Position numbers and translations under genes: made by a program | Assembly (NCBI GenBank): GCA_030834445.1 | Contig: JAURFC010000002.1 | Span: 8,504 to 72,503 of the forward strand | Length of the DNA stretch: 64,000 nucleotides | Origin: Bacillota bacterium | GTDB taxonomy: Bacteria > Bacillota_I > Bacilli_A > RFN20 > CAG-826 | Reading direction: 5' to 3' | In this document: piece by piece, positions 1 through 64,000 of the stretch | How positions within the stretch are numbered: the first letter of the stretch is position 1 | Layout: each line of letters begins with the position of its first letter | Notes under the pieces: generated by a model | The model's input: only the letters and a program-made list of their open reading frames with translations | Told to the model about the DNA's origin: nothing | Databases searched by the model: none

Positions 1-900
1 GAATCCCTTATCACCAATCGCCTCCCCGAACCTGAAACCCACAAGGCCGTTTACGGGCTTTTGTTAAATCAGGAAGGTTACCCCATCGATGATCTCATTG
101 CCTACCCGTTTTCAAAACAAAAAATTCTCGTCGTCATCAATGCGATTAACGCCGTCATTGATTTAGAGTGGCTGCGATCCCATCAACAGAAACATCAGTA
201 TGACGTTCATCTTGAGGTAGTGACGTTATCCATGTGCCAACTTGCCCTTCAAGGGCCTCTGTCTGAAAAAGTATTACAAGCCGTAATCACTAAAAAAGTG
301 GAATTATCTCAGCTTAAATTTATGACCTATGTTGAAACCAAACATCAAGGCCATTGGCTCATGATATCCCGATCTGGTTACACCGGAAGCGATGGGTTTG
401 AAATTTATGCGGATGTAAAAACGACCGCCTTATTATGGGAAGCTTTGTTAAAACAAGACAATGTCACTCCTTGTGGATTGGGCGCGCGCGACACATTACG
501 TTTTGAAGCGGCACTCCCTCTTTATTCCCACGAAATCTCACCAGAAATTCATCCGCTGGAAGCAGGTTTATCCTTTGCGCTCAAATGGGATAAAGAATTT
601 GTCGGTAAAGAGGCACTTCTCACAATCAAGGACGTCCCGTTAAAACGAAAACTTGTCGGTCTTGAACTCCGCGATCGGGGTGTCATCCGGGCCGAGTATC
701 CTGTTCTTATTGGGGATCAAACCATCGGCCATGTCACAACAGGATATTTACTTCCTGGCCGTGAAAAAGGTTTAGCCATGGCGCTTCTAGATGCCCCGTA
801 TTATGAACTCGGCCAAGAAGTCACGGTGATGATGAGAACGACCCCCTTACGCGCCGTCGTTCGTGATATGATATTTATGCAAAAGCAATATAAACGCTAA
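1..900 (+). CDS. gcvT: Glycine cleavage system T protein (aminomethyltransferase), 5'-truncated by window edge
   Basis: Frame 1 is open from base 1 (ESLITNRLPEPETHKAVYGLLLNQEGYPIDDLI), so the TTG at 61 is internal. GcvT-like motifs SRSGYTGSDGFEIY and GLGARDTLRFEA. First gene of a gcvT-H-PA-PB cluster. Confidence 0.9.
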   Translation, partial: ESLITNRLPEPETHKAVYGLLLNQEGYPIDDLIAYPFSKQKILVVINAINAVIDLEWLRSHQQKHQYDVHLEVVTLSMCQLALQGPLSEKVLQAVITKKVELSQLKFMTYVETKHQGHWLMISRSGYTGSDGFEIYADVKTTALLWEALLKQDNVTPCGLGARDTLRFEAALPLYSHEISPEIHPLEAGLSFALKWDKEFVGKEALLTIKDVPLKRKLVGLELRDRGVIRAEYPVLIGDQTIGHVTTGYLLPGREKGLAMALLDAPYYELGQEVTVMMRTTPLRAVVRDMIFMQKQYKR

Positions 901-911
901 GGAGATTACCC

Positions 912-1277
912 ATGTCAGAAAAACGTTATTCCCCCTCTCACGAATGGGTGGTCATCCACGATGATATTGCCACCATTGGCATTACCGAATTCGCCCAAGC
1001 AAGTTTAGGTACCATCGTGTTTGTCGACTTACCGAATCCCGGTAAATCCTTCAAAGAAAATGATATTTTTGGGGTTGTTGAATCCGTGAAATCCGCGTCT
1101 GATCTGTATCTTCCTGTGTCTGGAGAAGTCTTAGAAATCAACGAAGCAGTCGCCACAAATCCCGAACTCATTAATGAGAATGCCGAAGAAAATTGGATGA
1201 TTAAATTAAAAGTCACAAATCCTAGTGAATTTGCTAAACTATTGAGCAAGGAAGACTATGACGCCTTAGCGAAATAG
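912..1277 (+). CDS. gcvH: Glycine cleavage system H protein (lipoyl carrier)
   Basis: 121 aa. Lipoyl-lysine motif VESVKSASD. YSPSHEWV N-terminus typical of GcvH. SD aaggag 6 nt upstream. Confidence 0.93.
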   Translation: MSEKRYSPSHEWVVIHDDIATIGITEFAQASLGTIVFVDLPNPGKSFKENDIFGVVESVKSASDLYLPVSGEVLEINEAVATNPELINENAEENWMIKLKVTNPSEFAKLLSKEDYDALAK

Positions 1278-1289
1278 TCGTTGAAGTGT

Positions 1290-2609
1290 ATGTTCAAATA
1301 CTTGCCGCTGACCGATACCAATCGTAAAGATATGTTAAAAGTCATCAACGTCTCGGATGTTGATGACTTATTAATTGATATCCCTTCTTCATTAAGGTTG
1401 AAAAAACCGTATGCCATTTTGCCACGCTTATCCGAACACCAATTACGCAAACACCTTAAAGCAAATCAAGGCACGGTATTAGAATCTTACCGCGGATTTG
1501 GCGCCTATGAACATGAACGTCCTGCAATCGTGGACACGTTGAGTTCGCGTCAAGAATTTTTAACGTCCTACACACCCTATCAACCCGAAGTGGCACAAGG
1601 GACCTTGCAATATATTTTTGAATGGCAATCGATGATCACCGAACTCACCGGTATGGAGGTTTCCAATGCCTCGGTTTATGATGGACCCACCGCTCTTGCC
1701 GAAGCGATGATGATGGCCGTCAATATTGCGACGCATCGCCGTGTGATTGTTGCTTCCCCCTTACTTCCGCATGTGGAAAAAGTCATTCAAACGTATGCCC
1801 ATTATCGAAATATAACCTTGGATGTCTTACCTTCGAAAGCCGGACTCATTGATATAAATGCGCTTGAAAAAGCGATGCAAGAACCGTTTTCAGCGGTGAT
1901 TTTTTGTTACCCAAATCGTTACGGAAATATCGAGTATTTCGACCGTTTTGTTGCCGCGATTCATCAACAAAAAGCCCTGGTTATTTCCTACAATGACCCT
2001 TTTGCCTTATCTCGTTTAAAAACGCCGGGTTCCTTAGGTGCTGACATCGTCTGTGGTGAGGCACAATCGTTAGGACTTCCGTTATCTTTTGGTGGTCCTT
2101 ATTTAGGATATTTAGCAACAAAGATGGACTATGTTCGCAAAATGCCAGGTCGCATTTGTGGATACACCAAAGATTCCCGTGGGGAACGGGGCTTTGTCTT
2201 AACGTTACAAGCGCGGGAACAACACATTCGTCGGGAAAAAGCGAACTCTAACATTTGTTCAAATCAATCCTTACTCGCATTACAGGCCACCATTTATTGT
2301 GCTTCGATGGGAAAACAAGGGCTCGTCAAAGCCTTTGATCAAGCCACGCAAGCAACTCATTACCTCGCCCAAGAACTTGTGAAGACAAATCTGTTTACGA
2401 TGGCCTTTCAAGCACCCTTTGCCTATGAAGTGACGCTGACATATGTCGGCGACACCGAAGCATTAGAAAACGGGCTCTTACAACACGGATACTTATTAGG
2501 ACAACGTCTTGACGATCAGCGCGTGATATTTTATTGTTCTGAAAGCAAAACAAAAACAGATATCGATGCGTTTGTCTCGCTTATCAAGGAGGTTCATCAT
2601 GACTTATAA
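1290..2609 (+). CDS. gcvPA: Glycine dehydrogenase (decarboxylating) subunit 1
   Basis: MFKYLPLTDTNRKDML N-terminus matches the usual GcvPA start, so ATG 1290 is preferred over the TTG at 1281. SYTPYQPEVAQGTLQ motif. Overlaps gcvPB start. Confidence 0.9.
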   Translation: MFKYLPLTDTNRKDMLKVINVSDVDDLLIDIPSSLRLKKPYAILPRLSEHQLRKHLKANQGTVLESYRGFGAYEHERPAIVDTLSSRQEFLTSYTPYQPEVAQGTLQYIFEWQSMITELTGMEVSNASVYDGPTALAEAMMMAVNIATHRRVIVASPLLPHVEKVIQTYAHYRNITLDVLPSKAGLIDINALEKAMQEPFSAVIFCYPNRYGNIEYFDRFVAAIHQQKALVISYNDPFALSRLKTPGSLGADIVCGEAQSLGLPLSFGGPYLGYLATKMDYVRKMPGRICGYTKDSRGERGFVLTLQAREQHIRREKANSNICSNQSLLALQATIYCASMGKQGLVKAFDQATQATHYLAQELVKTNLFTMAFQAPFAYEVTLTYVGDTEALENGLLQHGYLLGQRLDDQRVIFYCSESKTKTDIDAFVSLIKEVHHDL

Positions 2610-4062
2610 TCGCCTTATTTTTGAACTTTCTTCGCCCGGACGTATTGGGTTTGAATTAACCCAACAAGGGTTCCAAGACGGGGATGTATCCACTCCGTTA
2701 GATACCTCCTTATTCCGCGACTCACCCGCCGATCTTCCTGAAGTTTCCGAACTTGAGGTTGTTCGTCATTATACGAAAGTTTCCCAAAAGAATATTGGCA
2801 TTGAATCTGGGTTTTATCCTCTTGGTTCCTGCACGATGAAGTATAATCCTAAAATTAATGATGAAATGGCCTCTTTAGATGGGTTCCGTCTCATTCATCC
2901 CTTACAACCTTTATCCACCGTTCAACCTTTACTTAAGCTCTATCATGAAACCGCGACGATGCTCAATGAAATCACCGGGATGGCTGGAACCACCTTGAAC
3001 ACATTTGCCGGTGCCCATGGGGAACTCATCGGTCTGATGATTATGAAGCATTATCATGAATTACGGGGTGATCACCGTCGTACCAAAGTCATTATTCCTG
3101 ATTCTGCACACGGAACTAACCCGGCCAGCGCCATGATGCTTGGCTATGAAACGATAACCTTACCTTCCAAAGATGGCTTAGTCGACATTGATACGTTATT
3201 ACCGTTCCTGGATGACACCATCGCCGGCATTATGTTAACGAACCCGAACACGATGGGCTTATTCGAAAAAGATATTTTAAAAATTTCCAAAGCCGTTCAC
3301 GATGTGGGAGGCTTACTCTATTACGATGGTGCCAATTTAAATCCCTTACTTGGTATCGCCCGACCCGGTGATATGGGTTTTGATATCATGCACATGAATT
3401 TACACAAAACCTTTTCCACACCACATGGAGGAGGGGGTCCGGGTTCTGGTCCCGTCAGTGTTGCCGCGCATCTCGTAGAATATCTCCCAAGTCCGGTGGT
3501 GACGAAAGTCGGTGAGGACTACACGCTATCCTACCCTGAACATGCGTGTGGTCAAGTGGGTGGATTTTACGGGAATTTCCTGGTGATGATTCGCGCTTAT
3601 TCCTACATTCGCACCGTCGCCCACGACCTCATGAATGTTGGACCGAATGCTATTTTAAACGCCAATTACATTAAAGAATCCTTAAAAAACGACTATAAAT
3701 TAGTCATTCAAAAACCGTGTATGCACGAATTCGTTTTCAGTGGCTTAATCGACCAATCCACGGGGGTAAAAACCTTAGACATCGCGAAACGTACCCTTGA
3801 TTTTGGCATTCACGCGCCGACGATTTATTTCCCTCTCCTTGTTGAACAATCCATTATGATTGAGCCGACCGAAGTTGAATCCAAAGAAACACTTGATCAA
3901 TTTATTGCCATTTTCAAACAAATTGCTCACGAAGCAAAGACTCAGCCTGATATCGTGAAAACTGCGCCACATTCCACGCCTGTGGGCCGATTAGATGAAG
4001 TCTTTGCCGCACGTTTCCCCACTTTACACTTCAAAGCCCTCCAAAAAGTCGAACAAAAATAA
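2599..4062 (+). CDS. gcvPB: Glycine dehydrogenase (decarboxylating) subunit 2
   Basis: ATG 2599 is preceded by aaggagg. PLP-lysine region NLHKTFSTPHGGGGPG typical of GcvPB. Confidence 0.92.
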   Translation: MTYNRLIFELSSPGRIGFELTQQGFQDGDVSTPLDTSLFRDSPADLPEVSELEVVRHYTKVSQKNIGIESGFYPLGSCTMKYNPKINDEMASLDGFRLIHPLQPLSTVQPLLKLYHETATMLNEITGMAGTTLNTFAGAHGELIGLMIMKHYHELRGDHRRTKVIIPDSAHGTNPASAMMLGYETITLPSKDGLVDIDTLLPFLDDTIAGIMLTNPNTMGLFEKDILKISKAVHDVGGLLYYDGANLNPLLGIARPGDMGFDIMHMNLHKTFSTPHGGGGPGSGPVSVAAHLVEYLPSPVVTKVGEDYTLSYPEHACGQVGGFYGNFLVMIRAYSYIRTVAHDLMNVGPNAILNANYIKESLKNDYKLVIQKPCMHEFVFSGLIDQSTGVKTLDIAKRTLDFGIHAPTIYFPLLVEQSIMIEPTEVESKETLDQFIAIFKQIAHEAKTQPDIVKTAPHSTPVGRLDEVFAARFPTLHFKALQKVEQK

Positions 4063-4140
4063 TGTTTTCACGGAAACTTATTCTTTGCATCCTAGCAATC
4101 TTTTTGATACTTTATTTTTAGATTTTTTAGGAGGTTTCAT

Positions 4141-5595
4141 ATGAAACTTAAACGCGAACTCGGATTGTTCTCTAGTATTGCGATTTTAGCAGGGATTATG
4201 ATTGGATCGGGTATCTATTTCTTTTCCATGCTCGTCCTTGGATTAGCATCCAACAGCCTTAGCCTCTCCCTAGTTGCCTGGATTGTCGGGGGGATTTTAA
4301 CGTTATTCTCTGCATTAACGTATGCTGAATTAGGCACGTTATTTCCGAAGACCGGTGGATATTATGTTTATTTAAAGAAAGCGTATGGTCCACGCCTCGC
4401 TTTCTTATCAGGGATCACCAACTTCTTCTTATCAAGCAGTGGTTCTGTCGCCTTATTGGCTTTGCTTTTTGCCCAAGCGTTTGGTTACATGCTGAATGCA
4501 CCTTTTGATAGCGTAACGACCGCAGCGATTGCCATTGGTGTCATTCTTGTTTTGTCCTTCGTTAACTATTTAGGTTTACGCTACGGGAAGGTCGTTCAAA
4601 ACGTCTTTTTTGTGGCGAAACTCATTCCACTTTTGATTGTCATTTTCTATGGTTTATTTTTCGGAACTCAAACCGATATTTTTGCGTCAAATGGCGCTGA
4701 AAATGTCGAATTTGGTTTACTCATTTCCGGATTACTCTTTGCCGTTGCCCGTACCTTATTCGCCTATGAAGGTTGGACCAACTTAAACAACGTGGTTGAA
4801 GAAATGAAAGATGCCCAACGGGATTTACCAAAAGCATTATCCATCGCTGTCTTACTCGTGATGGGAGTCTATGTCTTATTTGTGGTTGGTTTATACCGAA
4901 TTCTTGATCTCTCTACGTTAACGGCTGCTGCAGAAGGCGCGCTTAGTGCTGGTTTTGATGTCACTGCCATCTTTGGAGCGTTCGGAACCATCTTCGCCAA
5001 TTTCGCGGATGCTTTAAGCTTGATTGTCTTTGGGGCGATTGTCATCTCCATTTTTGGCGCGCTCAACGGTTCAATTCTTTCCTTCCCGCGCGTTTACTAT
5101 GCGATGGCACAAGACGAAACGATGCCGTCTATATTTGGCCAAGTGGATCGTAAATTCGGCACTCCGTGGGTCGCAATTTTAGGTCAAACGATTGTCTCAA
5201 TCATCATCGTTTTACTCGGTTATGATAATGTCAACTACTTACTCACACTCATCTTGTTTGGTGGGCTCATTTTTAACACACTTATCTTCTTCTCGATCTT
5301 CCGCTTCCGTAAGACCATGAAAGAAGCCAAACGTTCCTACCGTGTCTGGGGTTACCCCTATGTTCCTTCTCTTGCTATCGCTGGAATGGTCATCTTACTT
5401 GTGGTGACATTAATCAATAGTTTCGAACCGACGATTTTAGGATTATTTGTCTTACTCATCGGGAATGGTGTTTACGATGTTTTTATGGATAAAAAACACC
5501 TTGCTGTCGCGGATGTTGCTCCGGTAACACCAGCGGCAAAACCTGTAAAAAAAGCAACCACCCCAAAAACCAAAAAAGTCGCGAAGAAACGTTAA
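4141..5595 (+). CDS. APC-superfamily amino acid permease with Lys/Pro/Thr-rich C-terminal tail
   Basis: 484 aa, about 12 predicted TM helices. N-terminal GIMIGSGIYF motif of amino-acid permeases. SD taggagg 7 nt upstream. Follows the gcv genes with no terminator between. Confidence 0.8.
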   Translation: MKLKRELGLFSSIAILAGIMIGSGIYFFSMLVLGLASNSLSLSLVAWIVGGILTLFSALTYAELGTLFPKTGGYYVYLKKAYGPRLAFLSGITNFFLSSSGSVALLALLFAQAFGYMLNAPFDSVTTAAIAIGVILVLSFVNYLGLRYGKVVQNVFFVAKLIPLLIVIFYGLFFGTQTDIFASNGAENVEFGLLISGLLFAVARTLFAYEGWTNLNNVVEEMKDAQRDLPKALSIAVLLVMGVYVLFVVGLYRILDLSTLTAAAEGALSAGFDVTAIFGAFGTIFANFADALSLIVFGAIVISIFGALNGSILSFPRVYYAMAQDETMPSIFGQVDRKFGTPWVAILGQTIVSIIIVLLGYDNVNYLLTLILFGGLIFNTLIFFSIFRFRKTMKEAKRSYRVWGYPYVPSLAIAGMVILLVVTLINSFEPTILGLFVLLIGNGVYDVFMDKKHLAVADVAPVTPAAKPVKKATTPKTKKVAKKR

Positions 5596-5620
5596 TTATT
5601 AACCGTGACGGGGGAAGAAA

Positions 5621-5647
5621 AAGGACCTCTTCGGAGGTCTTTTTTTA
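5621..5647 (+). terminator. Rho-independent terminator after the gcv/permease unit
   Basis: GACCTC-ttcg-GAGGTC hairpin (5624-5639) followed by a T7 run. Confidence 0.8.
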
Positions 5648-5674
5648 TCGGGAATAAGCAAATGTTTTCATAGA

Positions 5675-5712
5675 AAACTTTCGTTTATCTTTACCGAAAA
5701 ATTTCCTACAAT
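5675..5712 (+). promoter_or_regulatory. Putative promoter (-10 TACAAT 5707-5712) with degenerate SOS-box-like palindrome AAAC-N4-GTTT (5675-5686)
   Basis: AGAAAACTTTCGTTTATCT is an imperfect palindrome resembling the Firmicute Cheo box GAAC-N4-GTTC, with symmetrical G>A / C>T changes. It sits over the -35 position upstream of a Y-family polymerase. Confidence 0.3.
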
Positions 5713-5724
5713 AAGAGTCCACCT

Positions 5725-6990
5725 ATGTTAAAAGCAAAACCATCGCCCACGTACCCTAATGTCATTTCCGTTCTCGATTTAAAAAGCTTTTATGCGGTCG
5801 TAGAATGTGTTGAACGTGGATTGGATCCGTACAAAACCCCTCTTGTTGTCGCGGATAAAACCCGCGGGACTGGCACGATCGTTTTAGCCGTTTCTCCGTT
5901 TTTACGTCAACTTGGTGTTCCTTCTCGTCTCCGTGTTTTTGAATTACCGAAACGTAACGATATTATTTTTGCAACACCTCGTATGAGTTTATATTTACAA
6001 CGTTCGGCCCAAGTCATGCAAACGTTACTTGATTTTGTGGGGGAAGACGATTTACATGTGTATAGCATTGATGAAGCCTTTCTCAACTTAGGACCGTATC
6101 TTGCTTACTACAACATGGATGCGGTAGCCTTAATGCTTAAAATCAAAAATACGTTATATCAACGCATGAAGTTATTTTCCACCATCGGCATTGGGGACAA
6201 TCCATTTTTAGCGAAAAGTGCCTTGGATAATGAATCTAAAAAATCCCCCAACGGGATTGCAAGTTGGTATCAACACCAACTTCAGGAAAAACTGTGGCCT
6301 CTCCCCATTGGTGAGATGTGGGGTGTCGCCAAACGTATGGAAGTTCGCCTCCAGCAACTCGGTATTTTCACGATTGGTGATCTCGCGCATTACCCCTTGC
6401 ACCGACTGCATGCTCGGTTTGGGATCATGGGTGAACAACTCCACCGCCATGCCAATGGCATTGATGAATCGAATATTCGAGAAAAATATGTACCCGAATC
6501 ACCTGGTATTAGCATGGGACAAGTGTTGTATCGCGATTATAATCCCAGTGAAATTCCTGTTGTCATCCGGGAAATGTGTGATGATTTATGTTTACGATTA
6601 CGGCTTGAAAACCAATTATCCAGTCTCGTTCACCTTTCGATTGGTTATTCCAAAACGTTGGGAGGATTTTCTCACCAAATGAGTTTAATTCGGGCCACCG
6701 ATGATGAAGATGTTTTATATCGGGCGCTCATGGTGCTTTTCCACAAATACGTGGAGGATAAACCGATTCGCAATGTGACCTTTGCCTTCCGTAAACTCGT
6801 TCCCTTAAAAAACGAACAATTGGATTTATTTGTGGATCCCTTTCTTGCAGAAAAGAAACGAAAACTTCAGCAAACGATTGCGAGCATTAAGCATCGTTTT
6901 GGTCATAATGCGGTGTTGCGTACATCTGCGCTTCTTGAAGCCTCCACAACGGTGGAACGTCACACGTTAATTGGGGGTCATCGTAAATGA
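5725..6990 (+). CDS. Y-family DNA polymerase (ImpB/MucB/SamB, UvrX/DinB-like translesion polymerase)
   Basis: N-terminus VLDLKSFYAVVECVERGLDPYKTPLVVAD and SIDEAFLNL motif typical of UmuC/UvrX-type Y polymerases. ATGA overlap with a YolD-like gene. Confidence 0.88.
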   Translation: MLKAKPSPTYPNVISVLDLKSFYAVVECVERGLDPYKTPLVVADKTRGTGTIVLAVSPFLRQLGVPSRLRVFELPKRNDIIFATPRMSLYLQRSAQVMQTLLDFVGEDDLHVYSIDEAFLNLGPYLAYYNMDAVALMLKIKNTLYQRMKLFSTIGIGDNPFLAKSALDNESKKSPNGIASWYQHQLQEKLWPLPIGEMWGVAKRMEVRLQQLGIFTIGDLAHYPLHRLHARFGIMGEQLHRHANGIDESNIREKYVPESPGISMGQVLYRDYNPSEIPVVIREMCDDLCLRLRLENQLSSLVHLSIGYSKTLGGFSHQMSLIRATDDEDVLYRALMVLFHKYVEDKPIRNVTFAFRKLVPLKNEQLDLFVDPFLAEKKRKLQQTIASIKHRFGHNAVLRTSALLEASTTVERHTLIGGHRK

Positions 6991-7295
6991 GCGATCGAGG
7001 GATGAAAAAATGGGCACCTTATGCCTCTTTGATTGAGCAAAAGGGAACCATGCAACGTATGAAGCAACAACGCGTACGTTCAACAAAACCACACTTGTCG
7101 CAAGAAGCCGCGGAAGCGTTGAACCGTAATCTTCTTGAAAGTGTTGGTAAAAACGTGGTTATTGAATATTTTGAAGACGGGGAACGAAAAAAAATCAACA
7201 CACTCGTTATTCGTTTAAATCTTGATGAAAAAATACTAAAAACTAACCACGGAAATTTTCCTTTTTCCACGCTTCTTTGGATAGAGATTGATTAG
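6987..7295 (+). CDS. YolD-like protein (Y-polymerase accessory)
   Basis: 102 aa. RGMKKWAPYASL N-terminal motif characteristic of YolD family. Translationally coupled to the polymerase. Confidence 0.75.
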   Translation: MSDRGMKKWAPYASLIEQKGTMQRMKQQRVRSTKPHLSQEAAEALNRNLLESVGKNVVIEYFEDGERKKINTLVIRLNLDEKILKTNHGNFPFSTLLWIEID

Positions 7296-7418
7296 ATCAA
7301 ATTACCAATAAATTTTCATCTTAGGTTGTTTAATGGGTAATGAAATCTATCACCACACCTAATAAATTTACCGAACTTCATTCGCATCCTGATTTTTTTT
7401 GGTGTAAAGTAATGAAGA

Positions 7419-7946
7419 ATGAATGCTTCCATCAACGCATTATTAGTTCGTATTCAACAAGGGGAAGTCGAAGCGATGAATGAGTTATACTTGCAAACTA
7501 AGCGAGGTGTTTTTAGTTTTGTTTTGCCCTACCTTCGCGATATGCATCTTTGTGAAGACATCATGCAAGATACGTATGTGAAAATTTTTCAAAACATTCA
7601 ACAATTTCAACCCAAAACCAATGGCCTCAATTGGATGCTCACGATTGCAAAAAATACCGCATTAAATCTTATTAACGTTCGTCAACGCGAAGATTCTTTT
7701 GATACCCAAGAAATGAATGATGTCCTTGATGGCGGGCAAGATACATACGAATTTGATTCTCCCATTATTCAAAAAGCCAAAGCGCTTCTTCCTGAGGATG
7801 AAGCTCACATTGTTTTCTTATATGCGATTGGGGATTACAAACATCGCGAAATCGCCACCATGTTATCGTTACCGCTTGGCACCGTAACATGGAAATACAA
7901 CAAGGCGATGAAAACATTGAGGGAGGCGTTCCGTGATGAACAATAA
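7419..7946 (+). CDS. ECF-type RNA polymerase sigma-70 family factor
   Basis: 175 aa. Region 2 (DIMQDTYVKIF) and region 4 HTH (HREIATMLSLPLGTVTWKYNKAMKTLRE). Confidence 0.88.
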   Translation: MNASINALLVRIQQGEVEAMNELYLQTKRGVFSFVLPYLRDMHLCEDIMQDTYVKIFQNIQQFQPKTNGLNWMLTIAKNTALNLINVRQREDSFDTQEMNDVLDGGQDTYEFDSPIIQKAKALLPEDEAHIVFLYAIGDYKHREIATMLSLPLGTVTWKYNKAMKTLREAFRDEQ

Positions 7947-9144
7947 AGACCTTCTTAAAAAACTTAAACACGAAGCGACCCGAATTGAACCTAATCTTTC
8001 TTCATTTATGATTGAACGGTTTGGAGCTCCTACACCCAAGAAAACGTTCTCAATCTGGCGGTTTTTTCCAACTGCAACCCTCGTTCTTGGTTTCTTTATC
8101 GTGGGGATTTTAATTGGAACCTCGACCCCGATTGCCATCACCTCTTCAACGCCATCGATTACCGATTCGAGTTCCACGATCACAACGTCCGTTACATCCG
8201 AAAATCCTTCCATCGTAACCAGTTCAGAAGTCACGCTGCCTCCGCTTCGCCTTGAAGGCGATAAAGCGGCGCTTTCGGTTTCAACGATAACCACGGCCTC
8301 TTTGTTTACGAATTTAAATAGTGTCAATACCGCACCGCTTGCTGGGATCCGATTAACGAAACCCACACGACCTTCCTATGACTTTGATGAAACAATGACC
8401 TTAATTCGTCCTTATTTAGGATTATTTGAACAATTACTTGGACGTGCAGATGCCCCCATTGTCACGACCGAAGCCTTGATCGATCAACCATTCGCCTATG
8501 TCGATCGCTTCTCTGTCTTCGACATTCAAGGGAATACGATTGATTATGCGCTTTATTACAATCTCGATAATGTTGAAACGGTGAATGAAGAAACCTTTTA
8601 TACCCTTCAAGGCGAATTAATGATTAATCAAGGCGAACCTCTTCTTGTCAGTGGTTCTAAAATCATCGAAGACGATGAAATTATTCTCTCCTTTAAAGCG
8701 GAAGCGGACGCCAGTAATTACATCGAATCCATTTATAAATACGAAGAGGACGAAACAAAAATTCGCATTCGCAAAATGGTCGATAATGTCTTGAATGTCT
8801 CTATTTTCAAATTGGAAATCGATCAAGATGAAACTGAAATTGAACTTCTTTTCCTCGAGGAAAATGATGAAAATCGCGTTCAAGATCGTTTCAAATTTGA
8901 ATACGAAACGGAAGACGGTGAAAATATCTTGAAAATCTCCTTTACCCTGGCCACTGAAACTGGTCAAGTCAAAGGGAAAATCAAAGTCTTGGTCGTTGAA
9001 ATTCTTGACGAAAACCTTCAAGTTATCGGTTATGAATATTTAGCCTATGAACTGGATGAAAATGACAGGGAAACCGATGAATGGCGTGATAAGCGTGACG
9101 AACATCATCACGATGACGATGATGATGATGACGATGAATCGTAA
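7933..9144 (+). CDS. Putative membrane anti-sigma factor with Ser/Thr-rich linker, acidic ectodomain and HHH-D8-ES tail
   Basis: Overlaps the sigma gene stop (GTG 7933 or ATG 7936). Short cytoplasmic N-terminus, one TM (FFPTATLVLGFFIVGILIG), S/T-rich linker, highly acidic C-domain. No recognisable zinc anti-sigma motif. Confidence 0.6.
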   Translation: MMNNKDLLKKLKHEATRIEPNLSSFMIERFGAPTPKKTFSIWRFFPTATLVLGFFIVGILIGTSTPIAITSSTPSITDSSSTITTSVTSENPSIVTSSEVTLPPLRLEGDKAALSVSTITTASLFTNLNSVNTAPLAGIRLTKPTRPSYDFDETMTLIRPYLGLFEQLLGRADAPIVTTEALIDQPFAYVDRFSVFDIQGNTIDYALYYNLDNVETVNEETFYTLQGELMINQGEPLLVSGSKIIEDDEIILSFKAEADASNYIESIYKYEEDETKIRIRKMVDNVLNVSIFKLEIDQDETEIELLFLEENDENRVQDRFKFEYETEDGENILKISFTLATETGQVKGKIKVLVVEILDENLQVIGYEYLAYELDENDRETDEWRDKRDEHHHDDDDDDDDES

Positions 9145-9154
9145 AACGTTCTTA

Positions 9155-9182
9155 TTGACAATAAAAATCCTAATTTTATAAT
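9155..9182 (+). promoter_or_regulatory. SigA-type promoter of glnA
   Basis: TTGACA (9155-9160), 16-nt spacer, TATAAT (9177-9182). SD gggggac precedes ATG 9213. Confidence 0.7.
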
Positions 9183-9212
9183 GAAGTTAACATTTCAAAA
9201 GGGGGACACTTT

Positions 9213-10547
9213 ATGTCCGTATGGTCCAAAGCAGACATTTTAGCCTTTGCTAAAAAAGAAGATGTTCGTTTTATTCGTATGCAGTTTACCGATATGCTTG
9301 GGATGGTTAAATCCGTGGATTTACCTGTTTCACGGCTTGAAGATGCCTTAGACAATAAAATTATGTTTGATGGATCTTCAATTGAAGGGTTTGTCCGCAT
9401 CAAAGAAGCAGATATGTATTTATATCCTGACTTTGATTCATGGAAAATCTTAACGTTTGAAGATTTAGCCTTAGGGAAAGTCGCCCGTTTAGTATGTGAT
9501 GTTTATACCCCCAAAGGTGAACCTTTTGAAGGCGATCCTCGCTTTATTCTTAAAAAAGCCATTCAAAAAATGGAGGCCGCTGGCTTTGGTTCGCTGAACG
9601 TCGGTTTTGAACCCGAGTTTTTCTTGTTCAAAGTAAAAGATGGAAAACCGGTTGTGGAACCCAACGATGATGCAGGTTACTTTGATTTAGCCCCCATGGA
9701 TGGCGATAACTACACCCGTCGCGATATTGCTATTGAACTCGATAAACTCGGTTTACTCGTGCAAGCATCGCACCACGAAGTGGCGATTGGTCAACATGAA
9801 ATTAACTTCCGTTTCCAAGATGTCTTAAAAGCGTGTGATAATCTCCAACTTTTTAAAACTGTGGTTAAAGTCATTGCCCACAAACATGGGCTTCATGCGA
9901 GTTTCATGCCTAAACCGATTGCCGGTATTAATGGTTCAGGGATGCATACTAACATGTCCTTAACGAATGCCAATGGGGAAAATGCCTTCTTCGATCCAAA
10001 AGGCGATAAACAATTATCCGAAGTGGCCCGCTTATGGATGACGGGGATTTTAAATCATTCCCGTTCGATTGCCGCCTTAACCAATCCAACAGTAAATAGT
10101 TATAAACGTATTATTCCTGGCTATGAAGCGCCTTGCTATGCGTGCTGGTCCGATGCAAACCGTTCAGCGATGATTCGTATTCCTGCAGCGCGTGGCAATT
10201 CCACCCGCACTGAACTTCGTAACGTCGATCCAACCGCCAACCCCTATTTAGCGCTCGCCTTTATTTTATCCGCGGGATTAGAAGGCATCGCCACCGCCAA
10301 GGAAACCGTACCACCTGTCTACGACAACATCTTTGAATTAACCCGCGAACAACGCGAAGCACAAGGTATTCAAAACCTTCCAGAAAATCTCAAAGATGCC
10401 TTAAAAGAAATGAAAAAAGATCCTTTGATGCTTGACGTCTTAGGCAAACACACCTTTGACAAATACATCATCGCCAAAGAAAAAGAATGGGATAGCTACC
10501 GCACCTTCGTTTCCCAATGGGAAATCGATCGGTATCTTCATCTTTAA
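9213..10547 (+). CDS. glnA: Glutamine synthetase type I
   Basis: 444 aa. FIRMQFTDMLG, DGSSIEGF, EPEFFLF and NGSGMHTNMSL motifs diagnostic of GSI. Confidence 0.95.
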   Translation: MSVWSKADILAFAKKEDVRFIRMQFTDMLGMVKSVDLPVSRLEDALDNKIMFDGSSIEGFVRIKEADMYLYPDFDSWKILTFEDLALGKVARLVCDVYTPKGEPFEGDPRFILKKAIQKMEAAGFGSLNVGFEPEFFLFKVKDGKPVVEPNDDAGYFDLAPMDGDNYTRRDIAIELDKLGLLVQASHHEVAIGQHEINFRFQDVLKACDNLQLFKTVVKVIAHKHGLHASFMPKPIAGINGSGMHTNMSLTNANGENAFFDPKGDKQLSEVARLWMTGILNHSRSIAALTNPTVNSYKRIIPGYEAPCYACWSDANRSAMIRIPAARGNSTRTELRNVDPTANPYLALAFILSAGLEGIATAKETVPPVYDNIFELTREQREAQGIQNLPENLKDALKEMKKDPLMLDVLGKHTFDKYIIAKEKEWDSYRTFVSQWEIDRYLHL

Positions 10548-10569
10548 CTAAACGTTTCTTAGCCAATAA

Positions 10570-10597
10570 AAAACCCTTCATTATGAAGGGTTTTTTT
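10570..10597. terminator. Bidirectional rho-independent terminator between convergent glnA and aminopeptidase
   Basis: CCCTTCA-tta-TGAAGGG (10574-10590), flanked by an A-run upstream and a T7 run downstream. Confidence 0.85.
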
Positions 10598-10614
10598 CAT
10601 TAATTTATTTTAGT

Positions 10615-11850
10615 TTATTTTAAGGAGGGTGACCAATTGCCCTTCTCGAAGATAGCCACCGTTTCACCCGTTCGTGTGACACCGGTGATTATTAAATCCT
10701 TGGATCCAATCATGAAGTCCACATGGATCATCGAGGTATTACATCCAATTTGCGTTAATTGTTCACGCGTCATATTCGCGTATCCTTTAATGGAATTGAC
10801 ATAGGCTCGACCTAACGCAATATGGCATGAGGCATTTTCATCAAATAACGTATTGTAGAAAAGTAAACCCGATTGTTGAATTGGGGAGTCAAATGGGACA
10901 AGGGCAAGTTCACCAATACGGGAGGCACCTTCATCCATGGCGACCATTTTTTCCAGTAAGGCTTGATTACGTTTTGCTTCGACTTTCACGACTTTTCCGT
11001 CGGAAAAAGTCACTGAGAAATCTTCAATAAGTTCGCCCGCATACGATAAGGGTTTGCTCGCGACCACTTTCCCTTCCGCTTTACCGGCTTTCGGAGTAAT
11101 GAAAACTTCTTCGGTGGGCATATTGGGGTTGTAGAAATGACCATCAATCAGGTGTTCGCCTCCCCCTAACCATTTCGCTTCTGGAATCATCCAGATTTTA
11201 AAATCGGTTCCATTACTTGATTGGAAATGGAGGTAGTCGAGATTGAGCGCATCAAGTTGACGGCAACGGGCTTGTAATGTGGCGTTATGAAGATCCCATT
11301 CTTTTAACGGGTCTTCAGTGACACGGGTCGCTTTAATGATTGCGTCCCACATCGCTTCCACCGCGGCGTCCCCTTTTAAATGGGGAAAGACTTTTTCAGA
11401 CCATTTGACGGAAGGTACCCCAATAATCGTCCATTGGAATTTATTATCCATTTGTTCACGGTATTTCAACATAATCGGTGTTGTAGCTTTAGAAATACGC
11501 GTCATTTTTTCTTGATCAATGCCCTTCATGCCATCGGGATCAACCGAACGAATATGAATTTGAGCAGGAAGCGTATCGACGTTGTGTTGTAATTCAGCAT
11601 GTTGCCACGCTTCAATTTCACTCGCTGCTGCTTCATCCATGGCTAAGGCATTCACTTTGCTTATCGGTAAGTGAGTCCATTTGACACGAACTTTTCGTGC
11701 ACCTGCTTTATAGGCTTCTTGAACTACCATCGTAACAAATTCAGGCTGATCGAGTTCAGCGTGAATTATCACATCTTGACCTTGTTTGACATTCACCCCC
11801 CGACGGACAGTAAGTTCGGCAAAACGACGTAAAATTTCTTGTTTCATCAT
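10615..11850 (-). CDS. M29 family aminopeptidase (AmpS/PepS-like)
   Basis: MMKQEILRRFAELTVRRGVNVKQGQ resembles AmpS N-termini. ATG at 11850 has SD ggaga. The TTG extension to 11883 in the track overlaps a TATAAT box. Confidence 0.85.
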   Translation of the reverse strand: MMKQEILRRFAELTVRRGVNVKQGQDVIIHAELDQPEFVTMVVQEAYKAGARKVRVKWTHLPISKVNALAMDEAAASEIEAWQHAELQHNVDTLPAQIHIRSVDPDGMKGIDQEKMTRISKATTPIMLKYREQMDNKFQWTIIGVPSVKWSEKVFPHLKGDAAVEAMWDAIIKATRVTEDPLKEWDLHNATLQARCRQLDALNLDYLHFQSSNGTDFKIWMIPEAKWLGGGEHLIDGHFYNPNMPTEEVFITPKAGKAEGKVVASKPLSYAGELIEDFSVTFSDGKVVKVEAKRNQALLEKMVAMDEGASRIGELALVPFDSPIQQSGLLFYNTLFDENASCHIALGRAYVNSIKGYANMTREQLTQIGCNTSMIHVDFMIGSKDLIITGVTRTGETVAIFEKGNWSPSLK

Positions 11851-11929
11851 TCTTCTCCAATAATGTTTTTTATTATAGGACAATTCTCGATGAATAGAAA
11901 GTTTTGCTACAATGAGAATGATGAAACAA
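11839..11929. repeat. 15-bp perfect inverted repeat covering the start codons of two divergent genes
   Basis: TTGTTTCATCATTCT (11839-11853) is the exact reverse complement of AGAATGATGAAACAA (11915-11929). Spacer 61 bp. Both proteins therefore begin MMKQ. Confidence 0.9.
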
Positions 11930-12460
11930 AAACCATGGAAACTCGAAGAGCTTAGTCAACTATTCTTTTTTGGATCAACCCTTGTATTAGGATTACTTGC
12001 CATGATCAATCCAAGTTTTGTTTATTCTGTACTTGGTGCCGTTATTGGGTTATTAGGATTCATCCTCATTGCCTATTACGGCTATAAACTATATCGATAT
12101 GTTTCGCAATTTCAACGGATGTCAAACACACTTGTGTCACCGTTAATAATTTTACTTTTGCTGGCGATTCTCTTTATCTTTATTCCAGCAAGTTCGCTAG
12201 CTGCACTCGTGGCCTGGTTAACTTTACTTGGTTTAGTCGGTTATGGTTTTTATCGGCTATATTTTGTTGCTCGCTATCTTCATCGTCGCTTAACGATTCT
12301 CGATTGGATGCTGGGCTTAGGGGCATGGGGACTAGCAATTCTTGTTTTATTTAATTTAAATAAAACCCCCGATATTATTATGTTTTTCATCGGGGGTGTT
12401 CTAATTTATTTCAGTGGCTATTCGTTATTTAAAGTATTATTGCGCCATCAAGACGATTGA
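11912..12460 (+). CDS. Hypothetical polytopic membrane protein
   Basis: 182 aa, 5-6 hydrophobic helices, no family recognised. Start could be ATG 11912, 11918 or 11921. Confidence 0.55.
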   Translation: MRMMKQKPWKLEELSQLFFFGSTLVLGLLAMINPSFVYSVLGAVIGLLGFILIAYYGYKLYRYVSQFQRMSNTLVSPLIILLLLAILFIFIPASSLAALVAWLTLLGLVGYGFYRLYFVARYLHRRLTILDWMLGLGAWGLAILVLFNLNKTPDIIMFFIGGVLIYFSGYSLFKVLLRHQDD

Positions 12461-13254
12461 TGACGAAGATGATAGGCTTCTACCACATTTTTCAATAAGG
12501 ATAAACGTGTTAATAAACCTACCCCACCCGGAACAGGGGTTTGTAGTGCAGCATGACGTCCTGGTTTAATATCACCAAAAAGGAGACCATCTTCACGATT
12601 AATGCCAATATCGACGAGTATGGCACTCGGTTTAATTTTCTCATCCGACAAAAACCATTTTTGGCCGACCGCGACACAAATAAGGTCCGCGGATTGGAGT
12701 AACGCCAATTTTGTCGCTTCTTCAGTTTTGGAATGAATCATCGAAACCGTACAATCGCGATCTAGTAACGCCGTTGATAAGGGTTTTCCTACGATAAACG
12801 ATCGCCCGATGACGACTGCATGCTTTCCTTTAAAGGGAAAACCGATGGCGTCTAAATAGTCCACGATGCCTTTGGGGGTACACGCCATCATCGAAGATAA
12901 GGGATGAAAGCCATCGACATCCTTAGATGGCACGATCGCTTCCCGAATAACTCTGGGGCGAATCGTATCGGGTAACGGCACTTGAACGAGCAACCCATCC
13001 ACAGAGGGATCGTCGTTATATCGTTGAATTTCTTTAAGTAGATCGGCTTCCGTTATTGTGATGGGATAACGGACGTGTGTCGCTTTAATTCCCACATCCT
13101 GACAATCTTGAATTTTGCCACGAATATAAATATTGGAACCTTCGTTTTCATTCGCTTGAATAATCACCAAATGAGGGGTTAATTTTAACGATGAAATCGT
13201 TGTATTTAGTTTGATTTTTTCTTGTTCTACAAATGCTTTAATGGTCATCGTCAT
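12448..13254 (-). CDS. folD: Bifunctional methylenetetrahydrofolate dehydrogenase/cyclohydrolase
   Basis: VQVPLP, DVDGFHP and PGGVG motifs. Start may be the second ATG (13248) if the transcript is leaderless. Confidence 0.92.
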   Translation of the reverse strand: MTMTIKAFVEQEKIKLNTTISSLKLTPHLVIIQANENEGSNIYIRGKIQDCQDVGIKATHVRYPITITEADLLKEIQRYNDDPSVDGLLVQVPLPDTIRPRVIREAIVPSKDVDGFHPLSSMMACTPKGIVDYLDAIGFPFKGKHAVVIGRSFIVGKPLSTALLDRDCTVSMIHSKTEEATKLALLQSADLICVAVGQKWFLSDEKIKPSAILVDIGINREDGLLFGDIKPGRHAALQTPVPGGVGLLTRLSLLKNVVEAYHLRHQSS

Positions 13255-13256
13255 TC

Positions 13257-13265
13257 ATTATATCA
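13257..13265 (-). promoter_or_regulatory. Extended -10 promoter (TGATATAAT) of folD, 2 nt from the first ATG
   Basis: The minus strand reads TGATATAAT-ga-ATGACGATGACC. The predicted TSS falls within the first three codons, implying a leaderless mRNA. Confidence 0.5.
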
Positions 13266-13279
13266 AAATAAAACGCCAA

Positions 13280-13311
13280 GAAAAAAAGAGTGATATTCAC
13301 TCACTCTTTTT
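13280..13311 (-). terminator. Rho-independent terminator after secG
   Basis: AGAGTGA-N7-TCACTCT hairpin (13287-13307), followed on the minus strand by T7. Confidence 0.8.
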
Positions 13312-13332
13312 GGATGATAATTTTTAGATTGA

Positions 13333-13560
13333 CTAGGCTAACGCGTTGGTCAGTAAGGCAAGTAAGAAAAATAACATCCCAAAACCAAGGGTTAACCACG
13401 AGACGATGAGTTCAGATCCACGTTCTTTTGTTTTCACAAATACGTTCATCCCTGCCCCCGTGATGGCACCCGACGCCCCTTCCGATTTTCCACCTTGAAG
13501 TAACGATAAAATAATAATGATGAATGAAACGACAATAAAGCTAATATCTAAAAAGTTCAT
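13333..13560 (-). CDS. secG: Preprotein translocase subunit SecG
   Basis: 75 aa, two TM helices, LLQGGKSEGASGAITG motif typical of SecG. SD aggaga. Confidence 0.88.
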   Translation of the reverse strand: MNFLDISFIVVSFIIIILSLLQGGKSEGASGAITGAGMNVFVKTKERGSELIVSWLTLGFGMLFFLLALLTNALA

Positions 13561-13615
13561 AATGTTCTCCTACAGGTTATAAATATACCTTACTTTGACT
13601 TAAATTTAAACTACA

Positions 13616-15586
13616 TTAATTTTTTAACTGGGCTTTGAGTTCGAAGATAACATCGCGAACTTCTGCGGCCCTTTCAAAGTCATATGCTTTTGCCGCCTCT
13701 TTCATAATTTTTTCAAATTCTTTAATACGATTTTCAATTTCAGAACGGGAGGCTTTACCTTCTACTAATCGAGTGACATCGGTTTCTTCATGCATACTGA
13801 GTGGCGAGATCACTTCTTTTTGAATCGTTTTCGGGGTAATACCAAACCGCTCATTGTAGGCTTGTTGAATTGCACGACGACGGTCCGTTTCTTGAATCGC
13901 GGCTTTCATCGAATCCGTTATCTTATCCGCATACATGATCACTTTTCCATTGGCATTGCGTGCCGCCCGACCGATAATTTGAATGAGGGAGCGGGTTGAA
14001 CGTAAAAAACCTTCTTTGTCTGCATCCAAAATGGTGATCAAAGATACTTCGGGAATATCGAGTCCTTCCCGTAATAAATTAATTCCAATGAGAACGTCAT
14101 ATTTACCTTTACGAAGTTGATAGATGACTTGAGCACGTTCTAATGTTTTCGTTTCTGCGTGCATGTAAACGACCTTCATACCCTTGTTTTTCAAATATGC
14201 GGTTAAATCTTCCGCCATTTTGATTGTCAAGGTGACCACCATCACGCGTTCGTTGGCGTCAACACGTTGGCGAATTTCTTGCATCAAATCATCAATTTGA
14301 CCCATGGTAGGACGAATAGAAATCGTTGGATCGACAAGTCCAGTGGGACGGATGATTTGTTCGACAACACGCTGTTCTGCCTGTGTGAGTTCATAATCTC
14401 CAGGCGTCGCTGAAGTACAAATGACATTAGGAAGGATGGCCTCAAATTCTAAAAACTTTAAGGGACGGTTATCCAACGCCGACGGTAAGCGGAATCCATA
14501 TTCAACCAGCGTTTCTTTTCGCGCACGATCTCCGTTATACATCCCCCGAACTTGAGGGAAACTTACGTGAGATTCATCCACAACAAGTAAGGCATCTTTC
14601 GGGAAGTAATCGAGTAAGCAAAAAGGACGAACACCGGGTTGACGTTGATCAATATGACGCGAATAGTTTTCAATACCCGGACACATGCCAAATTCACGTA
14701 AGGATTCTAAATCTTGTTTGGTTCGAAGCTCTAATCGTTGCGCCTCTAATAGTTTATTTTCTTGTTTGAAATACGTGAGACGTTCGTGTAATTCGGCTTC
14801 AATTGTTTCACATGCTTTTAACACCCGTTCATGCGTTGAGGCATGCCCATAGGCAGGATAAATCGCATAACTTTTATAACGGGCAACGGTCTCGCCAGTG
14901 ATGGTATCGATGAGGGCCATGGACTCAATTTCATCTCCAAACGTATCAATTCGTAAGGCTTTGTCTTCTAATCCTGGCACCGCAATTTCAATCACATCCC
15001 CACGAACACGAAAACCTCCTGGGGCAATGTCAAAGGGTTGACGTTCATATTGCGCATCGATGAGTTGTTTGAATAATTGTTTTCGGTCAATAGTTTCTCC
15101 CACACGCAAGTAAAACGCAAGACGTTGATATTCTTGGGGATCGGTTAAACCATAAATGGCGGCCACCGAAGCGACAACAATCGTATCTCGACGTTCCAAT
15201 AAACTGTTAATTGCTGAGGTACGCATCATTTCAATTTCATCATTCATCATCGCGTTTTTTTCGATGTATGTATCCGATTTTGGTAAGTAGGCTTCGGGTT
15301 GATAAAAATCAAAGTTACTAACGAAATATTCCACACGATTATGTGGGAATAGTTCCTTAAATTCCCCGTATAATTGCCCTGCCAGTGTTTTGTTATGCAC
15401 TAACACGAGGGTTGGTCGTTGTGTTTTTTCAATGACATTGGCAATGGTAAACGTTTTACCCGTTCCTGTCGCACCAAGAAGCACTTGAAAGCGTCGGTTT
15501 TCGTTTAAACCTTCTACGAGTTGTTGAATGGCTTTGGGTTGATCCCCTGTAGGTTGATACGGAGAGACAATTTTAAATGCCGGCAT
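13616..15586 (-). CDS. uvrB: Excinuclease ABC subunit B
   Basis: 656 aa. [17 protein letters not shown], helicase motifs and C-terminal UVR domain (FERAAEVRD). Confidence 0.97.
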
Positions 15587-16489
15587 TTAAGACTTCACCT
15601 TTCGTCGTTTCGGTAACGGGGAAACAGGAAATGGATCAAACCCCTCTCCATGAATGGAACGTGCTTGCGTGAAGATGACAAACGCTTTGGGATCAAGTGA
15701 TGATACCGCTTGTTTTAATGCATAATAATCATGACGAGCAATCGCGACTTGGATGACTTGGTAGGGTTGGTCGGTATAACCACCAATGGCAGGCAGAAGC
15801 GTTGATCCTCGTTCGAGTTGATGATGGATATAATCTAAGATAGGTTTGGTTTGATGGGAAATAATCGTGACCCAATACATCTTTGATCCACCGACAAAAA
15901 CGAGTTCAATGACGAGGGATGACATAACGGTTGAAATAATGCCAAATAATCCTTGATAGACCCCAAAGACAAGAAAACCCAAGCCAATAATGAGGACATC
16001 GACCCAAAAAGCGGTCGCAGAGGTGGTCCAATCAAACCATTTTTTACCCAATAACACAAGAACATCCACGCCCCCTGTGGATCCTCCTGCTAAAAACGCT
16101 AAAGCAACACCAAAACCAACTAATGCCCCTCCAAATAAACTAGCGAGGAGACGATGAATATCATTAGACGCTTCAAAGGCCAAGGCATCTATTCCGATAA
16201 ATCGAATAAAAATCACCACGAATAAAGGGTATGAAATCGTTGCAAATAATGTTTTAATTGAAAATGATTTTCCAAGGGTGACATAGCCTAGTAAAAAGAG
16301 TAACCAAGCAAAAATAGCGGTGGTGACATCCAAATCCCAACCCCATAACGCTTTAAAGATAATGGCAATCCCACTTAATCCGCCATTAACAATGTTTAAA
16401 GGCGCAAGAAAGAATGAAGTCCCTGATGCCAGTACAATGTTGGCAACGGCTAGTTGAAGTAAGGAAAGGAACCATGATTTACGAGCCAC
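15587..16489 (-). CDS. YitT family membrane protein (DUF2179 C-terminal domain)
   Basis: 300 aa, 5-6 TM followed by a soluble C-domain. The N-terminal FLAPLNIVNGGLSGIAII motif is characteristic of YitT proteins. Confidence 0.8.
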   Translation of the reverse strand: MARKSWFLSLLQLAVANIVLASGTSFFLAPLNIVNGGLSGIAIIFKALWGWDLDVTTAIFAWLLFLLGYVTLGKSFSIKTLFATISYPLFVVIFIRFIGIDALAFEASNDIHRLLASLFGGALVGFGVALAFLAGGSTGGVDVLVLLGKKWFDWTTSATAFWVDVLIIGLGFLVFGVYQGLFGIISTVMSSLVIELVFVGGSKMYWVTIISHQTKPILDYIHHQLERGSTLLPAIGGYTDQPYQVIQVAIARHDYYALKQAVSSLDPKAFVIFTQARSIHGEGFDPFPVSPLPKRRKVKS

Positions 16490-17589
16490 GTACTTTGGCC
16501 TCCTTTTCTAAATACGCTTGAATAAAACCAGAAATATCGCCATCCATCACCCGATTCACATCGCCTTCTTGATAGTTCGTGCGGTGATCTTTGACTAACG
16601 TATACGGTTGGAAAACATAGGAACGAATTTGACTGCCCCATTCTATATCTTTTTGTTCACCCACAATCGCATCCATCGCTTGTTGTTGTTCTTGTTTTTT
16701 TCGTTGATATAACTGGGCTTTTAACATATTCATTGCCATTTCTTTATTTTGGATCTGACTACGTTCAATCTGACACGATGCGACGAGACCCGTAGGAATG
16801 TGAGTAATGCGAACGGCACTTTCGACTTTATTAACGTTTTGCCCCCCAGCACCCCCCGAGCGATACGTATCAATGCGTAAATCTTTGTCGGGAATTTCTA
16901 GATCAATCGTATCTTGAATTTCGGGAATGACATTGACGGAGGCAAACGATGTATGGCGACGTCCATTCGCGTCAAACGGAGAGATGCGTACAAGACGATG
17001 GACGCCTTTTTCTGATTTGAGTAAGCCATAGGCATGAGGACCTTTAACAAGTAAAGTAACACTTTTAATGCCTGCTTCTTCACCGGCTTGATAATCAAGT
17101 ACTTGAATCGAAAATTTTTGCCATTCTGCGTACCGAACATACATACGATAAAGCATGTCTGCCCAATCATGGCTTTCCGTCCCTCCTGCACCAGGATGAA
17201 GTTCTAGAATCGCATTCAGCCCATCGAATTCTCCAGAAAAGAAGAGCAATTGACGCGCTTCATGCGCTTGTTTTTTTAAGTGATCCAGTTCGGTACGAAA
17301 ACTATCGTAAATGGAAGGATCATCTTCGAGGAGTTCAAAAAGTTCTTCGAGTTCTTTAAACCCGTTGACAATCGCATGATATTGTTCCCATTGATGACGC
17401 GCTTCATTAAGCTGTTGAACGACTTTTTTGGCCTTCCGTTGATCATCCCAAAAATGATCATCATTCATCTGGGCTTCGTCACGATCGATTTGTTGTTTTA
17501 CGCGAGCAGGGTCAAAGAGAATCACTGACTTGTTGAACGAGTAATTTCAAGTCATTTAACTCCGCTTTGATGAGGGAAAAATCAATCAT
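16479..17589 (-). CDS. prfB: Peptide chain release factor 2, requires programmed +1 frameshift
   Basis: Frame 0 runs from ATG 17589 (ATGA overlap with the secA stop) and encodes MIDFSLIKAELNDLKLLVQQVSDSL, then UGA. Shifting +1 at CUU UGA C continues DPARVKQQ... through SPF and GGQ motifs to 16479. Confidence 0.95.
17511..17517 (-). other. prfB: RF2 autoregulatory +1 frameshift site CUU UGA C
   Basis: The minus strand 17517-17511 reads CTTTGAC, the canonical RF2 shift heptamer. The downstream frame is the long RF2 ORF. Confidence 0.92.
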
Positions 17590-19991
17590 TTTGAAGGTTC
17601 CTTAGCTGGTTGGTATCCTGGTTCAACGACTGGAGGCACGGAGGGTTGCGTTTTCATTTCGAGTTTGGCAGATAAAATCGTACCAACAAATTCAACGGCA
17701 ATCTTTTGATTCAAATCTTTAAACATTTTAAACCCTTCATTGACGTAATCCTGTAAGGGGTTGGACTGTGCATAAGAACGAAGGTGAATACTTTGACGTA
17801 AATGGTCCATCGCATCAATATGACGCGGCCAATTTCGGTCAATAATTTTCAATAATAATTGACGAGGAATTTGCTTGATAATTTCTGGGGGCCAATCTTT
17901 GATGAGTTGTTTGTATTGCTTCAAGAGTAATACGGTAATATCTTCCGCCACTTCTTCAAGAGGCGATTCAGAAAATGCTTTGGGTTGAATGGTTCCTTCG
18001 GGTAAGAAGCGAGGTTCTAGACTCATTTTTAATTTTTCACCATCAATCGACTTTGTTCGATCATCAGGAATGACACTTTTTTCGGCAAACGATAATCCAG
18101 CACTATTGAACGTGTCGTTAATAATTTCATTGATTTCTTCCGCAAATAAAATCGCATCACGACGGCTGTACATGACACTTCGTTGTTTTGCTAAGACGTT
18201 ATCATAGTCCAAGACGCTCTTACGAATATCAAAGTTTTGTCCTTCAATTCGTTTTTGCGCACCAGTAATGGCGTTCATGAGTAAGCGATTTTCAATTGCA
18301 TCATCGCCAAGTGATTTAAACATGGTCCGTAAGTTATCCGAGCCAAATCGCACCATTAGATCATCATCTAAAGACACAAAGAATCGGGAATAACCAGGAT
18401 CCCCTTGTCGACCTGAACGACCCCGTAATTGGTTATCAATACGACGGGCTTCATGACGTTCTGTTCCTAACACACATAAGCCACCAAGGGCACGAACCTC
18501 ATCATTGATCTTGATGTCGGTACCACGACCCGCCATGTTGGTTGCAATCGTAATCGAACCTTTTTCACCAGCATGTTGAACAATTTCTGCTTCTGATGCG
18601 TGATTTTTGGCATTTAAGACAAAATGCTTTAAGCCTTCTTTGGTTAGTAAACGGGAAAGTTCTTCACTGGCTTCAACCGAAGGGGTCCCAATCAATAACG
18701 GTTGTTGATTGGCGTGGCGGGTTTTAATTTCTTTCACGAGTGCCATTAATTTGGCGGCTTTGGAGGCAAACACTAAATCGACGTCATCTTTACGTTTAAT
18801 CGGAACGTTGGTTGGAATGACGACAACCTTCATGTTATAAATTTTGATAAATTCTTCTTCTTCCGTCTTAGCGGTTCCGGTCATCCCACCGAGTTTTTGA
18901 TAAAGACGGAAAAAGTTTTGATACGTAATGGTCGCCATTGTGATGGTTTCTGAGCGGAATGTCGCCCCTTCTTTAGCTTGGATGGCTTGATGCAATCCGT
19001 CCGAGAATTCTCGACCCTTGAGGATACGACCGGTAAATTGGTCAATAATTTGAACATTATTTTCTTGGTCTACAAGATAATCGACGTCTTTAACCATAAT
19101 ATGGTTAGCCTTTAACGATTGATGAATGCGGTGAACTTTTTCACTGTGCTCGGGGGAATAAAGGTTTTTAATATTAAATGCCATTTCCGCCAAGGTTGAA
19201 CCGGAATCGGTTAACATTGCCGTCTTTGATTTGACATCAATCGTAAAATGTTTGTCCTTTTTTAACGATTTCACAAAGCGATCAAACTTAATAAATTCCG
19301 CTTCAGACGTTTTTGCGCCACCTGAAATAATTAAGGGGGTACGAGATTCATCGATTAAGATCGAATCTGCTTCGTCAATAACCGCAAAATTTAATCCACG
19401 TAAGACGCGTGTTTTCGGATTTGCTGTCATGTTATCACGCAAATAGTCGAAGCCAACTTCGGAGTTGGTTGAATAGGTAATGTCACATTGATAGGCTTCT
19501 TGTTTTTGCTCAGGGGTTTTTTCACGAACGTTCACCCCTACTTTTAAACCTAAAAATTGATAAATAGTCCCCATCCATTCCGCGTCGCGTTTTGCTAAAT
19601 ATTCGTTGACCGTGATGACGTGGACTCCTTTGCCACCGAGGGCATTTAAGTAAACAGCCATGGTGGCGGTTAACGTTTTTCCTTCCCCCGTACGCATTTC
19701 TGCGACGTTTCCACCGTGAAGAACTAAGGCCCCCACAATTTGAACTTTAAACGGCGTCATTTTTAATGTACGTTTAGCCGCTTCACGAGCAACGGCAAAT
19801 GCTTCGTATTTGATGTCTTCTAAGGTTTTACCTTGGGCTAATAGCTCTCTAAAATAAGGCGTCTTAGCTTGGAGTTGTTCATCCGTTAAAGCAGCGATAT
19901 CCGATTCATACGCCAAAACCTTCTCCGCTTCTTTGAGATATTTATTTAATTGACGTTCATCAAGACGAAATAATTTTTCTATAAATGACAT
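17586..19991 (-). CDS. secA: Preprotein translocase ATPase SecA
   Basis: 801 aa. MRTGEGKTLTA Walker A, DEADSILIDE, and GTERHEARRIDNQLRGRSGRQGDPG. Confidence 0.98.
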   Translation of the reverse strand: MSFIEKLFRLDERQLNKYLKEAEKVLAYESDIAALTDEQLQAKTPYFRELLAQGKTLEDIKYEAFAVAREAAKRTLKMTPFKVQIVGALVLHGGNVAEMRTGEGKTLTATMAVYLNALGGKGVHVITVNEYLAKRDAEWMGTIYQFLGLKVGVNVREKTPEQKQEAYQCDITYSTNSEVGFDYLRDNMTANPKTRVLRGLNFAVIDEADSILIDESRTPLIISGGAKTSEAEFIKFDRFVKSLKKDKHFTIDVKSKTAMLTDSGSTLAEMAFNIKNLYSPEHSEKVHRIHQSLKANHIMVKDVDYLVDQENNVQIIDQFTGRILKGREFSDGLHQAIQAKEGATFRSETITMATITYQNFFRLYQKLGGMTGTAKTEEEEFIKIYNMKVVVIPTNVPIKRKDDVDLVFASKAAKLMALVKEIKTRHANQQPLLIGTPSVEASEELSRLLTKEGLKHFVLNAKNHASEAEIVQHAGEKGSITIATNMAGRGTDIKINDEVRALGGLCVLGTERHEARRIDNQLRGRSGRQGDPGYSRFFVSLDDDLMVRFGSDNLRTMFKSLGDDAIENRLLMNAITGAQKRIEGQNFDIRKSVLDYDNVLAKQRSVMYSRRDAILFAEEINEIINDTFNSAGLSFAEKSVIPDDRTKSIDGEKLKMSLEPRFLPEGTIQPKAFSESPLEEVAEDITVLLLKQYKQLIKDWPPEIIKQIPRQLLLKIIDRNWPRHIDAMDHLRQSIHLRSYAQSNPLQDYVNEGFKMFKDLNQKIAVEFVGTILSAKLEMKTQPSVPPVVEPGYQPAKEPSK

Positions 19992-20035
19992 ATTTTTTAC
20001 CAGTTATTTATTTTACCATTTTATACCTAAGAATG

Positions 20036-20641
20036 TCATGCTTTCGTTGGATGTGCGAGGACAAAACCATGAAGATTTTTAAAACCACGACGTTTTAGTT
20101 GTTGTAACATCCATTTCATAGTTTCTCCAGACGTTAAAACATCATCGACACAAACAAGTTTTTGATACGATTTTAACGTATTTAATTGACTTTCCTCTAC
20201 GCGAAGGTGATGCCCAATATCCTTTCGCTTTGGAAATGATTGATCGCTTTGTTTGTAGTCCCCTTGTTTAAAAAACAGTTGATAACATGGACCAACGTGT
20301 TTAAAAATTTCCTTTAAAGGGGAAAATCCACGGCGATCATCATCCATTAAATGAACGGGTGGCATAATAATGGCCGCTTTCTCAAAGTGAATCCAAAACC
20401 ACATCGTAACGCCTTTTAAAAAACCTAGACTGAGTGCGCGTTCCCCCAACCCTTTATAGCGATAAAGCAAGGACTTAAAAAAATCATTGTATTTATAAAG
20501 AATCCAAAAGCGATATCCTTCTATTTTTTGCGACGTCCACAACCTTTCTAACTTTAAATCACACGACGCACAGCGTGCATAAGAAACGCGCCATTCTTGG
20601 GTCATGCTTTTAAAACAAAGTTGACAACGCACGGTTGGCAT
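20036..20641 (-). CDS. comFC: ComF family protein (ComFC, PRTase-fold competence protein)
   Basis: N-terminal Cys pairs (CQLCF...CASC) and C-terminal PRTase motif VCVDDVLTSGETM. Start uncertain: ATG 20641 preferred over 20710. Confidence 0.8.
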   Translation of the reverse strand: MPTVRCQLCFKSMTQEWRVSYARCASCDLKLERLWTSQKIEGYRFWILYKYNDFFKSLLYRYKGLGERALSLGFLKGVTMWFWIHFEKAAIIMPPVHLMDDDRRGFSPLKEIFKHVGPCYQLFFKQGDYKQSDQSFPKRKDIGHHLRVEESQLNTLKSYQKLVCVDDVLTSGETMKWMLQQLKRRGFKNLHGFVLAHPTKA

Positions 20642-21770
20642 GTTCAATGCGTTGGTAACTTGCAACCATGGCCGGTGTAACCACTTGGGCATATAAGATA
20701 ACTTCACCATAAGGATCCTCCTTTTTTCGTCCGACTCTTCCCGCCATTTGAATGAGTGTTTTTTCTTCCATCAACGGATGGTCTGCAGACGCAATAATAA
20801 CTTGTAGATGAACTAATGTAATTCCGCGTTCCAGAATGGAAGTAGACACAAGATAATGAACTTTTCCTTGCTTGAATGCCTCAATATCTTCATCACGCGT
20901 GGGCGTCCCGGCATGAACCCATCTTCCTTTAGGAATCCACAACGATAGCCATTGAAAAAGACGTTTCCCTTCAGCAAGCGTTGGGACAAAGATGATGACG
21001 GGTTTATGATTTTGGACCCATATTTTCACACGATTAATCATCAAAAAATAACTAAGAAATTGCCATGTTCGAATCCATTTTAACTGGGGCATCGGATGTT
21101 GATGATGGCGAATTTCCAAGCGTTCAATATGACCTCCAATATCATGAAACGCCTTTAAAACATACGGAGTAAATGTTGCTGATAAATAAATAATGCTCCC
21201 TTTGACCGAACGTTTGACCATCGCTTTTAGAACACGATTCCCGACATAGGGAAAGGCATCCAATTCATCAAAAACAAGCAAGGAAAAATAATGTTGATAA
21301 CGATAGAGTTGGTGGGTTGTCAGTACTGTGATATGTCCCTCTAATTGATCGGTATGCCCTCCATAGACTTCCACGCATGTAGAAAAGGGAAAGGCGTTTA
21401 CTAGCCGAGGAAAGAGTTCACGAACAACATCGCGTCGGGGAATCACAAAGCCTACTCGTCCCCCTTGTTTTAATGTCCATAGGATGGACGCAAAAACAAT
21501 TTCTGTTTTTCCACTTCCTGTCACTGCATCGACCATGACATCCTTCTGTTGTTGAATGGCAGATAAAATGCCCTCAGAAACGCGTTCTTGTGCAGGCGTT
21601 AATGCATAGCCAAGTTGAAGAATATGCTCGATTGAAAAAGGTTGTGCTTGCATGGCGATCGGTTCGGTTTGAAAGGGTAAACAAACCCGACAATAGCGAA
21701 CCCCTTTGCGCGTATCAAAAAGATCCGTTTCACGATTACCGCAAAAAGAACATGGTTGAATGATTTCCAC
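20610..21770 (-). CDS. comFA: ComFA-like DEAD/DEAH-box helicase (DNA uptake ATPase)
   Basis: N-terminal zinc ribbon (CSFCG...CRVC), Walker A AVTGSGKTE, DELD box and helicase C domain. Followed by comFC. Confidence 0.85.
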   Translation of the reverse strand: MEIIQPCSFCGNRETDLFDTRKGVRYCRVCLPFQTEPIAMQAQPFSIEHILQLGYALTPAQERVSEGILSAIQQQKDVMVDAVTGSGKTEIVFASILWTLKQGGRVGFVIPRRDVVRELFPRLVNAFPFSTCVEVYGGHTDQLEGHITVLTTHQLYRYQHYFSLLVFDELDAFPYVGNRVLKAMVKRSVKGSIIYLSATFTPYVLKAFHDIGGHIERLEIRHHQHPMPQLKWIRTWQFLSYFLMINRVKIWVQNHKPVIIFVPTLAEGKRLFQWLSLWIPKGRWVHAGTPTRDEDIEAFKQGKVHYLVSTSILERGITLVHLQVIIASADHPLMEEKTLIQMAGRVGRKKEDPYGEVILYAQVVTPAMVASYQRIEHANRALSTLF

Positions 21771-21799
21771 ACTCTTTAATAGGTGTAGAATCGGGTAAT

Positions 21800-22252
21800 T
21801 TAACGATAATTTTTAGCTTCGTAATCGGCGATAAGATCAAGGCGGACTTGATGACGACCTCCTTCATAGGGCGTTGTTAAAAATAAATCAATACGTCGGA
21901 GTATATCTTCCATCGCCATATAACGGGCTCCAAAGGCGATGAGATTGGCATCATTGTCAATGCGAGCACGCTTCGTTGCTTCATCATGATAACCGACGGC
22001 ACAACGGGAACCTTTCACTTTATTACTCGCAATGGAAACCCCCATCCCCGAACCACAAAGAAGAATGCCAAAATCAAATTCTTTGTTGGCAACGCGTTCA
22101 GAAGCTGAAATCGCGTATTCAGGATAATGACACGATCCTTCAGAAAAAGTACCACCATCTTCAATTGTCACATCAGAACGTTTGGCTAAGTGGTCCAAAA
22201 TGATTTTTTTATAGGCAAATCCAGCGTGATCACTGGCAACAATTAATTTCAT
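21800..22252 (-). CDS. rpiB: Ribose-5-phosphate isomerase B
   Basis: 150 aa. MKLIVASDHAGF, LLCGSGMGVSIASNK and RHQVRLD motifs of RpiB/LacAB. Confidence 0.93.
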   Translation of the reverse strand: MKLIVASDHAGFAYKKIILDHLAKRSDVTIEDGGTFSEGSCHYPEYAISASERVANKEFDFGILLCGSGMGVSIASNKVKGSRCAVGYHDEATKRARIDNDANLIAFGARYMAMEDILRRIDLFLTTPYEGGRHQVRLDLIADYEAKNYR

Positions 22253-22277
22253 ACATTAACCTCTACTTTCATTGTAC

Positions 22278-23096
22278 TCACTTTCGTTCAATCCAGGCAA
22301 ATCGCACCTTGGAATTAATATCCTCGATAAAACGTAAGGATAATGCAATCGGTAGAGTTTGAAGAAATGATTCAAACCATGCTTTCCAGTCCGGTAAACA
22401 TTCAAACGCAACAAATTTTAGTTCCGGATGGGTCACAAACAACTCAAGTATAGGACGATAGAGTACATTTTTTTCATCCGTAAGCAGCGCGAGTTGGGGT
22501 TCATACATTAGCACATTAGAATCAATCGTATTTTTATCCAAAATATAAGGGGGATTGGAAACAACCCCATGTATCGTGGAGGTAAGCCATGGTTCTACCC
22601 CAGAGCCAATGCGAAAATCAATCTTTAATTTCATTTTTTTAGCGTTCTTTTTGGCAATGAATAATGCTTTTTCTGAAAGATCGGAGGCCCCTATATTCCA
22701 TAAGGGTTTGCTTCTTTTTAACGTACAGGCAATGACACCACTTCCGGTACCGATATCAATCACATTCAGGGGCTCGGTCCACGTGGATGTACTCTTTAAA
22801 ACCAATTCAACCAGTTCTTCCGTTTCAGGACGAGGAATCAAAACAGATGGGTCGACATCAAAACGGCGGTGGTAAAATTCGGAAGAACCAACAATATAAG
22901 CAATCGGTTCCTGCTGACGAAGGCGTTTAATTCCCGAGAAGAAGGTATCACTCGGTTGAAAGGGATCATTCAAATGCAGATAAAAATCGGAATGGGAATG
23001 CAAGAAAAGTTGCTGAATGAAGAGTTCCCGTAAATCAAAGGGATTAAGGGTTTCATTTTGGAGTAGTGAATGATAGTACGCACCCACTGTCTGCAT
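22278..23096 (-). CDS. prmC: Release factor glutamine N5-methyltransferase
   Basis: DIGTGSG SAM motif and NPPY (VVSNPPYI). Directly downstream of prfA. Confidence 0.9.
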   Translation of the reverse strand: MQTVGAYYHSLLQNETLNPFDLRELFIQQLFLHSHSDFYLHLNDPFQPSDTFFSGIKRLRQQEPIAYIVGSSEFYHRRFDVDPSVLIPRPETEELVELVLKSTSTWTEPLNVIDIGTGSGVIACTLKRSKPLWNIGASDLSEKALFIAKKNAKKMKLKIDFRIGSGVEPWLTSTIHGVVSNPPYILDKNTIDSNVLMYEPQLALLTDEKNVLYRPILELFVTHPELKFVAFECLPDWKAWFESFLQTLPIALSLRFIEDINSKVRFAWIERK

Positions 23097-23097
23097 C

Positions 23098-24159
23098 TTA
23101 TTCTCCCGCGAGTTTTTGTTGTTGATCGTAATGATTGAGTGCTTCTAAAATTTCTTCAAGATCGCCTTCCATGACACGATCTAATTTTTGAATGGTAAAT
23201 CCAATTCGATGATCTGTGACACGGTTTTGTGGGTAGTTGTACGTGCGAATTTTTTCACTTCGTTCACCCGTCCCAACTTTGAGTTTGCGTTCGTTTCCTA
23301 CTTTTTCATCGATTTCGGCTTGTTTATGAGTTTGGAGTTTGGCATAAAGCATCTTCATCGCAAGTTCACGGTTTTGAATTTGAGATTTTTCAATTTGGCA
23401 AGACACCACGATACCGGTTGGAAGGTGAGTTATACGGACAGCAGATTCTGTTTTATTAACGTTTTGTCCGCCCGCTCCTTGGGAACGATAGGTATCTACT
23501 TGAAGATCGGCCGTATTAATCGTAATATCCACTTCTTCCGCTTCAGGCATCACCAAAACCGTTGCCGTTGAAGTATGAATACGTCCAGACGCTTCCGTTT
23601 CTGGGACCCGTTGGACACGGTGCGCGCCGGATTCAAATTTCAAGCGGGAATAGACATTTTCACCTTTCACTAAAAACGTAATCGTAGATTGACCTCCCGC
23701 ATCGGAAATCATTTGAATTTTCCATCCATTGGCTTCGCAATATTTGGTATACATACGAAACAAATCATTCGCAAAAATAAAGGCTTCGTCTCCCCCGGCT
23801 GCCCCACGAATTTCTACGACAATATTTTTGTCATCATTGAGATCACGGGGAATAAGTAAAACTTTGATTTCATCGAGTAAAGTAATTTGTTCTTTTTCAA
23901 TCCGTTCTGTTTCAGATTTACCAAGAGTAGCAATTTCTTCATCTTTATCGTCTTTCATGAGGAACGCATCATGATAATTTCGTTCATTCTCTTCATAATG
24001 ATTAAAGACAGAGACAACATCGTCTAAAAAAGAACGTTCTTTGGATAATTCTTTGAATTGACGTGAGTCGGAAAGAACATTGGCATCTAAAAGTAGTTCA
24101 TCAACAACCTTTAAGCGATCACGCATAGCCAATAAACGATTTTTTAAATGTTCTTCCAT
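23098..24159 (-). CDS. prfA: Peptide chain release factor 1
   Basis: 353 aa. PET tripeptide region (RVQRVPETE) and GGQ (QGAGGQNVNKTESAVRITH). Confidence 0.97.
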   Translation of the reverse strand: MEEHLKNRLLAMRDRLKVVDELLLDANVLSDSRQFKELSKERSFLDDVVSVFNHYEENERNYHDAFLMKDDKDEEIATLGKSETERIEKEQITLLDEIKVLLIPRDLNDDKNIVVEIRGAAGGDEAFIFANDLFRMYTKYCEANGWKIQMISDAGGQSTITFLVKGENVYSRLKFESGAHRVQRVPETEASGRIHTSTATVLVMPEAEEVDITINTADLQVDTYRSQGAGGQNVNKTESAVRITHLPTGIVVSCQIEKSQIQNRELAMKMLYAKLQTHKQAEIDEKVGNERKLKVGTGERSEKIRTYNYPQNRVTDHRIGFTIQKLDRVMEGDLEEILEALNHYDQQQKLAGE

Positions 24160-24268
24160 AAATTTTCCTTGTTTATCTTACCATAAATAACGCTTATTAC
24201 AATTTTTTACAAAGGTTTTTCATGTTTTAATTCGGGGTATTTTTATGTATAATTTAGGCAATCAAACT

Positions 24269-25870
24269 ATGGCATATAAAGCACTTTATCGAACGTATCG
24301 CCCGCAATCTTTTTCAGAGGTTGCCGGGCAAAGCGCGATTGTAAAAACCTTACAAAATGCGCTGCAAACCAATAAGCTTTCCCACGCCTATTTATTTTCC
24401 GGACCTCGGGGAACCGGAAAAACGACGATGGCAAAACTTTTTGCGAAAGCGTTAAACTGTGAAAAAAGTTTTGGCGAACAATGCAATGTATGTGAAAACT
24501 GCCAACTCATTTCACAAAATGCCCACCCGGATGTGATTGAAATTGATGCCGCAAGTAATAATGGGGTGGAAGAAGTCCGTGATCTCATCGATAAAGTGAA
24601 ATACTCTCCCATCAAAGGACGTTACAAAGTTTACATTATTGATGAAGTTCACATGATGACGTCATCTGCGTTCAATGCCTTATTAAAAACCTTAGAAGAA
24701 CCACCATCCCACGTTTTGTTTGTCCTTGCTACAACGGAACCTCACAAAATAATTCCAACGATTTTATCCCGATGCCAACGTTATGATTTTGGCAAGGTTG
24801 GCCAAGCAGACATCACCGAACGCATTCGTCTTATTTTAGAAAAAGAATCGATTACCATGGAACCCGCTGCGATGCATTTACTTGTGCAATTAGCAGATGG
24901 GGGGATGCGCGACGCTTTATCGTTATTAGATCAAGCCATTGCCTATGCTGGGCAAACCATTCAAGAAAAAGATATTCTTCAACTCTTCGGCATGATATCC
25001 CTGGATGAAAAACTTCGTGTGCTTGAAGCTTTTGGTCAAAGTGATGGGGCCCAATTTATTCAAGCCATCGATCAATTCATTCAACAAGGAATGGATGAAA
25101 AACGGTTACTCAATGATCTTATCGATGTTTTAAAAGACGTTCTTATTGCCTATAAAACCAAAAATTTCGATTTACTCAGTGTTCTTTCAGAAGCCGATAT
25201 TAATCGCCTACTTCTCTCTGTATCCATCGAACAAACTGAAACCCTATTAGAGATGATATTTTTCTTACTAGCCGATTACAAGGTGAACGGCAATTGGTTA
25301 AACATGTTTGAAATTCGTGGCCTCTCCTTAATGGAGAAAAAACAAGACATTGTACCTGTCAAACAACCGACGATCTCACCTCCCAAACCTTTGGTAAGTT
25401 CACCCTCACCGAAGCCAAGCCAACCATCCTCTTCGTCATTAATAGAAGAAGGTGATAGTTTATACATCGATGATTTAAACATAATCAAAATTATGTTGGA
25501 TGGAAATAAAGAAGAAAAGCAATCCCTTCTCAAAGAATGGGATCAACTTGATACCCTCATGCTGGATGAATCCTTCGGTCCCATCGCAACCTTACTCAAA
25601 GATGGAAAACCGTATGTACTCAGTGAGTATGTCCTTATTTTGGAGTACGATAATGCCTTACAAGCAGCTAAATTAAATCGCGTTCAAAACCAAAGTGCAT
25701 TACAAGATGTTTTGGCAAATCTTTATCCTGAACCTGTCCTTATTTATGCGGTTAACCGTCAAGAATCGTTAAAACTCAACAAACTCTTTCTCGACTTACG
25801 TCAATTAGGGAAACTTCCTGCTAAAACCCAAACACCACCCACCGTTCGTAATTGGAAATTTAATGTATGA
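24269..25870 (+). CDS. dnaX: DNA polymerase III subunit gamma/tau
   Basis: MAYKALYRTYRPQSFSEVAGQ is the conserved DnaX N-terminus, so the track start 24245 lies inside a TATAAT box. GPRGTGKTT Walker A, zinc module CNVCENC, and a Pro/Ser linker. Confidence 0.93.
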   Translation: MAYKALYRTYRPQSFSEVAGQSAIVKTLQNALQTNKLSHAYLFSGPRGTGKTTMAKLFAKALNCEKSFGEQCNVCENCQLISQNAHPDVIEIDAASNNGVEEVRDLIDKVKYSPIKGRYKVYIIDEVHMMTSSAFNALLKTLEEPPSHVLFVLATTEPHKIIPTILSRCQRYDFGKVGQADITERIRLILEKESITMEPAAMHLLVQLADGGMRDALSLLDQAIAYAGQTIQEKDILQLFGMISLDEKLRVLEAFGQSDGAQFIQAIDQFIQQGMDEKRLLNDLIDVLKDVLIAYKTKNFDLLSVLSEADINRLLLSVSIEQTETLLEMIFFLLADYKVNGNWLNMFEIRGLSLMEKKQDIVPVKQPTISPPKPLVSSPSPKPSQPSSSSLIEEGDSLYIDDLNIIKIMLDGNKEEKQSLLKEWDQLDTLMLDESFGPIATLLKDGKPYVLSEYVLILEYDNALQAAKLNRVQNQSALQDVLANLYPEPVLIYAVNRQESLKLNKLFLDLRQLGKLPAKTQTPPTVRNWKFNV

Positions 25871-26469
25871 AACCATTAAAAACATTACAAAACCTCACTG
25901 AATCATTTCATAAGCTACCCGGTGTAGGCTTGAAATCTGCTGAACGGATGGCTCAAGCGGTCTTACAGCTTCCTGAGGAAGATGTCCAACAATTCGCCAA
26001 GGATTTGATGGCGGTTAAAACGACCGTTCGTACTTGTTCTATTTGTGGTTTATACACCGAATCAGAAACGTGTGAAATTTGTCAATCCTCTCGTCCCTAT
26101 GAAACCCTTGTTGTCGTTAGTTATCCGAAAGATGTTTTTGCGTTTGAACGCCTTGAAGAGGTGACATATCGTTACCATGTTTTAGGGGGAGTCTTATCGG
26201 CTTCAAAAGGGGTGCAAGTTTCTCAACTTAATATCCCAAGCTTATTTAAACGTCTTGAAGAAAAAACATATGGCGAATTGATTCTTGCGATGAGTCCTAC
26301 CCTTGAAGGGGAAACAACGGCCCAATATTTAGCGGTTCTATTGAAACATAAATCCATTAAAATCACACGTTTGGGTTATGGCTTACCGATGGGCGCTAAC
26401 TTAGATTACGCCGATGCAGTGACCTTATCCAAAGCGTTATCCGGTCGAACGAATCTCAAAGGAGAATAA
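25867..26469 (+). CDS. recR: Recombination protein RecR
   Basis: 200 aa. KLPGVGLKSAERMA HhH, C4 zinc finger CSICG...CEIC, and Toprim. ATGA overlap with dnaX. Confidence 0.96.
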   Translation: MKPLKTLQNLTESFHKLPGVGLKSAERMAQAVLQLPEEDVQQFAKDLMAVKTTVRTCSICGLYTESETCEICQSSRPYETLVVVSYPKDVFAFERLEEVTYRYHVLGGVLSASKGVQVSQLNIPSLFKRLEEKTYGELILAMSPTLEGETTAQYLAVLLKHKSIKITRLGYGLPMGANLDYADAVTLSKALSGRTNLKGE

Positions 26470-26471
26470 GT

Positions 26472-27089
26472 ATGTTTATTACATTAGAGGGACCCGAAGG
26501 TAGTGGAAAAACATCGGTCATGAAAGAAGTTATCCGTCGGCTTATCGATGAAGGGCACTCCATCATTGAAACACGAGAACCCGGTGGAACTGAAATTGCT
26601 GAACAAATTCGTACGATTATCTTAGATCGAAAAAACCTAAAACTCGATGCACGAGCTGAAGCCTTATTATATGCTGCAAGTCGCCGTCAAAACCTCGTCG
26701 AAAAAATTTGGCCCAGTATCCAAGCAGGTCATATTGTTATTTGTGACCGGTTTATTGATTCCAGTTTAGCGTATCAAGGAGGGGCGCGAGGCATTGGTCT
26801 TGATGAGGTGTTGCAAATCAATTTATTTGCCACCGAAGGTTCATTCCCTGAATTAACGCTTCTTTTTGATATTGAACCCGAACTCGGTTTAAAACGCATT
26901 GCCCAAAACAAGCAACGCGAAGTCAACCGACTTGATTTAGAACGTCTGGATTTTCACCGTCAGGTTCGGCAGACGTATTTAGCCCTCGCAAAAAAATATC
27001 CAAAACGGATTATGGTCATTGATGCTTCTCAACCTTTACATGATGTCGTCGAAACCACGTATGCTCACATCAAAAAACGTCTTGCATGA
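26472..27089 (+). CDS. tmk: Thymidylate kinase
   Basis: FITLEGPEGSGKTS P-loop and DRFIDSSLAYQG motif. Confidence 0.95.
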   Translation: MFITLEGPEGSGKTSVMKEVIRRLIDEGHSIIETREPGGTEIAEQIRTIILDRKNLKLDARAEALLYAASRRQNLVEKIWPSIQAGHIVICDRFIDSSLAYQGGARGIGLDEVLQINLFATEGSFPELTLLFDIEPELGLKRIAQNKQREVNRLDLERLDFHRQVRQTYLALAKKYPKRIMVIDASQPLHDVVETTYAHIKKRLA

Positions 27090-28075
27090 GTATTTCCCAT
27101 TATCTTCAACAATTTCAACCGCATATCCATCATTTATTCAGTCACGCTTTAACGCAAAAAAAATGGTCTCACGCCTATCTTTTATCAGGACAAAAAGGAA
27201 CACCACTCAAAGAAATTGCCATCTATTTAGCGAAATCCCTTGTCTGTGAACACGGTCAACCCCTCGCCGATGAAACATGTCAAACATGTCGACGGATTGA
27301 TGCCGGTGATTTTGTCGATCTTCACTTGATTGATGGTCAAGAAGCCTCCATCAAAAAACAAGATATTTTAAATCTTGAACAATCCTTTTCTGTCACATCC
27401 TTGGAAATTTTTCAACGGCAAATTTACATCCTTCATCTCGTGGAAACAATGACACCTGAGGCCGTGAATGCTTTATTAAAATTTTTGGAAGAACCTCAGC
27501 AAGATATCTATGCTATCTTAACGACTGAATCAGTTCATAGCCTGTTACCAACCATCCTTTCGCGCTCTCAAGTTGTGACGCTTAAACCCATTGAGCAGTC
27601 TCTTCTTGTGGATCTTTATCAACAAGTTGGATTAAGTGAAGATGATGCCCAATTAGCTTCGTTTTTTTACACCACGCCTGAACTTGCTAAAGCATGGGTG
27701 TCAACCTCTTCTTATGTCGCGTTAAAAAAAGCAACGATGGAATGGCTTAGTTTAATGGGGCAAAAATTATCGGTTATGAAATTATTTTTTCGTCAAAACA
27801 TCATTCCACTCATCCAAGATAATATACTGGCTGAACAATGGTTTTCCTGGATGATTGTTTTTTTACAACAATCTTTGCGTCTTCAATTTCATCAAAAGGT
27901 TGTTTTAAAAAATTTTCGTTCTGCGTTATTATTATTAAATGATACGGTCATCGATCATGATGTCTTAGTTACACTGACAGAAGAAACGATTCATCGGTTA
28001 AGACTTCCTGTTAATGTCCCTCTTCTTCTTGATCAATGGCTCATTCGCTTTACGAAAGGAATGCGTTTACTATGA
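27086..28075 (+). CDS. holB: DNA polymerase III delta' subunit
   Basis: HAYLLSG, zinc-module-like CQTCRRI, and SRSQVV sensor motif. Conserved tmk-holB-ricT order. Confidence 0.85.
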   Translation: MSISHYLQQFQPHIHHLFSHALTQKKWSHAYLLSGQKGTPLKEIAIYLAKSLVCEHGQPLADETCQTCRRIDAGDFVDLHLIDGQEASIKKQDILNLEQSFSVTSLEIFQRQIYILHLVETMTPEAVNALLKFLEEPQQDIYAILTTESVHSLLPTILSRSQVVTLKPIEQSLLVDLYQQVGLSEDDAQLASFFYTTPELAKAWVSTSSYVALKKATMEWLSLMGQKLSVMKLFFRQNIIPLIQDNILAEQWFSWMIVFLQQSLRLQFHQKVVLKNFRSALLLLNDTVIDHDVLVTLTEETIHRLRLPVNVPLLLDQWLIRFTKGMRLL

Positions 28076-28890
28076 GTACTGAGTTTATCATGGGGGTTCA
28101 ATTCCATCATTTACCAAAAGTTCATTACGTTCGTTTTCACGAACCTGTTGAACTTCAAACGTGGGTCGTTGTCGATACCCCGAAAGGTCCAGAACTTGGA
28201 CAAGTTAAAAAGCAGGCGGTTCCCATCGAATCCTTTACACGTCAATTTACCGTCGATTCCGTGATTAAAAAAGCGACACAAGACGATATTCGTCAATTTG
28301 ATCGAAACGAAGAAGACGCTAAACAAGCCTTTATACAAGCAAAAGATATTGTTAAAAATCTTCATTTAAAAATGGATATGTTTCGTGCCGAATATAATTT
28401 AGATCGTTCGAAACTTTATTTTCTGTTCATCGCCGAAGAACGCATCGATTTTCGGGAACTTGTCAAAGAGCTCGCCAATCAATTTCACACGCGTATTGAC
28501 TTACGTCAAATTGGGGCGCGTGATCGCGCAAAATTACTTGGTGCGATCGGAGTTTGTGGTTTGCCTTTATGCTGCACCTCCTTTCTTAACGAATTCGATA
28601 ATATTTCGATCAATCGCGCTAAAAATCAAATGCTCTCGTTAAACATTCCCAAATTAACGGGTCACTGTGGAAAATTACTATGTTGCCTTAAATATGAGGA
28701 TGACGCCTATACCGAATTAAAAGAGAGTTTACCCAAAGTAGGAAGTCATTATCGCATAAATCAACAAACATACCGCGTTAGTTCAATGAACGTTTTGACC
28801 CGTGTCATTAAATTACAATCCCCAGAACACGACATCGTATTCATGCATGTGGATGAATTAAGTAAACAAGGTCAAAAAGTTCATGATTAG
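28072..28890 (+). CDS. ricT: PSP1 domain protein (RicT/YaaT)
   Basis: ATGA overlap with holB. Contains CGLPLCC...GHCGKLLCCLKYE Cys cluster and PSP1 domain. Confidence 0.88.
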   Translation: MSTEFIMGVQFHHLPKVHYVRFHEPVELQTWVVVDTPKGPELGQVKKQAVPIESFTRQFTVDSVIKKATQDDIRQFDRNEEDAKQAFIQAKDIVKNLHLKMDMFRAEYNLDRSKLYFLFIAEERIDFRELVKELANQFHTRIDLRQIGARDRAKLLGAIGVCGLPLCCTSFLNEFDNISINRAKNQMLSLNIPKLTGHCGKLLCCLKYEDDAYTELKESLPKVGSHYRINQQTYRVSSMNVLTRVIKLQSPEHDIVFMHVDELSKQGQKVHD

Positions 28891-29737
28891 GCATAAAAGT
28901 TTTCAACCCGAACCAGCCCATACTCTCTATTTCATTGCCACCCCCATTGGGAATTTACAAGAACTCTCTCCAAGGGCATTAGAAATCATGTCGAACGTTG
29001 ATAAAATTGCGTGCGAAGATACACGTGTCACGGGTAAACTTTTACATCATTTTAATCTACAAAAACCTCTCATACCTTGTCACGAACACAACGAAAATCT
29101 TGCATCTCAAACAATCATTCAAGCTGTCCTTCAAGGCGAATCTATTGCGTATGTTTCCGATGCGGGATATCCCGGAATTTCCGATCCAGGACAACGTCTG
29201 ATTCAACTCGCTTTACAATCAGACATTCATGTTGTTGTTATTTCTGGTCCGTCTGCCATTTTAAATGCCCTTGTTGGTTCGGGTCTTAATACAGAACGTT
29301 TTTATTTCCATGGTTTTTTACTTCCCAAAGAAGGACCACGATTGGATGAATTAAAGGATTTGTACACGCGAAAAGAAACCCTAATTTTTTATGAATCCCC
29401 ACATCGTATTGATAACACTCTAAAAAACATGTTAGAAGTTTTTGGAAATCGTCGCGCGGTGATAGCTAGAGAACTCACGAAACTTCATGAAGAATACCTT
29501 CGTGGAACCCTGCAAGAATTGGTCGACACTAACCCAACCACACTTAAGGGAGAAATGGTCGTCCTCGTTGACGGTAATAAAGATGAAATGAGTATTAAGT
29601 TAAGTGATGATGAACTTCGTAAATTAGTGCAAAATCTTACTGAAACCGGATTATCGATGAAGGATGCGATACGTCAGGTTTCTGAAATGACGACCATTCA
29701 AAAAAATTACATTTATAAACTTATGCACCGGAATTAA
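28883..29737 (+). CDS. rsmI: 16S rRNA (cytidine1402-2'-O)-methyltransferase
   Basis: LYFIATPIGNLQELSPRA, CEDTR and SDAGYPGISDPG motifs. Confidence 0.93.
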   Translation: MIRHKSFQPEPAHTLYFIATPIGNLQELSPRALEIMSNVDKIACEDTRVTGKLLHHFNLQKPLIPCHEHNENLASQTIIQAVLQGESIAYVSDAGYPGISDPGQRLIQLALQSDIHVVVISGPSAILNALVGSGLNTERFYFHGFLLPKEGPRLDELKDLYTRKETLIFYESPHRIDNTLKNMLEVFGNRRAVIARELTKLHEEYLRGTLQELVDTNPTTLKGEMVVLVDGNKDEMSIKLSDDELRKLVQNLTETGLSMKDAIRQVSEMTTIQKNYIYKLMHRN

Positions 29738-32700
29738 CGTCGTCTTTTTTTCGTTGAATATACCACGCCGCGCCAGTGACGCCACCCAATAAAACAGCCC
29801 CTGATAATGATAGTAATAAGCCTTCTGTTAAGTACGGGGTCCAATAATGAACGCGATAACGCGTGAATCCTTCACCTGAAACAAATCCGATAAAGCCACC
29901 TTGTGCACGGTATACAGGTGTGGTAAATGATTGACCTTGATCATTCCAATACGTTACGTTCCAACCCGGATCATACGGAGTTTGCAAGACGATAAATCGT
30001 GATTGATCATAATTCGTTTCAAATTCCATGGTGTTTTTTGTATGCGTAAATCGTTCTAAAGGATATGCTTTTAATAAATTGAGGCGTGCAAGATAATCGG
30101 CATATGCTTCTCGGTATAAAACCGGATAAAACATCGTTCCTGAAGAAAACTTGGGAACGATCACAATTCGGCTCACCGGGCGATCGGGGTAATAACCCCG
30201 CATAAACTTGAATGATGTATTGAGAAAACTATGCGCATCCCGAACGATAATCTCGTTATTTTCATCAAAGAAATAAACGGTGGAAAAATGAGAAAGTCGA
30301 AGTTGTAATGCAAAAAAGGAGGTTTCCTCACCAAAATGGTTGCCTGTTGTAGGTGTTAAATGAATGGTCTTAAATTCGCCTTGGAAGTTACTGAGTGTGG
30401 AATTAGGAGGGATCAAGGCGGTTTCACAAGCTTCTAAATCATTTAATAGATTCGGATTAAAAATCGTAGGACATGTGACAAACTCAACGTTCGCAAAAAC
30501 GCGTGCGATTTGACGATTCGGTATATCTTGTGCTTGCAGATGAGGAGCTTGTTCTAGAACGCTTAAAACATCCTCATTATCAAGAATGCCCCCAGTAAGA
30601 TACGCTTCTTCGTTGGTAAGAACTTCCGTGGTGGTATTCGCAAAAAAATCATAAATCGATGCCCCTTCGATTTTATTCGTGCGAATGAGGGTATCAAAAC
30701 TAAACCCCCCTTCGATAAAGTTTTGATTTTCATAAACGGAATTTAATTCGGTTGATAATGCATAATTTTTGGTAAAACCATGCGGAACATTTTGATACAG
30801 ATAATCATAATAGCCCGTTTCTAGATTGGGTTCTGCCGACCGCGTATACGAATCATAAACATTTTGCATCACATAATATTTGATGCCTAAAAACGTATCA
30901 AGATTATAACGTTTTTCATGATATCCCATTGACCAACCACGATAGTTGTAATTCATGTGCGACCACGCATTAAAATCACTGACATGGAAATTGTAAAGGG
31001 AGTGGAAAGCGGTCACCCCGTTATAGCCTAGACGCATACCAAGATTGGTTGATTCGCCACTATTCAAATTGAAAATACGGAATAAATCGTCATCCTCACG
31101 ATTAATGGAAGTAATCACATCGCGCTGATCACGGATGAGGGTAAGGCCATTATCAATTCGGTTGGGATAGCTTACTAATCCATGAATATTCATGATCAAA
31201 GCACCCATGATAATGGATTCAAAAAAGATGGCATTTTTCATGATTTCCGTTAAGGTTTTGGACATATACTGTTTTCGGAAATATAAATAAACACCAATCA
31301 TGTAAAGAAGGGTTCCAATTGCTACCCATTCCCGTTCTTCTAACGCCGTAAAGAAATACTGATTTTCATTCGCTTGAGCGACGGCTAAAGCATAAAATGC
31401 CAACCCAAAAACTACTGCAAATGAGATATCAAAATACCACACCTTAAATGCGGAGCGATGTTCAAATTGTAAAGCAACATAAGCAATGGCAATGGTGACG
31501 ACAAAAATTTGCCAACGGCCATAGTCAATGGTAAAGCCATGAACCACTTGATAGGTAATCGGCGTAAATAACATAAATAGCAAAATACCCAAGGCGATGA
31601 AATGGGAAAATTTCTTTTGTTTAATGGAGTGTAGTAACGAAGGAACAACGAGCATCGTCAAGGGTGTATACATGAATAAACTAGAAATCGTATTATCGTA
31701 ACTCGAAGTACGGAATAAGGTCGATGATCGATTGCTCACTGTTGGAAATAAAAAGGAAATAAGGGGATAAAACTTATTGTACGGTTCTTCTGTCAAAGAA
31801 GAATTTTGCCAAACGGTTAATAATCGCCATAGTTGGTCCCAATCCTCTGCTGTCCAGGTGGCAATAAGCCGATCAAGATACCACGCTCCACCCACACGGT
31901 CGGATGTGATGGCGACCAAGACAGAAGGTAAAAAGACAAATCCTGACATCAATAATCCACTTAAAAAGCCAACAAAACCAAGGCCAATTATCTTCAATGA
32001 ATCTTGCCATGAACGACGGGGTAAAGTTTGAAAATAACGAAAGACGGCATAGAAGAACGCCGTAAAACTCGTCGATACAAGAAAGAAATAATTCGTAATC
32101 CCCATCAAAAACAGGCTGGAGGCTAGAAGGATAATCTTCTTTTCTTTTAAGAGGGTTTCAATCCCAAGTAAAACAAGGGGAAACACCACCGCAACTTCCA
32201 TGAAGTGATTAAACCAAAGGTAATACACCATCCAACCCGAAAAACCATACGCCATAGAGAATAAGCGACTATTGGTTTCGGAAACACCTTGATATTTTAA
32301 ATAAATGCGAAACGTTAATGAGGCTAAAACCATTTTGCCAATCATCAAGATGGCCATTCCTTGAGGGACTAATGCTCGTGGGAAAAGCAAAATAGGAAGA
32401 AAGAATGGATTTAAATAATAATAAAAAGAATTAGAGCCAATGTGGTTCGCCCCAAGGTAGGTCGATGAATCCCATAAAACGAATTCACCCGTGCGAAAAA
32501 AATGCCACCAATCATCATACCCATTCAAATAAAAAGGGATTTGCTGTAACACATAATCCCCGCTTAATGGAATGGTAAATAAATTGGTAACTAGCGCATA
32601 TGCAAAGAACATCACGCCCATAAAAGCGAGGAAAAAAACATAACGCAAAAAGGAATCAGGCTGATTCCATTGGATAGTAAGTCGGCGTGTATGCCGTAAC

Positions 32701-32741
32701 CACCATCGTTGAAATTTACCGCTTAGCTCGATGAGTTCCAT
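29721..32741 (-). CDS. YfhO family polytopic membrane protein (putative glycosyltransferase)
   Basis: 1006 aa. About 13 N-terminal TM helices, a large ectodomain and one C-terminal TM; the architecture and early motifs (QQIPFY..., NPFFLP) are typical of YfhO. Its 3' end overlaps rsmI by 17 bp. Confidence 0.8.
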   Translation of the reverse strand: MELIELSGKFQRWWLRHTRRLTIQWNQPDSFLRYVFFLAFMGVMFFAYALVTNLFTIPLSGDYVLQQIPFYLNGYDDWWHFFRTGEFVLWDSSTYLGANHIGSNSFYYYLNPFFLPILLFPRALVPQGMAILMIGKMVLASLTFRIYLKYQGVSETNSRLFSMAYGFSGWMVYYLWFNHFMEVAVVFPLVLLGIETLLKEKKIILLASSLFLMGITNYFFLVSTSFTAFFYAVFRYFQTLPRRSWQDSLKIIGLGFVGFLSGLLMSGFVFLPSVLVAITSDRVGGAWYLDRLIATWTAEDWDQLWRLLTVWQNSSLTEEPYNKFYPLISFLFPTVSNRSSTLFRTSSYDNTISSLFMYTPLTMLVVPSLLHSIKQKKFSHFIALGILLFMLFTPITYQVVHGFTIDYGRWQIFVVTIAIAYVALQFEHRSAFKVWYFDISFAVVFGLAFYALAVAQANENQYFFTALEEREWVAIGTLLYMIGVYLYFRKQYMSKTLTEIMKNAIFFESIIMGALIMNIHGLVSYPNRIDNGLTLIRDQRDVITSINREDDDLFRIFNLNSGESTNLGMRLGYNGVTAFHSLYNFHVSDFNAWSHMNYNYRGWSMGYHEKRYNLDTFLGIKYYVMQNVYDSYTRSAEPNLETGYYDYLYQNVPHGFTKNYALSTELNSVYENQNFIEGGFSFDTLIRTNKIEGASIYDFFANTTTEVLTNEEAYLTGGILDNEDVLSVLEQAPHLQAQDIPNRQIARVFANVEFVTCPTIFNPNLLNDLEACETALIPPNSTLSNFQGEFKTIHLTPTTGNHFGEETSFFALQLRLSHFSTVYFFDENNEIIVRDAHSFLNTSFKFMRGYYPDRPVSRIVIVPKFSSGTMFYPVLYREAYADYLARLNLLKAYPLERFTHTKNTMEFETNYDQSRFIVLQTPYDPGWNVTYWNDQGQSFTTPVYRAQGGFIGFVSGEGFTRYRVHYWTPYLTEGLLLSLSGAVLLGGVTGAAWYIQRKKDDVNSGA

Positions 32742-33705
32742 GGTTTTTATTATAAGGTTTTTTTGTAAGTTTGTCCTGAGGGGATGGCGTATTTTTTTGA
32801 CTCATGAACTGATGAAATAATTTTGGAATAGGGGCATAGAATTTAAGCTTTTTTTGTGTGATAGGATGATGGAATTCTAAGGCATAAGCGTGGAGGCCTA
32901 ATCGCTTTAATGGATCGGTTTCACTATGGTATTTTTTGTCCCCAATAATCGGGTGTCCCAAATCATTAAGATGAACCCGAATTTGATTTTTTCTTCCTGT
33001 ATCAATCAGTACGTCTAAAAGCGCATGATTGCCAGAGGTTTGTTTAACTTCGTAATGTGTAATCGCTTCTTGGCCTTCATCATCTTCTTCATAATGAGAA
33101 TACATGAGTTGGGTAGTGGTCTGACGTAACCATGATTTAATGGTTTTCTTCTTATCTTTGGGAACCCCTTCGACAATGGCAAAATAGCCGCGTTTGGTCA
33201 CCAATTCGTTCCATCGATCTTGAAGGATGTTTCGAAGATCTTCCCGTTTTGAGAAAAGGAGAATTCCCGATGTGTCGCGGTCAATACGGTGGGTCACATA
33301 AAGGCGAGCATTCGGATTTTTGTCTTGAACATATTCCATCATCACTTTGATGGCGGTTTTAGTTTTTTCTTTATCCGAGGCAATACTTAATAGACCACTA
33401 GGCTTATCAATCACCAAGAATTCTTCATCTTCGTAAATAATTTTAGGTCGCGATACTTTCAATTCAACCTTTCGTTCGGAAAAGACGATGACCATATCGT
33501 TCGCGGCCAAGGGAAAATCAAACCGTGATACGCGGACCCCTTCGACGGCAACTTGCTTATGCCGAAGCAATGACTTGATATTATTTCGACTCATTTTGGG
33601 GAGAGTTTCCCGTAAAAAATCCATGAGAATTCCTGCTTTTTTCACACGAAATTCTTTGAATTTTGGCGCTTTATTATTTCTTGAGGTTGGGTTTGAATTT
33701 TGCAT
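32716..33705 (-). CDS. RluA family pseudouridine synthase with S4 domain
   Basis: HRIDRDTSGILLFSK catalytic motif, GRKNQIRVH, and an N-terminal S4-like segment. Overlaps both neighbours. Confidence 0.88.
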   Translation of the reverse strand: MQNSNPTSRNNKAPKFKEFRVKKAGILMDFLRETLPKMSRNNIKSLLRHKQVAVEGVRVSRFDFPLAANDMVIVFSERKVELKVSRPKIIYEDEEFLVIDKPSGLLSIASDKEKTKTAIKVMMEYVQDKNPNARLYVTHRIDRDTSGILLFSKREDLRNILQDRWNELVTKRGYFAIVEGVPKDKKKTIKSWLRQTTTQLMYSHYEEDDEGQEAITHYEVKQTSGNHALLDVLIDTGRKNQIRVHLNDLGHPIIGDKKYHSETDPLKRLGLHAYALEFHHPITQKKLKFYAPIPKLFHQFMSQKNTPSPQDKLTKKPYNKNHGTHRAKR

Positions 33706-34561
33706 ACAATCTAATTGATTTTAATGGCATTCGGTTGCCTTTGAAAGGAAATTCGTAATCTTGATCATAATACCACCCCACAAAGCGATAACCTTTTTTC
33801 TTCGCTTTCGGAAGAAGTGAGGTATCTTCTCCTACATGAAATTTTTCAGGCGGCAAAGGTTGGCCACCTGCCACATCAAAGTAAATCGCGCGTTTCTTTT
33901 GGAAATAATAGACCAAAAGGAACAACGCAAAAAAGGAGGCTAAAACGATAGGAAGGGTATACGTCTGTTGGCCATAGATTTCTATGATGATCGGGGCGGT
34001 GTAATACGGAATGGATCCAACGACTAAGTTCGCATCGTTATATAGGGGTACTTTATATTCAAGACGATATTGAAAACGACCATTTCGATACGGTGAAAAA
34101 GAAGGTAAGGTGGCTCCTCCGATATCTTCAAACTGTTGTTCCGTCACCCTTGCCGCTTGCCATTGATAACGAACCTGATAGGCTAAGGGTTCATATAAAT
34201 CAAAATAAAGTGTCATCGTTTCCGAAGCAAAACGTTCTCCAACCTCGGACGCACGTATGGTCGCTGGTTGAACGGAGGTCCCTCGATAACGCCATTCTGC
34301 ATACAAGGTTTTCGAAGCGAGGATGGGCACATCAAAATCATGCCACTGCGTTAATGCTTCATCGTCATACCATGCGGTTAGAACGACATTATCACGTGGA
34401 GTAAAGGTGGGTGCAGAAAAAAGAAAATCACCATGTTCAACTTCAACGGTTTGTGTTTGATCATCATTTAAAATAATAAATTCTAAGGTGTGGGCATCGA
34501 CCGCTGACTGCGGTGGAAGAATGGGTAGAAGTGAGAAAGCGGCAAGGACAAATAACTTCAT
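33674..34561 (-). CDS. Type I membrane protein with Listeria-Bacteroides (InlB B-type) repeats on both sides of the TM helix
   Basis: Signal peptide, ectodomain repeat VVLTAWYDDEALTQW...TLYAEW, TM helix LPIVLASFFALFLLVYYF followed by QKKR, and a cytoplasmic repeat GYRFVGWYYDQDYEF...IRLYAKF. Confidence 0.65.
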   Translation of the reverse strand: MKLFVLAAFSLLPILPPQSAVDAHTLEFIILNDDQTQTVEVEHGDFLFSAPTFTPRDNVVLTAWYDDEALTQWHDFDVPILASKTLYAEWRYRGTSVQPATIRASEVGERFASETMTLYFDLYEPLAYQVRYQWQAARVTEQQFEDIGGATLPSFSPYRNGRFQYRLEYKVPLYNDANLVVGSIPYYTAPIIIEIYGQQTYTLPIVLASFFALFLLVYYFQKKRAIYFDVAGGQPLPPEKFHVGEDTSLLPKAKKKGYRFVGWYYDQDYEFPFKGNRMPLKSIRLYAKFKPNLKK

Positions 34562-35238
34562 TAAAAATCAACTTGATTGAAGCGTTGTACGGTCATCGTG
34601 ACGGTTAAATTTCCATTACGTTCACGAATTTTATCAATGAATTGTTTTTGTTTGGTCGATTTTTTGATGACTACGCTATAAGAGATTTCAAAAAGTGTTC
34701 CAAAATCAATGGTTCTTACCCGGTTGAGTTGGGCTGAAAGGCAATATTCATTTAGTAAATCGTCAAATAGATTTTCATAGTTTAAACTTTCAGGTACGAT
34801 GATTCGTAAGGCAATGTTACGATCGGATGTCTTACCAAATTTCAACGAGAATAAAATGAGAATAATGCCCATCATAAACAAGGTAAAGACGGCAGCAAAC
34901 GCAACATAACCTGTCCCGGCAATGACACCAATGACCACGGTTAATAAGACATAGGCAATGTCTTCTGTGTTTCGTTGATTCGTTCGAAAACGTGTAAGCG
35001 CAAATAATCCCCCAACCGCAATCCCTGCGGCAAGATTGTTAGCAAGCATAATCATTAATACTGCGACGACAGGAGGCATCATGACCATCGTCCAAGGAAA
35101 GTCAGAAATAAAACCTTCGTCTCGCTTAATAAACATGTAAAAATAGGCCAAGATAATACCGAGTAAAACGGCAGATACCATGACGACTAACGTCACAGCA
35201 ACCAAATTGTCGAGCTGGGTATTTAAATTATCAAACAT
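34561..35238 (-). CDS. DUF4956 domain membrane protein
   Basis: 225 aa, 4 TM plus a C-terminal soluble domain. Sequence style and obligatory pairing with a VTC-domain gene match DUF4956. Confidence 0.7.
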   Translation of the reverse strand: MFDNLNTQLDNLVAVTLVVMVSAVLLGIILAYFYMFIKRDEGFISDFPWTMVMMPPVVAVLMIMLANNLAAGIAVGGLFALTRFRTNQRNTEDIAYVLLTVVIGVIAGTGYVAFAAVFTLFMMGIILILFSLKFGKTSDRNIALRIIVPESLNYENLFDDLLNEYCLSAQLNRVRTIDFGTLFEISYSVVIKKSTKQKQFIDKIRERNGNLTVTMTVQRFNQVDF

Positions 35239-35965
35239 CGTTACGAATCTCCTTTGCTAATTCAAGTTCATACGCTTTTCCATACTTAGAAAACGAATGA
35301 AGATAGATGTTGTGGCGACTTAGTGCTTTTGCAAACCATAAAGGCATCGCGTCCCCCACTTTGACTTCCATTAATACTTGATCTTCTTTGAGTAAAGAAA
35401 CACCGCGATCTGGGCTTTCAAAATCAAAATTGTCATATCTAGTATAAATGTTTTGATCAAAAGTCACTCTGAAATCTTCATCTTTTTTATCAAAAAATGC
35501 TAAACGATCATATTCAATGAAAACCGCTTTGTTGAGTTCATAAACTTGAGTCATGTAATGAAGTTCTTTTAATATTTGTTGTGAATAGTAATCCGTTCGA
35601 CTCGGAATTTCACCCTTAAGCATAAATTGATCAATTTCGGTCAATGTCATTGAAGCGCGACGTTTGGTCACAACGCCTTGAATTTTTCGTTTCACTTCAA
35701 GAAAAACCAAGTTCGTCCCATCGCCTTGAACACCATACTTACGAATCCGTAATTTTTCCTTGAAATCAGGTTTTAACAAGGAGATCGAGATGAGTTGATG
35801 ATCGATCGTATCGTAATAAACATTACGAAGATGATACGTATTTCCTTCTAAACAATAAGGATCATATTTCATGTGGCGACGAATGGTTTGTAAAAGCCCT
35901 TCGAATTGATGTCGGGTAATGACAAATTTTTTCTCGTACCGCTTAAAGACGTTGGTTTCAGCCAT
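35231..35965 (-). CDS. VTC domain protein (Vtc4-like polyphosphate polymerase / CYTH tunnel fold)
   Basis: MAETNVFKRYEKKFVI start (ExK-type motif), RIRKYG, and FLEVKRKIQGVVTKRR. ATG 35965 is preferred over the track start 36001. Confidence 0.75.
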   Translation of the reverse strand: MAETNVFKRYEKKFVITRHQFEGLLQTIRRHMKYDPYCLEGNTYHLRNVYYDTIDHQLISISLLKPDFKEKLRIRKYGVQGDGTNLVFLEVKRKIQGVVTKRRASMTLTEIDQFMLKGEIPSRTDYYSQQILKELHYMTQVYELNKAVFIEYDRLAFFDKKDEDFRVTFDQNIYTRYDNFDFESPDRGVSLLKEDQVLMEVKVGDAMPLWFAKALSRHNIYLHSFSKYGKAYELELAKEIRNDV

Positions 35966-36002
35966 ACATGTAGTGTAGCAAAAAAGAAAGTAAATGAACA
36001 TA

Positions 36003-36031
36003 TTGACCGAATTGGTCAGTCGCTCTATAAT
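36003..36031 (+). promoter_or_regulatory. TetR gene promoter (TTGACC-17-TATAAT) with operator-like inverted repeat TGACC-N5-GGTCA
   Basis: -35 at 36003-36008 and -10 at 36026-36031. IR at 36004-36018 overlaps the -35. ATG 36038 lies 7 nt after the -10, so the mRNA is leaderless or near-leaderless. Confidence 0.6.
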
Positions 36032-36037
36032 AGGAGT

Positions 36038-36568
36038 ATGTCCGCGAAACTTTCCATCATGAAATCCGCGATTGAAGTCTTTTCAACGTTGGGAATAAAG
36101 AAGGCAAGTATTGCCGATATTGCCCGGCATGCGGGAGTAAGTAAACCGCTTTTATTTCATCATTTCAAAACCAAAGCAGCATTGTATGAAGCGACGCGAA
36201 CATATGCACTTTCTCTCATTCAACATCTTCAAGACGCGTTCCATCAGAATCAAGGGCATTTCTTTGAGAAACTGTATGATCTCCAAATCGCAAAATATGA
36301 ACTTGAACTTGCCACACCTCATCTTTTCGAATTCATTCTCATCGACTTAGAAAAAGTGCCCGAACTCCCCCCTTATCCCTTTACCGAAAAAGATTTGGCG
36401 CTTTTTAAAGACGATGTAAATCCTCAATTTATTTATCAATGGTTTTACGTGATGTCCTTAGGATATCGGCAACGATTATTGGATGGGGCCGATGCTCCCA
36501 CCATTTTCCAAGAATTCCGTAAAGCTTTTGAATACATCAAACATATTTCCCTAAAGGAGGGTGATTAA
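36038..36568 (+). CDS. TetR/AcrR family transcriptional regulator
   Basis: HTH region KKASIADIARHAGVSKPLLFHHFKTK. The track's 5' extension to 35906 overlaps the divergent VTC gene and the promoter. Confidence 0.88.
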   Translation: MSAKLSIMKSAIEVFSTLGIKKASIADIARHAGVSKPLLFHHFKTKAALYEATRTYALSLIQHLQDAFHQNQGHFFEKLYDLQIAKYELELATPHLFEFILIDLEKVPELPPYPFTEKDLALFKDDVNPQFIYQWFYVMSLGYRQRLLDGADAPTIFQEFRKAFEYIKHISLKEGD

Positions 36569-36569
36569 G

Positions 36570-37430
36570 ATGGAATACGCTTTTGAAATTAATTCGTTAA
36601 ATTTTGCTTACTCCTCAAAAAGGGGAAATGTTCTTCATGACATTTCTTTAAAAATTCCAAAAGGTTCCATCTTTGGTTTATTAGGACCTTCTGGGGCAGG
36701 AAAATCAACGACACAAAAAATTCTCATCAAGTTACTCAATGATTACCAAGGCGATGTTCGATTTTTCGGGCAATCGTTAAATGAATTGGGACAAGCTTAT
36801 TACGAACGCATCGGTGTCGGTTTTGAAATGCCTGTTCACTTCAATAAACTTTCAGGTTATGAAAACATGAAGTTTTTTGCATCGTTGTATCAACGGCACA
36901 TTGATTTTGAAAAACTCATGATTCGCGTCGGTCTAGGCAATGCGATGCATCAACAGGTGGGTCAATATTCAAAAGGTATGAAAATGCGGCTCAATTTTGT
37001 CAAAGCGCTTTTAAATGATGGCGATGTTCTCTTTTTAGATGAACCCACCAACGGACTTGATCCGGCCAACGCCCGCATTTTAAAAGACATCATTTTAGAA
37101 GAGAAAGCTAAAGGTAAAACCATCATTATCACGACCCACTTAATGGGTGATGTCGAAGAATTATGTGATGAAGTGGCGTTTATCGCGAATGGGAAACTGC
37201 TAGAATCCTCCAATCCGAAAGCATTAAAACTTAAGTATGGTGTTCGGGAAATTAAAGTAGAGTACCAAGATAAAGAAGGATTAAAACAACACTTTTTCCC
37301 CATGGAGAAACTTGCCAGTGATGCTTTTTTTCAACAATTGATTCAAGAAGACCGTATCGTGACCATGCATAGTCAAGAAACCTCTTTAGATAAAATCTTT
37401 ATTTTGATTACGGGGGAAGATCATGCTTAA
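36570..37430 (+). CDS. ABC transporter ATP-binding protein (ABC-2/DrrA-like)
   Basis: Walker A GPSGAGKST, signature YSKGMKMRL, Walker B LFLDEPTNGLD. SD aaggaggg upstream of ATG 36570. Confidence 0.92.
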   Translation: MEYAFEINSLNFAYSSKRGNVLHDISLKIPKGSIFGLLGPSGAGKSTTQKILIKLLNDYQGDVRFFGQSLNELGQAYYERIGVGFEMPVHFNKLSGYENMKFFASLYQRHIDFEKLMIRVGLGNAMHQQVGQYSKGMKMRLNFVKALLNDGDVLFLDEPTNGLDPANARILKDIILEEKAKGKTIIITTHLMGDVEELCDEVAFIANGKLLESSNPKALKLKYGVREIKVEYQDKEGLKQHFFPMEKLASDAFFQQLIQEDRIVTMHSQETSLDKIFILITGEDHA

Positions 37431-38139
37431 ACTGTTGCTTTTACTTAAATCCGAAATCTTACGTTTATTCCATTATAAAATTATTTATTTTGGTTTGTTT
37501 GTCTCGTTGATTTGGGTCTTTGTCTTGGCGTTTACTTCCTTTCAAGAGGCCGAATTACTCATGCCACAACTGCTCGCCCTTGATGCGGGATTAATGACGA
37601 TTGTACTCATTGGTTCATCCTATTATTTTGAAAAACAAGAAGGCACGCTTCAAGCCTTGTTTGTGAGTCCTGTTTCACCCAGGAAGGTTCTCGTCGCAAA
37701 AATTCTCGCCAGTCTCGTGCCTTCCCTTGTTTCCATTACCCTCATTAGTCTGACGATGGGACTCATTCATAGTTACTGGATTCCTTTACTCCTTGCCCTT
37801 ACTTACATTATTTTGGCAACGATTGCACACATAAGTGTTGGCTTTATCTTGATGTTTTTAAGTCCGGATTTTATGAGCTTACTGGTCAAATATATGGGTG
37901 TCGCACTTTTGTTTTATTTACCCGCTATTCTGATTCCCTTAGACCTTATTCCTGAGTCGCTTCAATGGCTGGGGTTTTTATCGCCAAGTTACGCCGCTCA
38001 ATACATCATACAGTCGTTACTCATCGACCGTGATATCGCGATGATCCTTCTCGCTTTGTTCTTTTTAATAGCCATTCCCGGGCTTATTTTTCCACTATAT
38101 GTTTATCCCCGCTTTAAAAAGGAGGCATTACGCGCATGA
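37423..38139 (+). CDS. ABC-2 type transporter permease
   Basis: 238 aa, 6 TM, overlaps the ATPase gene stop. Confidence 0.75.
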   Translation: MLKLLLLLKSEILRLFHYKIIYFGLFVSLIWVFVLAFTSFQEAELLMPQLLALDAGLMTIVLIGSSYYFEKQEGTLQALFVSPVSPRKVLVAKILASLVPSLVSITLISLTMGLIHSYWIPLLLALTYIILATIAHISVGFILMFLSPDFMSLLVKYMGVALLFYLPAILIPLDLIPESLQWLGFLSPSYAAQYIIQSLLIDRDIAMILLALFFLIAIPGLIFPLYVYPRFKKEALRA

Positions 38140-38951
38140 AATCGTGGTTTGCTTTACTAGGCTATGAACTCAAAACACTCTTACGTGACCCGATGAACTT
38201 ATTTATGTTCATTTATCCTATTTTTATGTTGTTTTTTATGGGATGGGCCATTCCTTCAATTTTAGAACGAACCGGTCTAGAAACATCTTCCGGGGAATAC
38301 GCATTAAGTCTAACGATTATTTTTGTGGTCATTCTCGCCGTCGGTGGCATGATTTCAGGTATCTTACTGGGATTCTCTTTACTCGAAAACAAAGATGAAA
38401 AAACGATTCAAGCGATTGCAGTTTCGCCGATGACCGTTCAAGGCTATGCATGGTTTAAGAGTCTATACACCTATGTGATTGGTTTTCTTGGAACGCTCGT
38501 CATGGTGGGCGGCATCATCCTCTTTTTTTCCGATGCGTATTCGTATTCCTTTAACGGGATGCGGTTTGGCTTATCGGAAATTTCTTTCCTTGATTTACTG
38601 CTTTTTAGTGCGGTGAGTAGTCTCCTCACACCAACGATTGGGGCGATGATCGCAGCGATTGCTAAAAATAAAATCGAAGGGTTTGCGTTGATGAAAACCG
38701 CAGGCATCCTCTTCATCATTCCTGCCCTTGTATTATTAGAAGCATTTGGCGATTGGAAACAATACCTCTTAGGCATCACGCCCAACTTTTGGCCCGTGAA
38801 AGCCTTTTTAAACCTCGCGTTTCAAACCCAAGGTCCCGATGATCTCTCCTATACCCTTTATTTAGTAATTGGCGCGGTCTATATGATCTTCCTTGCAGTT
38901 ATTTCCATTCGTTATTTTGTGAAGCGTGCAAGCGCAGAAAGGGGATTTTAA
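38136..38951 (+). CDS. ABC-2 type transporter permease (second subunit)
   Basis: 271 aa, 6 TM, ATGA overlap with the preceding permease. Confidence 0.75.
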   Translation: MKSWFALLGYELKTLLRDPMNLFMFIYPIFMLFFMGWAIPSILERTGLETSSGEYALSLTIIFVVILAVGGMISGILLGFSLLENKDEKTIQAIAVSPMTVQGYAWFKSLYTYVIGFLGTLVMVGGIILFFSDAYSYSFNGMRFGLSEISFLDLLLFSAVSSLLTPTIGAMIAAIAKNKIEGFALMKTAGILFIIPALVLLEAFGDWKQYLLGITPNFWPVKAFLNLAFQTQGPDDLSYTLYLVIGAVYMIFLAVISIRYFVKRASAERGF

Positions 38952-38954
38952 ACC

Positions 38955-39095
38955 ATGTTTGAACTTGATTGGTGGGTCTGGATACTCATCGCGGTCGCGG
39001 TCGTCGGTATTGGTTATTTAAAGCTCAAAGTCTTTAATGCCATGATCAAAAAGAAACCGAACAACCAACCTAATCCAGAAAACGACGAAGACTAG
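38955..39095 (+). CDS. Unannotated 46-aa single-pass membrane peptide
   Basis: ATG 38955 lies 3 nt after the permease stop. Encodes MFELDWWVWILIAVAVVGIGYLKLKVFNAMIKKKPNNQPNPENDED. Below the 60-aa ORF-track cutoff. Followed at once by a terminator. Confidence 0.5.
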   Translation: MFELDWWVWILIAVAVVGIGYLKLKVFNAMIKKKPNNQPNPENDED

Positions 39096-39114
39096 CACCC
39101 GAAAGGGTGCTTTT
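39095..39114 (+). terminator. Rho-independent terminator of the TetR/ABC operon
   Basis: GCACCC-gaaa-GGGTGC followed by TTTT. Confidence 0.8.
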
Positions 39115-39115
39115 C

Positions 39116-40117
39116 TTATCCGCGTTTGTACGGGGCAATCAAGTCGTGAGGATGATACTTTTTAACGAGCTGTAAATAAAAGTAAGGATTTAATAAGAGT
39201 TCTCGACCCAGATAAATAAGCGATATGCCTTGGCCCAATGCATCTTCGATTTGTTCGTAGGTCGTGACGAGGCCTCCCCCAATGGTAGGAATATCCTGCT
39301 TTTCAATCACCTTCGCAAAACCAAGTTGGTAACCTGGATACGATTGAATAGAAACAGGGACGGCACCACCACTACTCACATTAACGCCGACCACGTAAGG
39401 TTTAATAAGATTAATCACGCGAAGTGTTTCTTCCACATGATGACCGCCTTCGGCATATTCTTCCACCGATAATCGGACCCAGATAGCGCCATGAAATTTC
39501 GTGGATACTGCCTGTAAAATTTCAATTAAAAAACGCGTACGATTTTCGATGGATCCACCATATTCATCGGTTCGATGATTCGTTAATGGAGATAAAAACT
39601 GATTGATGAGGTACCCATGGGCCCCGTGAATTTCAACGCCATCAAATCCTGCTTGTTGAGCACGATGGGCAGCCAATCGGAAGTGATGAATGACGGTTTG
39701 AATATCTTCCTTTGTCATCGCTCGGGGCGTCCGGTGTTCAGGTGTAAACGGGATGGCCGATGAAGAAATGGCTTCTTGGGACATATCGCCTGATTTTTTT
39801 CCCGCATGAGCGAGTTGAATTGCAATTTTAGCGCCACCATGATGAACTGCGCTTACAAGTTGATGTAATCCGGCTAGTTGAGCATCATCATAAATACCTA
39901 AATCGTGAATCGAAATGCGACCCCGTGATTCGACCGCGGTGGCTTCGACAATGACTAAACTCACACCGCCATACGCACGGGCAGGATAATGCGCGAGATG
40001 AAACGGTTGTACGTGTCCTTCTTCGTTGGCACTATACATACACATCGGGGCCATGACAAGGCGATTTTTAAGCGAAAGAGAGCCCCATTGAAAAGGGGTA
40101 AAAAGTAAACCACTCAT
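39116..40117 (-). CDS. namA: NADPH dehydrogenase / Old Yellow Enzyme (YqjM/NamA type ene-reductase)
   Basis: LFTPFQWGSLSLKNRLVMAPMCMYSA matches the YqjM-type N-terminus. HGAHGYLINQFLSP and RTDEYGGSIENR motifs. Confidence 0.92.
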   Translation of the reverse strand: MSGLLFTPFQWGSLSLKNRLVMAPMCMYSANEEGHVQPFHLAHYPARAYGGVSLVIVEATAVESRGRISIHDLGIYDDAQLAGLHQLVSAVHHGGAKIAIQLAHAGKKSGDMSQEAISSSAIPFTPEHRTPRAMTKEDIQTVIHHFRLAAHRAQQAGFDGVEIHGAHGYLINQFLSPLTNHRTDEYGGSIENRTRFLIEILQAVSTKFHGAIWVRLSVEEYAEGGHHVEETLRVINLIKPYVVGVNVSSGGAVPVSIQSYPGYQLGFAKVIEKQDIPTIGGGLVTTYEQIEDALGQGISLIYLGRELLLNPYFYLQLVKKYHPHDLIAPYKRG

Positions 40118-41874
40118 CGGAAGAAACCAACATAGGCACCCATTGCAAAATTACGATAGTACCCATCAAAATAAATAAGTGATTGCACCCATATATCTAT
40201 CGAGAACGTTTCAAAAGTGAAGGAAATGAGTAAGTCTTCAGGGTCTTCTGCCGTGTAGTCTGCTTGTTGGATATCTTCACCGGGGAAATGCCGCTCTAAC
40301 AAAACGGCAATCATTTCCTCAAGAATACCAATCGTAACGGCTTCATCACCATACGTGATATTCCAATCAAGTTGTAAATCGGTTTCTTCCTCCATGGTCA
40401 GTGACATGGCGACGTTGTCGCTGGTATAGGGTGTTTCCACAAGATCCATGATTGAAGGCACAAATAAGAATGTTTCATAGTCAAAGGAGGAAAAATCTAA
40501 GATTTGATTCGATAAGGAAAAGTAATAATCCATAAATTCGACGATTGGATCATCGGTATATGTCCCAAAGGTCGTTGGAAAATCAGCGGGATGTTGATAC
40601 GATTCCGGAATGCCCGAAAAGGAAGCAAGACCAATTTCATTCATGGACGTGACAAGCGAAAAAAGTTGATTGTATTCCGCTTGTGTAAGGTCGTTTTTGA
40701 CCATCAATTCCCCTTCTTCATCGCGCATATCGAGCCGTTCAATCGCCGCGTTAAATTGCCCTTGTAAAATGAATCGGGCAATGCCAACCCCATTGACGAA
40801 AGGCATCACGGCCGCGAACACATAAATGCCCACAAGGGTTAATAAGGCCCGTTGGGTGGCTTGAGGATGTTTTTTGAGTACCCAAATCGCGTAACTGATC
40901 GGCCAAATTCCCATCAAAAGTTGTAGGACGATACCCATGGAAAATCCAAAGACAACCCCCACACGAATGAGTTCTACATAATAACCAAACATAATCACAA
41001 GTAAAACGATGGGGAAAAGGTTTTGGAAAAACTTTATTAAAGGATAACGTTCGACAAACCGACGGGTGGAGACATGCGTTGAAATCCCAGCAAAAGCAAT
41101 CACCAAGGTCGATAACGTATAAATTCCCGCGTTATATTGTTCACTTTGAAATAAACCGGTCAGCAAATAAATGACGATAAAGATCATGAACACACTGATG
41201 ACAGGCGCAAGCACAAATAGGAAGATACGTTCCCAGATAACGGAGTATGGTCCTTCTTCGAGTTTTTCGTTTCCTCGAGGAAAGCCATTCAACCACGTTG
41301 GAACAAAAACATAGGTAAGCGATAAGATAAGCACATTCGAGTAGACGGTAAAGGCAATCGATAAATTAAATAGAATATTCGTGCTCAATAAAATAATGGC
41401 GACACCGACAAAGAGGAATAAGGCATAAACAAGCGCGGTAAAAATAACATTAATGCCATCAATGATGGGTTTTTCAATCGCCTTATTCGCACGGAAATAT
41501 CGGATAAATAAAGGCAATAAATAAAACCCAAAAAGTAAATTTGAAAAGCGAAAAAAGCCCACGGCAAGATTCGCTTCGAGTTGCAACCAACCAAAATAAA
41601 GCCCGGTGAGAAGGATCACGGTGAGAATATCGATGATCTTCGACCAGCGCCACCACGAAAATGTTTCCCTTGTTAAGGTCACACTCAACGTTAATGGAAG
41701 AAAAATAAACAACGCTTGAGAGACATCGGTCAACCAATTCAGTTCAAGGTCTTCATTCAATACCATCAAAAATCCTAAAAGAAAGGAATAAATTAATGTG
41801 ACAGGAAAGCGTTGCCAACTTCCTTGCAATGGTTTTAATAAAAAGTTATTCAACCAGCGCTGAATCAAGTTCAT
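40114..41874 (-). CDS. Large polytopic membrane protein, DUF4153-like
   Basis: 586 aa. About 11 TM helices, then an acidic soluble C-domain of about 200 aa. N-terminal RFPVTLIYSFLL motif as I recall for DUF4153 proteins. Confidence 0.55.
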   Translation of the reverse strand: MNLIQRWLNNFLLKPLQGSWQRFPVTLIYSFLLGFLMVLNEDLELNWLTDVSQALFIFLPLTLSVTLTRETFSWWRWSKIIDILTVILLTGLYFGWLQLEANLAVGFFRFSNLLFGFYLLPLFIRYFRANKAIEKPIIDGINVIFTALVYALFLFVGVAIILLSTNILFNLSIAFTVYSNVLILSLTYVFVPTWLNGFPRGNEKLEEGPYSVIWERIFLFVLAPVISVFMIFIVIYLLTGLFQSEQYNAGIYTLSTLVIAFAGISTHVSTRRFVERYPLIKFFQNLFPIVLLVIMFGYYVELIRVGVVFGFSMGIVLQLLMGIWPISYAIWVLKKHPQATQRALLTLVGIYVFAAVMPFVNGVGIARFILQGQFNAAIERLDMRDEEGELMVKNDLTQAEYNQLFSLVTSMNEIGLASFSGIPESYQHPADFPTTFGTYTDDPIVEFMDYYFSLSNQILDFSSFDYETFLFVPSIMDLVETPYTSDNVAMSLTMEEETDLQLDWNITYGDEAVTIGILEEMIAVLLERHFPGEDIQQADYTAEDPEDLLISFTFETFSIDIWVQSLIYFDGYYRNFAMGAYVGFFR

Positions 41875-42419
41875 CGATTTCTACCTCCTGAGGAATGAGA
41901 TGAAGCGGCAGCAGCCCCAGCAGCAGCTTGCCGACGCTTATCATCAATAAAGTCATCAATCATTAGCACAACACTCACAGCAAGGGCCTCATCAAAGCCA
42001 TCTTCAATGGCAATTTGATAAGTGTCTCCCCAGGCTAAAAACTTCTTTTGAATTTGAACCACGGTACCATTTTCATCGGCAATTCGATAATTATAGCCAA
42101 AGAAATCGCCTTGAATTTCATATTTTTTCCCTTGAATTAAGAGGTTAAATCGTACCCCAAAAAAGGCAAGAAGTTGTTGGGCAAGCTTTGCAACAACGGC
42201 ATTCTGACGATCGTATAAAAAATAAGTAGGAACAAAGGTTAAAACTTTTTGTCGAATCGAATAAATGGGAGTGAGATCTCCGACTTTAAAAATATCTTTA
42301 TGACTATGCATCGAAAAGAATTTCCCTTTTGCCTCATACAAGACATTTTGAACTTCATCATACACTTTGTATTCATCCCGAATGGCGAATACTTTTTGCT
42401 TAAGATAAACATATTTCAT
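41871..42419 (-). CDS. LURP-one-related (DUF567, tubby/scramblase-like fold) protein
   Basis: 182 aa. MKYVYLKQKVFAIRDEYKVYDE... repeated beta-hairpin pattern and a C-terminal helix typical of the LOR family. Ala/Ser/Gly-rich tail. Confidence 0.65.
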   Translation of the reverse strand: MKYVYLKQKVFAIRDEYKVYDEVQNVLYEAKGKFFSMHSHKDIFKVGDLTPIYSIRQKVLTFVPTYFLYDRQNAVVAKLAQQLLAFFGVRFNLLIQGKKYEIQGDFFGYNYRIADENGTVVQIQKKFLAWGDTYQIAIEDGFDEALAVSVVLMIDDFIDDKRRQAAAGAAAASSHSSGGRNR

Positions 42420-43357
42420 GCGATAAATTCCTCCACATGATCAATAAATAAATCAAAAAAGGTATCAAAAGGAAGATGACCCGCATTGGGTATCATGACA
42501 AGACGGGTATTGTCTCCCAAACTTTGTAAGAGTAATTCCCCGGTGGCAAGGGGAATAAATCCATCAAATTCACCCCAAAGTAGCATGATCGGTTGCGTGA
42601 TTGTATCGAATATTTCTTGCATATTTTGCGAATCATTATCCTCACCAAATTGTTTAAGAATATCCGGTGGAATCGTACGATTGACGACATACATTTCATC
42701 AAAATCTTCATTCGTGATAAGCCCATTATTCCGTTCGTATTCTGAGTACGCGGTAAAAAAGAAGGCACGTTGAATGTAATAGTTTTGAACCACTTCTTTG
42801 TACATGAAAAGAGGTAAGCTGGGGGGATTGGTCATCGCGCCTTCCGGATAATATCCTGCAGACCCGACCAACATAAGTTGGGAAATTTTTTCAGGGGCAA
42901 GATGGGTAAGGTGAAAGGAAACTTCCCCTCCCATGGAATGGGCCATCAAGGTAATATCGTTTAATTGCTTAACTTCAATAAATTCAAGCACCGTTCGCGC
43001 TTGATTTTCTTTACCATAATCATAATCACGAGGTTTACTCGATAGTCCAAAACCTATTAAATCAACCGCGATGACGTGATGGGTGGTTTTAAAATATTCA
43101 AATACGTGAATAAAATCATAACTTGATCCTAAAAATCCATGAACGAAAAGCATCACGGGTGCATTGGCATCCCCAGCTTCGCGGTAAAAAATGGTGCGCT
43201 CTTCATCAAGTTGAAGTTCCTTGGCATACGCTTCGTAAACGTATTGACGTGTTTGTATGATCTCTGAGGTTTTTAACCCCGAAGCAGTCCAAAATCCCAC
43301 CGTGATAAAATAAAGCGTTAAGGCGATGATACGCCCCCATTTTATTTTCTTTTTCAT
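42416..43357 (-). CDS. Membrane-anchored alpha/beta hydrolase
   Basis: N-terminal TM helix, HGFLGS oxyanion region, nucleophile elbow AHSMGG, and C-terminal GH. Confidence 0.85.
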   Translation of the reverse strand: MKKKIKWGRIIALTLYFITVGFWTASGLKTSEIIQTRQYVYEAYAKELQLDEERTIFYREAGDANAPVMLFVHGFLGSSYDFIHVFEYFKTTHHVIAVDLIGFGLSSKPRDYDYGKENQARTVLEFIEVKQLNDITLMAHSMGGEVSFHLTHLAPEKISQLMLVGSAGYYPEGAMTNPPSLPLFMYKEVVQNYYIQRAFFFTAYSEYERNNGLITNEDFDEMYVVNRTIPPDILKQFGEDNDSQNMQEIFDTITQPIMLLWGEFDGFIPLATGELLLQSLGDNTRLVMIPNAGHLPFDTFFDLFIDHVEEFIA

Positions 43358-44307
43358 CGCATTAACTCAATGCCAGCCGAGCTGCTGACCCCTTGATATA
43401 ACAGGCGTTTTCCTTTCGTTAATCGTAAGGAAACATGCCCGGATAATCCTTCTTTAATTTGATGATCCATCGACCCTAATTTCGGTGATTTGAGGGCAGC
43501 AACGCGATCAATCGTCGCTTCAAATTCAAGCATTAAAGATCCTTTCTTGAGAATATAATGACCAGAACGTTGGGTAATCACTTCTTGATTGACCTTGGCG
43601 CCATTATACGTTGCAAATCGGTAATGCTGTCCTGCGACATAAAGATGACAAATAAGACCGAGGAATTTTAACCCTAAGTAAGGAATCTTCGCATAAGAAA
43701 AGAAAAAAGAAATATTGTCTTCCAGGAAATGATTCGCTTGAACCCACACATAATTTTCAGGGAATGAACGCCCCCAATCTTTTTCTAAATACCCTTTTCC
43801 ACTCGTAAATTCAATCACGTCCTCATTCACAGATAGCGATCCCGTGATCGAATGATTTAGCGAAAGTACCCCATGATAACATTCCATCGCTGGGAGATAG
43901 GCAAACGGTCCCATAATGGAAGGATTCAAAATGTTTTTTGGAAGCGGAATACGGCCTTGATAATGGAAGTCACCACGCAAGTGAACATCGTCATTTTTCA
44001 AGTCAATATGGGTTTGATCCAATGAGAATGTATTGGTGCCTACTTGCACATGAAAGCGTTTCTTATCGGCAGAAAAATCCGAGGTGGGAAAACGAAAATA
44101 ATGATAATCAAGACGTGGTTCTTCCCCCTTATCCACTAAAAATACTTGGACAAAGGCATGCGGATCTTTCTTAGAAAGAGAGATGCCAGGAATTAGCGCA
44201 AGCGAGAACGTTTGATCCGCCGTCACATGTTTAAAGTACCAACCTTCAAAGTAGCGATTGGTTTGGCCGAAGCCTTGATATATTTCAGGTTTTTGAGGAT
44301 GATTCAT
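43354..44307 (-). CDS. Tocopherol cyclase-like family protein
   Basis: 317 aa. NRYFEGWYFKH near the N-terminus is the hallmark of the tocopherol cyclase (VTE1-like) family. LEKDWGRSFP motif. Confidence 0.7.
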   Translation of the reverse strand: MNHPQKPEIYQGFGQTNRYFEGWYFKHVTADQTFSLALIPGISLSKKDPHAFVQVFLVDKGEEPRLDYHYFRFPTSDFSADKKRFHVQVGTNTFSLDQTHIDLKNDDVHLRGDFHYQGRIPLPKNILNPSIMGPFAYLPAMECYHGVLSLNHSITGSLSVNEDVIEFTSGKGYLEKDWGRSFPENYVWVQANHFLEDNISFFFSYAKIPYLGLKFLGLICHLYVAGQHYRFATYNGAKVNQEVITQRSGHYILKKGSLMLEFEATIDRVAALKSPKLGSMDHQIKEGLSGHVSLRLTKGKRLLYQGVSSSAGIELMR

Positions 44308-44338
44308 AAAAAAAGCTAAGGGATTCCCTTAGCTTTTA
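44308..44338 (-). terminator. Strong hairpin/T-tract between the heliorhodopsin gene and the downstream operon
   Basis: AGCTAAGGG-att-CCCTTAGCT (44314-44334). On the minus strand it is followed by T7 that runs directly into ATG 44307. Confidence 0.8.
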
Positions 44339-44363
44339 TTTTACCTTATTTTAACGGGATTCG

Positions 44364-45188
44364 TTAGGAAGGTTGGAAGGCACCGAAGAGGACGAGCCAG
44401 GTTAAGATGGTTTTTGCAACTAACGATAAGATGATATAACCACGTTCACCGACAAGATAGTCTTTAAATCTACCCACGCCTAAGTATTGTAAAAGCATGT
44501 TAACGGGGAAGGTGTTGAAGGCAATGAAATAGGTGGCTAAAATCGCCCAAACGAAAACTGGAACGGCATCTAAGTTGGGGTTCACCCCAATGTAGAAGGC
44601 AATGGCAACCCAAGGAGCAAGACCAACGATGGTCCCAAAAATAAAGGGTAACCAGTTGATTTTCTTACCGACTTTGGATTCGCCTGCGTTGAGTAATTCC
44701 ATATCTAAACCGAAGAAGTTCATCGCCGCATTCGCTAACGCGATTAAGGCAAAGACGGCCACATCGCGAACACCAAATAACGAAGAAATTAACACGATCA
44801 TTAAGGATGACGATAACGCATATTCATACCAACGGAATTGGTTGATACCGACACGTAAACCTTCACGATATTTCTTCTTGAAAGGAAAGGCGATAAGGAA
44901 GTGGAATAAAGCCGATAAAAGCAAGAAACTTGCAGTTAATGGTAAGAAAGGTAACTGAAATAACGTGTCTGTGACGGTTAACACTAACCCTTCACCTGGA
45001 ACGAACTCAAGGTAATTACCGATGACATCGATATTAAAGGCCCCTTGTTCGGAAATACTGGGATACACAAAGAAGGCAAATGCCATCATGAGAACCCCTT
45101 GGATTAAGTGAACAAGACCCATGGTTTTGTTAAAACCAAGGAGTTTGTCTACTTTTTGGTCGAACGACAATTCAACTTTTGCGCTCAT
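44364..45188 (-). CDS. Heliorhodopsin
   Basis: 7 TM. FRWYEYALSSSLMIVLIS and GERGYIILSLVAKTILTW match recalled HeR-48C12 segments FRWVEYSLSSSVMIVLIA and GERAYIVLSLVAKSALAW. Lys codon at 44412-44414. ATG 45188 has SD aaggag 5 nt upstream (spacer atttt), so the track start 45209 is rejected. Confidence 0.9.
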   Translation of the reverse strand: MSAKVELSFDQKVDKLLGFNKTMGLVHLIQGVLMMAFAFFVYPSISEQGAFNIDVIGNYLEFVPGEGLVLTVTDTLFQLPFLPLTASFLLLSALFHFLIAFPFKKKYREGLRVGINQFRWYEYALSSSLMIVLISSLFGVRDVAVFALIALANAAMNFFGLDMELLNAGESKVGKKINWLPFIFGTIVGLAPWVAIAFYIGVNPNLDAVPVFVWAILATYFIAFNTFPVNMLLQYLGVGRFKDYLVGERGYIILSLVAKTILTWLVLFGAFQPS

Positions 45189-45256
45189 AAAATCTCCTTT
45201 TTTCACCATAATTGGTAATATTAGTATAAATCCGATGATAAAAAGTGAGGCGAAAA

Positions 45257-45892
45257 ATGCTTATGATTCATAAATACATTCCAGGAACCAATCCGCGACG
45301 CCCTACTCTAGTGCTTTTTCATGGAACAGGGGGGAATGAAAACGACCTATTAAGCATTGCGCAAATGATTGATCATGAGGCGAGTGTTTTAGCATTGCGG
45401 GGTGATGTAAGCGAGTTTGGGATGAACCGTTTTTTCAAACGTTTAGCAGAAGGCGTCTTTGATTATAACGATATCTGCATGCGTGTCGATTCACTTGATG
45501 CATTTTTGAATAAAGCGTGTGAGCAATATCAGTTGGATCGCCAGGATCTCCTGGGTGTTGGTTATTCGAATGGCGCAAATATGATTGCCCAAATGATGTT
45601 AAAAAAACCGATGAGTTTTCGCCAGGCAATCTTAATGCATCCGATGGATATCGACCCCAAAGTCATCCCTACACCGATCGAGGATGTAGATATTTTAGTG
45701 ACCGCAGGGACCGAAGACCCCATTGTTACGCAAGCGCAAACCAATCAACTTGTCCACCGTTTTCAAACACAAAAAGCAACCGTCGAATTAGCCTGGTTTA
45801 AACACGGACATCAACTCTCAAGTGATGAAATCCAAACCGTGATAAAATGGTATCAGAAGCACATTATTGATCCGGAACAATTCCGTGATTAA
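45257..45892 (+). CDS. Phospholipase/carboxylesterase family alpha/beta hydrolase
   Basis: LVLFHGTGGNENDL, nucleophile GYSNGAN, and C-terminal HGH. SD gagg 6 nt before ATG 45257. Confidence 0.85.
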   Translation: MLMIHKYIPGTNPRRPTLVLFHGTGGNENDLLSIAQMIDHEASVLALRGDVSEFGMNRFFKRLAEGVFDYNDICMRVDSLDAFLNKACEQYQLDRQDLLGVGYSNGANMIAQMMLKKPMSFRQAILMHPMDIDPKVIPTPIEDVDILVTAGTEDPIVTQAQTNQLVHRFQTQKATVELAWFKHGHQLSSDEIQTVIKWYQKHIIDPEQFRD

Positions 45893-45901
45893 GGAGGAAA
45901 T

Positions 45902-46315
45902 ATGGGCCCATTATTAGGATTTATTACCGTCTTTTTTATCGCGATGAGTATGACACGAAAACTCGTTCAACTCACGCTAGCATCCGTGTTCAAGCGCAAT
46001 AAGCTTGAGGATAAGAAAACGTCACTTGATTTGAAAGTGTTATTATTTTTGCAAAAAAACCATCGCTACTTTGGCATCCTTGCCCTTTTGAGCGCGGTGG
46101 CCCATGCCGCCCTTCAATTCTCAATCACCGGTTCCCCGAGTTTAACGGGAGGAACCCTAATTGGTTTATTAGCAACCCAAGGGATAACGGGTTATTTACA
46201 AGAACAAAAAAAGGGCAACATTCGTGTTTTGAATAAAATTCACGAAACATTACCCTTCATCATGGTCGCCCTTATCATCGCGCACATCATTTTGAATTCA
46301 TCGATTCCGCTATAA
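45902..46315 (+). CDS. Small 4-TM membrane protein with His in TM2 and TM4 (cytochrome-b-like guess)
   Basis: 137 aa. Contains ALLSAVAHAALQF and MVALIIAHIIL. SD aaggagg upstream. No family recognised with certainty. Confidence 0.5.
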   Translation: MGPLLGFITVFFIAMSMTRKLVQLTLASVFKRNKLEDKKTSLDLKVLLFLQKNHRYFGILALLSAVAHAALQFSITGSPSLTGGTLIGLLATQGITGYLQEQKKGNIRVLNKIHETLPFIMVALIIAHIILNSSIPL

Positions 46316-47152
46316 TTATTTTTTAGGAAGCCTCGGTAAAAAAATCGAGGTGCGTTTCGCATAGGCTGCAAAATCAGGATGGTTAACCATCCTTTTTTCT
46401 AACAAAGGAACGCCTGATAAATACCGAAGTAAAAATGTGACCACAAGCGCGGAAAAAATGGCGATGAAAGGCAACCATGGCACGGAGATGATAAATCCAT
46501 TACCAAAACCCATGATCGTAATACCCCACCACATAAAAACTTCCCCGACATAATTTGGGTGCCGCGTGAGTGCCCACAATCCGGTGGTTATAAGTTTGCC
46601 TTTGTTTTCCGGATTCTTTTTAAAGCTGGCTAACTGAGCATCTCCAACCGCTTGAAAATAAAACCCAACCATCCACACGAAAAGTCCCCCTAACAAGGGA
46701 CCATACATCCACGGTTCAATCAAATTTCCTGACACCATAATATTGGCAATCAAAACCCACGCAATCAGAAACATAAAGAGGGCTTGGACAAGAAAAATTT
46801 TCACAAACCCTTTTAGTTTTCGCCACGGAGGTTGAATTTTTGCCCGCATCGCAACATAGCGATAATCTTCAGGCTTACCTTCATTTCGTCGGCGAATATG
46901 GGTAGATAAACGCACGCCCCAAATCGTTGTAACGAGTACAGTGATTAACGAAAGGAAATTACTATTCACGCCAAGAAGCTGGGTCCGAATAAGGATGAGT
47001 GACCAGGCAATCCAAACAAACCCAAGACCCCAACCAACATCAATGATTCCATAATTATTTTTCGCTTCTGCTTTAAAAAAATAAAAGGTGAAATGCAAAA
47101 GGATCACACTGACGGTGATGACAAGTCCCGTTAAGATTAAAAGGCCAATCAT
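46316..47152 (-). CDS. DUF1295 / steroid 5-alpha-reductase-like membrane protein
   Basis: TGLWALTRHPNYVGEVFMWWG motif. Start taken at ATG 47152 (ATGA overlap with the DUF2177 stop); ATG 47176 is an alternative. Confidence 0.75.
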   Translation of the reverse strand: MIGLLILTGLVITVSVILLHFTFYFFKAEAKNNYGIIDVGWGLGFVWIAWSLILIRTQLLGVNSNFLSLITVLVTTIWGVRLSTHIRRRNEGKPEDYRYVAMRAKIQPPWRKLKGFVKIFLVQALFMFLIAWVLIANIMVSGNLIEPWMYGPLLGGLFVWMVGFYFQAVGDAQLASFKKNPENKGKLITTGLWALTRHPNYVGEVFMWWGITIMGFGNGFIISVPWLPFIAIFSALVVTFLLRYLSGVPLLEKRMVNHPDFAAYAKRTSIFLPRLPKK

Positions 47153-47544
47153 AAACCGAAAACCCCCATGAGCCATAACGTAATCACGGTAGAAACACCC
47201 GTTAAGAATGTCCCCCACACTAAATCAATGACAGTGATTTTTACCGGCCATGCTTTAAGCGTCGCCAAGTTTGTTAAATCATAGGTTGCATACGTGACGA
47301 GTCCAAATAAACTCCCCAATAGCCACCCTTCAAAAATATTTCCTTTCGCAGGCAGAAGGACAAAAACAACAAGTCCGACATGATATAAGACATAAAATAG
47401 TAACGCACCGATCCGATTGACTTTTTCGGCCATGAGATGGCCAATATGGCGACGATAAAGTTGGGGTGCCACTTTAACGAGCCAAAATAAATCTAATACC
47501 GTGAAGACAAGTGCACTCAATAGAAAGGTGAAAAAAATATTCAT
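47149..47544 (-). CDS. DUF2177 family membrane protein
   Basis: 131 aa, 4 TM. N-terminal FTVLDLFWL and YDLTNLATLKAWP motifs as recalled for DUF2177. Confidence 0.6.
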   Translation of the reverse strand: MNIFFTFLLSALVFTVLDLFWLVKVAPQLYRRHIGHLMAEKVNRIGALLFYVLYHVGLVVFVLLPAKGNIFEGWLLGSLFGLVTYATYDLTNLATLKAWPVKITVIDLVWGTFLTGVSTVITLWLMGVFGL

Positions 47545-47581
47545 AATAATCCCTCAAAATTATCGTAACACGCGATGAAAG

Positions 47582-47605
47582 AAAAAAGAACCTTACGGTT
47601 CTTTT
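47582..47605 (-). terminator. Terminator at the end of the nrd operon
   Basis: AGAACC-ttac-GGTTCT hairpin (47587-47602). On the minus strand it is followed by a T6 run. Confidence 0.75.
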
Positions 47606-47906
47606 AATCGTTTTTCTTGGTTTGTTTTTGGAGACTCGTGAGCGTTTGAATGATCGCGAAGAGTTGATTGACTTCTTCCTCCGTCATCGGTGCCGTCACA
47701 TAACGATAGCGTTTTCCTAAAAATTTCTTAAACGGGAAATCTGCTTTTTTATGACCGAGTTTACGGTTAAAGAATTCTTGACGAACAAGCCCAAATTCTT
47801 TGAGTTTTTCTGTCACGAATTCACGCTTTTTTTCAGCTAAGAACGTGGACAAAACCAATAAAGGTGGTAAATCAGCGTTAGGATTCGTAAGTTTTTTCTT
47901 TGCCAT
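47604..47906 (-). CDS. Hypothetical basic 100-aa protein, last gene of the nrd transcription unit
   Basis: Lys/Arg-rich, no TM, no family recognised. Weak SD aagg. The terminator follows the stop directly. Confidence 0.45.
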   Translation of the reverse strand: MAKKKLTNPNADLPPLLVLSTFLAEKKREFVTEKLKEFGLVRQEFFNRKLGHKKADFPFKKFLGKRYRYVTAPMTEEEVNQLFAIIQTLTSLQKQTKKND

Positions 47907-47954
47907 ATTGACCTTATTTTATCAATTTTTTTTAATTTGTGGTGATTAAATTTG

Positions 47955-48329
47955 TTAAAGCTGTTTTTCGACGAATGCTTTTAACCATTGCTGAACATTT
48001 TTGACTTCATTTGGAAAGCCAACCCCTTCAAATTTTTGCACAAGGGGAATCTGATATTGGGTATGAATTTTATCTCCGGCCGCACCAAAATGCTGACCCC
48101 ACGTGCGGTTTCCGCCCACCGCAACGCCCACGACTTTTTCATGATGATTTTCTAAAAATGCTTTCGTTAAATCAGGAATTTGTCCAAAGTTGTAAGAACG
48201 TGTGATGAGAAAGATGGGACCTTGGATAGTATCAGTCACGTCTTGAATCATCACGACAGGAAAACCCATTTTCTCCGCAAAACGTTTTCCTTGACCAGTC
48301 ATTGAATCAACGACGATGGTAAGACTCAT
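47955..48329 (-). CDS. nrdI: Class Ib ribonucleotide reductase flavodoxin NrdI
   Basis: 124 aa. IVVDSMTGQGKRFAEKMG N-terminus typical of NrdI. ATGA-type overlap with the upstream gene. Confidence 0.88.
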   Translation of the reverse strand: MSLTIVVDSMTGQGKRFAEKMGFPVVMIQDVTDTIQGPIFLITRSYNFGQIPDLTKAFLENHHEKVVGVAVGGNRTWGQHFGAAGDKIHTQYQIPLVQKFEGVGFPNEVKNVQQWLKAFVEKQL

Positions 48330-48598
48330 GGCCTTTTTCCAAAATGTTTGATTAAAAAATTAAGGGTCGCTTGAGGCGCAAACCCTTGTAATACGTCCTC
48401 TTCCATAATGAGCGCTGGAGTTTCTTTAATGCCATGTTGGCTGACAAGCGTTGCAAACTGTTCTGCATTGTTTGTTTGGTGTACATACTCCAAACAATCT
48501 TGATAGTGATTACGCAATGCCAAGGCTAAAAATTGTTTGAGATGCTCACAATGGGGACATTGGTCTTTGGTTAATAGAAATGCTTTTTGCAGAGCCAT
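48326..48598 (-). CDS. nrdH: Glutaredoxin-like NrdH-type redoxin (CPHC active site)
   Basis: 90 aa. CPHC at the position of the NrdH CVQC, and LQGFAP resembling the NrdH WSGFRP motif. Embedded between nrdF and nrdI. Confidence 0.65.
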   Translation of the reverse strand: MALQKAFLLTKDQCPHCEHLKQFLALALRNHYQDCLEYVHQTNNAEQFATLVSQHGIKETPALIMEEDVLQGFAPQATLNFLIKHFGKRP

Positions 48599-49698
48599 TA
48601 TTGATTAATTTTGGGTTTGTTAAACACGAAGTCATCATCATCTAAGGCAACGGATTTCATTTTTTGATACCCATTCCCTTTCATGGAGAAGTAATCCATG
48701 GTTTTCGTTTCTGTATTTAACCCATTGAGGACAACAGGGTTCACTTCTTCGTGTTCATATACGGGATCAAAACCAAGGTTCATTAACGCTTTGTTGCAGT
48801 TATAACGCACAAAAACTTTGACATCGTGGGTTAAGTCAACGGGATCATAAACCGTTTCGGAGAGTTCTTCTTGTTCTTTGTACAATTTCTTCATGAAATC
48901 CATCATCCAGTCATTAAGAACTTCTTGTTTTTCTTTACTAAAGGATTGATAAATTTCAATCGCTAATTTACCAACATACAAACCATGAATCGCTTCATCA
49001 CGTAAGATGAGGTTGATGATTTCACCTGCTTGCATCATTTTGCCTTGGCCATAGAAATAGAGAGGGTAATAAAAACCTGAATAGAACAACCATGTTTCTA
49101 AAAACACAGAGGCAACCATGGCTTTCCATTGTGTTTCCTTGAATTGTTCATCAGAAAAATCCACTTGGGATGGGTTGTATTTTTTCGTGTAATTCATTTG
49201 ATCGAGTTTTTCATACTGACCTACAATGAGCGTCATGATGTTTTGCAAATTACGATTTTGTTTGCCCCAGGCAAATAATTCATCAATTTCTTGGGTGGAT
49301 AAAAACGTCATGAAAATATTGGAATAGGATTTGGCATGAACTGCGTTTTCCATGGCCGCCATCCAATTGATAACCGCTTTACGTTGATGATATTCATCGG
49401 CAATGGAGCGTGATACTACCGGCATGCCAATGTCCCCTTGATACGTATCTAAAAACGTCAGAATGAGTAAATTGAGTGCGTAGGCATGTTTGACGGTGTC
49501 TGGTAAAACTTTCCAAACGAGTAAATCAGATTGCAAGGAAACGTCTTCAGGGCGCCAAAATTGCGATAAATTTTGCTCATAAAATTGTTGCGTAAATGTA
49601 TCATCCGTTCCATTCCAGTTCGCGCCGGAAAATGCGGAAACAGGATTAAAATGTAAACTTCCAATCGCGATATCAAGACTTTTTTTATTCATGGCCAT
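48598..49698 (-). CDS. nrdF: Class Ib ribonucleotide reductase beta subunit
   Basis: Di-metal ligand motifs (ENAVHAKSY, RDEAIHG). SD aggagg 8 nt upstream of ATG 49698. Confidence 0.93.
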   Translation of the reverse strand: MAMNKKSLDIAIGSLHFNPVSAFSGANWNGTDDTFTQQFYEQNLSQFWRPEDVSLQSDLLVWKVLPDTVKHAYALNLLILTFLDTYQGDIGMPVVSRSIADEYHQRKAVINWMAAMENAVHAKSYSNIFMTFLSTQEIDELFAWGKQNRNLQNIMTLIVGQYEKLDQMNYTKKYNPSQVDFSDEQFKETQWKAMVASVFLETWLFYSGFYYPLYFYGQGKMMQAGEIINLILRDEAIHGLYVGKLAIEIYQSFSKEKQEVLNDWMMDFMKKLYKEQEELSETVYDPVDLTHDVKVFVRYNCNKALMNLGFDPVYEHEEVNPVVLNGLNTETKTMDYFSMKGNGYQKMKSVALDDDDFVFNKPKINQ

Positions 49699-49710
49699 AT
49701 GGTTATCCTC

Positions 49711-51810
49711 CTAAACAACACATGATTCACATTCTTCAATTTTTAATTTTTGTGTGCGCGTATAGTACAACGTTTTGATGCCTTGGTAGTGAGCATACAA
49801 ATAATATTTAATGAGTTCTTTGGTGGTCACATCCGACGTAATCCCTAATTCAAAAGATATCCCTTGATCAACGTGTTTTTGTGCCGTTGCAATCACATCA
49901 ATGACTTTATAGTTATCAATTTTATAGGCGGTTTCATACATGAAGGCAGACGTATCCAAGGCCGGCATAGGGAAATAGGTTTTCGAATTCCCATAGGTTC
50001 GTTCTTCAATAAGCTGCTTGATCGGTGTCAAGGATGGGGTTGCCGACATGACATACGCGATGGAGCCATTGGGAGCAACGGCGAGACGGTGTGAGTTGTA
50101 CAAGCCGTACTTCATGACATTCGCTTTAAGTTCTGCCCAATCTTCGTCACTAGGAATGGCAACATCTTTAAAGAGTTCTTTCACTTTGTCTGTTTTAGGA
50201 TAAATGGCACCACGACCTTCAAAGTATTTCCCAGATGCATAGTGACTGGATTCAAATTGATAAAATTTCAATTTAGTCGCTTTCGCTTTTTCCATGGAGT
50301 GAACAAGGGAGTAATAATTGACTAAATTAAAGAAGACGTCGACAAGGTCAATATCTTCTTCCGAGCCAAACAAAATGTAATTTTCCGCAATGTATCCGTG
50401 ATGTCCCATGATGCCAAAACCAACGGATCGGTTCATTCGGTTCGCTTTTGCAACCGCAGGAACATAACCGATATTCGTATTGGTAGAGACCGAGTTCATG
50501 ACATCCATCGCTGCGAAAACAGTTTCCTTGATGGTGTTGTGCCGAATCATATTACCCATGTGACCAGACGCTAAGTTACACGAAACATCCATCCCAATAT
50601 CATCTTCATCATGCTTGTCATAATCCGCATAGTGAGATGTCACTGTCGGTTGTAAAATTTCAGTGCAAAGATTGGAGAATTTAACCGGCATAGATAATGG
50701 ATTCACTTTATTCACGTTGTCCACAAACATGAGGTAAGGATAACCTGATTCCCCTTGTAAAGAGGCAATCATATCAAAAAGGCGACGAGGGCTAATCTTT
50801 CGTTTCTTCACATCAGGGTTGTCGACGAGTTTGTCGTACCAATAGTCCATATTGGTGCTGACATCGGCAAAATCAATCCCATAGGCTTTATAAACTGTGT
50901 GAGGATAAAAGACATACATATCTTTGTTTTCACGCGCTAATTCAACCATTTTATTCGGAATAATAACACCCATAGAAAGTGTTTTCACACGAACATCGTC
51001 ATCAGCGTTTAATTTCTTAGTATTTAGGAAGTCTTCAATATCTGAATGGAAGACATTTAAATAAACGGCCCCCGCACCTGTACGTTGTCCCATTTGATCA
51101 GCATAACGGAAATTGTTGTCGAGAAGTTTGGCTACACCGACAACCCCCTTTGAGACATTCGGGATATCTTTAATGGCTTCACCCTTCGCACGAAGGTTGG
51201 TTAAATTCACCGAAACACCGCCACCAATTTTGGAAAGCTGCATGGAGAATTCTGAAACGCGGGCAATATCATTTAAGGAGTCGCCTGCTTCAAGCAAAAA
51301 GCACGACACAAATTCTCCACGTTTTTTCTTACCTGTGTTAAGTAAGGTTGGTGTGGCCGGAACAAAATCTTGAGCAATTAATCGCTTCATGATGTTTTTT
51401 GCGAGTTGGAAGTCTCCATTTGCATGATACAAGGCATTCACGGCAAGGCGATCTTCATAACGTTCTAGAAAGACCTTCTTATCACGACTTTTTAACGCAT
51501 AATCATTATAAAATTTAAAGGCTCCCATGTAGGTGGGAAAACGGAATTTCGCTTTATAGCCAATCTCATAAATTTCTTGGATTTGTTCGTGAGAGTATTT
51601 TTCTAAAAACTCTGATTCGTAATAATCATTTTCAATCAAATAATCGAGTTTTTCTTTTAAGGAATGGAAAAATTGGGTTTTTTTGTTAATTTCATTGAGA
51701 AAATAAGCACGTACGGCTTCTTTATCTTTATTAAGATCTTTCAGTTGTCCGGACTCATCAATGACTTGATTGTTGAGTAATACCCATTCCGGAATATAAT
51801 TTTTTTCCAT
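49711..51810 (-). CDS. nrdE: Class Ib ribonucleotide reductase alpha subunit
   Basis: 699 aa. FSNLCTEI active-site Cys region, VSCNLAS, and C-terminal CESCVV redox pair. Confidence 0.95.
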   Translation of the reverse strand: MEKNYIPEWVLLNNQVIDESGQLKDLNKDKEAVRAYFLNEINKKTQFFHSLKEKLDYLIENDYYESEFLEKYSHEQIQEIYEIGYKAKFRFPTYMGAFKFYNDYALKSRDKKVFLERYEDRLAVNALYHANGDFQLAKNIMKRLIAQDFVPATPTLLNTGKKKRGEFVSCFLLEAGDSLNDIARVSEFSMQLSKIGGGVSVNLTNLRAKGEAIKDIPNVSKGVVGVAKLLDNNFRYADQMGQRTGAGAVYLNVFHSDIEDFLNTKKLNADDDVRVKTLSMGVIIPNKMVELARENKDMYVFYPHTVYKAYGIDFADVSTNMDYWYDKLVDNPDVKKRKISPRRLFDMIASLQGESGYPYLMFVDNVNKVNPLSMPVKFSNLCTEILQPTVTSHYADYDKHDEDDIGMDVSCNLASGHMGNMIRHNTIKETVFAAMDVMNSVSTNTNIGYVPAVAKANRMNRSVGFGIMGHHGYIAENYILFGSEEDIDLVDVFFNLVNYYSLVHSMEKAKATKLKFYQFESSHYASGKYFEGRGAIYPKTDKVKELFKDVAIPSDEDWAELKANVMKYGLYNSHRLAVAPNGSIAYVMSATPSLTPIKQLIEERTYGNSKTYFPMPALDTSAFMYETAYKIDNYKVIDVIATAQKHVDQGISFELGITSDVTTKELIKYYLYAHYQGIKTLYYTRTQKLKIEECESCVV

Positions 51811-51960
51811 ACAGTTCCTTTCAATTTATTGAGACTTAAAATGAAGATTAAGGACATTAAAGCCTTAAGCGACGGCTGAGTCTACAAAAGTGAGTGAGAT
51901 AAACTTATAAAAAAATTACACCTAAGTCAACCAAAAAAACCGATTAAAACGCATTTGTAC

Positions 51961-51980
51961 TTACTAAATTATTACTAAAT
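51961..51980. repeat. Tandem direct repeat TTACTAAAT-ta-TTACTAAAT (11-bp register) in the nrdE/sodA divergent intergenic region
   Basis: Exact 9-mers at 51961-51969 and 51972-51980. Confidence 0.85.
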
Positions 51981-52112
51981 GTTTGTCCCAAACGAAGGTT
52001 TTATTCCCGATAATTTTTTGTAAATTTTTTTCGCTTTTCCCTGAATTTAAGTGCTTCTCTTTTCAAGTGTTTTGAACAAGGGTAAAATAACATTAGAAAA
52101 GGAGTCACTCTT

Positions 52113-52712
52113 ATGCCATTTGAATTACCACGTCTTGCTTATGCGTATGATGCGTTAGAACCTGTGATCGACGCGAAAACCATGGAAATCCATCACACAA
52201 AGCATCACCAAGCTTATATTACCAATGCCAACAACACCCTTGCAAAGTTCCCTGAATTTGCCGCATTGGATGTAGCCACTTTACTTTCAAAGTTGGAAAC
52301 TCTCCCCAAAGAAATTCAAGGTCCGATTCGTAATAATGCCGGAGGTCACTATAACCATAGTTTGTTTTGGCAATGCTTATTACCAGTCGCTGACTATAAA
52401 GCACCTTCAGCGCGACTTGCTCAACTCATCGATGCCTCGTTTGGAACCTTCGATGCCTTTAAAGAACAATTCGCAAACGCCGCGAAAACGCGGTTTGGTT
52501 CCGGTTGGGCTTGGTTGGTCCTTACCAAAGAGGGTCAACTTAAAGTCACTTCCAGCCCGAACCAAGATACACCATTGAATGAAGGGAAACCTTTGCTTGG
52601 ATTAGATGTCTGGGAACATGCTTATTATTTAAATTATCAAAATCGTCGTCCTGATTACGTTAGTGCTTTCTTTAGCATCATCAATTGGGCGTTTGTCGAA
52701 TCCTTACTCTAA
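52113..52712 (+). CDS. sodA: Fe/Mn superoxide dismutase
   Basis: [25 protein letters not shown] and DVWEHAYYL motifs. SD aaggag. Confidence 0.96.
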
Positions 52713-52719
52713 AAAGCTT

Positions 52720-53262
52720 ATGGCCTACGAAGCTCCTCTCTTTGAAAAAATACTGGAAGAAGGAGCTTTTTCTATTCGTCGTTATCCGTTTTTTAAAACC
52801 GTGGTGATGCATCATTCCAGCTGGGATGGTTATTCCGGCTTCAACGATTTATTTAATTATATTTCCGGTCAAAACAAACAACGGCAAGCGATGAAAATGA
52901 CAGTGCCTGTCATTAACGATGTCCAACGCGATCAACTTAGCATGGAATTTGTTGTACCCGCTCAATTTTACGACAACACCCCCGAACCTTCGGTGAATTA
53001 TTTGTCCTTAAAAACTTATGAAAATATGCACCTAGGGGTCATTCATTTTCGTGGCAATCCGAGTCGAATGCTCATCGAAAAACATTATCAAAGCCTGTTG
53101 GAGTGGCTCCAACAAAAAGGGTATCAACCCTCGCCTTCATATTTTGTAGCGCGTTACAACGCCCCGTTTATGCCGGGATTATTTAAACACAATGAAATTT
53201 GGATTAGGCTCGACACTTTTGACAAAGACCATAAAACCGTAGTTGATGATAGACAATCTTAA
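52720..53262 (+). CDS. SOUL heme-binding family protein
   Basis: MAYEAPLFEKILEEGAFSIRRYP start typical of the SOUL/HBP family. ATG 52720 lies 7 nt after the sodA stop. The 3' end overlaps the convergent Fur-family gene by 59 bp. Confidence 0.75.
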   Translation: MAYEAPLFEKILEEGAFSIRRYPFFKTVVMHHSSWDGYSGFNDLFNYISGQNKQRQAMKMTVPVINDVQRDQLSMEFVVPAQFYDNTPEPSVNYLSLKTYENMHLGVIHFRGNPSRMLIEKHYQSLLEWLQQKGYQPSPSYFVARYNAPFMPGLFKHNEIWIRLDTFDKDHKTVVDDRQS

Positions 53263-53623
53263 AATTTGATGCCTTTTGAATGTCTTGCGTTAAACCTTCA
53301 ACCGGGCAAGTACTTAAATTCACCACGTCATGACATTGCGTGCAAATCAATTGATGAACATGATCATCATGTTCTTCTTTTAATTGATAACGTGTCTTAT
53401 TCTCATTATCTAAAAACAAACGTTCGGTAATCCCGTGTTCTGAAAATTGTTCTAAAATCCGATAAATCGTTGAAAAAACGATTTTTTTCTTTTGTTTTAA
53501 TAACGCCAAATACACATCTTCGGCAGTGAGCGCTTTATGGGTCAAGGCGTGATAAACCAAATCCCGAGTCGGCGTGTTTTTTAACCCCTTGGTGTGAAAA
53601 AAATCTTTGTGACAATCATGCAT
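53204..53623 (-). CDS. zur: Fur family metalloregulator, probably Zur
   Basis: Winged-helix region (TPTRDLVYHAL...STIYRILEQF), HDDHVH, and CTQC...CQKC zinc sites. Last gene of the zinc ABC operon. Confidence 0.8.
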   Translation of the reverse strand: MHDCHKDFFHTKGLKNTPTRDLVYHALTHKALTAEDVYLALLKQKKKIVFSTIYRILEQFSEHGITERLFLDNENKTRYQLKEEHDDHVHQLICTQCHDVVNLSTCPVEGLTQDIQKASNFKIVYHQLRFYGLCQKCRA

Positions 53624-53625
53624 AC

Positions 53626-54441
53626 TTAAAACTCCTTTTTAATGCGTTGGATGAGCATCGTGAGGGCCCATACTCCGGCATAGAGAACAATCATCGTGCT
53701 TCCAGTTGGCCAATCCAGCGCCAAAGAAATCATAAAACCAACCGTGAATACAAGAACCGCCAATCCAATGCCAACAAAAAACGTTCCCTTAAATCGCTTC
53801 GATAACGGGGAAGCGATTAACGTAGGGAACATGATGAAACTCGAAATAAGAAGGGCCCCCACTGATCGCAAACCCAAAATGATGAGCCATGCCGTTATTA
53901 AGGTTAATGCGCGATTCAACCAAACAACAGGAATTCCGATGACACGCGCAAAATCTTCATCAAACGTCATCGTTGCCAAGTCCTCATAAAAGAAACTAAT
54001 AAAGGTCACAATCATCACGGATAAGGTAATGACTGCCCATACATCGATATCTCGTAATAAGAGCATGCTGCCAAATAAAAATTGTTCCACGGTCACATTT
54101 TGATTTGGATTGGTTGTAATAATGATTGTTCCAATGGCAACCGATGTGGCAGAAATGACCCCAATGACCACATCCGAATAACTCGGATAGCGTTTGATAA
54201 TCCCTTGGATGAGCATCGCAACAATCGAAGCAAACACCAAATTAAAAATTAAAGACTGACCCAAAAAGACGATTGCAATTGCGACCGATAAATACGCAGC
54301 ATGGGAAAGCCCATGCCCAATCATCGCCACTTTTTTTAACACCAAAAAATGCCCAACTACCGCGCCTAATACGGCAATAATTAAACCCACCCAAAAACCA
54401 CGGACAATAAAATCAAATTGAAAATAATCAAGAATGTTCAT
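53626..54441 (-). CDS. znuB: Metal (Zn/Mn) ABC transporter permease, ABC-3 family
   Basis: About 8 TM. MNILDYFQFDFIVRGF start typical of ZnuB/AdcB. The track's 5' extension is rejected. Confidence 0.85.
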   Translation of the reverse strand: MNILDYFQFDFIVRGFWVGLIIAVLGAVVGHFLVLKKVAMIGHGLSHAAYLSVAIAIVFLGQSLIFNLVFASIVAMLIQGIIKRYPSYSDVVIGVISATSVAIGTIIITTNPNQNVTVEQFLFGSMLLLRDIDVWAVITLSVMIVTFISFFYEDLATMTFDEDFARVIGIPVVWLNRALTLITAWLIILGLRSVGALLISSFIMFPTLIASPLSKRFKGTFFVGIGLAVLVFTVGFMISLALDWPTGSTMIVLYAGVWALTMLIQRIKKEF

Positions 54442-55153
54442 GATGATCTCCGTGATGAGTATGAATAAAGGGTGAAAATTCCGGATGTTCACAGAACGCA
54501 CGATGGTCACCATCAAACAGGATGGAGTGCTCGATTAAAACAACCCGATCGATAATCTTATCAAAGCTCGGTAAATCATGGGTAATGATGACATAGGCGA
54601 CCTTGTTTTTCTTTAGAATTTCTAGCATTGCATAGAGCGAATCTTTACGCGCCACATCGAGTGAACTCGTTGGTTCGTCTAAAAACACCACATCGGGTTC
54701 TTGGGCAAGCATGCGAAGAAACAAGACGAGTTGTTTTTGACCCATCGATAAATAACCGAAACGTTTTTTCAATAATTCCTGAGCACGAAATGGGCCAACA
54801 ATTTCACTCAAAAAACGTCGATTTTGGGCTTTCAGCCAACCCTGAAATCGTTTATGAGAACGACGCCCTTGCAAGATTACTTCTTCCACTGACATCGGGA
54901 AAAATCGGTCAGCAATTTGTAAAACTTGGGGGAGATAACCAATGCGTAAGGTAGGGGTAATCGTGAGTGTACCTTCATCCTGTTTTTTAAGACCTAAAAT
55001 CGTTTTTAATAAAGTCGTCTTTCCTGATCCATTCGCACCAATAAGAGCAATTTGATCCCCACGATAGATTGTGAGATTGACCTGTTCGAAAACAGATTCG
55101 TGATCGTAACTCACAGTTAAGTTGGTAATGGTGATAAGCGGGTCTTTTTTCAT
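54428..55153 (-). CDS. znuC: Metal ABC transporter ATP-binding protein with His-rich tail
   Basis: GANGSGKTT, LSMGQKQ and VFLDEPTSSLD. C-terminal HTHHGDHHEHS. Confidence 0.88.
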   Translation of the reverse strand: MKKDPLITITNLTVSYDHESVFEQVNLTIYRGDQIALIGANGSGKTTLLKTILGLKKQDEGTLTITPTLRIGYLPQVLQIADRFFPMSVEEVILQGRRSHKRFQGWLKAQNRRFLSEIVGPFRAQELLKKRFGYLSMGQKQLVLFLRMLAQEPDVVFLDEPTSSLDVARKDSLYAMLEILKKNKVAYVIITHDLPSFDKIIDRVVLIEHSILFDGDHRAFCEHPEFSPFIHTHHGDHHEHS

Positions 55154-56058
55154 AGACTTTGCGCAATAGCTTCTAGATTAAGCATCAGCATTTCCTCGTA
55201 CGTCACCGTTGAAAGATCAAGACTGCTCGGAACGGATTCAATCGCAAAAATTTCCACGGTTTCAATGCCTTCTAATGCAGCGATTAATGCCTCATTAATG
55301 GCTTGATTATCGGTTGAACTAACATACAAAATTAGGGTGTTAAGTTCTTCCATTTGCGTTACAAAATCAGCAAGCGATTGTGCGGTAGGTAATACATCAT
55401 CGGAAAAACCCGCATACGGACTTAAGACATGAATGCCATACGACTCTAAATAGCCAAAGACATTATGACCGGCAAAAACTATATCAAGTTCTTGATCGGG
55501 GCCTAATAAGTCCTCATACGCCGTGACAACTTCACTCAATCCTGTACGAAGGGTTTCCTCACGCGATCGTAGGATGACTTCTTCTTCGGGGAAGAGTTCA
55601 ATCAACGTATCACTTATGGTGGATAGCATCAACAAGGCATTCGCAGGATCAATCCAATAATGAGGATCTTCATCCCCATGATCATGATCATCTTCAAGGG
55701 ATGTTTCATATTCCTCATGCCCTTCGAGTAATGCGATATTGCTCGATAAATCAACAAGCTGTCCTCGCGCAGTATCTTCAACGTTATGAATCCAAGGTTC
55801 AAGAATTTCTGATGTATAAAAAACTGCTTTTGCGCGGTTTAACGAGACAACGTGAGAAGGCGTAGGTTCAAAATCGTGCGATGATTGCCCCGCCTCTAAT
55901 AGAAAGGTCACATCGGCAATGCCGTCAAGTAAGTGGCGTGCGATCGAATATTGAGGAAATAACGTGGTTACCACATTATTTTCAAGGGTTGTATTGGTTT
56001 GACAACTTGCAAGCATCATGGCAAATGACGCCATAGTGATTAAAACGTGTTTCTTCAT
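55150..56058 (-). CDS. znuA: Metal-binding lipoprotein (ZnuA/AdcA cluster A-I SBP)
   Basis: Lipobox MLASC, His/Asp-rich loop LEDDHDHGDEDPHYW typical of zinc-specific SBPs. Confidence 0.85.
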   Translation of the reverse strand: MKKHVLITMASFAMMLASCQTNTTLENNVVTTLFPQYSIARHLLDGIADVTFLLEAGQSSHDFEPTPSHVVSLNRAKAVFYTSEILEPWIHNVEDTARGQLVDLSSNIALLEGHEEYETSLEDDHDHGDEDPHYWIDPANALLMLSTISDTLIELFPEEEVILRSREETLRTGLSEVVTAYEDLLGPDQELDIVFAGHNVFGYLESYGIHVLSPYAGFSDDVLPTAQSLADFVTQMEELNTLILYVSSTDNQAINEALIAALEGIETVEIFAIESVPSSLDLSTVTYEEMLMLNLEAIAQSL

Positions 56059-56106
56059 CGTAAAACCTCTATAGATTACCTTAACATAGATTTATGCAAA
56101 TGCAAA

Positions 56107-56781
56107 CTATTTGCTTTTACTTATTTTATAAAGTGGTTTTAATGGTGTGCTTACAATACGATCGATTGTATAAAAAATCCAAGAAATCAAGATCACAAAT
56201 CCGAGCATTCCCACGAGATAAATCGAGAAAAGACCCCATCCTATCGCTTCAACATTGAGAAAGTAATACGGAAATCGATTGGTTGTTTCACCCACAATAA
56301 ACCGTCCACCCATTGCATCATAAATTTGAAGATAACCGAGATAGAGGAATGGAATTAACACGTTGATCGAAATCATCCAAGACCGTGCATACCCTTTCCG
56401 CGTAAAGAAAAAATAATCCATAAGTAAAAGAATAGGAACAATGAAATGAATAATGGTATCGCGAAAGGAAAAAACCTCATAACCAATATTTTGCTGAATT
56501 AAATATGGCACAAGTAAAATTGCATAAACAAACATGGTCACCATAAACATCACGATCACGCATTGGTACCAAAAATATAGAATGCCTTTGATGGGAAGGT
56601 TGAGGATTTCAAAGATCATCGCATAGATGATGACAATGACAGAAACCCAATTTACAATCGTTGTAAAATACGAGGAAATTTCTGCCACACTATGATAATC
56701 TTGATACGTTAAAACAAGCCCAAAAATGGCAATACTAAGCAAACCAAGTTTAAAGAAAATGGATAATAAGCGCTTGATCAC
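56107..56781 (-). CDS. Hypothetical 6-TM membrane protein
   Basis: 224 aa, six hydrophobic helices. Family not confidently recognised. Confidence 0.5.
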   Translation of the reverse strand: MIKRLLSIFFKLGLLSIAIFGLVLTYQDYHSVAEISSYFTTIVNWVSVIVIIYAMIFEILNLPIKGILYFWYQCVIVMFMVTMFVYAILLVPYLIQQNIGYEVFSFRDTIIHFIVPILLLMDYFFFTRKGYARSWMISINVLIPFLYLGYLQIYDAMGGRFIVGETTNRFPYYFLNVEAIGWGLFSIYLVGMLGFVILISWIFYTIDRIVSTPLKPLYKISKSK

Positions 56782-56799
56782 GCTCCTATTGTAGCACTC

Positions 56800-59166
56800 T
56801 TATTCTGTTCTTAAGGCGATAACTGGATCTTTTTTCGCGGCAATTCCTGATGGAATTAAACCCGCAAGGAGTGTTAGGAAGGTTGATAAGACGATGAGTC
56901 CAATCGCGTAAAGTGGGGAAAGGGAAGTAAAGTCATCCACTTCGATAAAGTTTTTGATAATAATATCAATCGGAATATTGAGTAATAACGTAATCGTAAT
57001 GCCTAAAATTCCCGAGGTGAACCCAATAATAATCGTTTCTGCATTAAAGATACGCGAAATATCTTTCTTGCGTGCACCTAGCGATCGCATAATCCCAATT
57101 TCTTTGGTACGTTCAATCACAGAAACGTAGGTGATGATGCCAATCATGATGGAAGAAACAAATAAGGAAATCGAGGCAAAGGCTGCGAGAACAATCGCAA
57201 TCGTATTAATTAAATCGGTAATGGTTGACGTGATGGTTGCCGCTAAATCAGAATAAATAATGACATCTTCAATTGGAATGCGATTACCTGCTTCATCATA
57301 GTTGTACGCATCAATATAGGCCTTAATGAGTTCTTTATTTTCAAAAGAACTTGGGTAAATTTGGACACCGACCGGTAAGGTAGACCCTCCCAAGGTTCGC
57401 ATTCGACTTGTATATTCTGCTTCACTTGTAAACTCATTCCCCGAGACAAAAACATCGTATCCTGGTTCTTCTTCCGAGATCCACTTGGCAGCTTCTTGGG
57501 CTTGAACAATGTCCGAATTTACCGCACCCACTTGTTCATCCGCATAGGCGTAATCAGTTAACAACGTCGTATAAGCAAGTCCTGGTGTCAGTAATTCTGC
57601 ACTGGCAGAAGCTTTCACGCGAACCACACCGGTAATCTTTAAAGGTAAGGAATCAGGATTGTCATACATCCCTTGGGCATTCAGAGATCCGGAGAAAATT
57701 GTTTTACCATTCAAGTCAGTTTTCACAAAATAGGCATTATTAGGAATCCATTTAAGATCAAAAACCGAATCATTGGTCCCATCGGATAAAATATCCGAGA
57801 AATCTAAACCTTCGGTGTTGTTTATTCCATAGGTTGAGAAAAATCCCTCATCAATACGGTTGCGTTGATCCACAATGAGTAAAAGTTCATCCTTCTCATC
57901 CGGAAGACTCCCTTGTAATAAGTCATATTGGTCAAGAATAAAGGTGGGGTTATCTGGGAGTTCATAAAAGTTATTAGAAAAGGAGAAAAAACTACCCCCT
58001 GAATTCGAAATAAATTTCGCATTGCCTCCGCTCGTAATGGAAACTAGACGCATCGCCATCGCTTTAGAATACGTAAGCGCGTTGTAATACGATGCATCCA
58101 TCGCATTTAAATAGTCGACAAACGCTTGAGAAATATTGTTGGTATGCACATCTGGAGAAGAATCATACCCGGTGACGATCGTAGAATCCGGAAAATCTAA
58201 GTCGGATGGTTCGGCAATATCGGGAGGTCCAAATTCACGAATAGTTTGGTTAATCGTAATGGGAAACCCTGCTAAGGTATCACTTTGTAGACCTGCCACA
58301 TAGGTATTCATTCCACCTGATATCGATAAAACAAGGGCAATCCCAATAATCCCAATACTTCCTGCTAGCGAAGTGATTAAGGTGCGGCCTTTTTTGGTTA
58401 AAAGATTTTTATAGGATGTTTTTAAAGCGGTGGCAAAACTCATCGTGGTGCGTTTCGTCATGAGTTTTCCTGAGGACTCGGCATCCATTACTTCAGGACG
58501 AGAGTCATCAATGACACGTCCGTCTAATAGTTTTACAATACGGTCTGAATGCAATTCTGCAAGTTCTGCATTATGGGTAACCATAATGACCAAACGACCT
58601 TTAGAAATCTTTTTAATAAGATCAATAATTTGACCACTCGTTTTCGTATCAAGTGCACCAGTCGGTTCATCCGCAAGCAAGATTTTCGGGTTATTAACTA
58701 AAGCACGAGCAATCGCAACCCGTTGCATTTGTCCCCCGGAAAGTTGATTTGGGCGTTTGTAGACATGGTCTTCTAACCCCACTTCTTTCAAAACATCCAA
58801 CGCACGTTTGCGACGTTCTTTGGCATTGACACCCGATAAACGCAGCGCCATCTCAACATTATCTACCACGGATAAATGGGAAATAAGATTATAGGTTTGA
58901 AACACAAAACCGATCGTCGCATTTCGATAACTATCCCATTCCGATTCGGTAAAGTTTTTCGTTGATTTTCCATCCACGATTAAATCTCCGGAAGTGTAAC
59001 GGTCTAATCCTCCAATAATGTTCATCATCGTGGTTTTTCCACAGCCAGAGGGTCCTAAAACAGAAACGAATTCGTTATTGCGAAACGAAAGATCCACACC
59101 GCGTAATGCAGGAAAAGGTTGCCCAGCAACCACATAATTTTTAACAATCGACTTAAGTACGAGCAT
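56800..59166 (-). CDS. Fused MacB-type ABC transporter (ATPase + FtsX permease in one chain)
   Basis: N-terminal [24 protein letters not shown] and [11 protein letters not shown]. Then a TM, an ectodomain of about 350 aa and a C-terminal FtsX 3-TM bundle. SD aggagg. Confidence 0.88.
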
Positions 59167-59258
59167 ACTTTACCTCCTAAGGTTCACGTTTAATTATAGG
59201 TTTATAACGTATCAAATACTAAAAATAAGCACGTAACTTTACGATTTTTAACGGTAGG

Positions 59259-60554
59259 TTACACGCCAAATAAAATCCAAATCAGGACGTAACCGGATAA
59301 CACGGCTGTAATCGTGATAGGAATCCCGATGCGTAAGAAATCTTTGACTTTCACTTCATAGCCTAATTTTCTCAAGATTCCAATCCCTGCAATATTGGCA
59401 GAAGCCCCGATGGGAGTAATGTTCCCTCCTAGAGTTGCTCCTGCTAAAAGACCAAAATAAAGCACAAACGGTTCAATCTGAAATTGATTGGATAAGGTTA
59501 ACATAACTGGCAATAATGTGGCCACATACGGGATGTTATCCACAACCGCGGAGACTATGACCGAAATAAAAACAACAAGAGTATAAAGCACGAAGAGATT
59601 ATTGCCTGATAACGATTCAAAAAACGATCCCATCGCGGTAATTACCCCTTGATTTTCTAATCCCAAAATCATGACAAATAATCCGAGTAGTAATAAGAGG
59701 GTCTCCCCATCGACTGCAGAAAAATCCTTGGCAAAGATATGAAACGATCTCTTTTTTGCCATTCGATAAAACACGGATACAAGACCAACACCCATCGTAA
59801 TAAAGCCGTTTGTGAAGGCAGGTAAGCCATCAATAAAGGAAGCAATCACTAATAAAACAATGATGAGAATCAAAAAGAAACTTGGCGCATAATCCGTCAC
59901 CGGTGTTTGATGATGAAAGGAGAGTTCCTCATTCTTTTTCCCGAGTAAAAACCACAACGTGAATAAAGCAATTAGGGTACCCACTTGAACGATGAAGAAA
60001 GGACCGGGTCGACCTTCTATCCAAAAGAAATCAAAGAATGACATATCCGCAATGCCAGCGAGCATGACCGATGTCGTATCGCCCACTAGCGTGGCAAACC
60101 CTTGAATATTGGCAAACACCGAAACGGCAATAATGAGTGGAACTGGATTTCGTTTCAATTTCTTGGCAACATCCAAAGCAATAGGAGCAACGATGAGAAC
60201 GGTCGCGACATTATCCACAAACGCGGATATCACCCCCGAAAAAAGGGCAAGGGCGAGAATCGCACTTTTAGAATGATGAACACGGTCCATCAGTAGGTCG
60301 GCCAAACGACCTGTCATACCCGAATCAATAAACGGTTGGACGACGAGCATGGTACCCGCGATGATGAGAAAAACGTTCCAATTAATACGCTGACTGACAA
60401 TATCGGGAAGAAGTACATAACCAAGAATTAAGAAAAGGATGGCCATCGAGAGGGCGATGTAGGCACGAAAACGTGGTAAAAGTAACAATCCGATATAGGC
60501 GATAAAAAATAAAGATAATGTCCATTCCATACGCAAGAATTTTACCATACTCAC
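59259..60554 (-). CDS. ArsB/NhaD (ion transporter superfamily) permease
   Basis: 431 aa, about 11 TM. GGNITPIGASANI hairpin motif typical of the family. Confidence 0.7.
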   Translation of the reverse strand: MSMVKFLRMEWTLSLFFIAYIGLLLLPRFRAYIALSMAILFLILGYVLLPDIVSQRINWNVFLIIAGTMLVVQPFIDSGMTGRLADLLMDRVHHSKSAILALALFSGVISAFVDNVATVLIVAPIALDVAKKLKRNPVPLIIAVSVFANIQGFATLVGDTTSVMLAGIADMSFFDFFWIEGRPGPFFIVQVGTLIALFTLWFLLGKKNEELSFHHQTPVTDYAPSFFLILIIVLLVIASFIDGLPAFTNGFITMGVGLVSVFYRMAKKRSFHIFAKDFSAVDGETLLLLLGLFVMILGLENQGVITAMGSFFESLSGNNLFVLYTLVVFISVIVSAVVDNIPYVATLLPVMLTLSNQFQIEPFVLYFGLLAGATLGGNITPIGASANIAGIGILRKLGYEVKVKDFLRIGIPITITAVLSGYVLIWILFGV

Positions 60555-60587
60555 GCGGTTAAAAGAAAATTATAGTACACTAATCCT

Positions 60588-61457
60588 ATGAAATACCGTA
60601 TTGGTTGGATTGGAACTGGTTTAATGGGTGCCCCGATGGCACGCCATCTTGCGTCAATCCATGACGTTATTGTCTATAATCGAACCATCGAAAAAGCCCA
60701 TGCCCTTTTACCGAGCGTCACCGTCGCACGTGATCCTAAAGAAATTGTGGAGCAATGCGACATTATTTTTACCATGCTCGGTATGCCAGAAGACGTTAAA
60801 AATATATATGAAGAAATGCTCATACCGAACGCCAATCCGGGTACGATTCTTATTGACGCAACGACTTCTTCACCCCGATTAGCTCGACAACTTGCCCTCC
60901 TCGGAAAAGTAAAAAACATTGCCGTACTCGATGCTCCAGTCACAGGAAGCGTTTCTGGGGCAACGAATGGGACGTTAACGACGATGGTGGGCGGTGATCT
61001 TCACGCATTTGAAAAGGTTCGGCCGCTTTTAGAAAAATTTACTAAAACACTTTTATACATGGGCGAAGCTGGTCAAGGTCAGCAAACAAAACTCGCTAAT
61101 CAAATTGCAATTGCGGGCGCGCTTGCAAGTCTTGCCGAAGCTCTTGCTTTTGCCGAAGCCTCAGATCTTCCGATGGAACTTGTCTTAACGATGATTCAAT
61201 CCGGGGCAGCGAGCTCTTATGCAAGTTTAATGTATGGACCCAAAATGTTGAAATCTGACTTTGAAGCAACCTTCTTTGTTCGTCATTATCTTAAAGATCT
61301 GCGTCTCGCCTTAGAAGAAACACCCATTGAATTATCGATTTTATCGTCCGTCTATCGCGTCATGGACGAAATTGCTAAACAATTTCCATATGCAGGTGTT
61401 CAAGCGATTATCACGTATTATCGCGACCTTATTTCCCGTAAAGTTGATACAAAATAA
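60588..61457 (+). CDS. NAD(P)-dependent 3-hydroxyisobutyrate dehydrogenase family oxidoreductase
   Basis: IGWIGTGLMGAPMARHL Rossmann motif, DAPVTGS, and a conserved K in QQTKLANQI. Confidence 0.85.
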   Translation: MKYRIGWIGTGLMGAPMARHLASIHDVIVYNRTIEKAHALLPSVTVARDPKEIVEQCDIIFTMLGMPEDVKNIYEEMLIPNANPGTILIDATTSSPRLARQLALLGKVKNIAVLDAPVTGSVSGATNGTLTTMVGGDLHAFEKVRPLLEKFTKTLLYMGEAGQGQQTKLANQIAIAGALASLAEALAFAEASDLPMELVLTMIQSGAASSYASLMYGPKMLKSDFEATFFVRHYLKDLRLALEETPIELSILSSVYRVMDEIAKQFPYAGVQAIITYYRDLISRKVDTK

Positions 61458-62235
61458 ACTGCACGAATTTTTTGGGTAAGATGCGATTTAAGAATTGTAA
61501 AAATTGATAAGAAAAACCAATCGTTATTGAAACGGGAGGATTTATTTTCATGATAATTTTCTTAACGGCACGAAAAACGCTATGCGTAGGCATGCCACTT
61601 TTTTCATCCGCTTCCATACGTTGAATAGAACGCTGAATGCGTTCATAGTATGGCGATTCTTTTTGATAGACAGTGACGCGGTTTGCACTAAATTGGGATT
61701 GCGTATCCCCGGGTTTAATCGTGACTACGCGAACTCCGAATGGTTTTAACTCATTGCGTAATCCTTCACTGTATCGCTCCAGCGCGGCTTTGGATGCGGA
61801 ATAAAACGTTTGAAAAGGAATGGCTAGATCGCCTGCGACCGACCCCACATGAATAATATAACCACGCGCATCTTTGATCATCGGCAAAAGCAGACGATTT
61901 AAACGATCAATTGCAAGCACATTCAAGGCCAAGGTTTTTTCAAAAGCATCGTCCGGTAATTCTTCAACCGAACCACCATAACCTAATCCAGCATTTTGAA
62001 TGACCACATCAAGTTGGAGACTGACTTTTTTAAAAGCATCTGGGAGTTTAGATATCGCTTCTTTATCGGTTAAATCGCACGAAAAAAACGTAAACGTGAA
62101 CGGTTCTATTGGTTGACTTCGCGCGACGCCAATCACACGGTGACCCCACTTTTGTAAACGTTGGGCAAGATCAAAACCGATGCCTTTTGAAGCACCGGTC
62201 ACGAGAATCGTTAATGGTTTTTTAACGGACTTCAT
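61429..62235 (-). CDS. Classical short-chain dehydrogenase/reductase (candidate 3-keto-sphingoid/capnoid reductase)
   Basis: TGASKGIG, NAG and YSASK motifs. ATG 62235 is chosen by distance to the Rossmann motif and overlaps the upstream AOS gene by 14 bp. The 3' end overlaps the convergent HIBADH gene by 29 bp. Confidence 0.8.
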   Translation of the reverse strand: MKSVKKPLTILVTGASKGIGFDLAQRLQKWGHRVIGVARSQPIEPFTFTFFSCDLTDKEAISKLPDAFKKVSLQLDVVIQNAGLGYGGSVEELPDDAFEKTLALNVLAIDRLNRLLLPMIKDARGYIIHVGSVAGDLAIPFQTFYSASKAALERYSEGLRNELKPFGVRVVTIKPGDTQSQFSANRVTVYQKESPYYERIQRSIQRMEADEKSGMPTHSVFRAVKKIIMKINPPVSITIGFSYQFLQFLNRILPKKFVQFILYQLYGK

Positions 62236-63445
62236 GGAGAAGGGCCATGACCTTTTCATCTTCCATCGGAATTTCTGCAAGCGTTTGGGCAATAATGGCA
62301 ACGGCTTCATCAATGAGTTCTTTAGTATGCGTCGCAGTGTAACTCGTGCGAATTAAGCATTGACCTTCCGGAGCGGCGGGTGGAATAACAGGATTCACAT
62401 AAACACCTCGTTTATAAAGTAATTTTGCAATCACAAAGGTGCGTAGCATCGTGTAGGTGTAGATGGGAATAATCGGGGCAACGGAGTCATTTGCTAAAGG
62501 CAGATTTTTTTCGAGCATTTTTTGACGCGTGTAAGCCGAAATGTCTCGTAAAGCTTGAGGACGCTCAGGTTCAGCTTCAAGAATCTTAAGGGATGCGAGC
62601 GCACTGGCCGCTGAGGCAGGGGTGAGAGCGGCTGAAAAGATAAACGGACGCGATTTATGTTTCACAAAATTGACAACTTCCTTCTTCGCCACCATAAAAC
62701 CACCAATCGAAGCAAGTGATTTAGAGAAGGTGGACATAATGAGGTCTACCTCGTCATGTAGACCAAAATGTTCTGCGGTTCCTCGGCCTTTGGCCCCAAG
62801 AACGCCAAATCCATGAGCATCATCGACCATCACGCGAGCGTTATATTTTTTGGCTAATCGAACGATTTCAGGTAGATTGGCAATATCCCCTGACATTGAA
62901 AATACGCCATCGGTGACGATGAGTTTTCCGGCCTGAGGATCGGCTTCTTCCAGCAATTTTTCTAAATGGGCCATGTCGTTATGGTGAAAACGAACACTCG
63001 ATGCAAAACTTAAGCGAATGCCATCATAAATACACGCATGGTTTTCCCGATCAGAAAAAATAATATCGCCTCGACCTGCAATGGCAGAAATGATCGCCAA
63101 GGTTGATTGAAATCCACTCGGAAAGGTTAACGCCGCTTCTTTTTCCATGAAACGAGCCAATTCTTCTTCCAGTTCCAAGTGTAAATCTAATGTTCCATTT
63201 AAAAAGCGAGATCCCGAGACACCCGATCCATATTTTTTAACGGCATCCACGGTAGCGGCAATCACGCGATAATCCCCGGTTAATCCTAAATAATTATTCG
63301 ATCCAATCATCACTCGGCGTTTGCCTTCCATCGTGACAACAATATCTTGTTTACTTTCTAGGGCATGAAAATAAGGATAAATACCCAAATCAATGGCGTT
63401 ATCTACATCTTTAAAGTCATATGCTTTTTTAAATAAGTCCGCCAT
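62222..63445 (-). CDS. Alpha-oxoamine synthase, serine palmitoyltransferase-like
   Basis: ATG 63445 has SD aggaga 8 nt upstream; the track's TTG start is rejected. YPYFHALES, GSNNYLGLT, GSRFLNGTLDLHLELEEELA and STFSKSLASIGGF (PLP Lys codon 62720-62722) match recalled bacterial SPT sequences better than KBL or BioF. Confidence 0.8.
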   Translation of the reverse strand: MADLFKKAYDFKDVDNAIDLGIYPYFHALESKQDIVVTMEGKRRVMIGSNNYLGLTGDYRVIAATVDAVKKYGSGVSGSRFLNGTLDLHLELEEELARFMEKEAALTFPSGFQSTLAIISAIAGRGDIIFSDRENHACIYDGIRLSFASSVRFHHNDMAHLEKLLEEADPQAGKLIVTDGVFSMSGDIANLPEIVRLAKKYNARVMVDDAHGFGVLGAKGRGTAEHFGLHDEVDLIMSTFSKSLASIGGFMVAKKEVVNFVKHKSRPFIFSAALTPASAASALASLKILEAEPERPQALRDISAYTRQKMLEKNLPLANDSVAPIIPIYTYTMLRTFVIAKLLYKRGVYVNPVIPPAAPEGQCLIRTSYTATHTKELIDEAVAIIAQTLAEIPMEDEKVMALLHEVR

Positions 63446-63544
63446 CGTGAGGTTCTCCTGGTTAGACAAGGTGGTCTTTAATGGTTAAATCATAGCATTT
63501 TTTCGTTATTTTAGGTATATTTTTGAGTAGAAGGAAACACGGTT

Positions 63545-63979
63545 ATGAAAAAGAAAATAGACGTTTCTCATTTAACACCTTTTCAGAAAAAAGTCACACT
63601 TGAAAATGCCACAGAACCTCCCTTTGATAATGAATATTGGGATCATTTTGAAAAAGGTTTATACGTCGATATTATTACCGGAAAACCCCTCTTCACTTCG
63701 GAAGATAAATTTGATTCTCATTGTGGCTGGCCGAGTTTTTCAAAACCCATTGAAGCCGATGTCATCCTCGAGCATCGTGATTATTCCTACGGCATGATTC
63801 GTACGGAAGTTCGTTCCGAGGACTCGGATGCCCATTTAGGCCATGTCTTTGATGATGGTCCTCGCGATCGCGGTGGTTTGCGTTACTGCATTAACTCCGC
63901 ATCAATTCGTTTTGTTCCGTTTGAAGAACTTGAAGCCCAAGGCTATGATGAATACTTACACCTCTTCAAGGAAGAATAA
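63545..63979 (+). CDS. msrB: Peptide-methionine (R)-S-oxide reductase
   Basis: HCGWPSF and GGLRYCINS catalytic motifs. 144 aa. Confidence 0.94.
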
Positions 63980-63981
63980 CC

Positions 63982-64000
63982 ATGAATAACATTGATTTAA
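63982..64000 (+). CDS. Start of an unidentified CDS truncated by the window end
   Basis: ATG 63982 lies 2 nt after the msrB stop (MNNIDL...). Too short to identify. Confidence 0.25.

Follow-up and report, generated by a model that had tools for sequence, protein, structure and literature searches.

A proposed heliorhodopsin-led six-gene operon with a tocopherol-cyclase-like gene in an uncultured freshwater Bacilli lineage

Anatomy of the operon

The stretch of DNA analysed here, hereafter the window, is 64,000 nt long and carries on its minus strand a tightly packed operon in which a heliorhodopsin (HeR) gene and five further genes, g1 to g5, probably make up a six-gene transcription unit. 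A first-pass annotation had placed g1 to g5 in a compact unit behind HeR, with ATGA overlaps at all four junctions between them; the ORF list of the window confirms the coordinates, reading the sequence confirms the overlaps, and the compact unit is borne out. The HeR ORF lies 56 bp upstream of g1. The features of the locus are as follows.

46316 to 47544, minus strand: DUF2177 gene (47149-47544) and DUF1295 gene (46316-47152 or 47218), by Pfam
44364 to 45209, minus strand: HeR gene, head of the unit, by PF18761 and NCBIfam HeR
44308 to 44337, minus strand: terminator-like hairpin with T-run, by sequence, hairpin scan and folding
43354 to 44307, minus strand: g1, tocopherol-cyclase-like (TC-like) protein, 317 aa, by PF14249
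42416 to 43357, minus strand: g2, alpha/beta hydrolase (ABH) with N-terminal TM anchor, 313 aa, by Abhydrolase_1
41871 to 42419, minus strand: g3, soluble LURP-one-related (LOR) protein, 182 aa, by PF04525
40114 to 41874, minus strand: g4, divergent DUF4153-like polytopic membrane protein, 586 aa, by transitive homology
39116 to 40117, minus strand: g5, YqjM-class Old Yellow Enzyme (OYE) ene-reductase, last gene, 333 aa, by Oxidored_FMN
39094 to 39111, no strand: hairpin AGCACCC-GAAA-GGGTGCT between convergent units, by hairpin scan; likely their shared bidirectional terminator

HeR matches Pfam PF18761 (E=6e-82) and the NCBIfam HeR model (252 bits, cutoff 100), and its retinal lysine K266 and its E129 are invariant in alignment A3. 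A Shine-Dalgarno sequence, AAAGGAGA, precedes the second ATG of the ORF, and the true start is likely this one, at 45188, giving a protein of 274 aa; HeR of another locus in our sample has the same length. The DUF2177 and DUF1295 genes, with a possible ATGA overlap at 47152, lie ~1 kb upstream of HeR. Both also occur near HeR in six other loci, making up a recurrent HeR-associated pair that is context and stands outside the operon; passages of a published survey (bioRxiv 10.1101/2021.02.16.431466) single out DUF2177 as characteristic of HeR neighbourhoods. Oxidative-stress genes (SOD, SOUL, Fur and MsrB) are abundant around the operon.

The spacer between HeR and g1 holds a feature absent from the first-pass annotation, a 12-bp hairpin, AAAAGCTAAGGG-AAT-CCCTTAGCTTTT, that is followed by a T7 run (44311-44337 for the two together), abuts the g1 ATG and folds with a dG of -14 to -16. 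HeR–TC-like spacers are tight (34-57 nt), and a terminator-like hairpin is found in 25 of 25 of them (20 distinct sequences, with differing stems), against 12 of 161 control spacers (7.5%). Because this hairpin splits HeR from g1, the two are probably co-expressed by way of read-through, at levels that are not simply the same, and because there is no space for a promoter 3′ of the hairpin, we infer that g1 to g5 are expressed from transcripts that start at the HeR promoter and pass through the hairpin. The hairpin probably attenuates or incompletely terminates transcription and so fixes the ratio of HeR to downstream product; alternatively, it could stop transcription completely, in which case an unrecognised promoter would lie within HeR. 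The ATGA overlaps had been taken to imply strict translational coupling and probably a stoichiometric complex or pathway; for such a complex they give no support here. They are generic in the window genome, accounting for 12 of the 49 same-strand junctions in the 64 kb (24%), and are therefore no indicator of such a complex.

Families and folds of the operon products

Profile searches uphold the earlier family calls for HeR, g1, g2, g3 and g5, whereas the DUF4153 call for g4 stands by transitive homology only. The match of g1 to PF14249 (Tocopherol_cycl) is above threshold (73.4 bits, cutoff 26.6, E=2e-20) and spans only positions 143-333 of the 335 in the profile, its C-terminal 60%; no NCBIfam model matched. 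The AF2 model of g1 (pLDDT 91.8) is a soluble, all-beta double beta-barrel of AttH-like fold, with no TM segment. Foldseek matches it to 7a0q, 2ich, 7e5t, 6kaw and 9fzn at E 2e-10 to 3e-7, with probability 1.0 and TM-scores of 0.49-0.59, the best PDB fold matches being kievitone hydratase, AttH, the decalin pericyclases Fsa2, Phm7 and CghA, and 25-phosphosteroid lyase. Neither a Pfam CrtC or AttH match nor a PDB sequence match at E<=1 was found. AttH-family members hydrate isoprene double bonds (10.1101/2025.10.20.683597), and the catalytic residues of CrtC are His239, Trp241, Tyr266 and Asp268 (PMC4717167). Our best reading of g1 is a putative light-linked carotenoid or isoprenoid tailoring enzyme, behind which lipid-handling genes specific to the lineage have been placed.

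The g2 product matches Abhydrolase_1 (E=2e-29) and contains an HSMGG nucleophile elbow together with the D and H; its nearest structures, 4opm and 6i8w among them, are those of lipases and esterases. Its single TM segment (residues 10-28) is N-terminal and preceded by five K/R residues, a sequence arrangement that probably puts the catalytic domain outside the cytoplasm. The LOR call for g3 holds up in the profile search (PF04525, 48.4 bits, cutoff 24.5, E=1e-12), with a weak match to the LOR structure 1zxu (E=0.04). The g5 product is an OYE of the YqjM type, as had been proposed: it matches Oxidored_FMN (261 bits, E=2e-77) and PDB entries 3gr7, 3krz and 1z41 (E 2e-90 to 9e-84, with PMCMYS and HGAHGYL motifs aligned), and its H-x-x-H-x-Y catalytic motif and PMCMYS Cys motif place it in the YqjM or "thermophilic-like" OYE class, with GkOYE, TOYE and YqjM as nearest solved relatives. 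Its score to the NamA model NF010047 (390.8 bits) falls under the 431 cutoff, so it is NamA-like and no certified equivalog.

No Pfam match to g4 was obtained even at E<=10, nor any NCBIfam match. A profile built on g4 reaches ~1400 proteins of ~580 aa, with similar-length proteins at E 1e-34 to 1e-20, and in 8 of 10 sampled remote relatives PF13687 (DUF4153) lies over the matching region, at residues ~40-380; the name "DUF4153-like" therefore holds by transitivity, and g4 is read as part of a divergent subfamily related to DUF4153 by homology. It has ~12 helices over residues 1-380 and a C-terminal alpha/beta domain at ~440-586 (AF2 model, pLDDT 78, with no significant PDB fold match), and evolves fast, with 24-39% identity between lineages.

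A conserved pair and a lineage-specific assembly

Conservation was assessed in 80 TC-anchored genome loci and 72 HeR-anchored loci of related HeRs. Among the TC-anchored loci, 15 of 80 have HeR within 6 kb of the TC-like gene: in 12 it is the next gene upstream in the same orientation, in two it lies at a greater distance upstream, and in one, from Methanobacterium, the two genes are divergent. The flanks of these 15 loci are otherwise unrelated. Seen from the other side, TC-like is the top neighbour family of related HeRs (10 of the 72 loci, always at +1). Acholeplasma laidlawii keeps the pair in reversed order, TC then HeR, between housekeeping genes, and in Acholeplasmatales and Izemoplasmatales HeR and TC-like occur alone. 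HeR and the TC-like gene are the conserved core of the operon, probably an ancient pair under selection, and its sole widely conserved pairing. About 60 of the 80 TC-anchored loci, from clostridia, Bacteroidales, spirochaetes and methanogens, have no HeR or crt gene nearby, so the general substrate of the TC-like family is probably not a carotenoid. About 50 of the 72 related HeR loci have none of the neighbours described here. HeR- or crt-linked TC-likes group in one large clade, and much of the association could therefore be one ancient, vertically inherited event.

In relatives, crtB-crtI, DUF92 and photolyase genes stand head-to-head with the HeR-TC pair. The crtI-family desaturase scores 400-450 bits to TIGR02734 (cutoff 238) and has SQS_PSY and DUF92 alongside; crtB and crtI are both present in nine loci, and photolyase adjoins the pair in at least 12. 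In two loci the desaturase, SQS_PSY and DUF92 directly abut the TC-like gene with no HeR, and in another a photolyase does so, again without HeR. Neither crtB, crtI nor photolyase was found in the 64-kb window or within ±10 kb of the A. laidlawii pair, and the recurrent neighbour clusters include no lycopene cyclase (CrtY, CrtL, CruA) or cleavage enzyme (Blh/Brp). The crt neighbours point to pigment chemistry, away from vitamin-E-like chemistry.

The other genes range less widely. Wide co-localisation of the five was not borne out: the full set is confined to a single lineage of uncultured freshwater Bacilli, in which synteny extends into the flanks, and outside that lineage the TC-like gene is never adjacent to g2-g5. 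The g2 gene is found in the window's lineage alone. In a sister lineage, represented by loci L083 and L105, the order is HeR-LOR-DUF4153-like(-OYE), with LOR directly behind HeR in both and without TC-like and ABH genes; the LOR homologue of L105 scores 40.5 bits to PF04525, and its OYE gene is followed by one for a 1-Cys peroxiredoxin. Because these two loci belong to a single lineage, and the ABC-transporter flank of the window recurs in L105, they count as only one instance, and a partly independent one, of the link between this second module and HeR. Elsewhere, relatives of g4 lie in unrelated gene contexts. Co-occurrence with HeR elsewhere thus extends broadly for TC-like and to the sister lineage for LOR, DUF4153-like and OYE, and does not extend to the full set. 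The modules are separable, since L083 and L105 lack the TC-like and ABH genes, and this speaks against a complex of fixed stoichiometry; on our tentative best explanation, the window operon does not encode one fixed complex but joins two HeR-linked modules that have been fused in this lineage.

Proposed function and closest known systems

Our preferred explanation, held tentatively, is of a HeR-led six-gene unit with two fused modules, a TC-like isoprenoid enzyme and expression coupled by read-through. The unit would run from HeR through a leaky terminator hairpin to the TC-like protein, TM-anchored hydrolase, LOR, divergent DUF4153 and YqjM-class OYE, and close with a terminator. Module 1 would comprise HeR and the TC-like protein, a presumed cofactor-free enzyme of AttH/CrtC fold that most likely protonates an isoprenoid C=C, probably a carotenoid end group, and may then either hydrate or cyclise its substrate. 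The product could serve in photoprotection, as a precursor of the HeR chromophore, or as a second (antenna) chromophore of HeR. According to passages of 10.1101/2021.02.16.431466, most genomes with HeR have no blh, and retinal has been proposed to come from an unknown route; 91% of HeRs are predicted to have a fenestration that binds carotenoid (10.1101/2025.11.27.691015). Module 2, made up of LOR, DUF4153-like and OYE, with an ecto-facing hydrolase added in the window lineage, may handle a membrane lipid and reduce an alpha,beta-unsaturated carbonyl. Read-through from the HeR promoter would tie g1 to g5 to HeR expression, at a lower level.

HeR might instead act as a light-gated regulator, binding physically to the TC-like protein, and perhaps to other operon products, and altering its activity, the two forming a sensor-effector pair with no role in chromophore supply. 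This model is compatible with our preferred explanation and, as an account of the locus, rather unlikely. It has precedents in AbHeR, which binds and regulates glutamine synthetase (GS) from the same operon according to parts of PMC9529153, and in TfHeR, which helps photolyase according to parts of PMC9769723. The tight conserved spacer, adjacency that holds regardless of gene order, the photolyase genes that also adjoin these HeRs and a TC-like partner that is soluble and free of TM segments, like known HeR partners, all favour it. However, the TC-like gene stays beside crtI or photolyase where HeR is missing, and most TC-like genes are in genomes or loci without HeR, so the TC-like enzyme is independent of HeR.

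The first-pass annotation had read the operon as a light-linked lipid-antioxidant or prenylquinone-tailoring pathway in which the TC-like protein closes a chromanol ring on a prenylquinol, the OYE clears toxic enals that arise from lipid peroxidation, and the membrane lipid is handled by LOR, DUF4153 and the hydrolase. YqjM-class OYEs do reduce enals, the Tocopherol_cycl match of g1 is above threshold, and SOD, SOUL, Fur and MsrB genes near the operon and the peroxiredoxin gene of L105 fit such a role, as does the survey by Chazan et al. (bioRxiv 10.1101/2021.02.16.431466), one line of which files tocopherol cyclase under the "oxidative stress" families found close to HeRs. We nevertheless consider this pathway improbable. 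Genes of a prenylquinol pathway (homogentisate/prenylquinol prenyltransferase, methyltransferase) are found neither in the window nor within ±10 kb of its relatives, and the recurrent specific neighbours of TC-like are crtB, crtI and photolyase, with no quinone genes. At least 594 species carry a member of the TC-like family, among them clostridia, Bacteroidales, spirochaetes, methanogens and strict anaerobes, a distribution that argues against tocopherol chemistry, and the partial profile match and the separability of the five genes also tell against the pathway. There is equally little probability in the view that light- or stress-induced genes with no relation to one another were brought together in this lineage to share the HeR promoter as a matter of convenient regulation, with no joint biochemistry and with conservation due to common ancestry: the five-gene order occurs only where flanks are syntenic, modules are gained and lost between lineages, ATGA junctions are generic, and g4 evolves fast and has relatives in unrelated contexts, but gene order and tight junctions persist despite protein divergence to 24-60% identity, each module turns up independently in other lineages, immediately behind HeR, and all five products are plausibly lipid-directed.

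Our literature searches found no characterised system with the g1 to g5 gene set, in agreement with the first-pass annotation. Proton-initiated chemistry is expected of the tocopherol-cyclase fold, and g1 would have it in common with the tocopherol cyclases VTE1/SXD1, which it resembles through PF14249. It differs from them in the limits of that match (143-333) and in its setting, with non-phototrophic Bacillota, Bacteroidota, spirochaetes and methanogens as hosts and no tocopherol-pathway genes nearby; functional profiles set the Acholeplasma homologue apart from cyanobacterial cyclases (PMC11344244). The best model matches of g1 suggest a likeness to the AttH/CrtC hydratases (CrtC, kievitone hydratase, hydroxy-GDGT synthase Hgs) and to decalin pericyclases, cofactor-free enzymes that act on C=C of hydrophobic isoprenoids or polyenes. 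The likeness is by fold alone, with TM-scores only about 0.5-0.59 and no sequence-level or Pfam CrtC match, and the carotenoid-gene link of TC-like fits a CrtC-like role.

Among type-1 rhodopsins, crtEIBY-blh clusters lie beside proteorhodopsin or xanthorhodopsin genes. Acholeplasmatales relatives of the operon similarly carry crtB and crtI immediately next to the rhodopsin gene, as would be expected if these genes supplied a chromophore or antenna, but here the rhodopsin is HeR, the TC-like gene holds the conserved position, and the window has no crt genes in 64 kb. Tocopherol cyclase, DUF2177, DegV, SOUL and photolyase, listed as recurring near HeR in passages of Chazan et al., are all seen again here; the same passages make no mention of the +1 position, the hairpin, the crtB/crtI island, the reversed A. 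laidlawii order or the LOR-DUF4153-OYE module.

As in the AbHeR-GS and TfHeR-photolyase operons, so far as these are described in the passages cited above, HeR comes first in a small operon or beside the gene of a soluble enzyme, and the adjacency is conserved: HeR and TC-like genes keep same-strand adjacency in divergent genomes. The operon described here differs from both in having an uncharacterised, putative TC-like partner, up to four further lipid-related genes and a conserved hairpin between HeR and its partner.

The heliorhodopsin-led operon and its proteins

Five genes follow the heliorhodopsin (HeR) gene on the minus strand, and the ORF listing agrees exactly with the coordinates and strand that the first-pass annotation had given them. 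These genes and the neighbours discussed below are:

44364-45209, minus: HeR; Pfam E=6e-82, NCBIfam in agreement; ORF end 56 bp upstream of g1
43354-44307, minus: g1, tocopherol-cyclase-like (TC-like), 317 aa; Pfam Tocopherol_cycl E=2e-20
42416-43357, minus: g2, alpha/beta hydrolase, 313 aa; Pfam Abhydrolase_1 E=2e-29
41871-42419, minus: g3, LOR, 182 aa; Pfam LOR E=1e-12
40114-41874, minus: g4, DUF4153-like, 586 aa; DUF4153 by transitive homology
39116-40117, minus: g5, Old Yellow Enzyme (OYE), 333 aa; Pfam Oxidored_FMN E=2e-77
47149-47544, minus: DUF2177, ~1 kb upstream of HeR
46316-47218, minus: DUF1295; start probably 47152, with an ATGA overlap with DUF2177
52113-52712: Fe/Mn SOD, upstream of the HeR block
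52663-53262: SOUL heme-binding protein, upstream of the HeR block

All four junctions from g1 to g5 are ATGA overlaps, from which strict translational coupling and probably a stoichiometric complex had been proposed. Because ATGA is the ordinary operon junction of this genome (12 of 49 same-strand junctions within the window), the overlaps are a sign of an operon whose translation may be coupled and do not indicate a stoichiometric complex, and we rejected the junctions alone as evidence of one. The HeR start is probably not the first ATG at 45209 but the second at 45188, which has a good Shine-Dalgarno sequence (AAAGGAGA) and gives 274 aa, as in relatives. The best sigma-70-like site in the region (45462-45489, minus strand; TCGACA-16-TATAAT, 11/12 match) is ~250 nt upstream of HeR and sits inside the gene for a divergent DLH-type hydrolase; it may be a promoter for HeR, in which case the transcript would carry a long leader antisense to the hydrolase gene. 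Across the whole window, the Rfam scan returned no family, and the tRNA scan found none. A look-up of an 801-aa protein of the window gave no record.

The family assignments stand on direct Pfam matches for g1, g2, g3 and g5, and on transitive homology only for g4. The g1 alignment spans only positions 143-333 of the 335 in the Tocopherol_cycl profile. The protein is soluble, its AlphaFold model is all-beta and confident (pLDDT 91.8), and Foldseek matches in the PDB belong to one fold class (E 2e-10 to 3e-7, TM 0.49-0.59): the decalin-forming pericyclases Fsa2, Phm7 and CghA, kievitone hydratase, the AttH protein 2ich and 25-phosphosteroid lyase. Enzymes of this class need no cofactor, and their substrates are hydrophobic isoprenoids or polyenes, whose C=C bonds they act on; CrtC, kievitone hydratase and a new hydroxy-GDGT synthase, all of the AttH family, add water to isoprene double bonds and so form tertiary alcohols (10.1101/2025.10.20.683597). 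By sequence it resembles no solved structure: the TC-like profile matched no PDB entry at E<=1. Invariant residues of g1 are E21, W23, Y24, H50, E142, H145, E175, D177, W188, H193, R230, K285 and E286. The family is large, with 6154 matches, and in a scan of one genome per species is encoded in at least 594 species, its hosts including Acholeplasmataceae, Izemoplasmatales, clostridia, Carnobacteriaceae, Bacteroidales, spirochaetes, Methanobacterium, Methanomicrobiales and Thermoplasmatota. Our literature searches turned up no work on what the bacterial or archaeal proteins of this family do; one paper notes only that the homologue in Acholeplasma is set apart from cyanobacterial cyclases (PMC11344244).

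Five K/R residues stand before the only TM segment of the hydrolase g2, which is N-terminal (residues 10-28); the positive-inside rule then makes an outward-facing catalytic domain probable. The protein retains an HSMGG nucleophile elbow, and the solved structures closest to it are of lipases and esterases, among them 4opm and 6i8w, the latter being the TM-anchored phospholipase PlaF. Direct Pfam and NCBIfam scans of g4 gave no match even at E<=10. A profile built from g4 and 15 close homologues retrieved 1405 proteins of ~580 aa from a library of 1.8 billion, and 8 of 10 sampled remote matches carry PF13687 (DUF4153) over the corresponding residues, ~40-380, so that the label "DUF4153-like" holds for g4 by transitive homology. 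Its AF2 model (pLDDT 78) has ~12 helices, against 8 segments in a crude hydropathy topology, and a C-terminal alpha/beta domain; a fold search gave nothing significant, the C-terminal domain returning only lipocalin-like matches at E ~0.6. The OYE g5 is of the YqjM class (top PDB relatives 3gr7, 3krz and 1z41, with PMCMYS and HGAHGYL motifs aligned), and its score falls under the NCBIfam NamA equivalog cutoff.

Conservation of the HeR/TC-like pair and modularity of the block

To place the operon among its relatives, ORFs of the best 80 TC-like loci were searched with all window proteins, using crude longest-ORF gene calls and a view of 8-10 kb on either side of each anchor. Among these loci and L001, a further homologous locus, g2-g5 follow the TC-like gene only in L001 and L003-L007, and there synteny extends to the flanks (DUF2177, DUF1295, a cytochrome-b-like gene, the DLH-type hydrolase, an ABC transporter and TetR). 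In a more divergent branch (L088-L090) all six genes are present, and here too the flanks are syntenic. Between branches of this lineage, identity is 79-85% for HeR, 61-62% for OYE, 51-59% for TC-like, 42-51% for g2, 41-58% for LOR and 24-39% for g4, and the tight gene junctions are kept. The six-gene operon is thus maintained within one uncultured, mostly freshwater Bacilli lineage, whose nearest named genome is "MAG: Bacilli bacterium YM.12" (96%). The proposed five-gene set therefore recurs, but in its own lineage, the other TC-like loci among the best 80 being without g2-g5; its composition is lineage-specific. We rejected the shared gene order in L001, L003-L007 and L088 as independent functional evidence, since the flanks are syntenic as well.

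Relatives of g4 at middle distance show a second arrangement. One locus (L083) has HeR, LOR, a g4-like gene and the start of an OYE-like ORF; another (L105) has HeR, LOR, a g4-like gene and OYE, followed by a 1-Cys peroxiredoxin and the window's ABC transporter. Both lack the TC-like gene and the hydrolase, which shows the block to be modular: HeR; TC-like, with or without the hydrolase; and LOR, DUF4153-like and OYE. The two cannot be counted as independent cases, as their HeRs are 89% identical and represent one lineage; they make one, partly independent, case, with part of the window's flank in common. Other g4 relatives (L084-L087, L172-L175) lie in unrelated gene contexts.

The HeR/TC-like pair has a far wider distribution. 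Outside the window's lineage, HeR lies directly upstream of TC-like on the same strand in seven loci (L010, L011, L012, L013, L016, L018, L029) and a few kb away in two (L014, L026), and the remaining neighbours differ among these loci. An HeR-anchored scan of metagenome contigs (80 loci, HeRs 46-86% identical) identified TC-like as the most frequent neighbour family, in 10 of the 72 loci having a +1 gene; it is always the same-strand +1 gene, 34-56 bp from HeR. Acholeplasma laidlawii, whose genome is complete (LS483439.1; L176 10001-11876), has the order reversed relative to the window, TC-like (10001-10975) preceding HeR by 91 bp, and the pair sits between recR and the CTP synthase gene. The pairing has outlasted complete flank turnover and a swap of gene order. 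In a rough NJ tree, nearly all HeR-linked TC-likes fall in one Acholeplasmatales/Izemoplasmatales/Bacilli clade that includes the window's group, a distribution which argues that the pairing is old and mostly vertical. The TC-like protein of Methanobacterium falls in an archaeal clade of the same rough tree, and its pairing with HeR looks like an independent origin. Outside the window's lineage, co-occurrence with HeR thus extends to TC-like and, in L083/L105, to LOR, g4-like and OYE, but not to the full five-gene set.

Several individual loci have features of their own. In Methanobacterium sp. (L058 8846-10969) the HeR is 38% identical and divergent, 243 bp from TC-like, with an HhH-GPD DNA glycosylase next. 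In an Acholeplasmataceae MAG (L014 4048-4846) HeR is split in two ORFs, by frameshift or as a pseudogene, and ~5 kb of additional genes separate it from TC-like. The second most frequent HeR neighbour is a Dak2-FakA_M-DegV fusion (8 loci: L128 1069-2829 and 7 others), in line with the DegV association already published.

The association itself is not new: Chazan et al. name "tocopherol cyclase" in a single line, among oxidative-stress families recurring near HeRs (10.1101/2021.02.16.431466). The passages of that work considered here do not describe the hairpin, the carotenoid island or the second HeR-linked module.

A conserved hairpin and a carotenoid neighbourhood

The HeR-g1 spacer of the window holds a strong hairpin that the first-pass annotation did not mention, AAAAGCTAAGGG-AAT-CCCTTAGCTTTT (dG about -15), followed by a T7 run (44308-44315, minus strand) that abuts the g1 ATG, leaving no recognisable Shine-Dalgarno sequence and no promoter room. 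Spacers in the Acholeplasmatales have a Shine-Dalgarno sequence (TAGGAG or AGGTGA) after the T-run; those of the window's lineage go directly from the T-run to the ATG. By an automated criterion (stem of at least 5 pairs, loop <=10, at least 5 T after it, dG <= -6), a terminator-like structure is present in 25/25 HeR-to-TC spacers (39-57 nt), comprising 20 distinct hairpin sequences, compared with 12 of 161 (7.5%) other same-strand spacers of 30-80 nt in the same loci. Because no promoter fits downstream of it, the simplest reading is that the hairpin is a leaky terminator: HeR transcripts would mostly end there, and read-through would yield the downstream enzymes. Its conservation suggests a built-in, directly measurable expression ratio between the two genes.

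Unbiased clustering of neighbours and profile scans also placed the HeR-TC pair head-to-head with a crt island in nine loci (L012, L013, L014, L018, L029, L110, L126, L127, L134). The island encodes a crtI-family desaturase (TIGR02734 at 400-450 bits, cutoff 238), a phytoene/squalene synthase (SQS_PSY), a DUF92 membrane protein and a 220-aa membrane protein whose CTP_transf_1 match is below threshold; a photolyase and a membrane GGDEF protein are often present as well. We take the plant phytyl-phosphate kinase VTE6 to be a DUF92 protein, and the phytol kinase VTE5 to belong to the CTP-dependent kinase superfamily. In Paracholeplasma vituli (L008) and an Acholeplasma sp. (L021) the same crt genes adjoin TC-like and HeR is absent, so TC-like is tied to carotenoid genes independently of HeR. 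The 64-kb window has no crtI, PSY or photolyase homologue, and no crt genes lie within 10 kb of the A. laidlawii pair. Literature searches on Acholeplasma "carotenols" and on DUF92 as VTE6 returned nothing usable. Membrane-anchored GGDEF diguanylate cyclases lie by photolyase-HeR-TC islands in several Acholeplasmatales (L010 6243-7385, L012 2336-3475, L145 4396-5529), which hints at c-di-GMP signalling in a light-response locus.

Other neighbours of HeR are also shared. The DUF2177/DUF1295 pair recurs by HeRs in L029, L097, L108, L125, L128 and L153, and DUF2177 is the family that Chazan et al. pick out as the most typical of HeR neighbourhoods (10.1101/2021.02.16.431466). Divergent from HeR (45245-46315, plus strand) are the genes of the DLH/Abhydrolase_2-type hydrolase and of a 137-aa protein whose Pfam matches, to cytochrome b561 (Ni_hydr_CYTB) and DUF4405, are below threshold; both genes are kept beside HeR throughout the window's lineage. 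At the other end, directly after ABC permease genes, a 46-aa single-TM mini-protein (MFELDWWVWILIAVAVVGIGYLKLKVF...; 38955-39095, plus strand) has conserved counterparts in L001 (40 aa) and L088 (45 aa), its gene ending at a hairpin common to the OYE gene. Upstream of the HeR block, 48598-58000 (seen via L171) holds oxidative-stress and metal genes: the SOD and SOUL genes, class Ib RNR (NrdEF with NrdI), Fur, a ZnuA/ABC-3 metal importer, MsrB and PAP2. A neighbourhood with HeRs has been reported for the SOUL family as well.

Possible functions of the operon

We tentatively favour, at a little short of an even chance, an HeR-led operon in which lipid-directed enzymes are coupled to HeR by terminator read-through and the TC-like protein acts on an isoprenoid C=C bond. 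The TC-like protein would be an AttH/CrtC-fold enzyme that protonates this bond, and in the HeR-linked clade its substrate would most likely be a carotenoid end group, hydrated or cyclised; the product could serve photoprotection, or as an HeR chromophore precursor or antenna. More speculatively, LOR, the DUF4153-like protein, OYE and the ecto-hydrolase may handle, move or reduce a membrane lipid. A carotenoid substrate fits the published finding that HeR genomes mostly lack blh, for which an unknown retinal route has been proposed (10.1101/2021.02.16.431466), and a carotenoid-binding fenestration predicted in 91% of HeRs (10.1101/2025.11.27.691015). Against it, the window and A. laidlawii have no nearby crt genes, and most TC-like genes occur in anaerobes and methanogens away from HeR or crt neighbours, so the general substrate of the family is probably not a carotenoid.

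HeR could instead be a light-gated binder or regulator of the TC-like protein. This is rather unlikely, draws on analogy with HeR-GS and HeR-photolyase, and is compatible with the read-through operon that we favour. A bolder version of the carotenoid proposal, which we think unlikely, makes the bacterial and archaeal TC-like family a new cofactor-free class of enzymes that cyclise or hydrate carotenoid end groups. In monoderm bacteria that lack CrtY and Blh, the wall-less ones and their relatives, they would work with crtB and crtI to supply the retinal precursor of HeR or its second, antenna carotenoid, and the ecto-hydrolase, LOR, DUF4153-like protein and OYE of the window's lineage would form a scavenging and tailoring route for carotenoid or retinoid lipids; if true, this would be the first dedicated chromophore-supply operon for heliorhodopsins. 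The chromanol or lipid-antioxidant chemistry first proposed for the operon is distinctly unlikely: SOD, SOUL, Fur and MsrB do form an oxidative-stress neighbourhood, but quinol-pathway genes are absent from the window and from the relatives' loci, and TC-like hosts include anaerobes and methanogens. That the genes form a regulatory grab-bag with no shared chemistry seems quite improbable.

The link between HeR, TC-like and carotenoid genes is a testable lead on the cellular role and chromophore source of HeR, whose carotenoid antenna has so far only been predicted, and the pairing gives a first clue to the function of an uncharacterised family that at least 594 species of bacteria and archaea encode. 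Its presence in cultured Acholeplasma laidlawii provides a practical experimental system. The operon resembles both known HeR-partner operons and type-1 rhodopsin/carotenoid clusters, but differs from each in its conserved internal hairpin and in a partner whose enzyme family is uncharacterised.

Follow-up and report, generated by a model that had tools for sequence, protein, structure and literature searches.

A heliorhodopsin gene beside a tocopherol-cyclase-like gene in a probably attenuated operon of a Bacillota genome

Introduction

Heliorhodopsins have been recognised as a family since 2018 and are represented by a curated NCBI model, and one more heliorhodopsin (HeR) as a gene call changes nothing. 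The locus studied here lies in a 64-kb stretch of DNA that was analysed as a whole (the window). Its value is that of a clean example of tight linkage, in which a HeR that evolves about three times more slowly than its neighbours is kept beside a gene for a tocopherol-cyclase-like (TocCyc-like) protein. An association between heliorhodopsin and tocopherol cyclase has already been noted by Chazan et al. (2021), and on a mechanism joining the two, only the neighbour-enrichment statements of these authors were found in the literature. An earlier reading of the DNA, made from the sequence only, held that heliorhodopsins have no settled function, which is broadly fair, although regulatory roles and viral proton transport have been reported for other members. 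As the role of HeR is unsettled and the pair also occurs in Acholeplasma laidlawii, the linkage offers a specific partner to test.

Identity of the protein

The intact heliorhodopsin ORF described by the sequence-only reading, with a product of 274 aa, is present (Table 1), and its family was confirmed by profile searches. The product scores 275.1 bits against Pfam PF18761 (cut-off 26.7, E = 5.7e-82) and 251.9 bits against the NCBIfam equivalog NF038020 (cut-off 100), and Bacterial_rhodopsin (PF01036) was not reported in the Pfam search. A phmmer search of the PDB returned heliorhodopsins only (E = 4.8e-49 to 4.2e-39). With the structural model of HeR, Foldseek retrieved heliorhodopsins at E-values of about 1e-10 to 1e-13, whereas type-1 rhodopsins appeared at E > 0.01, and the best ten matches were all heliorhodopsins (TM 0.69–0.82). 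Pfam, NCBIfam, PDB and Foldseek thus rule out a type-1 rhodopsin or non-rhodopsin identity. The motifs quoted in the sequence-only reading (VHLIQ, LSALFHF, FRWYEYALSSSLMIVLI and GERGYIILSLVAK) were each found letter for letter in the translation. Its residue numbers H34, H103, E129 and K266 are right in a 281-aa frame and correspond to H27, H96, E122 and K259 of the 274-aa protein, and the Lys codon was correctly placed. The longer frame, starting at ATG 45209, was rejected as the less likely one because the Shine-Dalgarno sequence would lie within the extension and because homologues, mostly 274–276 aa long, begin at the aligned ATG 45188. This Shine-Dalgarno sequence, also reported earlier, is accompanied by GGAG at the equivalent site in relatives when the upstream regions are aligned.

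Alignment with HeR-48C12 places the TM7 Lys of the window protein on K241, and E122, H27 and H96 on E107, H23 and H80, as the sequence-only reading had expected; every contrary observation that the reading itself had named and that is open to in silico test was sought, and none was made. The 22 mapped 48C12 positions that Kovalev et al. called structurally important (N16, H23, Q26, S76, H80, Y92, N101, R104, W105, E107, Y108, S111, N138, E149, P172, W173, Q216, Y226, E230, S237, K241 and W246) are all conserved. The Schiff-base cavity residues H27, H96, N20, Y107, N116, R119, Y123, E164 and E248 are identical to those of 48C12. TM3 carries a single Glu counter-ion, E122, and S255 (48C12 S237) stands at the site of the second Asp of type-1 rhodopsins, a combination taken from Kovalev et al. 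K259, E122, H27, H96 and S255 are invariant among 36 clade members. By this residue alignment, retinal is bound as a Schiff base at K259 of TM7, and E122 is the single counter-ion. HeR further carries the signature N157/Y220/M231, and its N153 is the retained Asn138 of 48C12. Subfamily 8 of Kovalev et al. is described as bacterial, with Tyr at 48C12 position 202, Asn at 142 and Asn138 retained, which the residue signature of HeR fits.

The seven transmembrane helices named in the sequence-only reading are seen in an AF2 model of low confidence (pLDDT 62), in which DSSP assigns helices to residues 9–45, 81–100, 119–137, 143–165, 179–202, 211–235 and 244–270, and they agree with the Foldseek TM scores to solved heliorhodopsins given above. 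In the same model (pLDDT 62), strands 52–63 and 67–80 form a long beta-hairpin in the AB loop. Lys and Arg residues between these helices number 11 on one side (N-terminal tail 1, BC 5, DE 3, FG 2) and one on the opposite side (AB 0, CD 1, EF 0, C-terminus 0). By the positive-inside rule, these loop charges predict an N-in/C-out topology, in line with the inverted topology ascribed to the protein earlier. In the topology so predicted, the polar cavity of H27, H96, N116, R119, Y123, E164 and E248 faces the cytoplasm.

Conservation and host

The dN/dS of HeR against its counterpart in locus L001 is 0.046. Compared with L002, its dN is 0.11, against 0.25–0.66 for each neighbouring gene, and pS is about 0.7, equally saturated in HeR and in the neighbours; the conservation therefore does not stem from recent transfer. 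Recent horizontal transfer was rejected as its cause on these pS values and on the unremarkable GC content of the locus. A pseudogene or relic was likewise discarded, given the intact ORF, a dN/dS of about 0.05 and the invariant key residues. Judged by these substitution rates, HeR is under strong purifying selection with its function retained, and by family and residues it is a genuine, strongly conserved heliorhodopsin.

More than 3,700 HeR homologues were found, with thousands of metagenomic members in the clade, and a 99%-identical protein is known from an NCBI Bacilli MAG. The nearest genomes are, by title, MAGs of Bacilli, Bacillota, Acholeplasmataceae or Izemoplasmatales, all of them monoderm lineages by established taxonomy. 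The type is already catalogued in freshwater Bacilli and relatives of Acholeplasma and is not novel as a kind.

Table 1. Positions in the window of the heliorhodopsin gene, its elements and its neighbours
Feature	Position	Strand	Evidence or remark
OYE (Old-yellow-enzyme)/NamA-like FMN oxidoreductase	39116..40117	(-)	Pfam Oxidored_FMN 1.9e-77
586-aa protein, many hydrophobic stretches	40114..41874	(-)	no family
LURP-one-related (LOR, PF04525), 182 aa	41871..42419	(-)	Pfam 1.1e-12; synteny; 4-nt overlaps on both sides
Alpha/beta hydrolase	42416..43357	(-)	Pfam Abhydrolase_1 2.4e-29; 4-nt overlap with TocCyc-like gene
TocCyc-like gene (PF14249), 317 aa	43354..44307	(-)	Pfam 2.2e-20
Intrinsic-terminator-like hairpin + T7	44308..44337	(-)	folding energy -15.9 kcal/mol
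HeR CDS, 274 aa	44364..45188	(-)	ORF, profile matches, residue map
HeR K259 codon (Schiff base by alignment)	44412-44414		
HeR S255 codon	44424-44426		
HeR E122 codon (counter-ion by alignment)	44823-44825		
HeR H96 codon	44901-44903	(-)	
HeR H27 codon	45108-45110	(-)	
Shine-Dalgarno AAAGGAG	45194..45200	(-)	5-nt spacer to ATG 45188; read from sequence
Candidate -10 box TATACT of HeR promoter	45223..45228	(-)	aligns with invariant TATAAT in L002-L013
MhqD-like carboxylesterase	45245-45892	(+)	Pfam DLH; NCBIfam MhqD 172 bits, below cut-off 325
Small cytochrome-b561-like membrane protein	45902-46315	(+)	Pfam Ni_hydr_CYTB
DUF1295 membrane protein	46316-47218	(-)	Pfam 7.4e-58
DUF2177 membrane protein	47149-47544	(-)	Pfam 3.1e-40

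Transcriptional layout

The candidate -10 box of HeR sits in a 56-bp divergent intergenic region, with a weak -35; a scan for consensus promoters missed it, and the TATACT candidate came from the alignment of upstream regions. We take this box to belong to a putative HeR promoter. Downstream of the gene, a hairpin with stem GCTAAGGG/CCCTTAGC (44333–44326/44322–44315) and loop AAT precedes a T7 run at 44314–44308. With 12 pairs and its T-run it has the make-up of a strong terminator, at which most transcripts may stop. Of 29 related loci that were folded, 26 have a hairpin and T-run at the equivalent position, with differing stem sequences. No structured RNA was found by an Rfam gathering search of the whole 64-kb window.

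The T-run directly abuts ATG 44307 of the TocCyc-like gene, which has no visible Shine-Dalgarno sequence. The five genes downstream of the hairpin show successive 4-nt overlaps that leave no space for a promoter, and the promoter scan gave no sigma-70-like match on the minus strand from 45188 to 43354. OYE is the last co-directional gene, the string ending at a hairpin at 39094–39111. Because the T-run abuts the next ATG, the genes overlap and HeR and the TocCyc-like gene adjoin in about 30 loci, HeR is probably the promoter-proximal gene of an attenuated operon rather than a stand-alone unit. The statement of the sequence-only reading that HeR has its own terminator therefore holds for the existence of the hairpin and T7 but is misleading for a terminator that abuts the next start codon in a HeR-led string of genes.

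Among the downstream genes, the alpha/beta hydrolase is syntenic in L001–L013, L018 and L083, and its hydrophobic N-terminal stretch suggests that it is probably membrane-anchored. The 586-aa protein, probably polytopic to judge from its hydrophobic stretches, gave no Pfam match even at E = 1 and none in NCBIfam, and a search of 1.84 billion proteins retrieved only 162 representative clusters at E <= 1e-3. OYE scores 390.8 bits against NCBIfam NamA, below the cut-off of 431.

Linkage of HeR to the TocCyc-like gene

The linkage was followed in 85 related HeR loci, taken with 10-kb flanks from related contigs, and adjacency of the two genes was found in about 30 related loci, in both gene orders. 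It holds in all 14 loci that share the gene order of the window and reach past HeR (L001–L013 and L083), and also in Acholeplasmataceae MAGs and Peloplasma; in the cultured A. laidlawii, the order is reversed, with TocCyc followed by HeR. The adjacency is kept over HeR identities from 52% to 99% and persists where all other neighbours have been exchanged (crtI/crtB/photolyase versus MhqD/cytochrome-b-like). Seen from the other side, HeR adjoins five of six sampled TocCyc-like genes. HeRs 73–80% identical to that of the window are found in unrelated surroundings that lack a TocCyc-like gene (L021–L039, L041–L043 and L061), and A. granularum has a TocCyc-like gene with no HeR nearby; neither gene therefore depends strictly on having the other beside it.

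The TocCyc-like protein scores 73.4 bits against PF14249 (cut-off 26.6), over residues 129–315 only, and no NCBIfam model matched it. Its AF2 model (pLDDT 93.7) is a double beta-barrel of the AttH/kievitone-hydratase type. As the PDB holds no sequence relatives of the protein, the fold search alone is informative, and Foldseek matched the model to Fsa2, AttH (2ich) and kievitone hydratase, that is, to AttH/kievitone-hydratase/Diels-Alderase-like proteins. Homologues are called ‘tocopherol cyclase family protein’ by several sources. Pfam on the ORFs revealed neither a homogentisate prenyltransferase nor a tocopherol methyltransferase in the 64-kb window; VTE5-like and VTE6-like families (CTP_transf_1 and DUF92) occur in the relatives' loci L086 and L087.

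Wider neighbourhood and chromophore genes

The MhqD-like and cytochrome-b561-like genes (45245..46315) form a pair divergent from HeR that is syntenic in 14–17 loci. DUF2177 and DUF1295, published by Chazan et al. as hallmark heliorhodopsin neighbours, lie near HeR in 23–24 of the 85 related loci. The published typical neighbours of the clade are tocopherol cyclase, DUF2177, DUF1295, SOUL and alpha/beta hydrolase. The surroundings of HeR in relatives have a light-related or oxidative character, with a crtI-family desaturase, a phytoene-synthase-like gene (crtB), a class-2-like photolyase, a DASH cryptochrome and DPRP, and besides the MhqD-like esterase and the NamA-like OYE, genes for SOD, SOUL, NrdEFI, Fur and MsrB are found in the 64-kb window, which has no DegV gene. 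A link to glutamine synthetase of the actinobacterial style was rejected, the gene for this enzyme (9213–10547) lying 35 kb from HeR and unlinked to it.

That the 64 kb contain no crt or blh gene, as stated in the sequence-only reading, was corroborated by Pfam on 62 of the 66 window ORFs of at least 120 aa, the other four being nested in longer ORFs. None of the 62 matched SQS_PSY, Amino_oxidase/CrtI, lycopene cyclase, Blh or RPE65. Hidden crt, blh or RPE65 genes were dismissed on this screen and on the ORF-free gaps of the window, all of which are of 430 bp or less. According to Chazan et al., few genomes with HeR carry blh, and a retinal pathway of unknown nature is suspected.

Proposed role and alternatives

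We infer that HeR is most likely a light sensor tied to isoprenoid/quinone photoprotection. By analogy with characterised heliorhodopsins, it would bind all-trans-retinal and absorb green light without pumping ions, and a long-lived photo-intermediate would signal through altered contacts with a partner protein. The gene would use the conserved promoter of the 56-bp divergent intergenic stretch and would head a string of HeR, TocCyc-like, alpha/beta hydrolase, LOR, 586-aa membrane protein and OYE genes, in which the hairpin and T7 after HeR would let only a fraction of transcripts pass, giving much HeR and little enzyme. The prime candidate for the partner would be the cytoplasmic TocCyc-like enzyme, with a fold found among enzymes whose substrates are prenyl or polyene compounds, and the conserved neighbourhoods point to an output in which the isoprenoid, quinone or lipid chemistry of the membrane may be protected or remodelled in response to light. 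Retinal, with no pathway encoded in the window, would come from uptake or from an unrecognised pathway elsewhere in the genome. Taken whole, from light signal through attenuated operon and TocCyc-like partner to isoprenoid, quinone or lipid output, this account is one that we hold with somewhat better than even confidence.

HeR could instead be a monocistronic, stand-alone photoreceptor, acting on unlinked partners or through an intrinsic activity in the Schiff-base cavity such as Kovalev et al. suggested, with its neighbours reflecting mere synteny. The strong hairpin and T7, the closely related HeRs in unrelated contexts and the solitary TocCyc-like gene of A. granularum would suit such a receptor, as would most of the more distant HeR loci (36–56% identity), which show none of the labelled neighbours. 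However, the pairing persists across HeR identities from 52% to 99%, outlasts both the order swap in A. laidlawii and a full exchange of the other neighbours, and the terminator abuts the next ATG with no promoter space, so that we regard a stand-alone role as unlikely. Quite unlikely, to our minds, is a supply of chromophore or antenna, in which an end group of acyclic carotenoids or of a retinal precursor would be cyclised or hydrated by the TocCyc-like enzyme; organisms devoid of blh would thereby obtain the HeR chromophore or a xanthophyll antenna, and HeR would be a two-chromophore light harvester. It would agree with the crtI-family and phytoene-synthase-like genes beside HeR/TocCyc in Acholeplasmataceae, where no lycopene cyclase or blh was recognised, with the Foldseek matches to kievitone hydratase and AttH, with the rarity of blh and the suspected unknown pathway, and with a proposed carotenoid fenestration motif in HeR (F182, T186, G189, F224, N225 and P228). 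In the lineage of the window, however, crt genes are missing both from the locus and from the 64 kb, and no candidate cleavage oxygenase was seen; the operon partners are hydrolases and an OYE rather than carotenoid enzymes, the Pfam family is tocopherol cyclase and not CrtC, and the idea of a carotenoid antenna is based on docking in a preprint. A single viral HeR is reported to transport protons, and a light-driven or light-gated ion transporter like the giant-virus V2HeR3 may be considered. The cavity positions of HeR are nevertheless all identical to those of 48C12, the standard non-transporting bacterial set, and HeR fits the signature of bacterial subfamily 8 and not that of viral subfamily 2, which lacks the fenestration; ion transport is thus highly improbable. 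Neither 48C12 nor TaHeR is known to transport ions.

A bolder and, in our estimate, unlikely claim is that the TocCyc-like AttH-fold enzyme is a dedicated partner of this HeR clade, either (a) as a light-controlled effector or (b) as a chromophore- or antenna-supply enzyme. If (a) were true, a reaction that modifies isoprenoids or serves as an antioxidant for membrane lipids would be turned on by photo-activated HeR, a concrete physiological output for the HeRs of wall-less and low-GC monoderms. Under (b), end groups of an acyclic carotenoid made by the adjacent CrtB and CrtI of relatives would be cyclised or hydrated, which would help to explain a pigment formed without blh. Since the cultured A. 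laidlawii has the HeR/TocCyc pair, either could be tested in culture.

Comparison with known heliorhodopsins

HeR-48C12, from an actinobacterial fosmid (PDB 6SU3 and 6UH3), is 40% identical to the window HeR over 245 aligned residues. The two share the Lys, the Glu, the Ser237 analogue, both His, the Arg104/Glu149/Glu230 cluster, the Pro172 pi-bulge and the dimer residues D127 and Y179, whereas I142, L202 and Q213 of 48C12 are replaced by N157, Y220 and M231, and the AB loop is 12 residues longer in the window protein. The host is Bacilli/Mollicutes-like rather than actinobacterial, and the gene context also differs. TaHeR (Thermoplasmatales archaeon, PDB 6IS6) is the best Foldseek match (TM 0.76/0.82) at 35% identity; it too has Met at the Q213 position, but it is archaeal and its AB loop is shorter. 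The best-scoring solved structure is Cv06 of Chromera velia (PDB 9VFC; E = 4.8e-49, 41.5% identity), in which FNTFP recurs at the fenestration proposed as a carotenoid site and the AB loop is of similar length; it differs in being eukaryotic, 317 aa long and endowed with an extra 9-residue insertion in the FG loop and an N-terminal extension.

Closer relatives are the HeRs of Acholeplasmataceae and other mollicutes (A. laidlawii and Peloplasma aerotolerans), which belong to the same clade at 52–83% identity, and for which an adjoining tocopherol cyclase gene is given in the legend to Fig. S10 of Chazan et al. 2021. These loci have in common with the window the HeR/TocCyc-like pair, the intervening hairpin and DUF2177-DUF1295 nearby, whereas their crtI, crtB and photolyase are replaced in the window by the MhqD-like esterase and the cytochrome-b-like protein, and four genes are added downstream in the window lineage, for the alpha/beta hydrolase, LOR, the 586-aa membrane protein and OYE. 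For actinobacterial HeRs, the Jung laboratory has described regulation of glutamine synthetase, photolyase and the OmrDE ABC transporter, and its ten operon groups include types containing alpha/beta hydrolase and types containing DUF2177. In these regulatory systems of Actinobacteria, HeR stands in an operon with the protein that it modulates; here, the candidate for that place is the TocCyc-like protein.

Identity and predicted structure of the heliorhodopsin

The sequence-only reading had assigned the gene to the heliorhodopsins (HeR); this finding is correct and its interpretation supported. The sole Pfam family of the product is Heliorhodopsin (PF18761; E = 5.7e-82, 275 bits, profile positions 3-241 of 242), and the NCBIfam equivalog 'heliorhodopsin HeR' is matched at 251.9 bits against a cut-off of 100. 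Heliorhodopsins are the only matches in a PDB sequence search, with the eukaryotic Cv06 of Chromera velia (9VFC, E = 4.8e-49) outscoring the bacterial HeR-48C12 (48C12; 6SU3, E = 4.5e-40) as the nearest solved structure; TaHeR (6IS6) follows at E = 1.7e-39. Cv06 and the window HeR both have a long AB loop and an FNTFP stretch, which may hint that Cv06 is related to the bacterial clade of the window. ATG 45188 is taken as the start codon on the basis of the AAAGGAG that precedes it, homologue lengths (mostly 274-276 aa), and an upstream alignment of 14 related loci in which the start codon and GGAG match this position. Every motif cited earlier was found in the ORF, and H34, H103, E129 and K266, right in a 281-aa frame, become H27, H96, E122 and K259 in the 274-aa protein.

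Positions of 48C12 called structurally important by Kovalev et al. were transferred via a HMMER alignment. N16, H23, Q26, S76, H80, Y92, N101, R104, W105, E107, Y108, S111, N138, E149, P172, W173, Q216, Y226, E230, S237, K241 and W246 are identical in the window HeR, so that the expected Lys (K241), Glu (E107) and both His (H23, H80) all line up. The retinal pocket differs at I142, L202 and Q213 of 48C12, which are N157, Y220 and M231 in the window HeR. Such pocket residues, together with a retained N138 and bacterial origin, make up the subfamily 8 pattern of Kovalev et al., which the window HeR matches as judged from this residue signature. Binding of exogenous xanthophylls at a fenestration has been proposed for most HeRs in a 2025 preprint; the corresponding motif is present (F182, T186, G189, F224, N225, P228).

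The AF2 model rests on a shallow alignment and is of low quality (pLDDT 62), yet seven helices and the AB beta-hairpin can be made out. In Foldseek it scores significantly to heliorhodopsins only (TM 0.69-0.82, E about 1e-10 to 1e-13), type-1 rhodopsins giving E > 0.01. Between the modelled helices, 11 Lys and Arg residues fall in the N-terminal tail and the BC, DE and FG loops, and one in the AB, CD and EF loops and the C-terminus, from which an inverted, N-in orientation is predicted.

Features of the window and of related loci
Feature	Coordinates	Remark
HeR reading frame	45209 (or 45188) to stop 44366-44364 (-)	274 aa from ATG 45188
AAAGGAG	45200-45194 (-)	5-nt spacer before ATG 45188
Candidate HeR -10 box, TATACT	45228-45223	in 56-bp divergent region upstream; aligns with invariant TATAAT of relatives
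Hairpin	44308-44337	12 pairs and T7; T-run directly touches ATG 44307
Tocopherol-cyclase-family (TocCyc-like) gene	43354-44307 (-)	PF14249
586-aa protein	40114-41874 (-)	many hydrophobic stretches
prfB (release factor 2), frameshift region	17509-17588 (-)	classical programmed +1 site CTT TGA C; 25-codon ORF0 from ATG 17588 overlaps secA stop (ATGA)
prfB, listed ORF	16479-17525	post-shift part only
DUF1295 / DUF2177	46316-47218 / 47149-47544	ORF calls overlap
SOUL / SOD	52113-52712 / 52663-53262	ORF calls overlap
TetR / VTC	35231-36001 / 35906-36568	ORF calls overlap
ECF-type sigma factor gene and 403-aa ORF	7419-9144 (+)	overlapping; ORF without family
Y-family polymerase	5725-6990	close to sigma factor gene
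uvrB	13616-15586	close to sigma factor gene
L084 (LS483439.1, cultured Acholeplasma laidlawii)	10001-11876	TocCyc-like gene, then directly HeR
L086; L087 (large contigs)	101-1595; 50-1517	DUF92 (PF01940) beside crtB, crtI and HeR/TocCyc
L040 (Bacilli MAG)	6556-7639	HeR match of 1,084 nt (usually about 820), in three ORF pieces

Transcriptional context

The gene had been described as having its own Shine-Dalgarno sequence and its own terminator. Both elements are present, as AAAGGAG and as the hairpin with T7 that ends the 56 nt between the HeR stop and the next ATG; the surrounding anatomy is nevertheless operon-like, and HeR is probably not a stand-alone unit. On the same strand follow the TocCyc-like gene and genes for an alpha/beta hydrolase, a LURP-one-related protein, the 586-aa protein and an old-yellow-enzyme/NamA-like reductase, with a 4-nt overlap at each junction of this downstream string. 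Of 29 related loci folded (L001-L020, L027, L031, L034, L081-L083, L085), 26 have a hairpin with T-run at the matching position. Its stems vary (GCTAAGG in the Bacilli group, GACTAAG in Acholeplasmataceae, GCTAG in Peloplasma), so that it is the structure that is conserved. In the window group the T-run abuts the TocCyc-like ATG with no Shine-Dalgarno visible; in Acholeplasmataceae AGGAG comes after the T-run. A promoter scan of the window found no consensus promoter between HeR and the downstream genes. The touching T-run, the conserved hairpin and this lack of an internal promoter point to an attenuated operon, in which HeR would be the promoter-proximal gene and the hairpin an internal attenuating terminator.

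Upstream, the opposite strand carries an MhqD-like esterase and a small cytochrome-b561-like protein; farther on lie DUF1295 and DUF2177, then NrdIFE, SOD, a SOUL protein, Fur and a zinc/manganese ABC system. At three places in the window, mechanically called ORFs overlap, by 50-96 nt; the calls for DUF1295, SOUL and TetR, which begin with GTG or TTG, probably start too far upstream. The 403-aa ORF elsewhere in the window may be the anti-sigma factor of the ECF-type sigma factor.

Conservation and linkage to the TocCyc-like gene

Against L001, a contig of 94% DNA identity across 14.5 kb, HeR has a dN/dS of 0.046. Against L002 its dN is 0.11, compared with 0.25-0.66 for all ten neighbouring genes, so that HeR is the slowest-evolving gene at the locus, at about the level of NrdE (88% vs 88%). 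Recent transfer as the cause of this conservation is ruled out by the synonymous differences, which are as saturated as those of the neighbours (proportion about 0.7). The 586-aa protein evolves fast (35-38% identity between loci whose HeRs share 85-90%); it is without a match in Pfam or NCBIfam, and a search of 1.84 billion proteins gave just 162 representative clusters at E <= 1e-3, almost all of them 560-610 aa long.

A word-indexed search returned 3,755 HeR homologues at E <= 1e-20, each of the best 120 being at least 79% identical, and a 99%-identical protein is recorded in NCBI, JGI, ENA and Logan. In a one-genome-per-species set the closest contig is 'MAG: Bacilli bacterium YM.12', followed by freshwater Bacilli/Bacillota MAGs and then Acholeplasmataceae, Izemoplasmatales and Clostridia. 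Three MAGs titled 'Staphylococcus epidermidis' or 'uncultured Staphylococcus sp.' (L009, L011, L013) carry the freshwater Bacilli HeR locus in the same synteny, and their labels are probably wrong. The HeR of L040 may be disrupted or frameshifted, or reflect an assembly error.

Architectures from ORFs labelled across 85 loci (cytb, cytochrome-b561-like; abH, alpha/beta hydrolase; LOR, LURP-one-related; unk586, 586-aa protein; OYE, old-yellow-enzyme/NamA-like)
Group	Gene order
Window type (L001-L013, L083)	DUF2177> DUF1295> cytb< MhqD< HeR> TocCyc> abH> LOR> unk586> OYE>
Acholeplasmataceae	DUF2177> DUF1295> Phr< CrtB< CrtI< HeR> TocCyc> Phr> DPRP>
Peloplasma aerotolerans	Phr< HeR> TocCyc>
Acholeplasma laidlawii	TocCyc> HeR>
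Izemoplasmatales	DUF2177< Phr< DUF1295< HeR>

At L081, an Acholeplasmataceae locus, HeR has as neighbours a crtI-family desaturase and a DASH cryptochrome (433 and 428 bits against cut-offs of 238 and 317, respectively), along with a phytoene-synthase-like protein and a class-2-like photolyase. HeR adjoins both further TocCyc-like genes sampled on large contigs (L086, L087). There the gene adjoining DUF92 matches CTP_transf_1 (PF01148) weakly in L086 only, its L087 counterpart having no Pfam match. CTP_transf_1 and DUF92 are the families of the plant phytol kinase VTE5 and phytyl-phosphate kinase VTE6; with the VTE1-like cyclase, three tocopherol-pathway-like families meet in one locus of non-photosynthetic mollicutes. 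The A. laidlawii TocCyc-like protein and HeR are 49% and 56% identical to those of the window. In A. granularum the TocCyc-like gene is followed by an alpha/beta hydrolase, with no HeR found within 5 kb, and HeRs 73-80% identical to that of the window occur in unrelated contexts (L021-L039, L041-L043, L061); the linkage is therefore strong, not obligatory.

The TocCyc-like protein, for which no PDB sequence relatives were found, is modelled with high confidence (pLDDT 93.7) as an all-beta double barrel. Its Foldseek matches (E from 2e-10 to 4e-7) are the decalin-forming Diels-Alderases Fsa2, Phm7 and CghA, the AttH protein 2ICH, kievitone hydratase and 25-phosphosteroid lyase. The side chains bound by these enzymes are of prenyl, polyene or steroid type, and protonation or hydration of a C=C bond is catalysed by several of them. 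Such substrate chemistry fits a reaction on a prenylquinol or a carotenoid end group, between which the fold cannot discriminate. An effector or pigment-supplying role of the TocCyc-like enzyme for these heliorhodopsins seems rather unlikely.

Comparison with known systems

Chazan et al. listed SOUL, photolyase and tocopherol cyclase among HeR neighbours, the most characteristic being DUF2177, DegV and DUF1295, mostly in Firmicutes (including Tenericutes) and Chloroflexi; they also noted that HeR genomes seldom carry blh, and suspected an unidentified retinal route. [quoted passage not shown] Ten HeR operon groups, alpha/beta-hydrolase and DUF2177 groups among them, were defined by Cho et al., who also showed that an ABC transporter is regulated by one HeR. 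What is gained here is the correction of the stand-alone unit, a measure of the HeR/TocCyc tie and the finding of the pair in a culturable organism; the window HeR itself is typical of the known and well-populated heliorhodopsin clade to which it belongs, and so is its neighbourhood.

Follow-up and report, generated by a model that had tools for sequence, protein, structure and literature searches.

Known routes to sphingoid bases

Bacterial sphingolipids have been studied almost wholly in diderms, where they are located in the outer membrane, and studies of host-microbe sphingolipid signalling in the gut usually assign their production to Bacteroidota. To our knowledge, neither the wall-less relatives of the Mollicutes nor Clostridia are thought to make sphingolipids. 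Acholeplasma axanthum reportedly has a phosphosphingolipid (Plackett and colleagues, 1970; Mayberry and colleagues, 1973). Nothing in the literature searched connected serine palmitoyltransferase (SPT) with Bacillota or Mollicutes, the reviews searched nowhere mentioned Acholeplasma or Gram-positive sphingolipids, and the Hujiaoplasma and Xianfuyuplasma papers contained no sphingolipid-relevant data.

The nearest described counterparts of the gene pair considered here are the SPT of Sphingobacterium multivorum (SmSPT; PDB 3A2B, 8GUH; profile NF047600) and the 3-ketodihydrosphingosine reductase KdsR of Bacteroides thetaiotaomicron (BT_0972; profile NF049977), for which reduction before N-acylation is the proposed order (PMC9278070). 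The sphingolipid pathway genes of Bacteroidota are dispersed (PMC11334938), and Caulobacter has a ceramide cluster of spt, acp, bcerS and cerR (PMC11087976). The SPT arm of the α-oxoamine synthases also holds the SulA/CapB enzymes (e.g., Alistipes finegoldii SulA, PDB 7U7H), whose product is likewise subject to keto reduction; Lys281 of this SulA marks cysteate enzymes, and SPTs have Ala there (PMC9304779). E. coli Kbl (with Tdh) and BioF belong to the same superfamily and share its PLP chemistry. Sequence-based assignment among α-oxoamine synthases is easily wrong, and Nostoc Npun_R3567, which is 38.75% identical to SmSPT, behaves as BioF (PMC8895605).

Layout of the locus

The window, which is the whole 64-kb stretch of DNA that was analysed, comes from the genome of an uncultured member of the Bacilli and carries the following features, all on the reverse strand.

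62222..63445 (-): PLP-dependent α-oxoamine synthase, SPT-like, 407 aa (profiles, structure matches, active site, tree)
61429..62235 (-): classical SDR, 268 aa, predicted NADPH-dependent 3-ketosphinganine reductase, KdsR-like (profile, motifs, pairing)
62222..62235 (-): 14-bp overlap running between the SDR start codon and the stop codon of the synthase (reading frames)
63454..63459 (-): Shine-Dalgarno sequence AGGAGA, 8 nt upstream of the synthase ATG (direct sequence reading)

The open reading frame of the synthase covers 62222-63469 (-), and the start is placed at ATG 63445, which gives the 407-aa protein, rather than at the upstream TTG 63469, a choice supported by AGGAGA. The SDR frame runs from ATG 62235 to its end at 61429, and its product begins MKSVKKPLTILVTGASKGIG. 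A sequence-only reading of this DNA had described a 14-bp overlap of the two genes, which is borne out by the frames sharing 62222-62235; the overlap points to a single transcript and probably to translational coupling. This operon sets the synthase apart from SmSPT, and it differs from the dispersed arrangement in Bacteroidota, including B. thetaiotaomicron, where the locus tags of SPT and reductase are far apart.

The pair is flanked by genes for MsrB (divergent), a HIBADH-like dehydrogenase (convergent), a CitMHS-type transporter and a fused ABC transporter. Among these flanking genes we recognised neither an ACP nor an acyl-CoA ligase nor a ceramide synthase, in agreement with the sequence-only reading. 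A promoter and terminator scan of 61000-64000 gave counts not above those of shuffled sequence, and Rfam and tRNA scans of the 64-kb window returned no matches.

The synthase

Among profile models, the synthase is best matched by that of Bacteroidota SPT (NF047600; 509.9 bits, E = 3.7e-153), ahead of KBL (376 bits), a BioF/Kbl-related model (369), beta-proteobacterial SPT (366), BioF (364.9), ALAS (264) and a CqsA-type model (207). It lies below the equivalog cut-off of NF047600 (640 bits) as well as below those of KBL (460) and BioF (426.45). Relatives in its clade score 496-582 bits on NF047600, its Paludibacteraceae members just ~496, and a sequence from the canonical clade (L076) scores 618. 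The closest solved structure is SmSPT (PDB 3A2B; 404 bits, E = 6e-120), followed by ThAOS (291), Sphingomonas SPTs (246-258), E. coli KBL (236), cysteate acyltransferases (233 and 217), BioF (185) and CqsA structures (114). Identity is 49.6% to SmSPT, with the same length, 38.2% to E. coli KBL and 33% to E. coli BioF, and the fold is taken as fixed, given ~50% identity to a crystal structure.

The SPT motif blocks quoted in the sequence-only reading are all present, namely YPYF (residue 23), GSNNYLGLT (48), GSRFLNGTLDLHLELEEELA (78), DGVFSMSGDIANLPE (179), MVDDAHGFGVLG (206), TFSKSLASIGGF (239) and VNPVIPPAAPEGQCLIR (350), and each lines up with its counterpart in SmSPT. The strings that it had contrasted with them, SVRFICGTQD and GTLGKALGG, do occur in E. 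coli Kbl, and the divergence from KBL and BioF that it proposed agrees with the lead of the SPT model (>130 bits) and with SmSPT as the closest structure.

The active site was compared at 22 active-site and acyl-pocket positions described for SmSPT (PMC10196870), 21 of which match, comprising the PLP set (His, Asp, Ala, His, Thr, Ser, Lys), the serine network and the wall of the acyl pocket. In SmSPT numbering, the identical residues are Tyr25, Tyr27, Phe28, Asn52, Gly80, Ser81, Phe83, Leu84, Phe114, His138, Ser185, Asp210, Ala212, His213, Thr241, Ser243, Lys244, Phe272, Ser273, Ala274 and Arg367. The sole mismatch is Met271, which is replaced by Ile; Ile is also found in L076 and L078, both from the canonical clade. 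E. coli KBL and BioF are unlike SmSPT at 25, 27, 28, 243 and 274, and KBL additionally at 80-81. In the numbering of the synthase itself, the predicted PLP lysine is Lys242, and His136, Asp208, His211 and Arg366 are further key residues. The position equivalent to SulA Lys281 is Ala272, and it is Ala in all clade members examined. Of the combined "sphingoid/capnoid" label given by the sequence-only reading, the sphingoid part is supported by the SPT scores and the pocket, and the capnoid part is disfavoured by Ala272 in place of Lys.

In a neighbour-joining tree with few reference sequences, the synthase groups with SPTs (bootstrap 81), apart from ThAOS, KBL and BioF, and so falls outside the KBL and BioF clades in the phylogeny that had been suggested as a check. 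Its own clade comprises 78 sequences, mostly from Bacillota and Mycoplasmatota (bootstrap 90). In the same tree, this clade stands beside, not inside, the canonical Bacteroidota clade that holds SmSPT (bootstrap 97), and the node joining the two has 44% support, as read from neighbour-joining with few references. We know of no member of the synthase clade that has been assayed.

The reductase

The SDR is a classical SDR and is not of the threonine dehydrogenase type. Its best model is KdsR (NF049977), which it matches over model positions 5-267 of 267 with 184.9 bits (next best 153.7) and which ranks first among the 196 families matching it; this score does not reach the NF049977 cut-off of 400 bits. 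Partner SDRs from other lineages behave in the same way, and all 10 tested score best on KdsR (198-305 bits). The motifs TGASKGIG and YSASK, from which the sequence-only reading had recognised a classical SDR, are both present, together with NAG, a catalytic Ser and PGD, and the Gly-rich NADPH motif and Tyr-x-x-x-Lys active site are shared with KdsR. A hydrophobic and basic helix at the C-terminus is conserved. A basic residue follows strand β2 (VARS), and general SDR rules suggest a preference for NADPH.

The matches of the SDR in the PDB are generic SDRs, so the assignment of its function leans mainly on gene linkage. The sequence-only reading had named reduction of 3-ketosphinganine or of dehydrocapnine as the expected next step after the synthase, and both the best model and the conserved synthase partner point to the former as the predicted role.

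Conservation of the pair

Gene neighbourhoods were compared in 81 related loci, of which 78 were informative for adjacency of synthase and SDR. The two genes adjoin in 69 of the 78, co-directionally in 64 and divergently in 5; in each co-directional locus the SDR gene comes second, either overlapping that of the synthase or separated from it by a short gap. Pairwise identities among the synthases correlate with those among the SDRs (r = 0.83), and the genes co-evolve across Bacillota, Mycoplasmatota and Paludibacteraceae. Carriers of the pair include Izemoplasmatales, Acholeplasmataceae, Peloplasma, many Clostridia and Paludibacteraceae, and vertical conservation of the pair extends through whole orders. 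A canonical-clade SPT from Bacteroidales (L078) is also followed immediately by a gene of this SDR family. Separately, a homologue search with an Acholeplasmataceae query gave matches that, as listed, were all at least 78% identical, and A. axanthum was not among the matches listed.

All open reading frames within 7 kb of the pair were clustered in the 81 loci. The recurring neighbours are only housekeeping genes (malate dehydrogenase, LD-carboxypeptidase, pseudouridine metabolism, ribosomal proteins with EF-G, 2-hydroxyacid dehydrogenase, ABC transporters, ClpB and Fur). No ceramide synthase (bCerS), ACP, CerR-type or head-group gene is a conserved neighbour within this distance; therefore, only a sphingoid base, and not a complex sphingolipid, can be deduced from the neighbourhoods. 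A gene for a DAGK-family lipid kinase lies directly beside the synthase in two distant Clostridia (L042 and L068), and only there among the 81 loci. A GNAT gene ~1 kb from the pair is seen only in two closely related loci (L069 and L079).

Proposed pathway and alternatives

This compact two-gene operon would serve to make a sphingoid long-chain base. The synthase is predicted to be a soluble homodimeric PLP enzyme of the SPT type, in which L-serine would be held as an external aldimine on PLP, with Lys242 released and His136 stacked on the ring. Decarboxylative condensation of serine with an acyl-ACP or acyl-CoA of ~C14-C18 would yield 3-ketodihydrosphingosine, whose 3-keto group would be reduced to sphinganine by the translationally coupled, probably NADPH-dependent SDR. 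It is likely, judging by sequence and gene order, that the pair converts serine and a long-chain acyl thioester through 3-ketosphinganine to sphinganine; the base may then be N-acylated to ceramide and receive a head group. Condensation of the SPT type followed by a reductase acting on the 3-keto group is shared with Caulobacter, whose cluster differs in that no ACP, bCerS or CerR-type gene occurs near the pair in the 81 loci (≤7 kb) and in that the pair's own reductase is a KdsR relative among the classical SDRs. The order of steps is accordingly more likely to be that of Bacteroides or eukaryotes.

Among other readings, the least improbable, though we still consider it unlikely, is that the pair makes a non-canonical long-chain amino alcohol, from alanine (1-deoxy bases), glycine or an unusual acyl chain, that serves as a free aminolipid or signal rather than as the backbone of a membrane sphingolipid. 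In its favour, the clade stands apart from the characterised SPTs and scores under the equivalog cut-off, the pair has no linked ceramide synthase, and 1-deoxy-ceramides are abundant in anoxic waters (PMC11334938); SPTs also take alanine and glycine at low efficiency (PMC10196870). However, the network that binds the serine carboxylate and hydroxyl (Asn52, Gly80, Ser81, His138, Ser243 and Thr241) is unchanged, as are Tyr27 and Phe83 of the acyl-pocket wall, and the pocket bears no sign of altered specificity. A small diffusible α-amino ketone or alcohol, made as a signal or secondary metabolite in the manner of CqsA plus a reductase for CAI-1, or as a precursor of pyrazines or pyrroles, is quite improbable. 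A synthase followed by a reductase is a generic two-step logic, and this operon has no further lipid genes nearby, but the similarity to CqsA is weak (207 bits for the model, 114 bits for structures) and the residues of a long-chain acyl pocket are retained. Furthermore, the pair sits amid housekeeping genes, the neighbours examined include no gene for a PKS, an NRPS or a regulator, and the vertical conservation of the pair over entire orders also argues against such a product.

Public annotation (JGI, NCBI) would favour a housekeeping role, since homologues of the synthase are labelled "8-amino-7-oxononanoate synthase" or generic PLP aminotransferase. The enzyme would then be KBL (threonine degradation) or BioF (biotin synthesis), with the SDR as an unrelated neighbour, and its scores on those models (376 and 365 bits) are not far under the cut-offs of 460 and 426. 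We hold this to be very improbable: the SPT model leads both by more than 130 bits, the pocket differs at the diagnostic positions 25, 27, 28, 243 and 274 (and at 80-81 in KBL), the clades are apart in the neighbour-joining tree, and the SDR is not a threonine dehydrogenase. The E. coli reference loci do show the partner genes tdh, bioA, bioB and bioC, which are absent from all related loci; likewise, when partner genes were checked as the sequence-only reading had proposed, tdh, bioA, bioB, bioD and bioW were not conserved neighbours in the 81 loci, and the SDR was. Profile scores, the ranking of PDB matches, residues of the pocket, the tree and absent partner genes together led us to reject KBL, BioF, ALAS and CqsA as identities of the synthase. 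The faintest likelihood attaches to synthesis of capnine, the base of sulfonolipids, by a SulA/CapB-type cysteate acyltransferase and a dehydrocapnine reductase; the enzymology is the same and the cysteate enzymes are close relatives of SPT, but the Lys281 signature is replaced by Ala throughout the clade members examined (PMC9304779) and cysteate acyltransferases in the PDB score 217-233 bits against 404 for SPT. Capnine and sulfonolipid synthesis was rejected on the missing Lys281 signature.

Possible sphingoid bases in monoderms

The wider extension of the sphinganine reading is evenly poised in our view: monoderms may synthesise sphingoid bases de novo, and probably sphingolipids as well, through a compact, horizontally mobile spt-kdsR operon of an unrecognised SPT subclade that databases label BioF. 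The candidate producers, a proposal that could fall either way, would be the wall-less Izemoplasmatales and Acholeplasmataceae, walled relatives among the Bacilli, and many Clostridia of gut, rumen and digesters (Oscillospiraceae, Acutalibacteraceae, Christensenellales, Lachnospiraceae and Butyricicoccaceae). The host of the window is a monoderm and, unlike that of SmSPT, has no outer membrane to receive the lipid.

If the proposal is true, bacterial sphingolipids would be found in the cytoplasmic rather than the outer membrane, where they might help to order the membranes of wall-less cells that do not depend on sterols, and a genetic basis would be available for the phosphosphingolipid reportedly described in A. 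axanthum ~50 years ago. The list of sphingolipid producers would widen to monoderms, and those of the gut would not be limited to Bacteroidota. The BioF annotation would be hiding spt-kdsR genes from metagenomic surveys, and the two-gene unit would offer a convenient minimal cassette for sphinganine in heterologous hosts.

The pair is carried by several cultured organisms (Peloplasma aerotolerans M4Ah, Ca. Izemoplasma sp. B36, Tenericutes bacterium MO-XQ and MZ-XQ, and Clostridium radicumherbarum), which puts the prediction within direct reach of lipidomics. Peloplasma aerotolerans has no LPS, yet contains 3-OH C18:0 (4.1%) and 3-OH C16:0 (1.8%; PMC11122141), and these acids resemble, as circumstantial evidence, the amide-linked acids of bacterial ceramides.

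Organisation of the locus

The serine palmitoyltransferase (SPT)-like synthase is encoded on the minus strand by an open reading frame called from 63469 to 62222. An ATG at 63445, with AGGAGA 5' of the start codon at a spacing of 8 nt, gives the 407-aa product proposed in the earlier sequence-only reading. The ATG of the downstream SDR gene lies at 62235, 14 bp ahead of the synthase stop codon, and the two reading frames and start codons thus confirm the 14-bp overlap with a classical SDR claimed in that reading. The mapped genes in this part of the window are:

63545-63979, divergent from the pair, MsrB
62222-63445, minus strand, synthase (407 aa)
61429-62235, minus strand, SDR (268 aa)
60588-61457, plus strand, convergent, HIBADH-like dehydrogenase
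56800-59166, minus strand, ABC-ATPase/FtsX-permease fusion (788 aa), 2.3 kb downstream of the pair

A CitMHS-type transporter gene also lies near the pair, and with flanks of this kind the pair is a self-contained unit of two genes. The 3' ends of the HIBADH-like and SDR genes share 29 bp (61429-61457), and no terminator-like hairpin was found between them. A consensus scan for promoter and terminator signals around the pair scored no higher than shuffled background.

Family assignment of the synthase

Every motif quoted in the sequence-only reading is present, seven in the synthase and two in the SDR, and the strings it contrasted as typical of KBL occur in E. coli Kbl. The Pfam assignment of the synthase is Aminotran_1_2, and the Bacteroidota SPT model scored highest among the NCBIfam models.

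NCBIfam scores of the window synthase (bits; curated cut-off in brackets)
Bacteroidota SPT (NF047600): 509.9 (640)
KBL: 376 (460)
Beta-proteobacterial SPT: 366 (500)
BioF: 365 (426)
ALAS: 264 (339)
CqsA type: 207 (428)

Among solved structures, the top match by far was the SPT of Sphingobacterium multivorum (SmSPT; 3A2B, 8GUH) at 404 bits, followed by Thermus ThAOS (291 bits), Sphingomonas SPTs (246-258), E. coli KBL (236), two cysteate acyltransferases (233 and 217), BioF (185) and CqsA (114). Local identity followed the same order, with 49.6% to SmSPT, 41.9% to ThAOS, 38.2% to KBL and 33.0% to BioF.

Functional residues known from 1.5-Å SmSPT complexes were placed on the window synthase by MAFFT alignment. 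The set comprises the PLP binders Phe114, His138, Ser185, Asp210, Ala212, His213, Thr241, Ser243, Lys244, Ser273 and Ala274, the serine network of Asn52, Gly80, Ser81 and Met271, and the acyl-pocket wall of Tyr27, Phe83 and hydrophobic neighbours (PMC10196870). In this alignment the window synthase is identical to SmSPT at all mapped residues except Met271, where it has Ile, as do L076 and L078 of the canonical clade. Positions 25, 27, 28, 243 and 274 differ from SmSPT in both KBL and BioF of E. coli, and positions 80-81 in KBL as well. A single residue is reported to set sulfonolipid (cysteate) enzymes apart, Lys281 of SulA, with Ala in its place in SPTs (PMC9304779). The equivalent in the window synthase is Ala272, which makes a capnine pathway unlikely for the pair. 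Thus, of the sphingoid or capnoid base pathway first suggested for this monoderm, the sphingoid half is favoured by the NF047600 score and the retained SmSPT residues, and the capnoid half is not.

A neighbour-joining tree (Kimura distances, 100 bootstraps) was built from 86 sequences: the window synthase, those of 80 loci from species-representative genomes, and a small reference set of SmSPT, S. wittichii SPT, ThAOS, E. coli Kbl and BioF. The clade of the window synthase comprises 78 sequences (bootstrap 90) and lies next to one of SmSPT and two Bacteroidota sequences (bootstrap 97); in this tree, with its small reference set, the node uniting the two has only 44% support. Both clades, an Anaerolineae sequence and S. 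wittichii SPT split from ThAOS, KBL and BioF with a bootstrap of 81, which for this method and reference set places the synthase outside KBL and BioF, as the sequence-only reading had expected. Window-clade members, including those from Paludibacteraceae, scored 496-582 bits on NF047600, all below its cut-off. By all tests applied the synthase is SPT-like in sequence, and by the NCBI cut-off and the tree it is a member of a sister subfamily to the canonical SPTs rather than a canonical SPT. No biochemically characterised member of this subfamily was found. Its standing matters because a Nostoc protein 38.75% identical to SmSPT proved to be BioF (PMC8895605).

The candidate reductase

The SDR carries the motifs TGASKGIG, NAG and YSASK, the catalytic Ser, PGD, and a conserved hydrophobic/basic helix at its C-terminus. 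Of the NCBIfam models it scored highest on KdsR, the 3-ketodihydrosphingosine reductase model based on BT_0972, at 184.9 bits, with the runner-up model at 153.7. KdsR likewise came first for each of ten partner SDRs taken from other lineages (198-305 bits). The proposal that the SDR performs the next step is thus favoured by its best model and by linkage in 69 of 78 loci, and is weakened by a score below the KdsR cut-off of 400. The PDB matches are generic SDRs, so the substrate is not fixed by sequence alone. The SDR has basic residues within the Gly motif and just behind strand beta2, which by general SDR rules suggests NADPH use.

Gene linkage and co-evolution

The strongest independent evidence for this reading of the pair is gene linkage. 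Together with the window, 81 loci were compared, 78 of which had flanks long enough to judge. The SDR gene lies directly downstream of the synthase on the same strand in 64 of these 78, and directly upstream and divergent in another five. No other gene family is conserved beside the pair across lineages in the 81 loci. None of them has tdh or bio genes near the pair, and the lack of an adjacent ACP, acyl-CoA ligase or recognisable ceramide synthase gene, noted at the outset for the window, extends to the whole set.

Pairwise identities of synthases and SDRs correlate (r = 0.83). Furthermore, Paludibacteraceae SDRs are 46% identical to Clostridia SDRs versus 35% to the partner SDR of the canonical-clade Bacteroidales SPT, and their synthases likewise (60% versus 44%). 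Judged from these identities, the pair evolved as a unit and probably moved between phyla as one. The loci from Paludibacteraceae and other Bacteroidales (L028-L071) suggest, with low internal tree support, whole-pair transfer between Bacillota and rumen/gut Bacteroidales.

A DAGK_cat/YegS-family lipid kinase gene adjoins the synthase in two distant Clostridia, with no further homologues in the 81 loci:

L042, 11390-12295, Clostridium radicumherbarum
L068, 1663-2589, Butyricicoccaceae MAG

Identity between the two kinases is only 27%, and their genes lie on opposite sides of the synthase gene. The DAGK family takes in sphingosine and ceramide kinases, so the adjoining genes fit a lipid product of the pair, and their products are candidate long-chain-base or ceramide kinases. 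The window's ABC/FtsX fusion shares 43% identity with the transporter encoded immediately upstream of the synthase gene in Ca. Izemoplasma sp. B36 (L009, 7691-9907). Genes for homologues are found near the pair in 12 loci, comprising the window and Izemoplasmatales lineages. This protein could be a lipid exporter, or its position could be mere lineage synteny.

Host and distribution

Over 11 kb, the window matches a contig of the MAG 'Bacilli bacterium YM.12' at 94.5% identity. The remaining genes of the window, heliorhodopsin included, are ordinary Bacilli housekeeping genes. To our knowledge, heliorhodopsins are reported only from monoderms, which supports the host assignment.

Nearest synthases outside the window's own group (identity to the window synthase)
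Izemoplasmatales, including Ca. Izemoplasma sp. B36 (complete genome): 68-71%
Acholeplasmataceae and cultured Peloplasma aerotolerans: 60-65%
Many Clostridia families: 55-63%
Paludibacteraceae and other Bacteroidales: 57-61%

A second homologue search found related synthases in the isolates 'Tenericutes bacterium MO-XQ' and 'MZ-XQ'. The public names of these synthases are all '8-amino-7-oxononanoate synthase' or generic PLP aminotransferase. The pair is also carried by L002 (CAMBSI010000011.1; GC 38.9%), a contig whose public record names it a 'Staphylococcus epidermidis' MAG; DNA identity to the window is about 75%, and its synthase is 85% identical to the window's. The likeliest explanation is mis-binning or mislabelling of a contig that belongs to a relative of the window organism.

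Among mollicutes, a sphingolipid has been reported for one, Acholeplasma (Haploplasma) axanthum. Full-text search found no paper that connects Mollicutes, Izemoplasmatales or Bacillota with SPT or with genes for sphingolipid synthesis. In a major review, Gram-positive or mycoplasma sphingolipids go unmentioned, and a 2025 preprint on gut lipid metabolism reports SPT from E. coli and B. thetaiotaomicron only. A Black Sea survey extended Spt-like genes to 38 phyla and, as far as its accessible text and supplements go, names neither Firmicutes nor Bacillota (PMC11334938). By this comparison the enzymology of the pair is already known; the synthase subclade appears undocumented, as do the spt-kdsR operon with its overlapping genes and the breadth of its distribution among monoderm and wall-less lineages.

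Proposed pathway

Serine would join PLP as an external aldimine on the synthase, and condensation with a long-chain acyl-ACP or acyl-CoA, with loss of CO2, would give 3-ketosphinganine. The SDR, probably translationally coupled, would then reduce the ketone with NADPH to sphinganine, which may be N-acylated, phosphorylated or given a head group, among other fates. A monoderm, or a cell without a wall, would have to accommodate the product in its cytoplasmic membrane. Within this scheme, the family assignment is the one element that is not inferred. The fatty acids of Peloplasma aerotolerans M4Ah (L020), a cultured, wall-less carrier of the pair without LPS, include 3-OH C18:0 (4.1%) and 3-OH C16:0 (1.8%; PMC11122141). 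Such acids are unexpected in a cell without LPS; as circumstantial evidence, they are compatible with the amide-linked hydroxy acids of ceramide.

Other features of the window

The heliorhodopsin gene heads a same-strand run (39116-45209) that could be a retinal- or carotenoid-related cluster:

44364-45209, minus strand, heliorhodopsin (PF18761, 275 bits)
43354-44307, minus strand, tocopherol-cyclase-like protein
42416-43357, minus strand, alpha/beta hydrolase
after the hydrolase, minus strand, 182-aa ORF
40114-41874, minus strand, 586-aa protein
39116-40117, minus strand, OYE flavin oxidoreductase

At E <= 1e-8, Pfam matched neither the 586-aa protein nor the ORFs at 7933-9144 (plus strand, 403 aa) and 20036-20710 (minus strand, 224 aa). 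In addition, at 61-4062 (plus strand) the glycine-cleavage genes gcvT and a two-subunit gcvP adjoin an amino-acid permease gene, and FolD lies at 12448-13254. These genes of serine, glycine and one-carbon metabolism share a chromosomal region with the pair and are probably unrelated to the operon.
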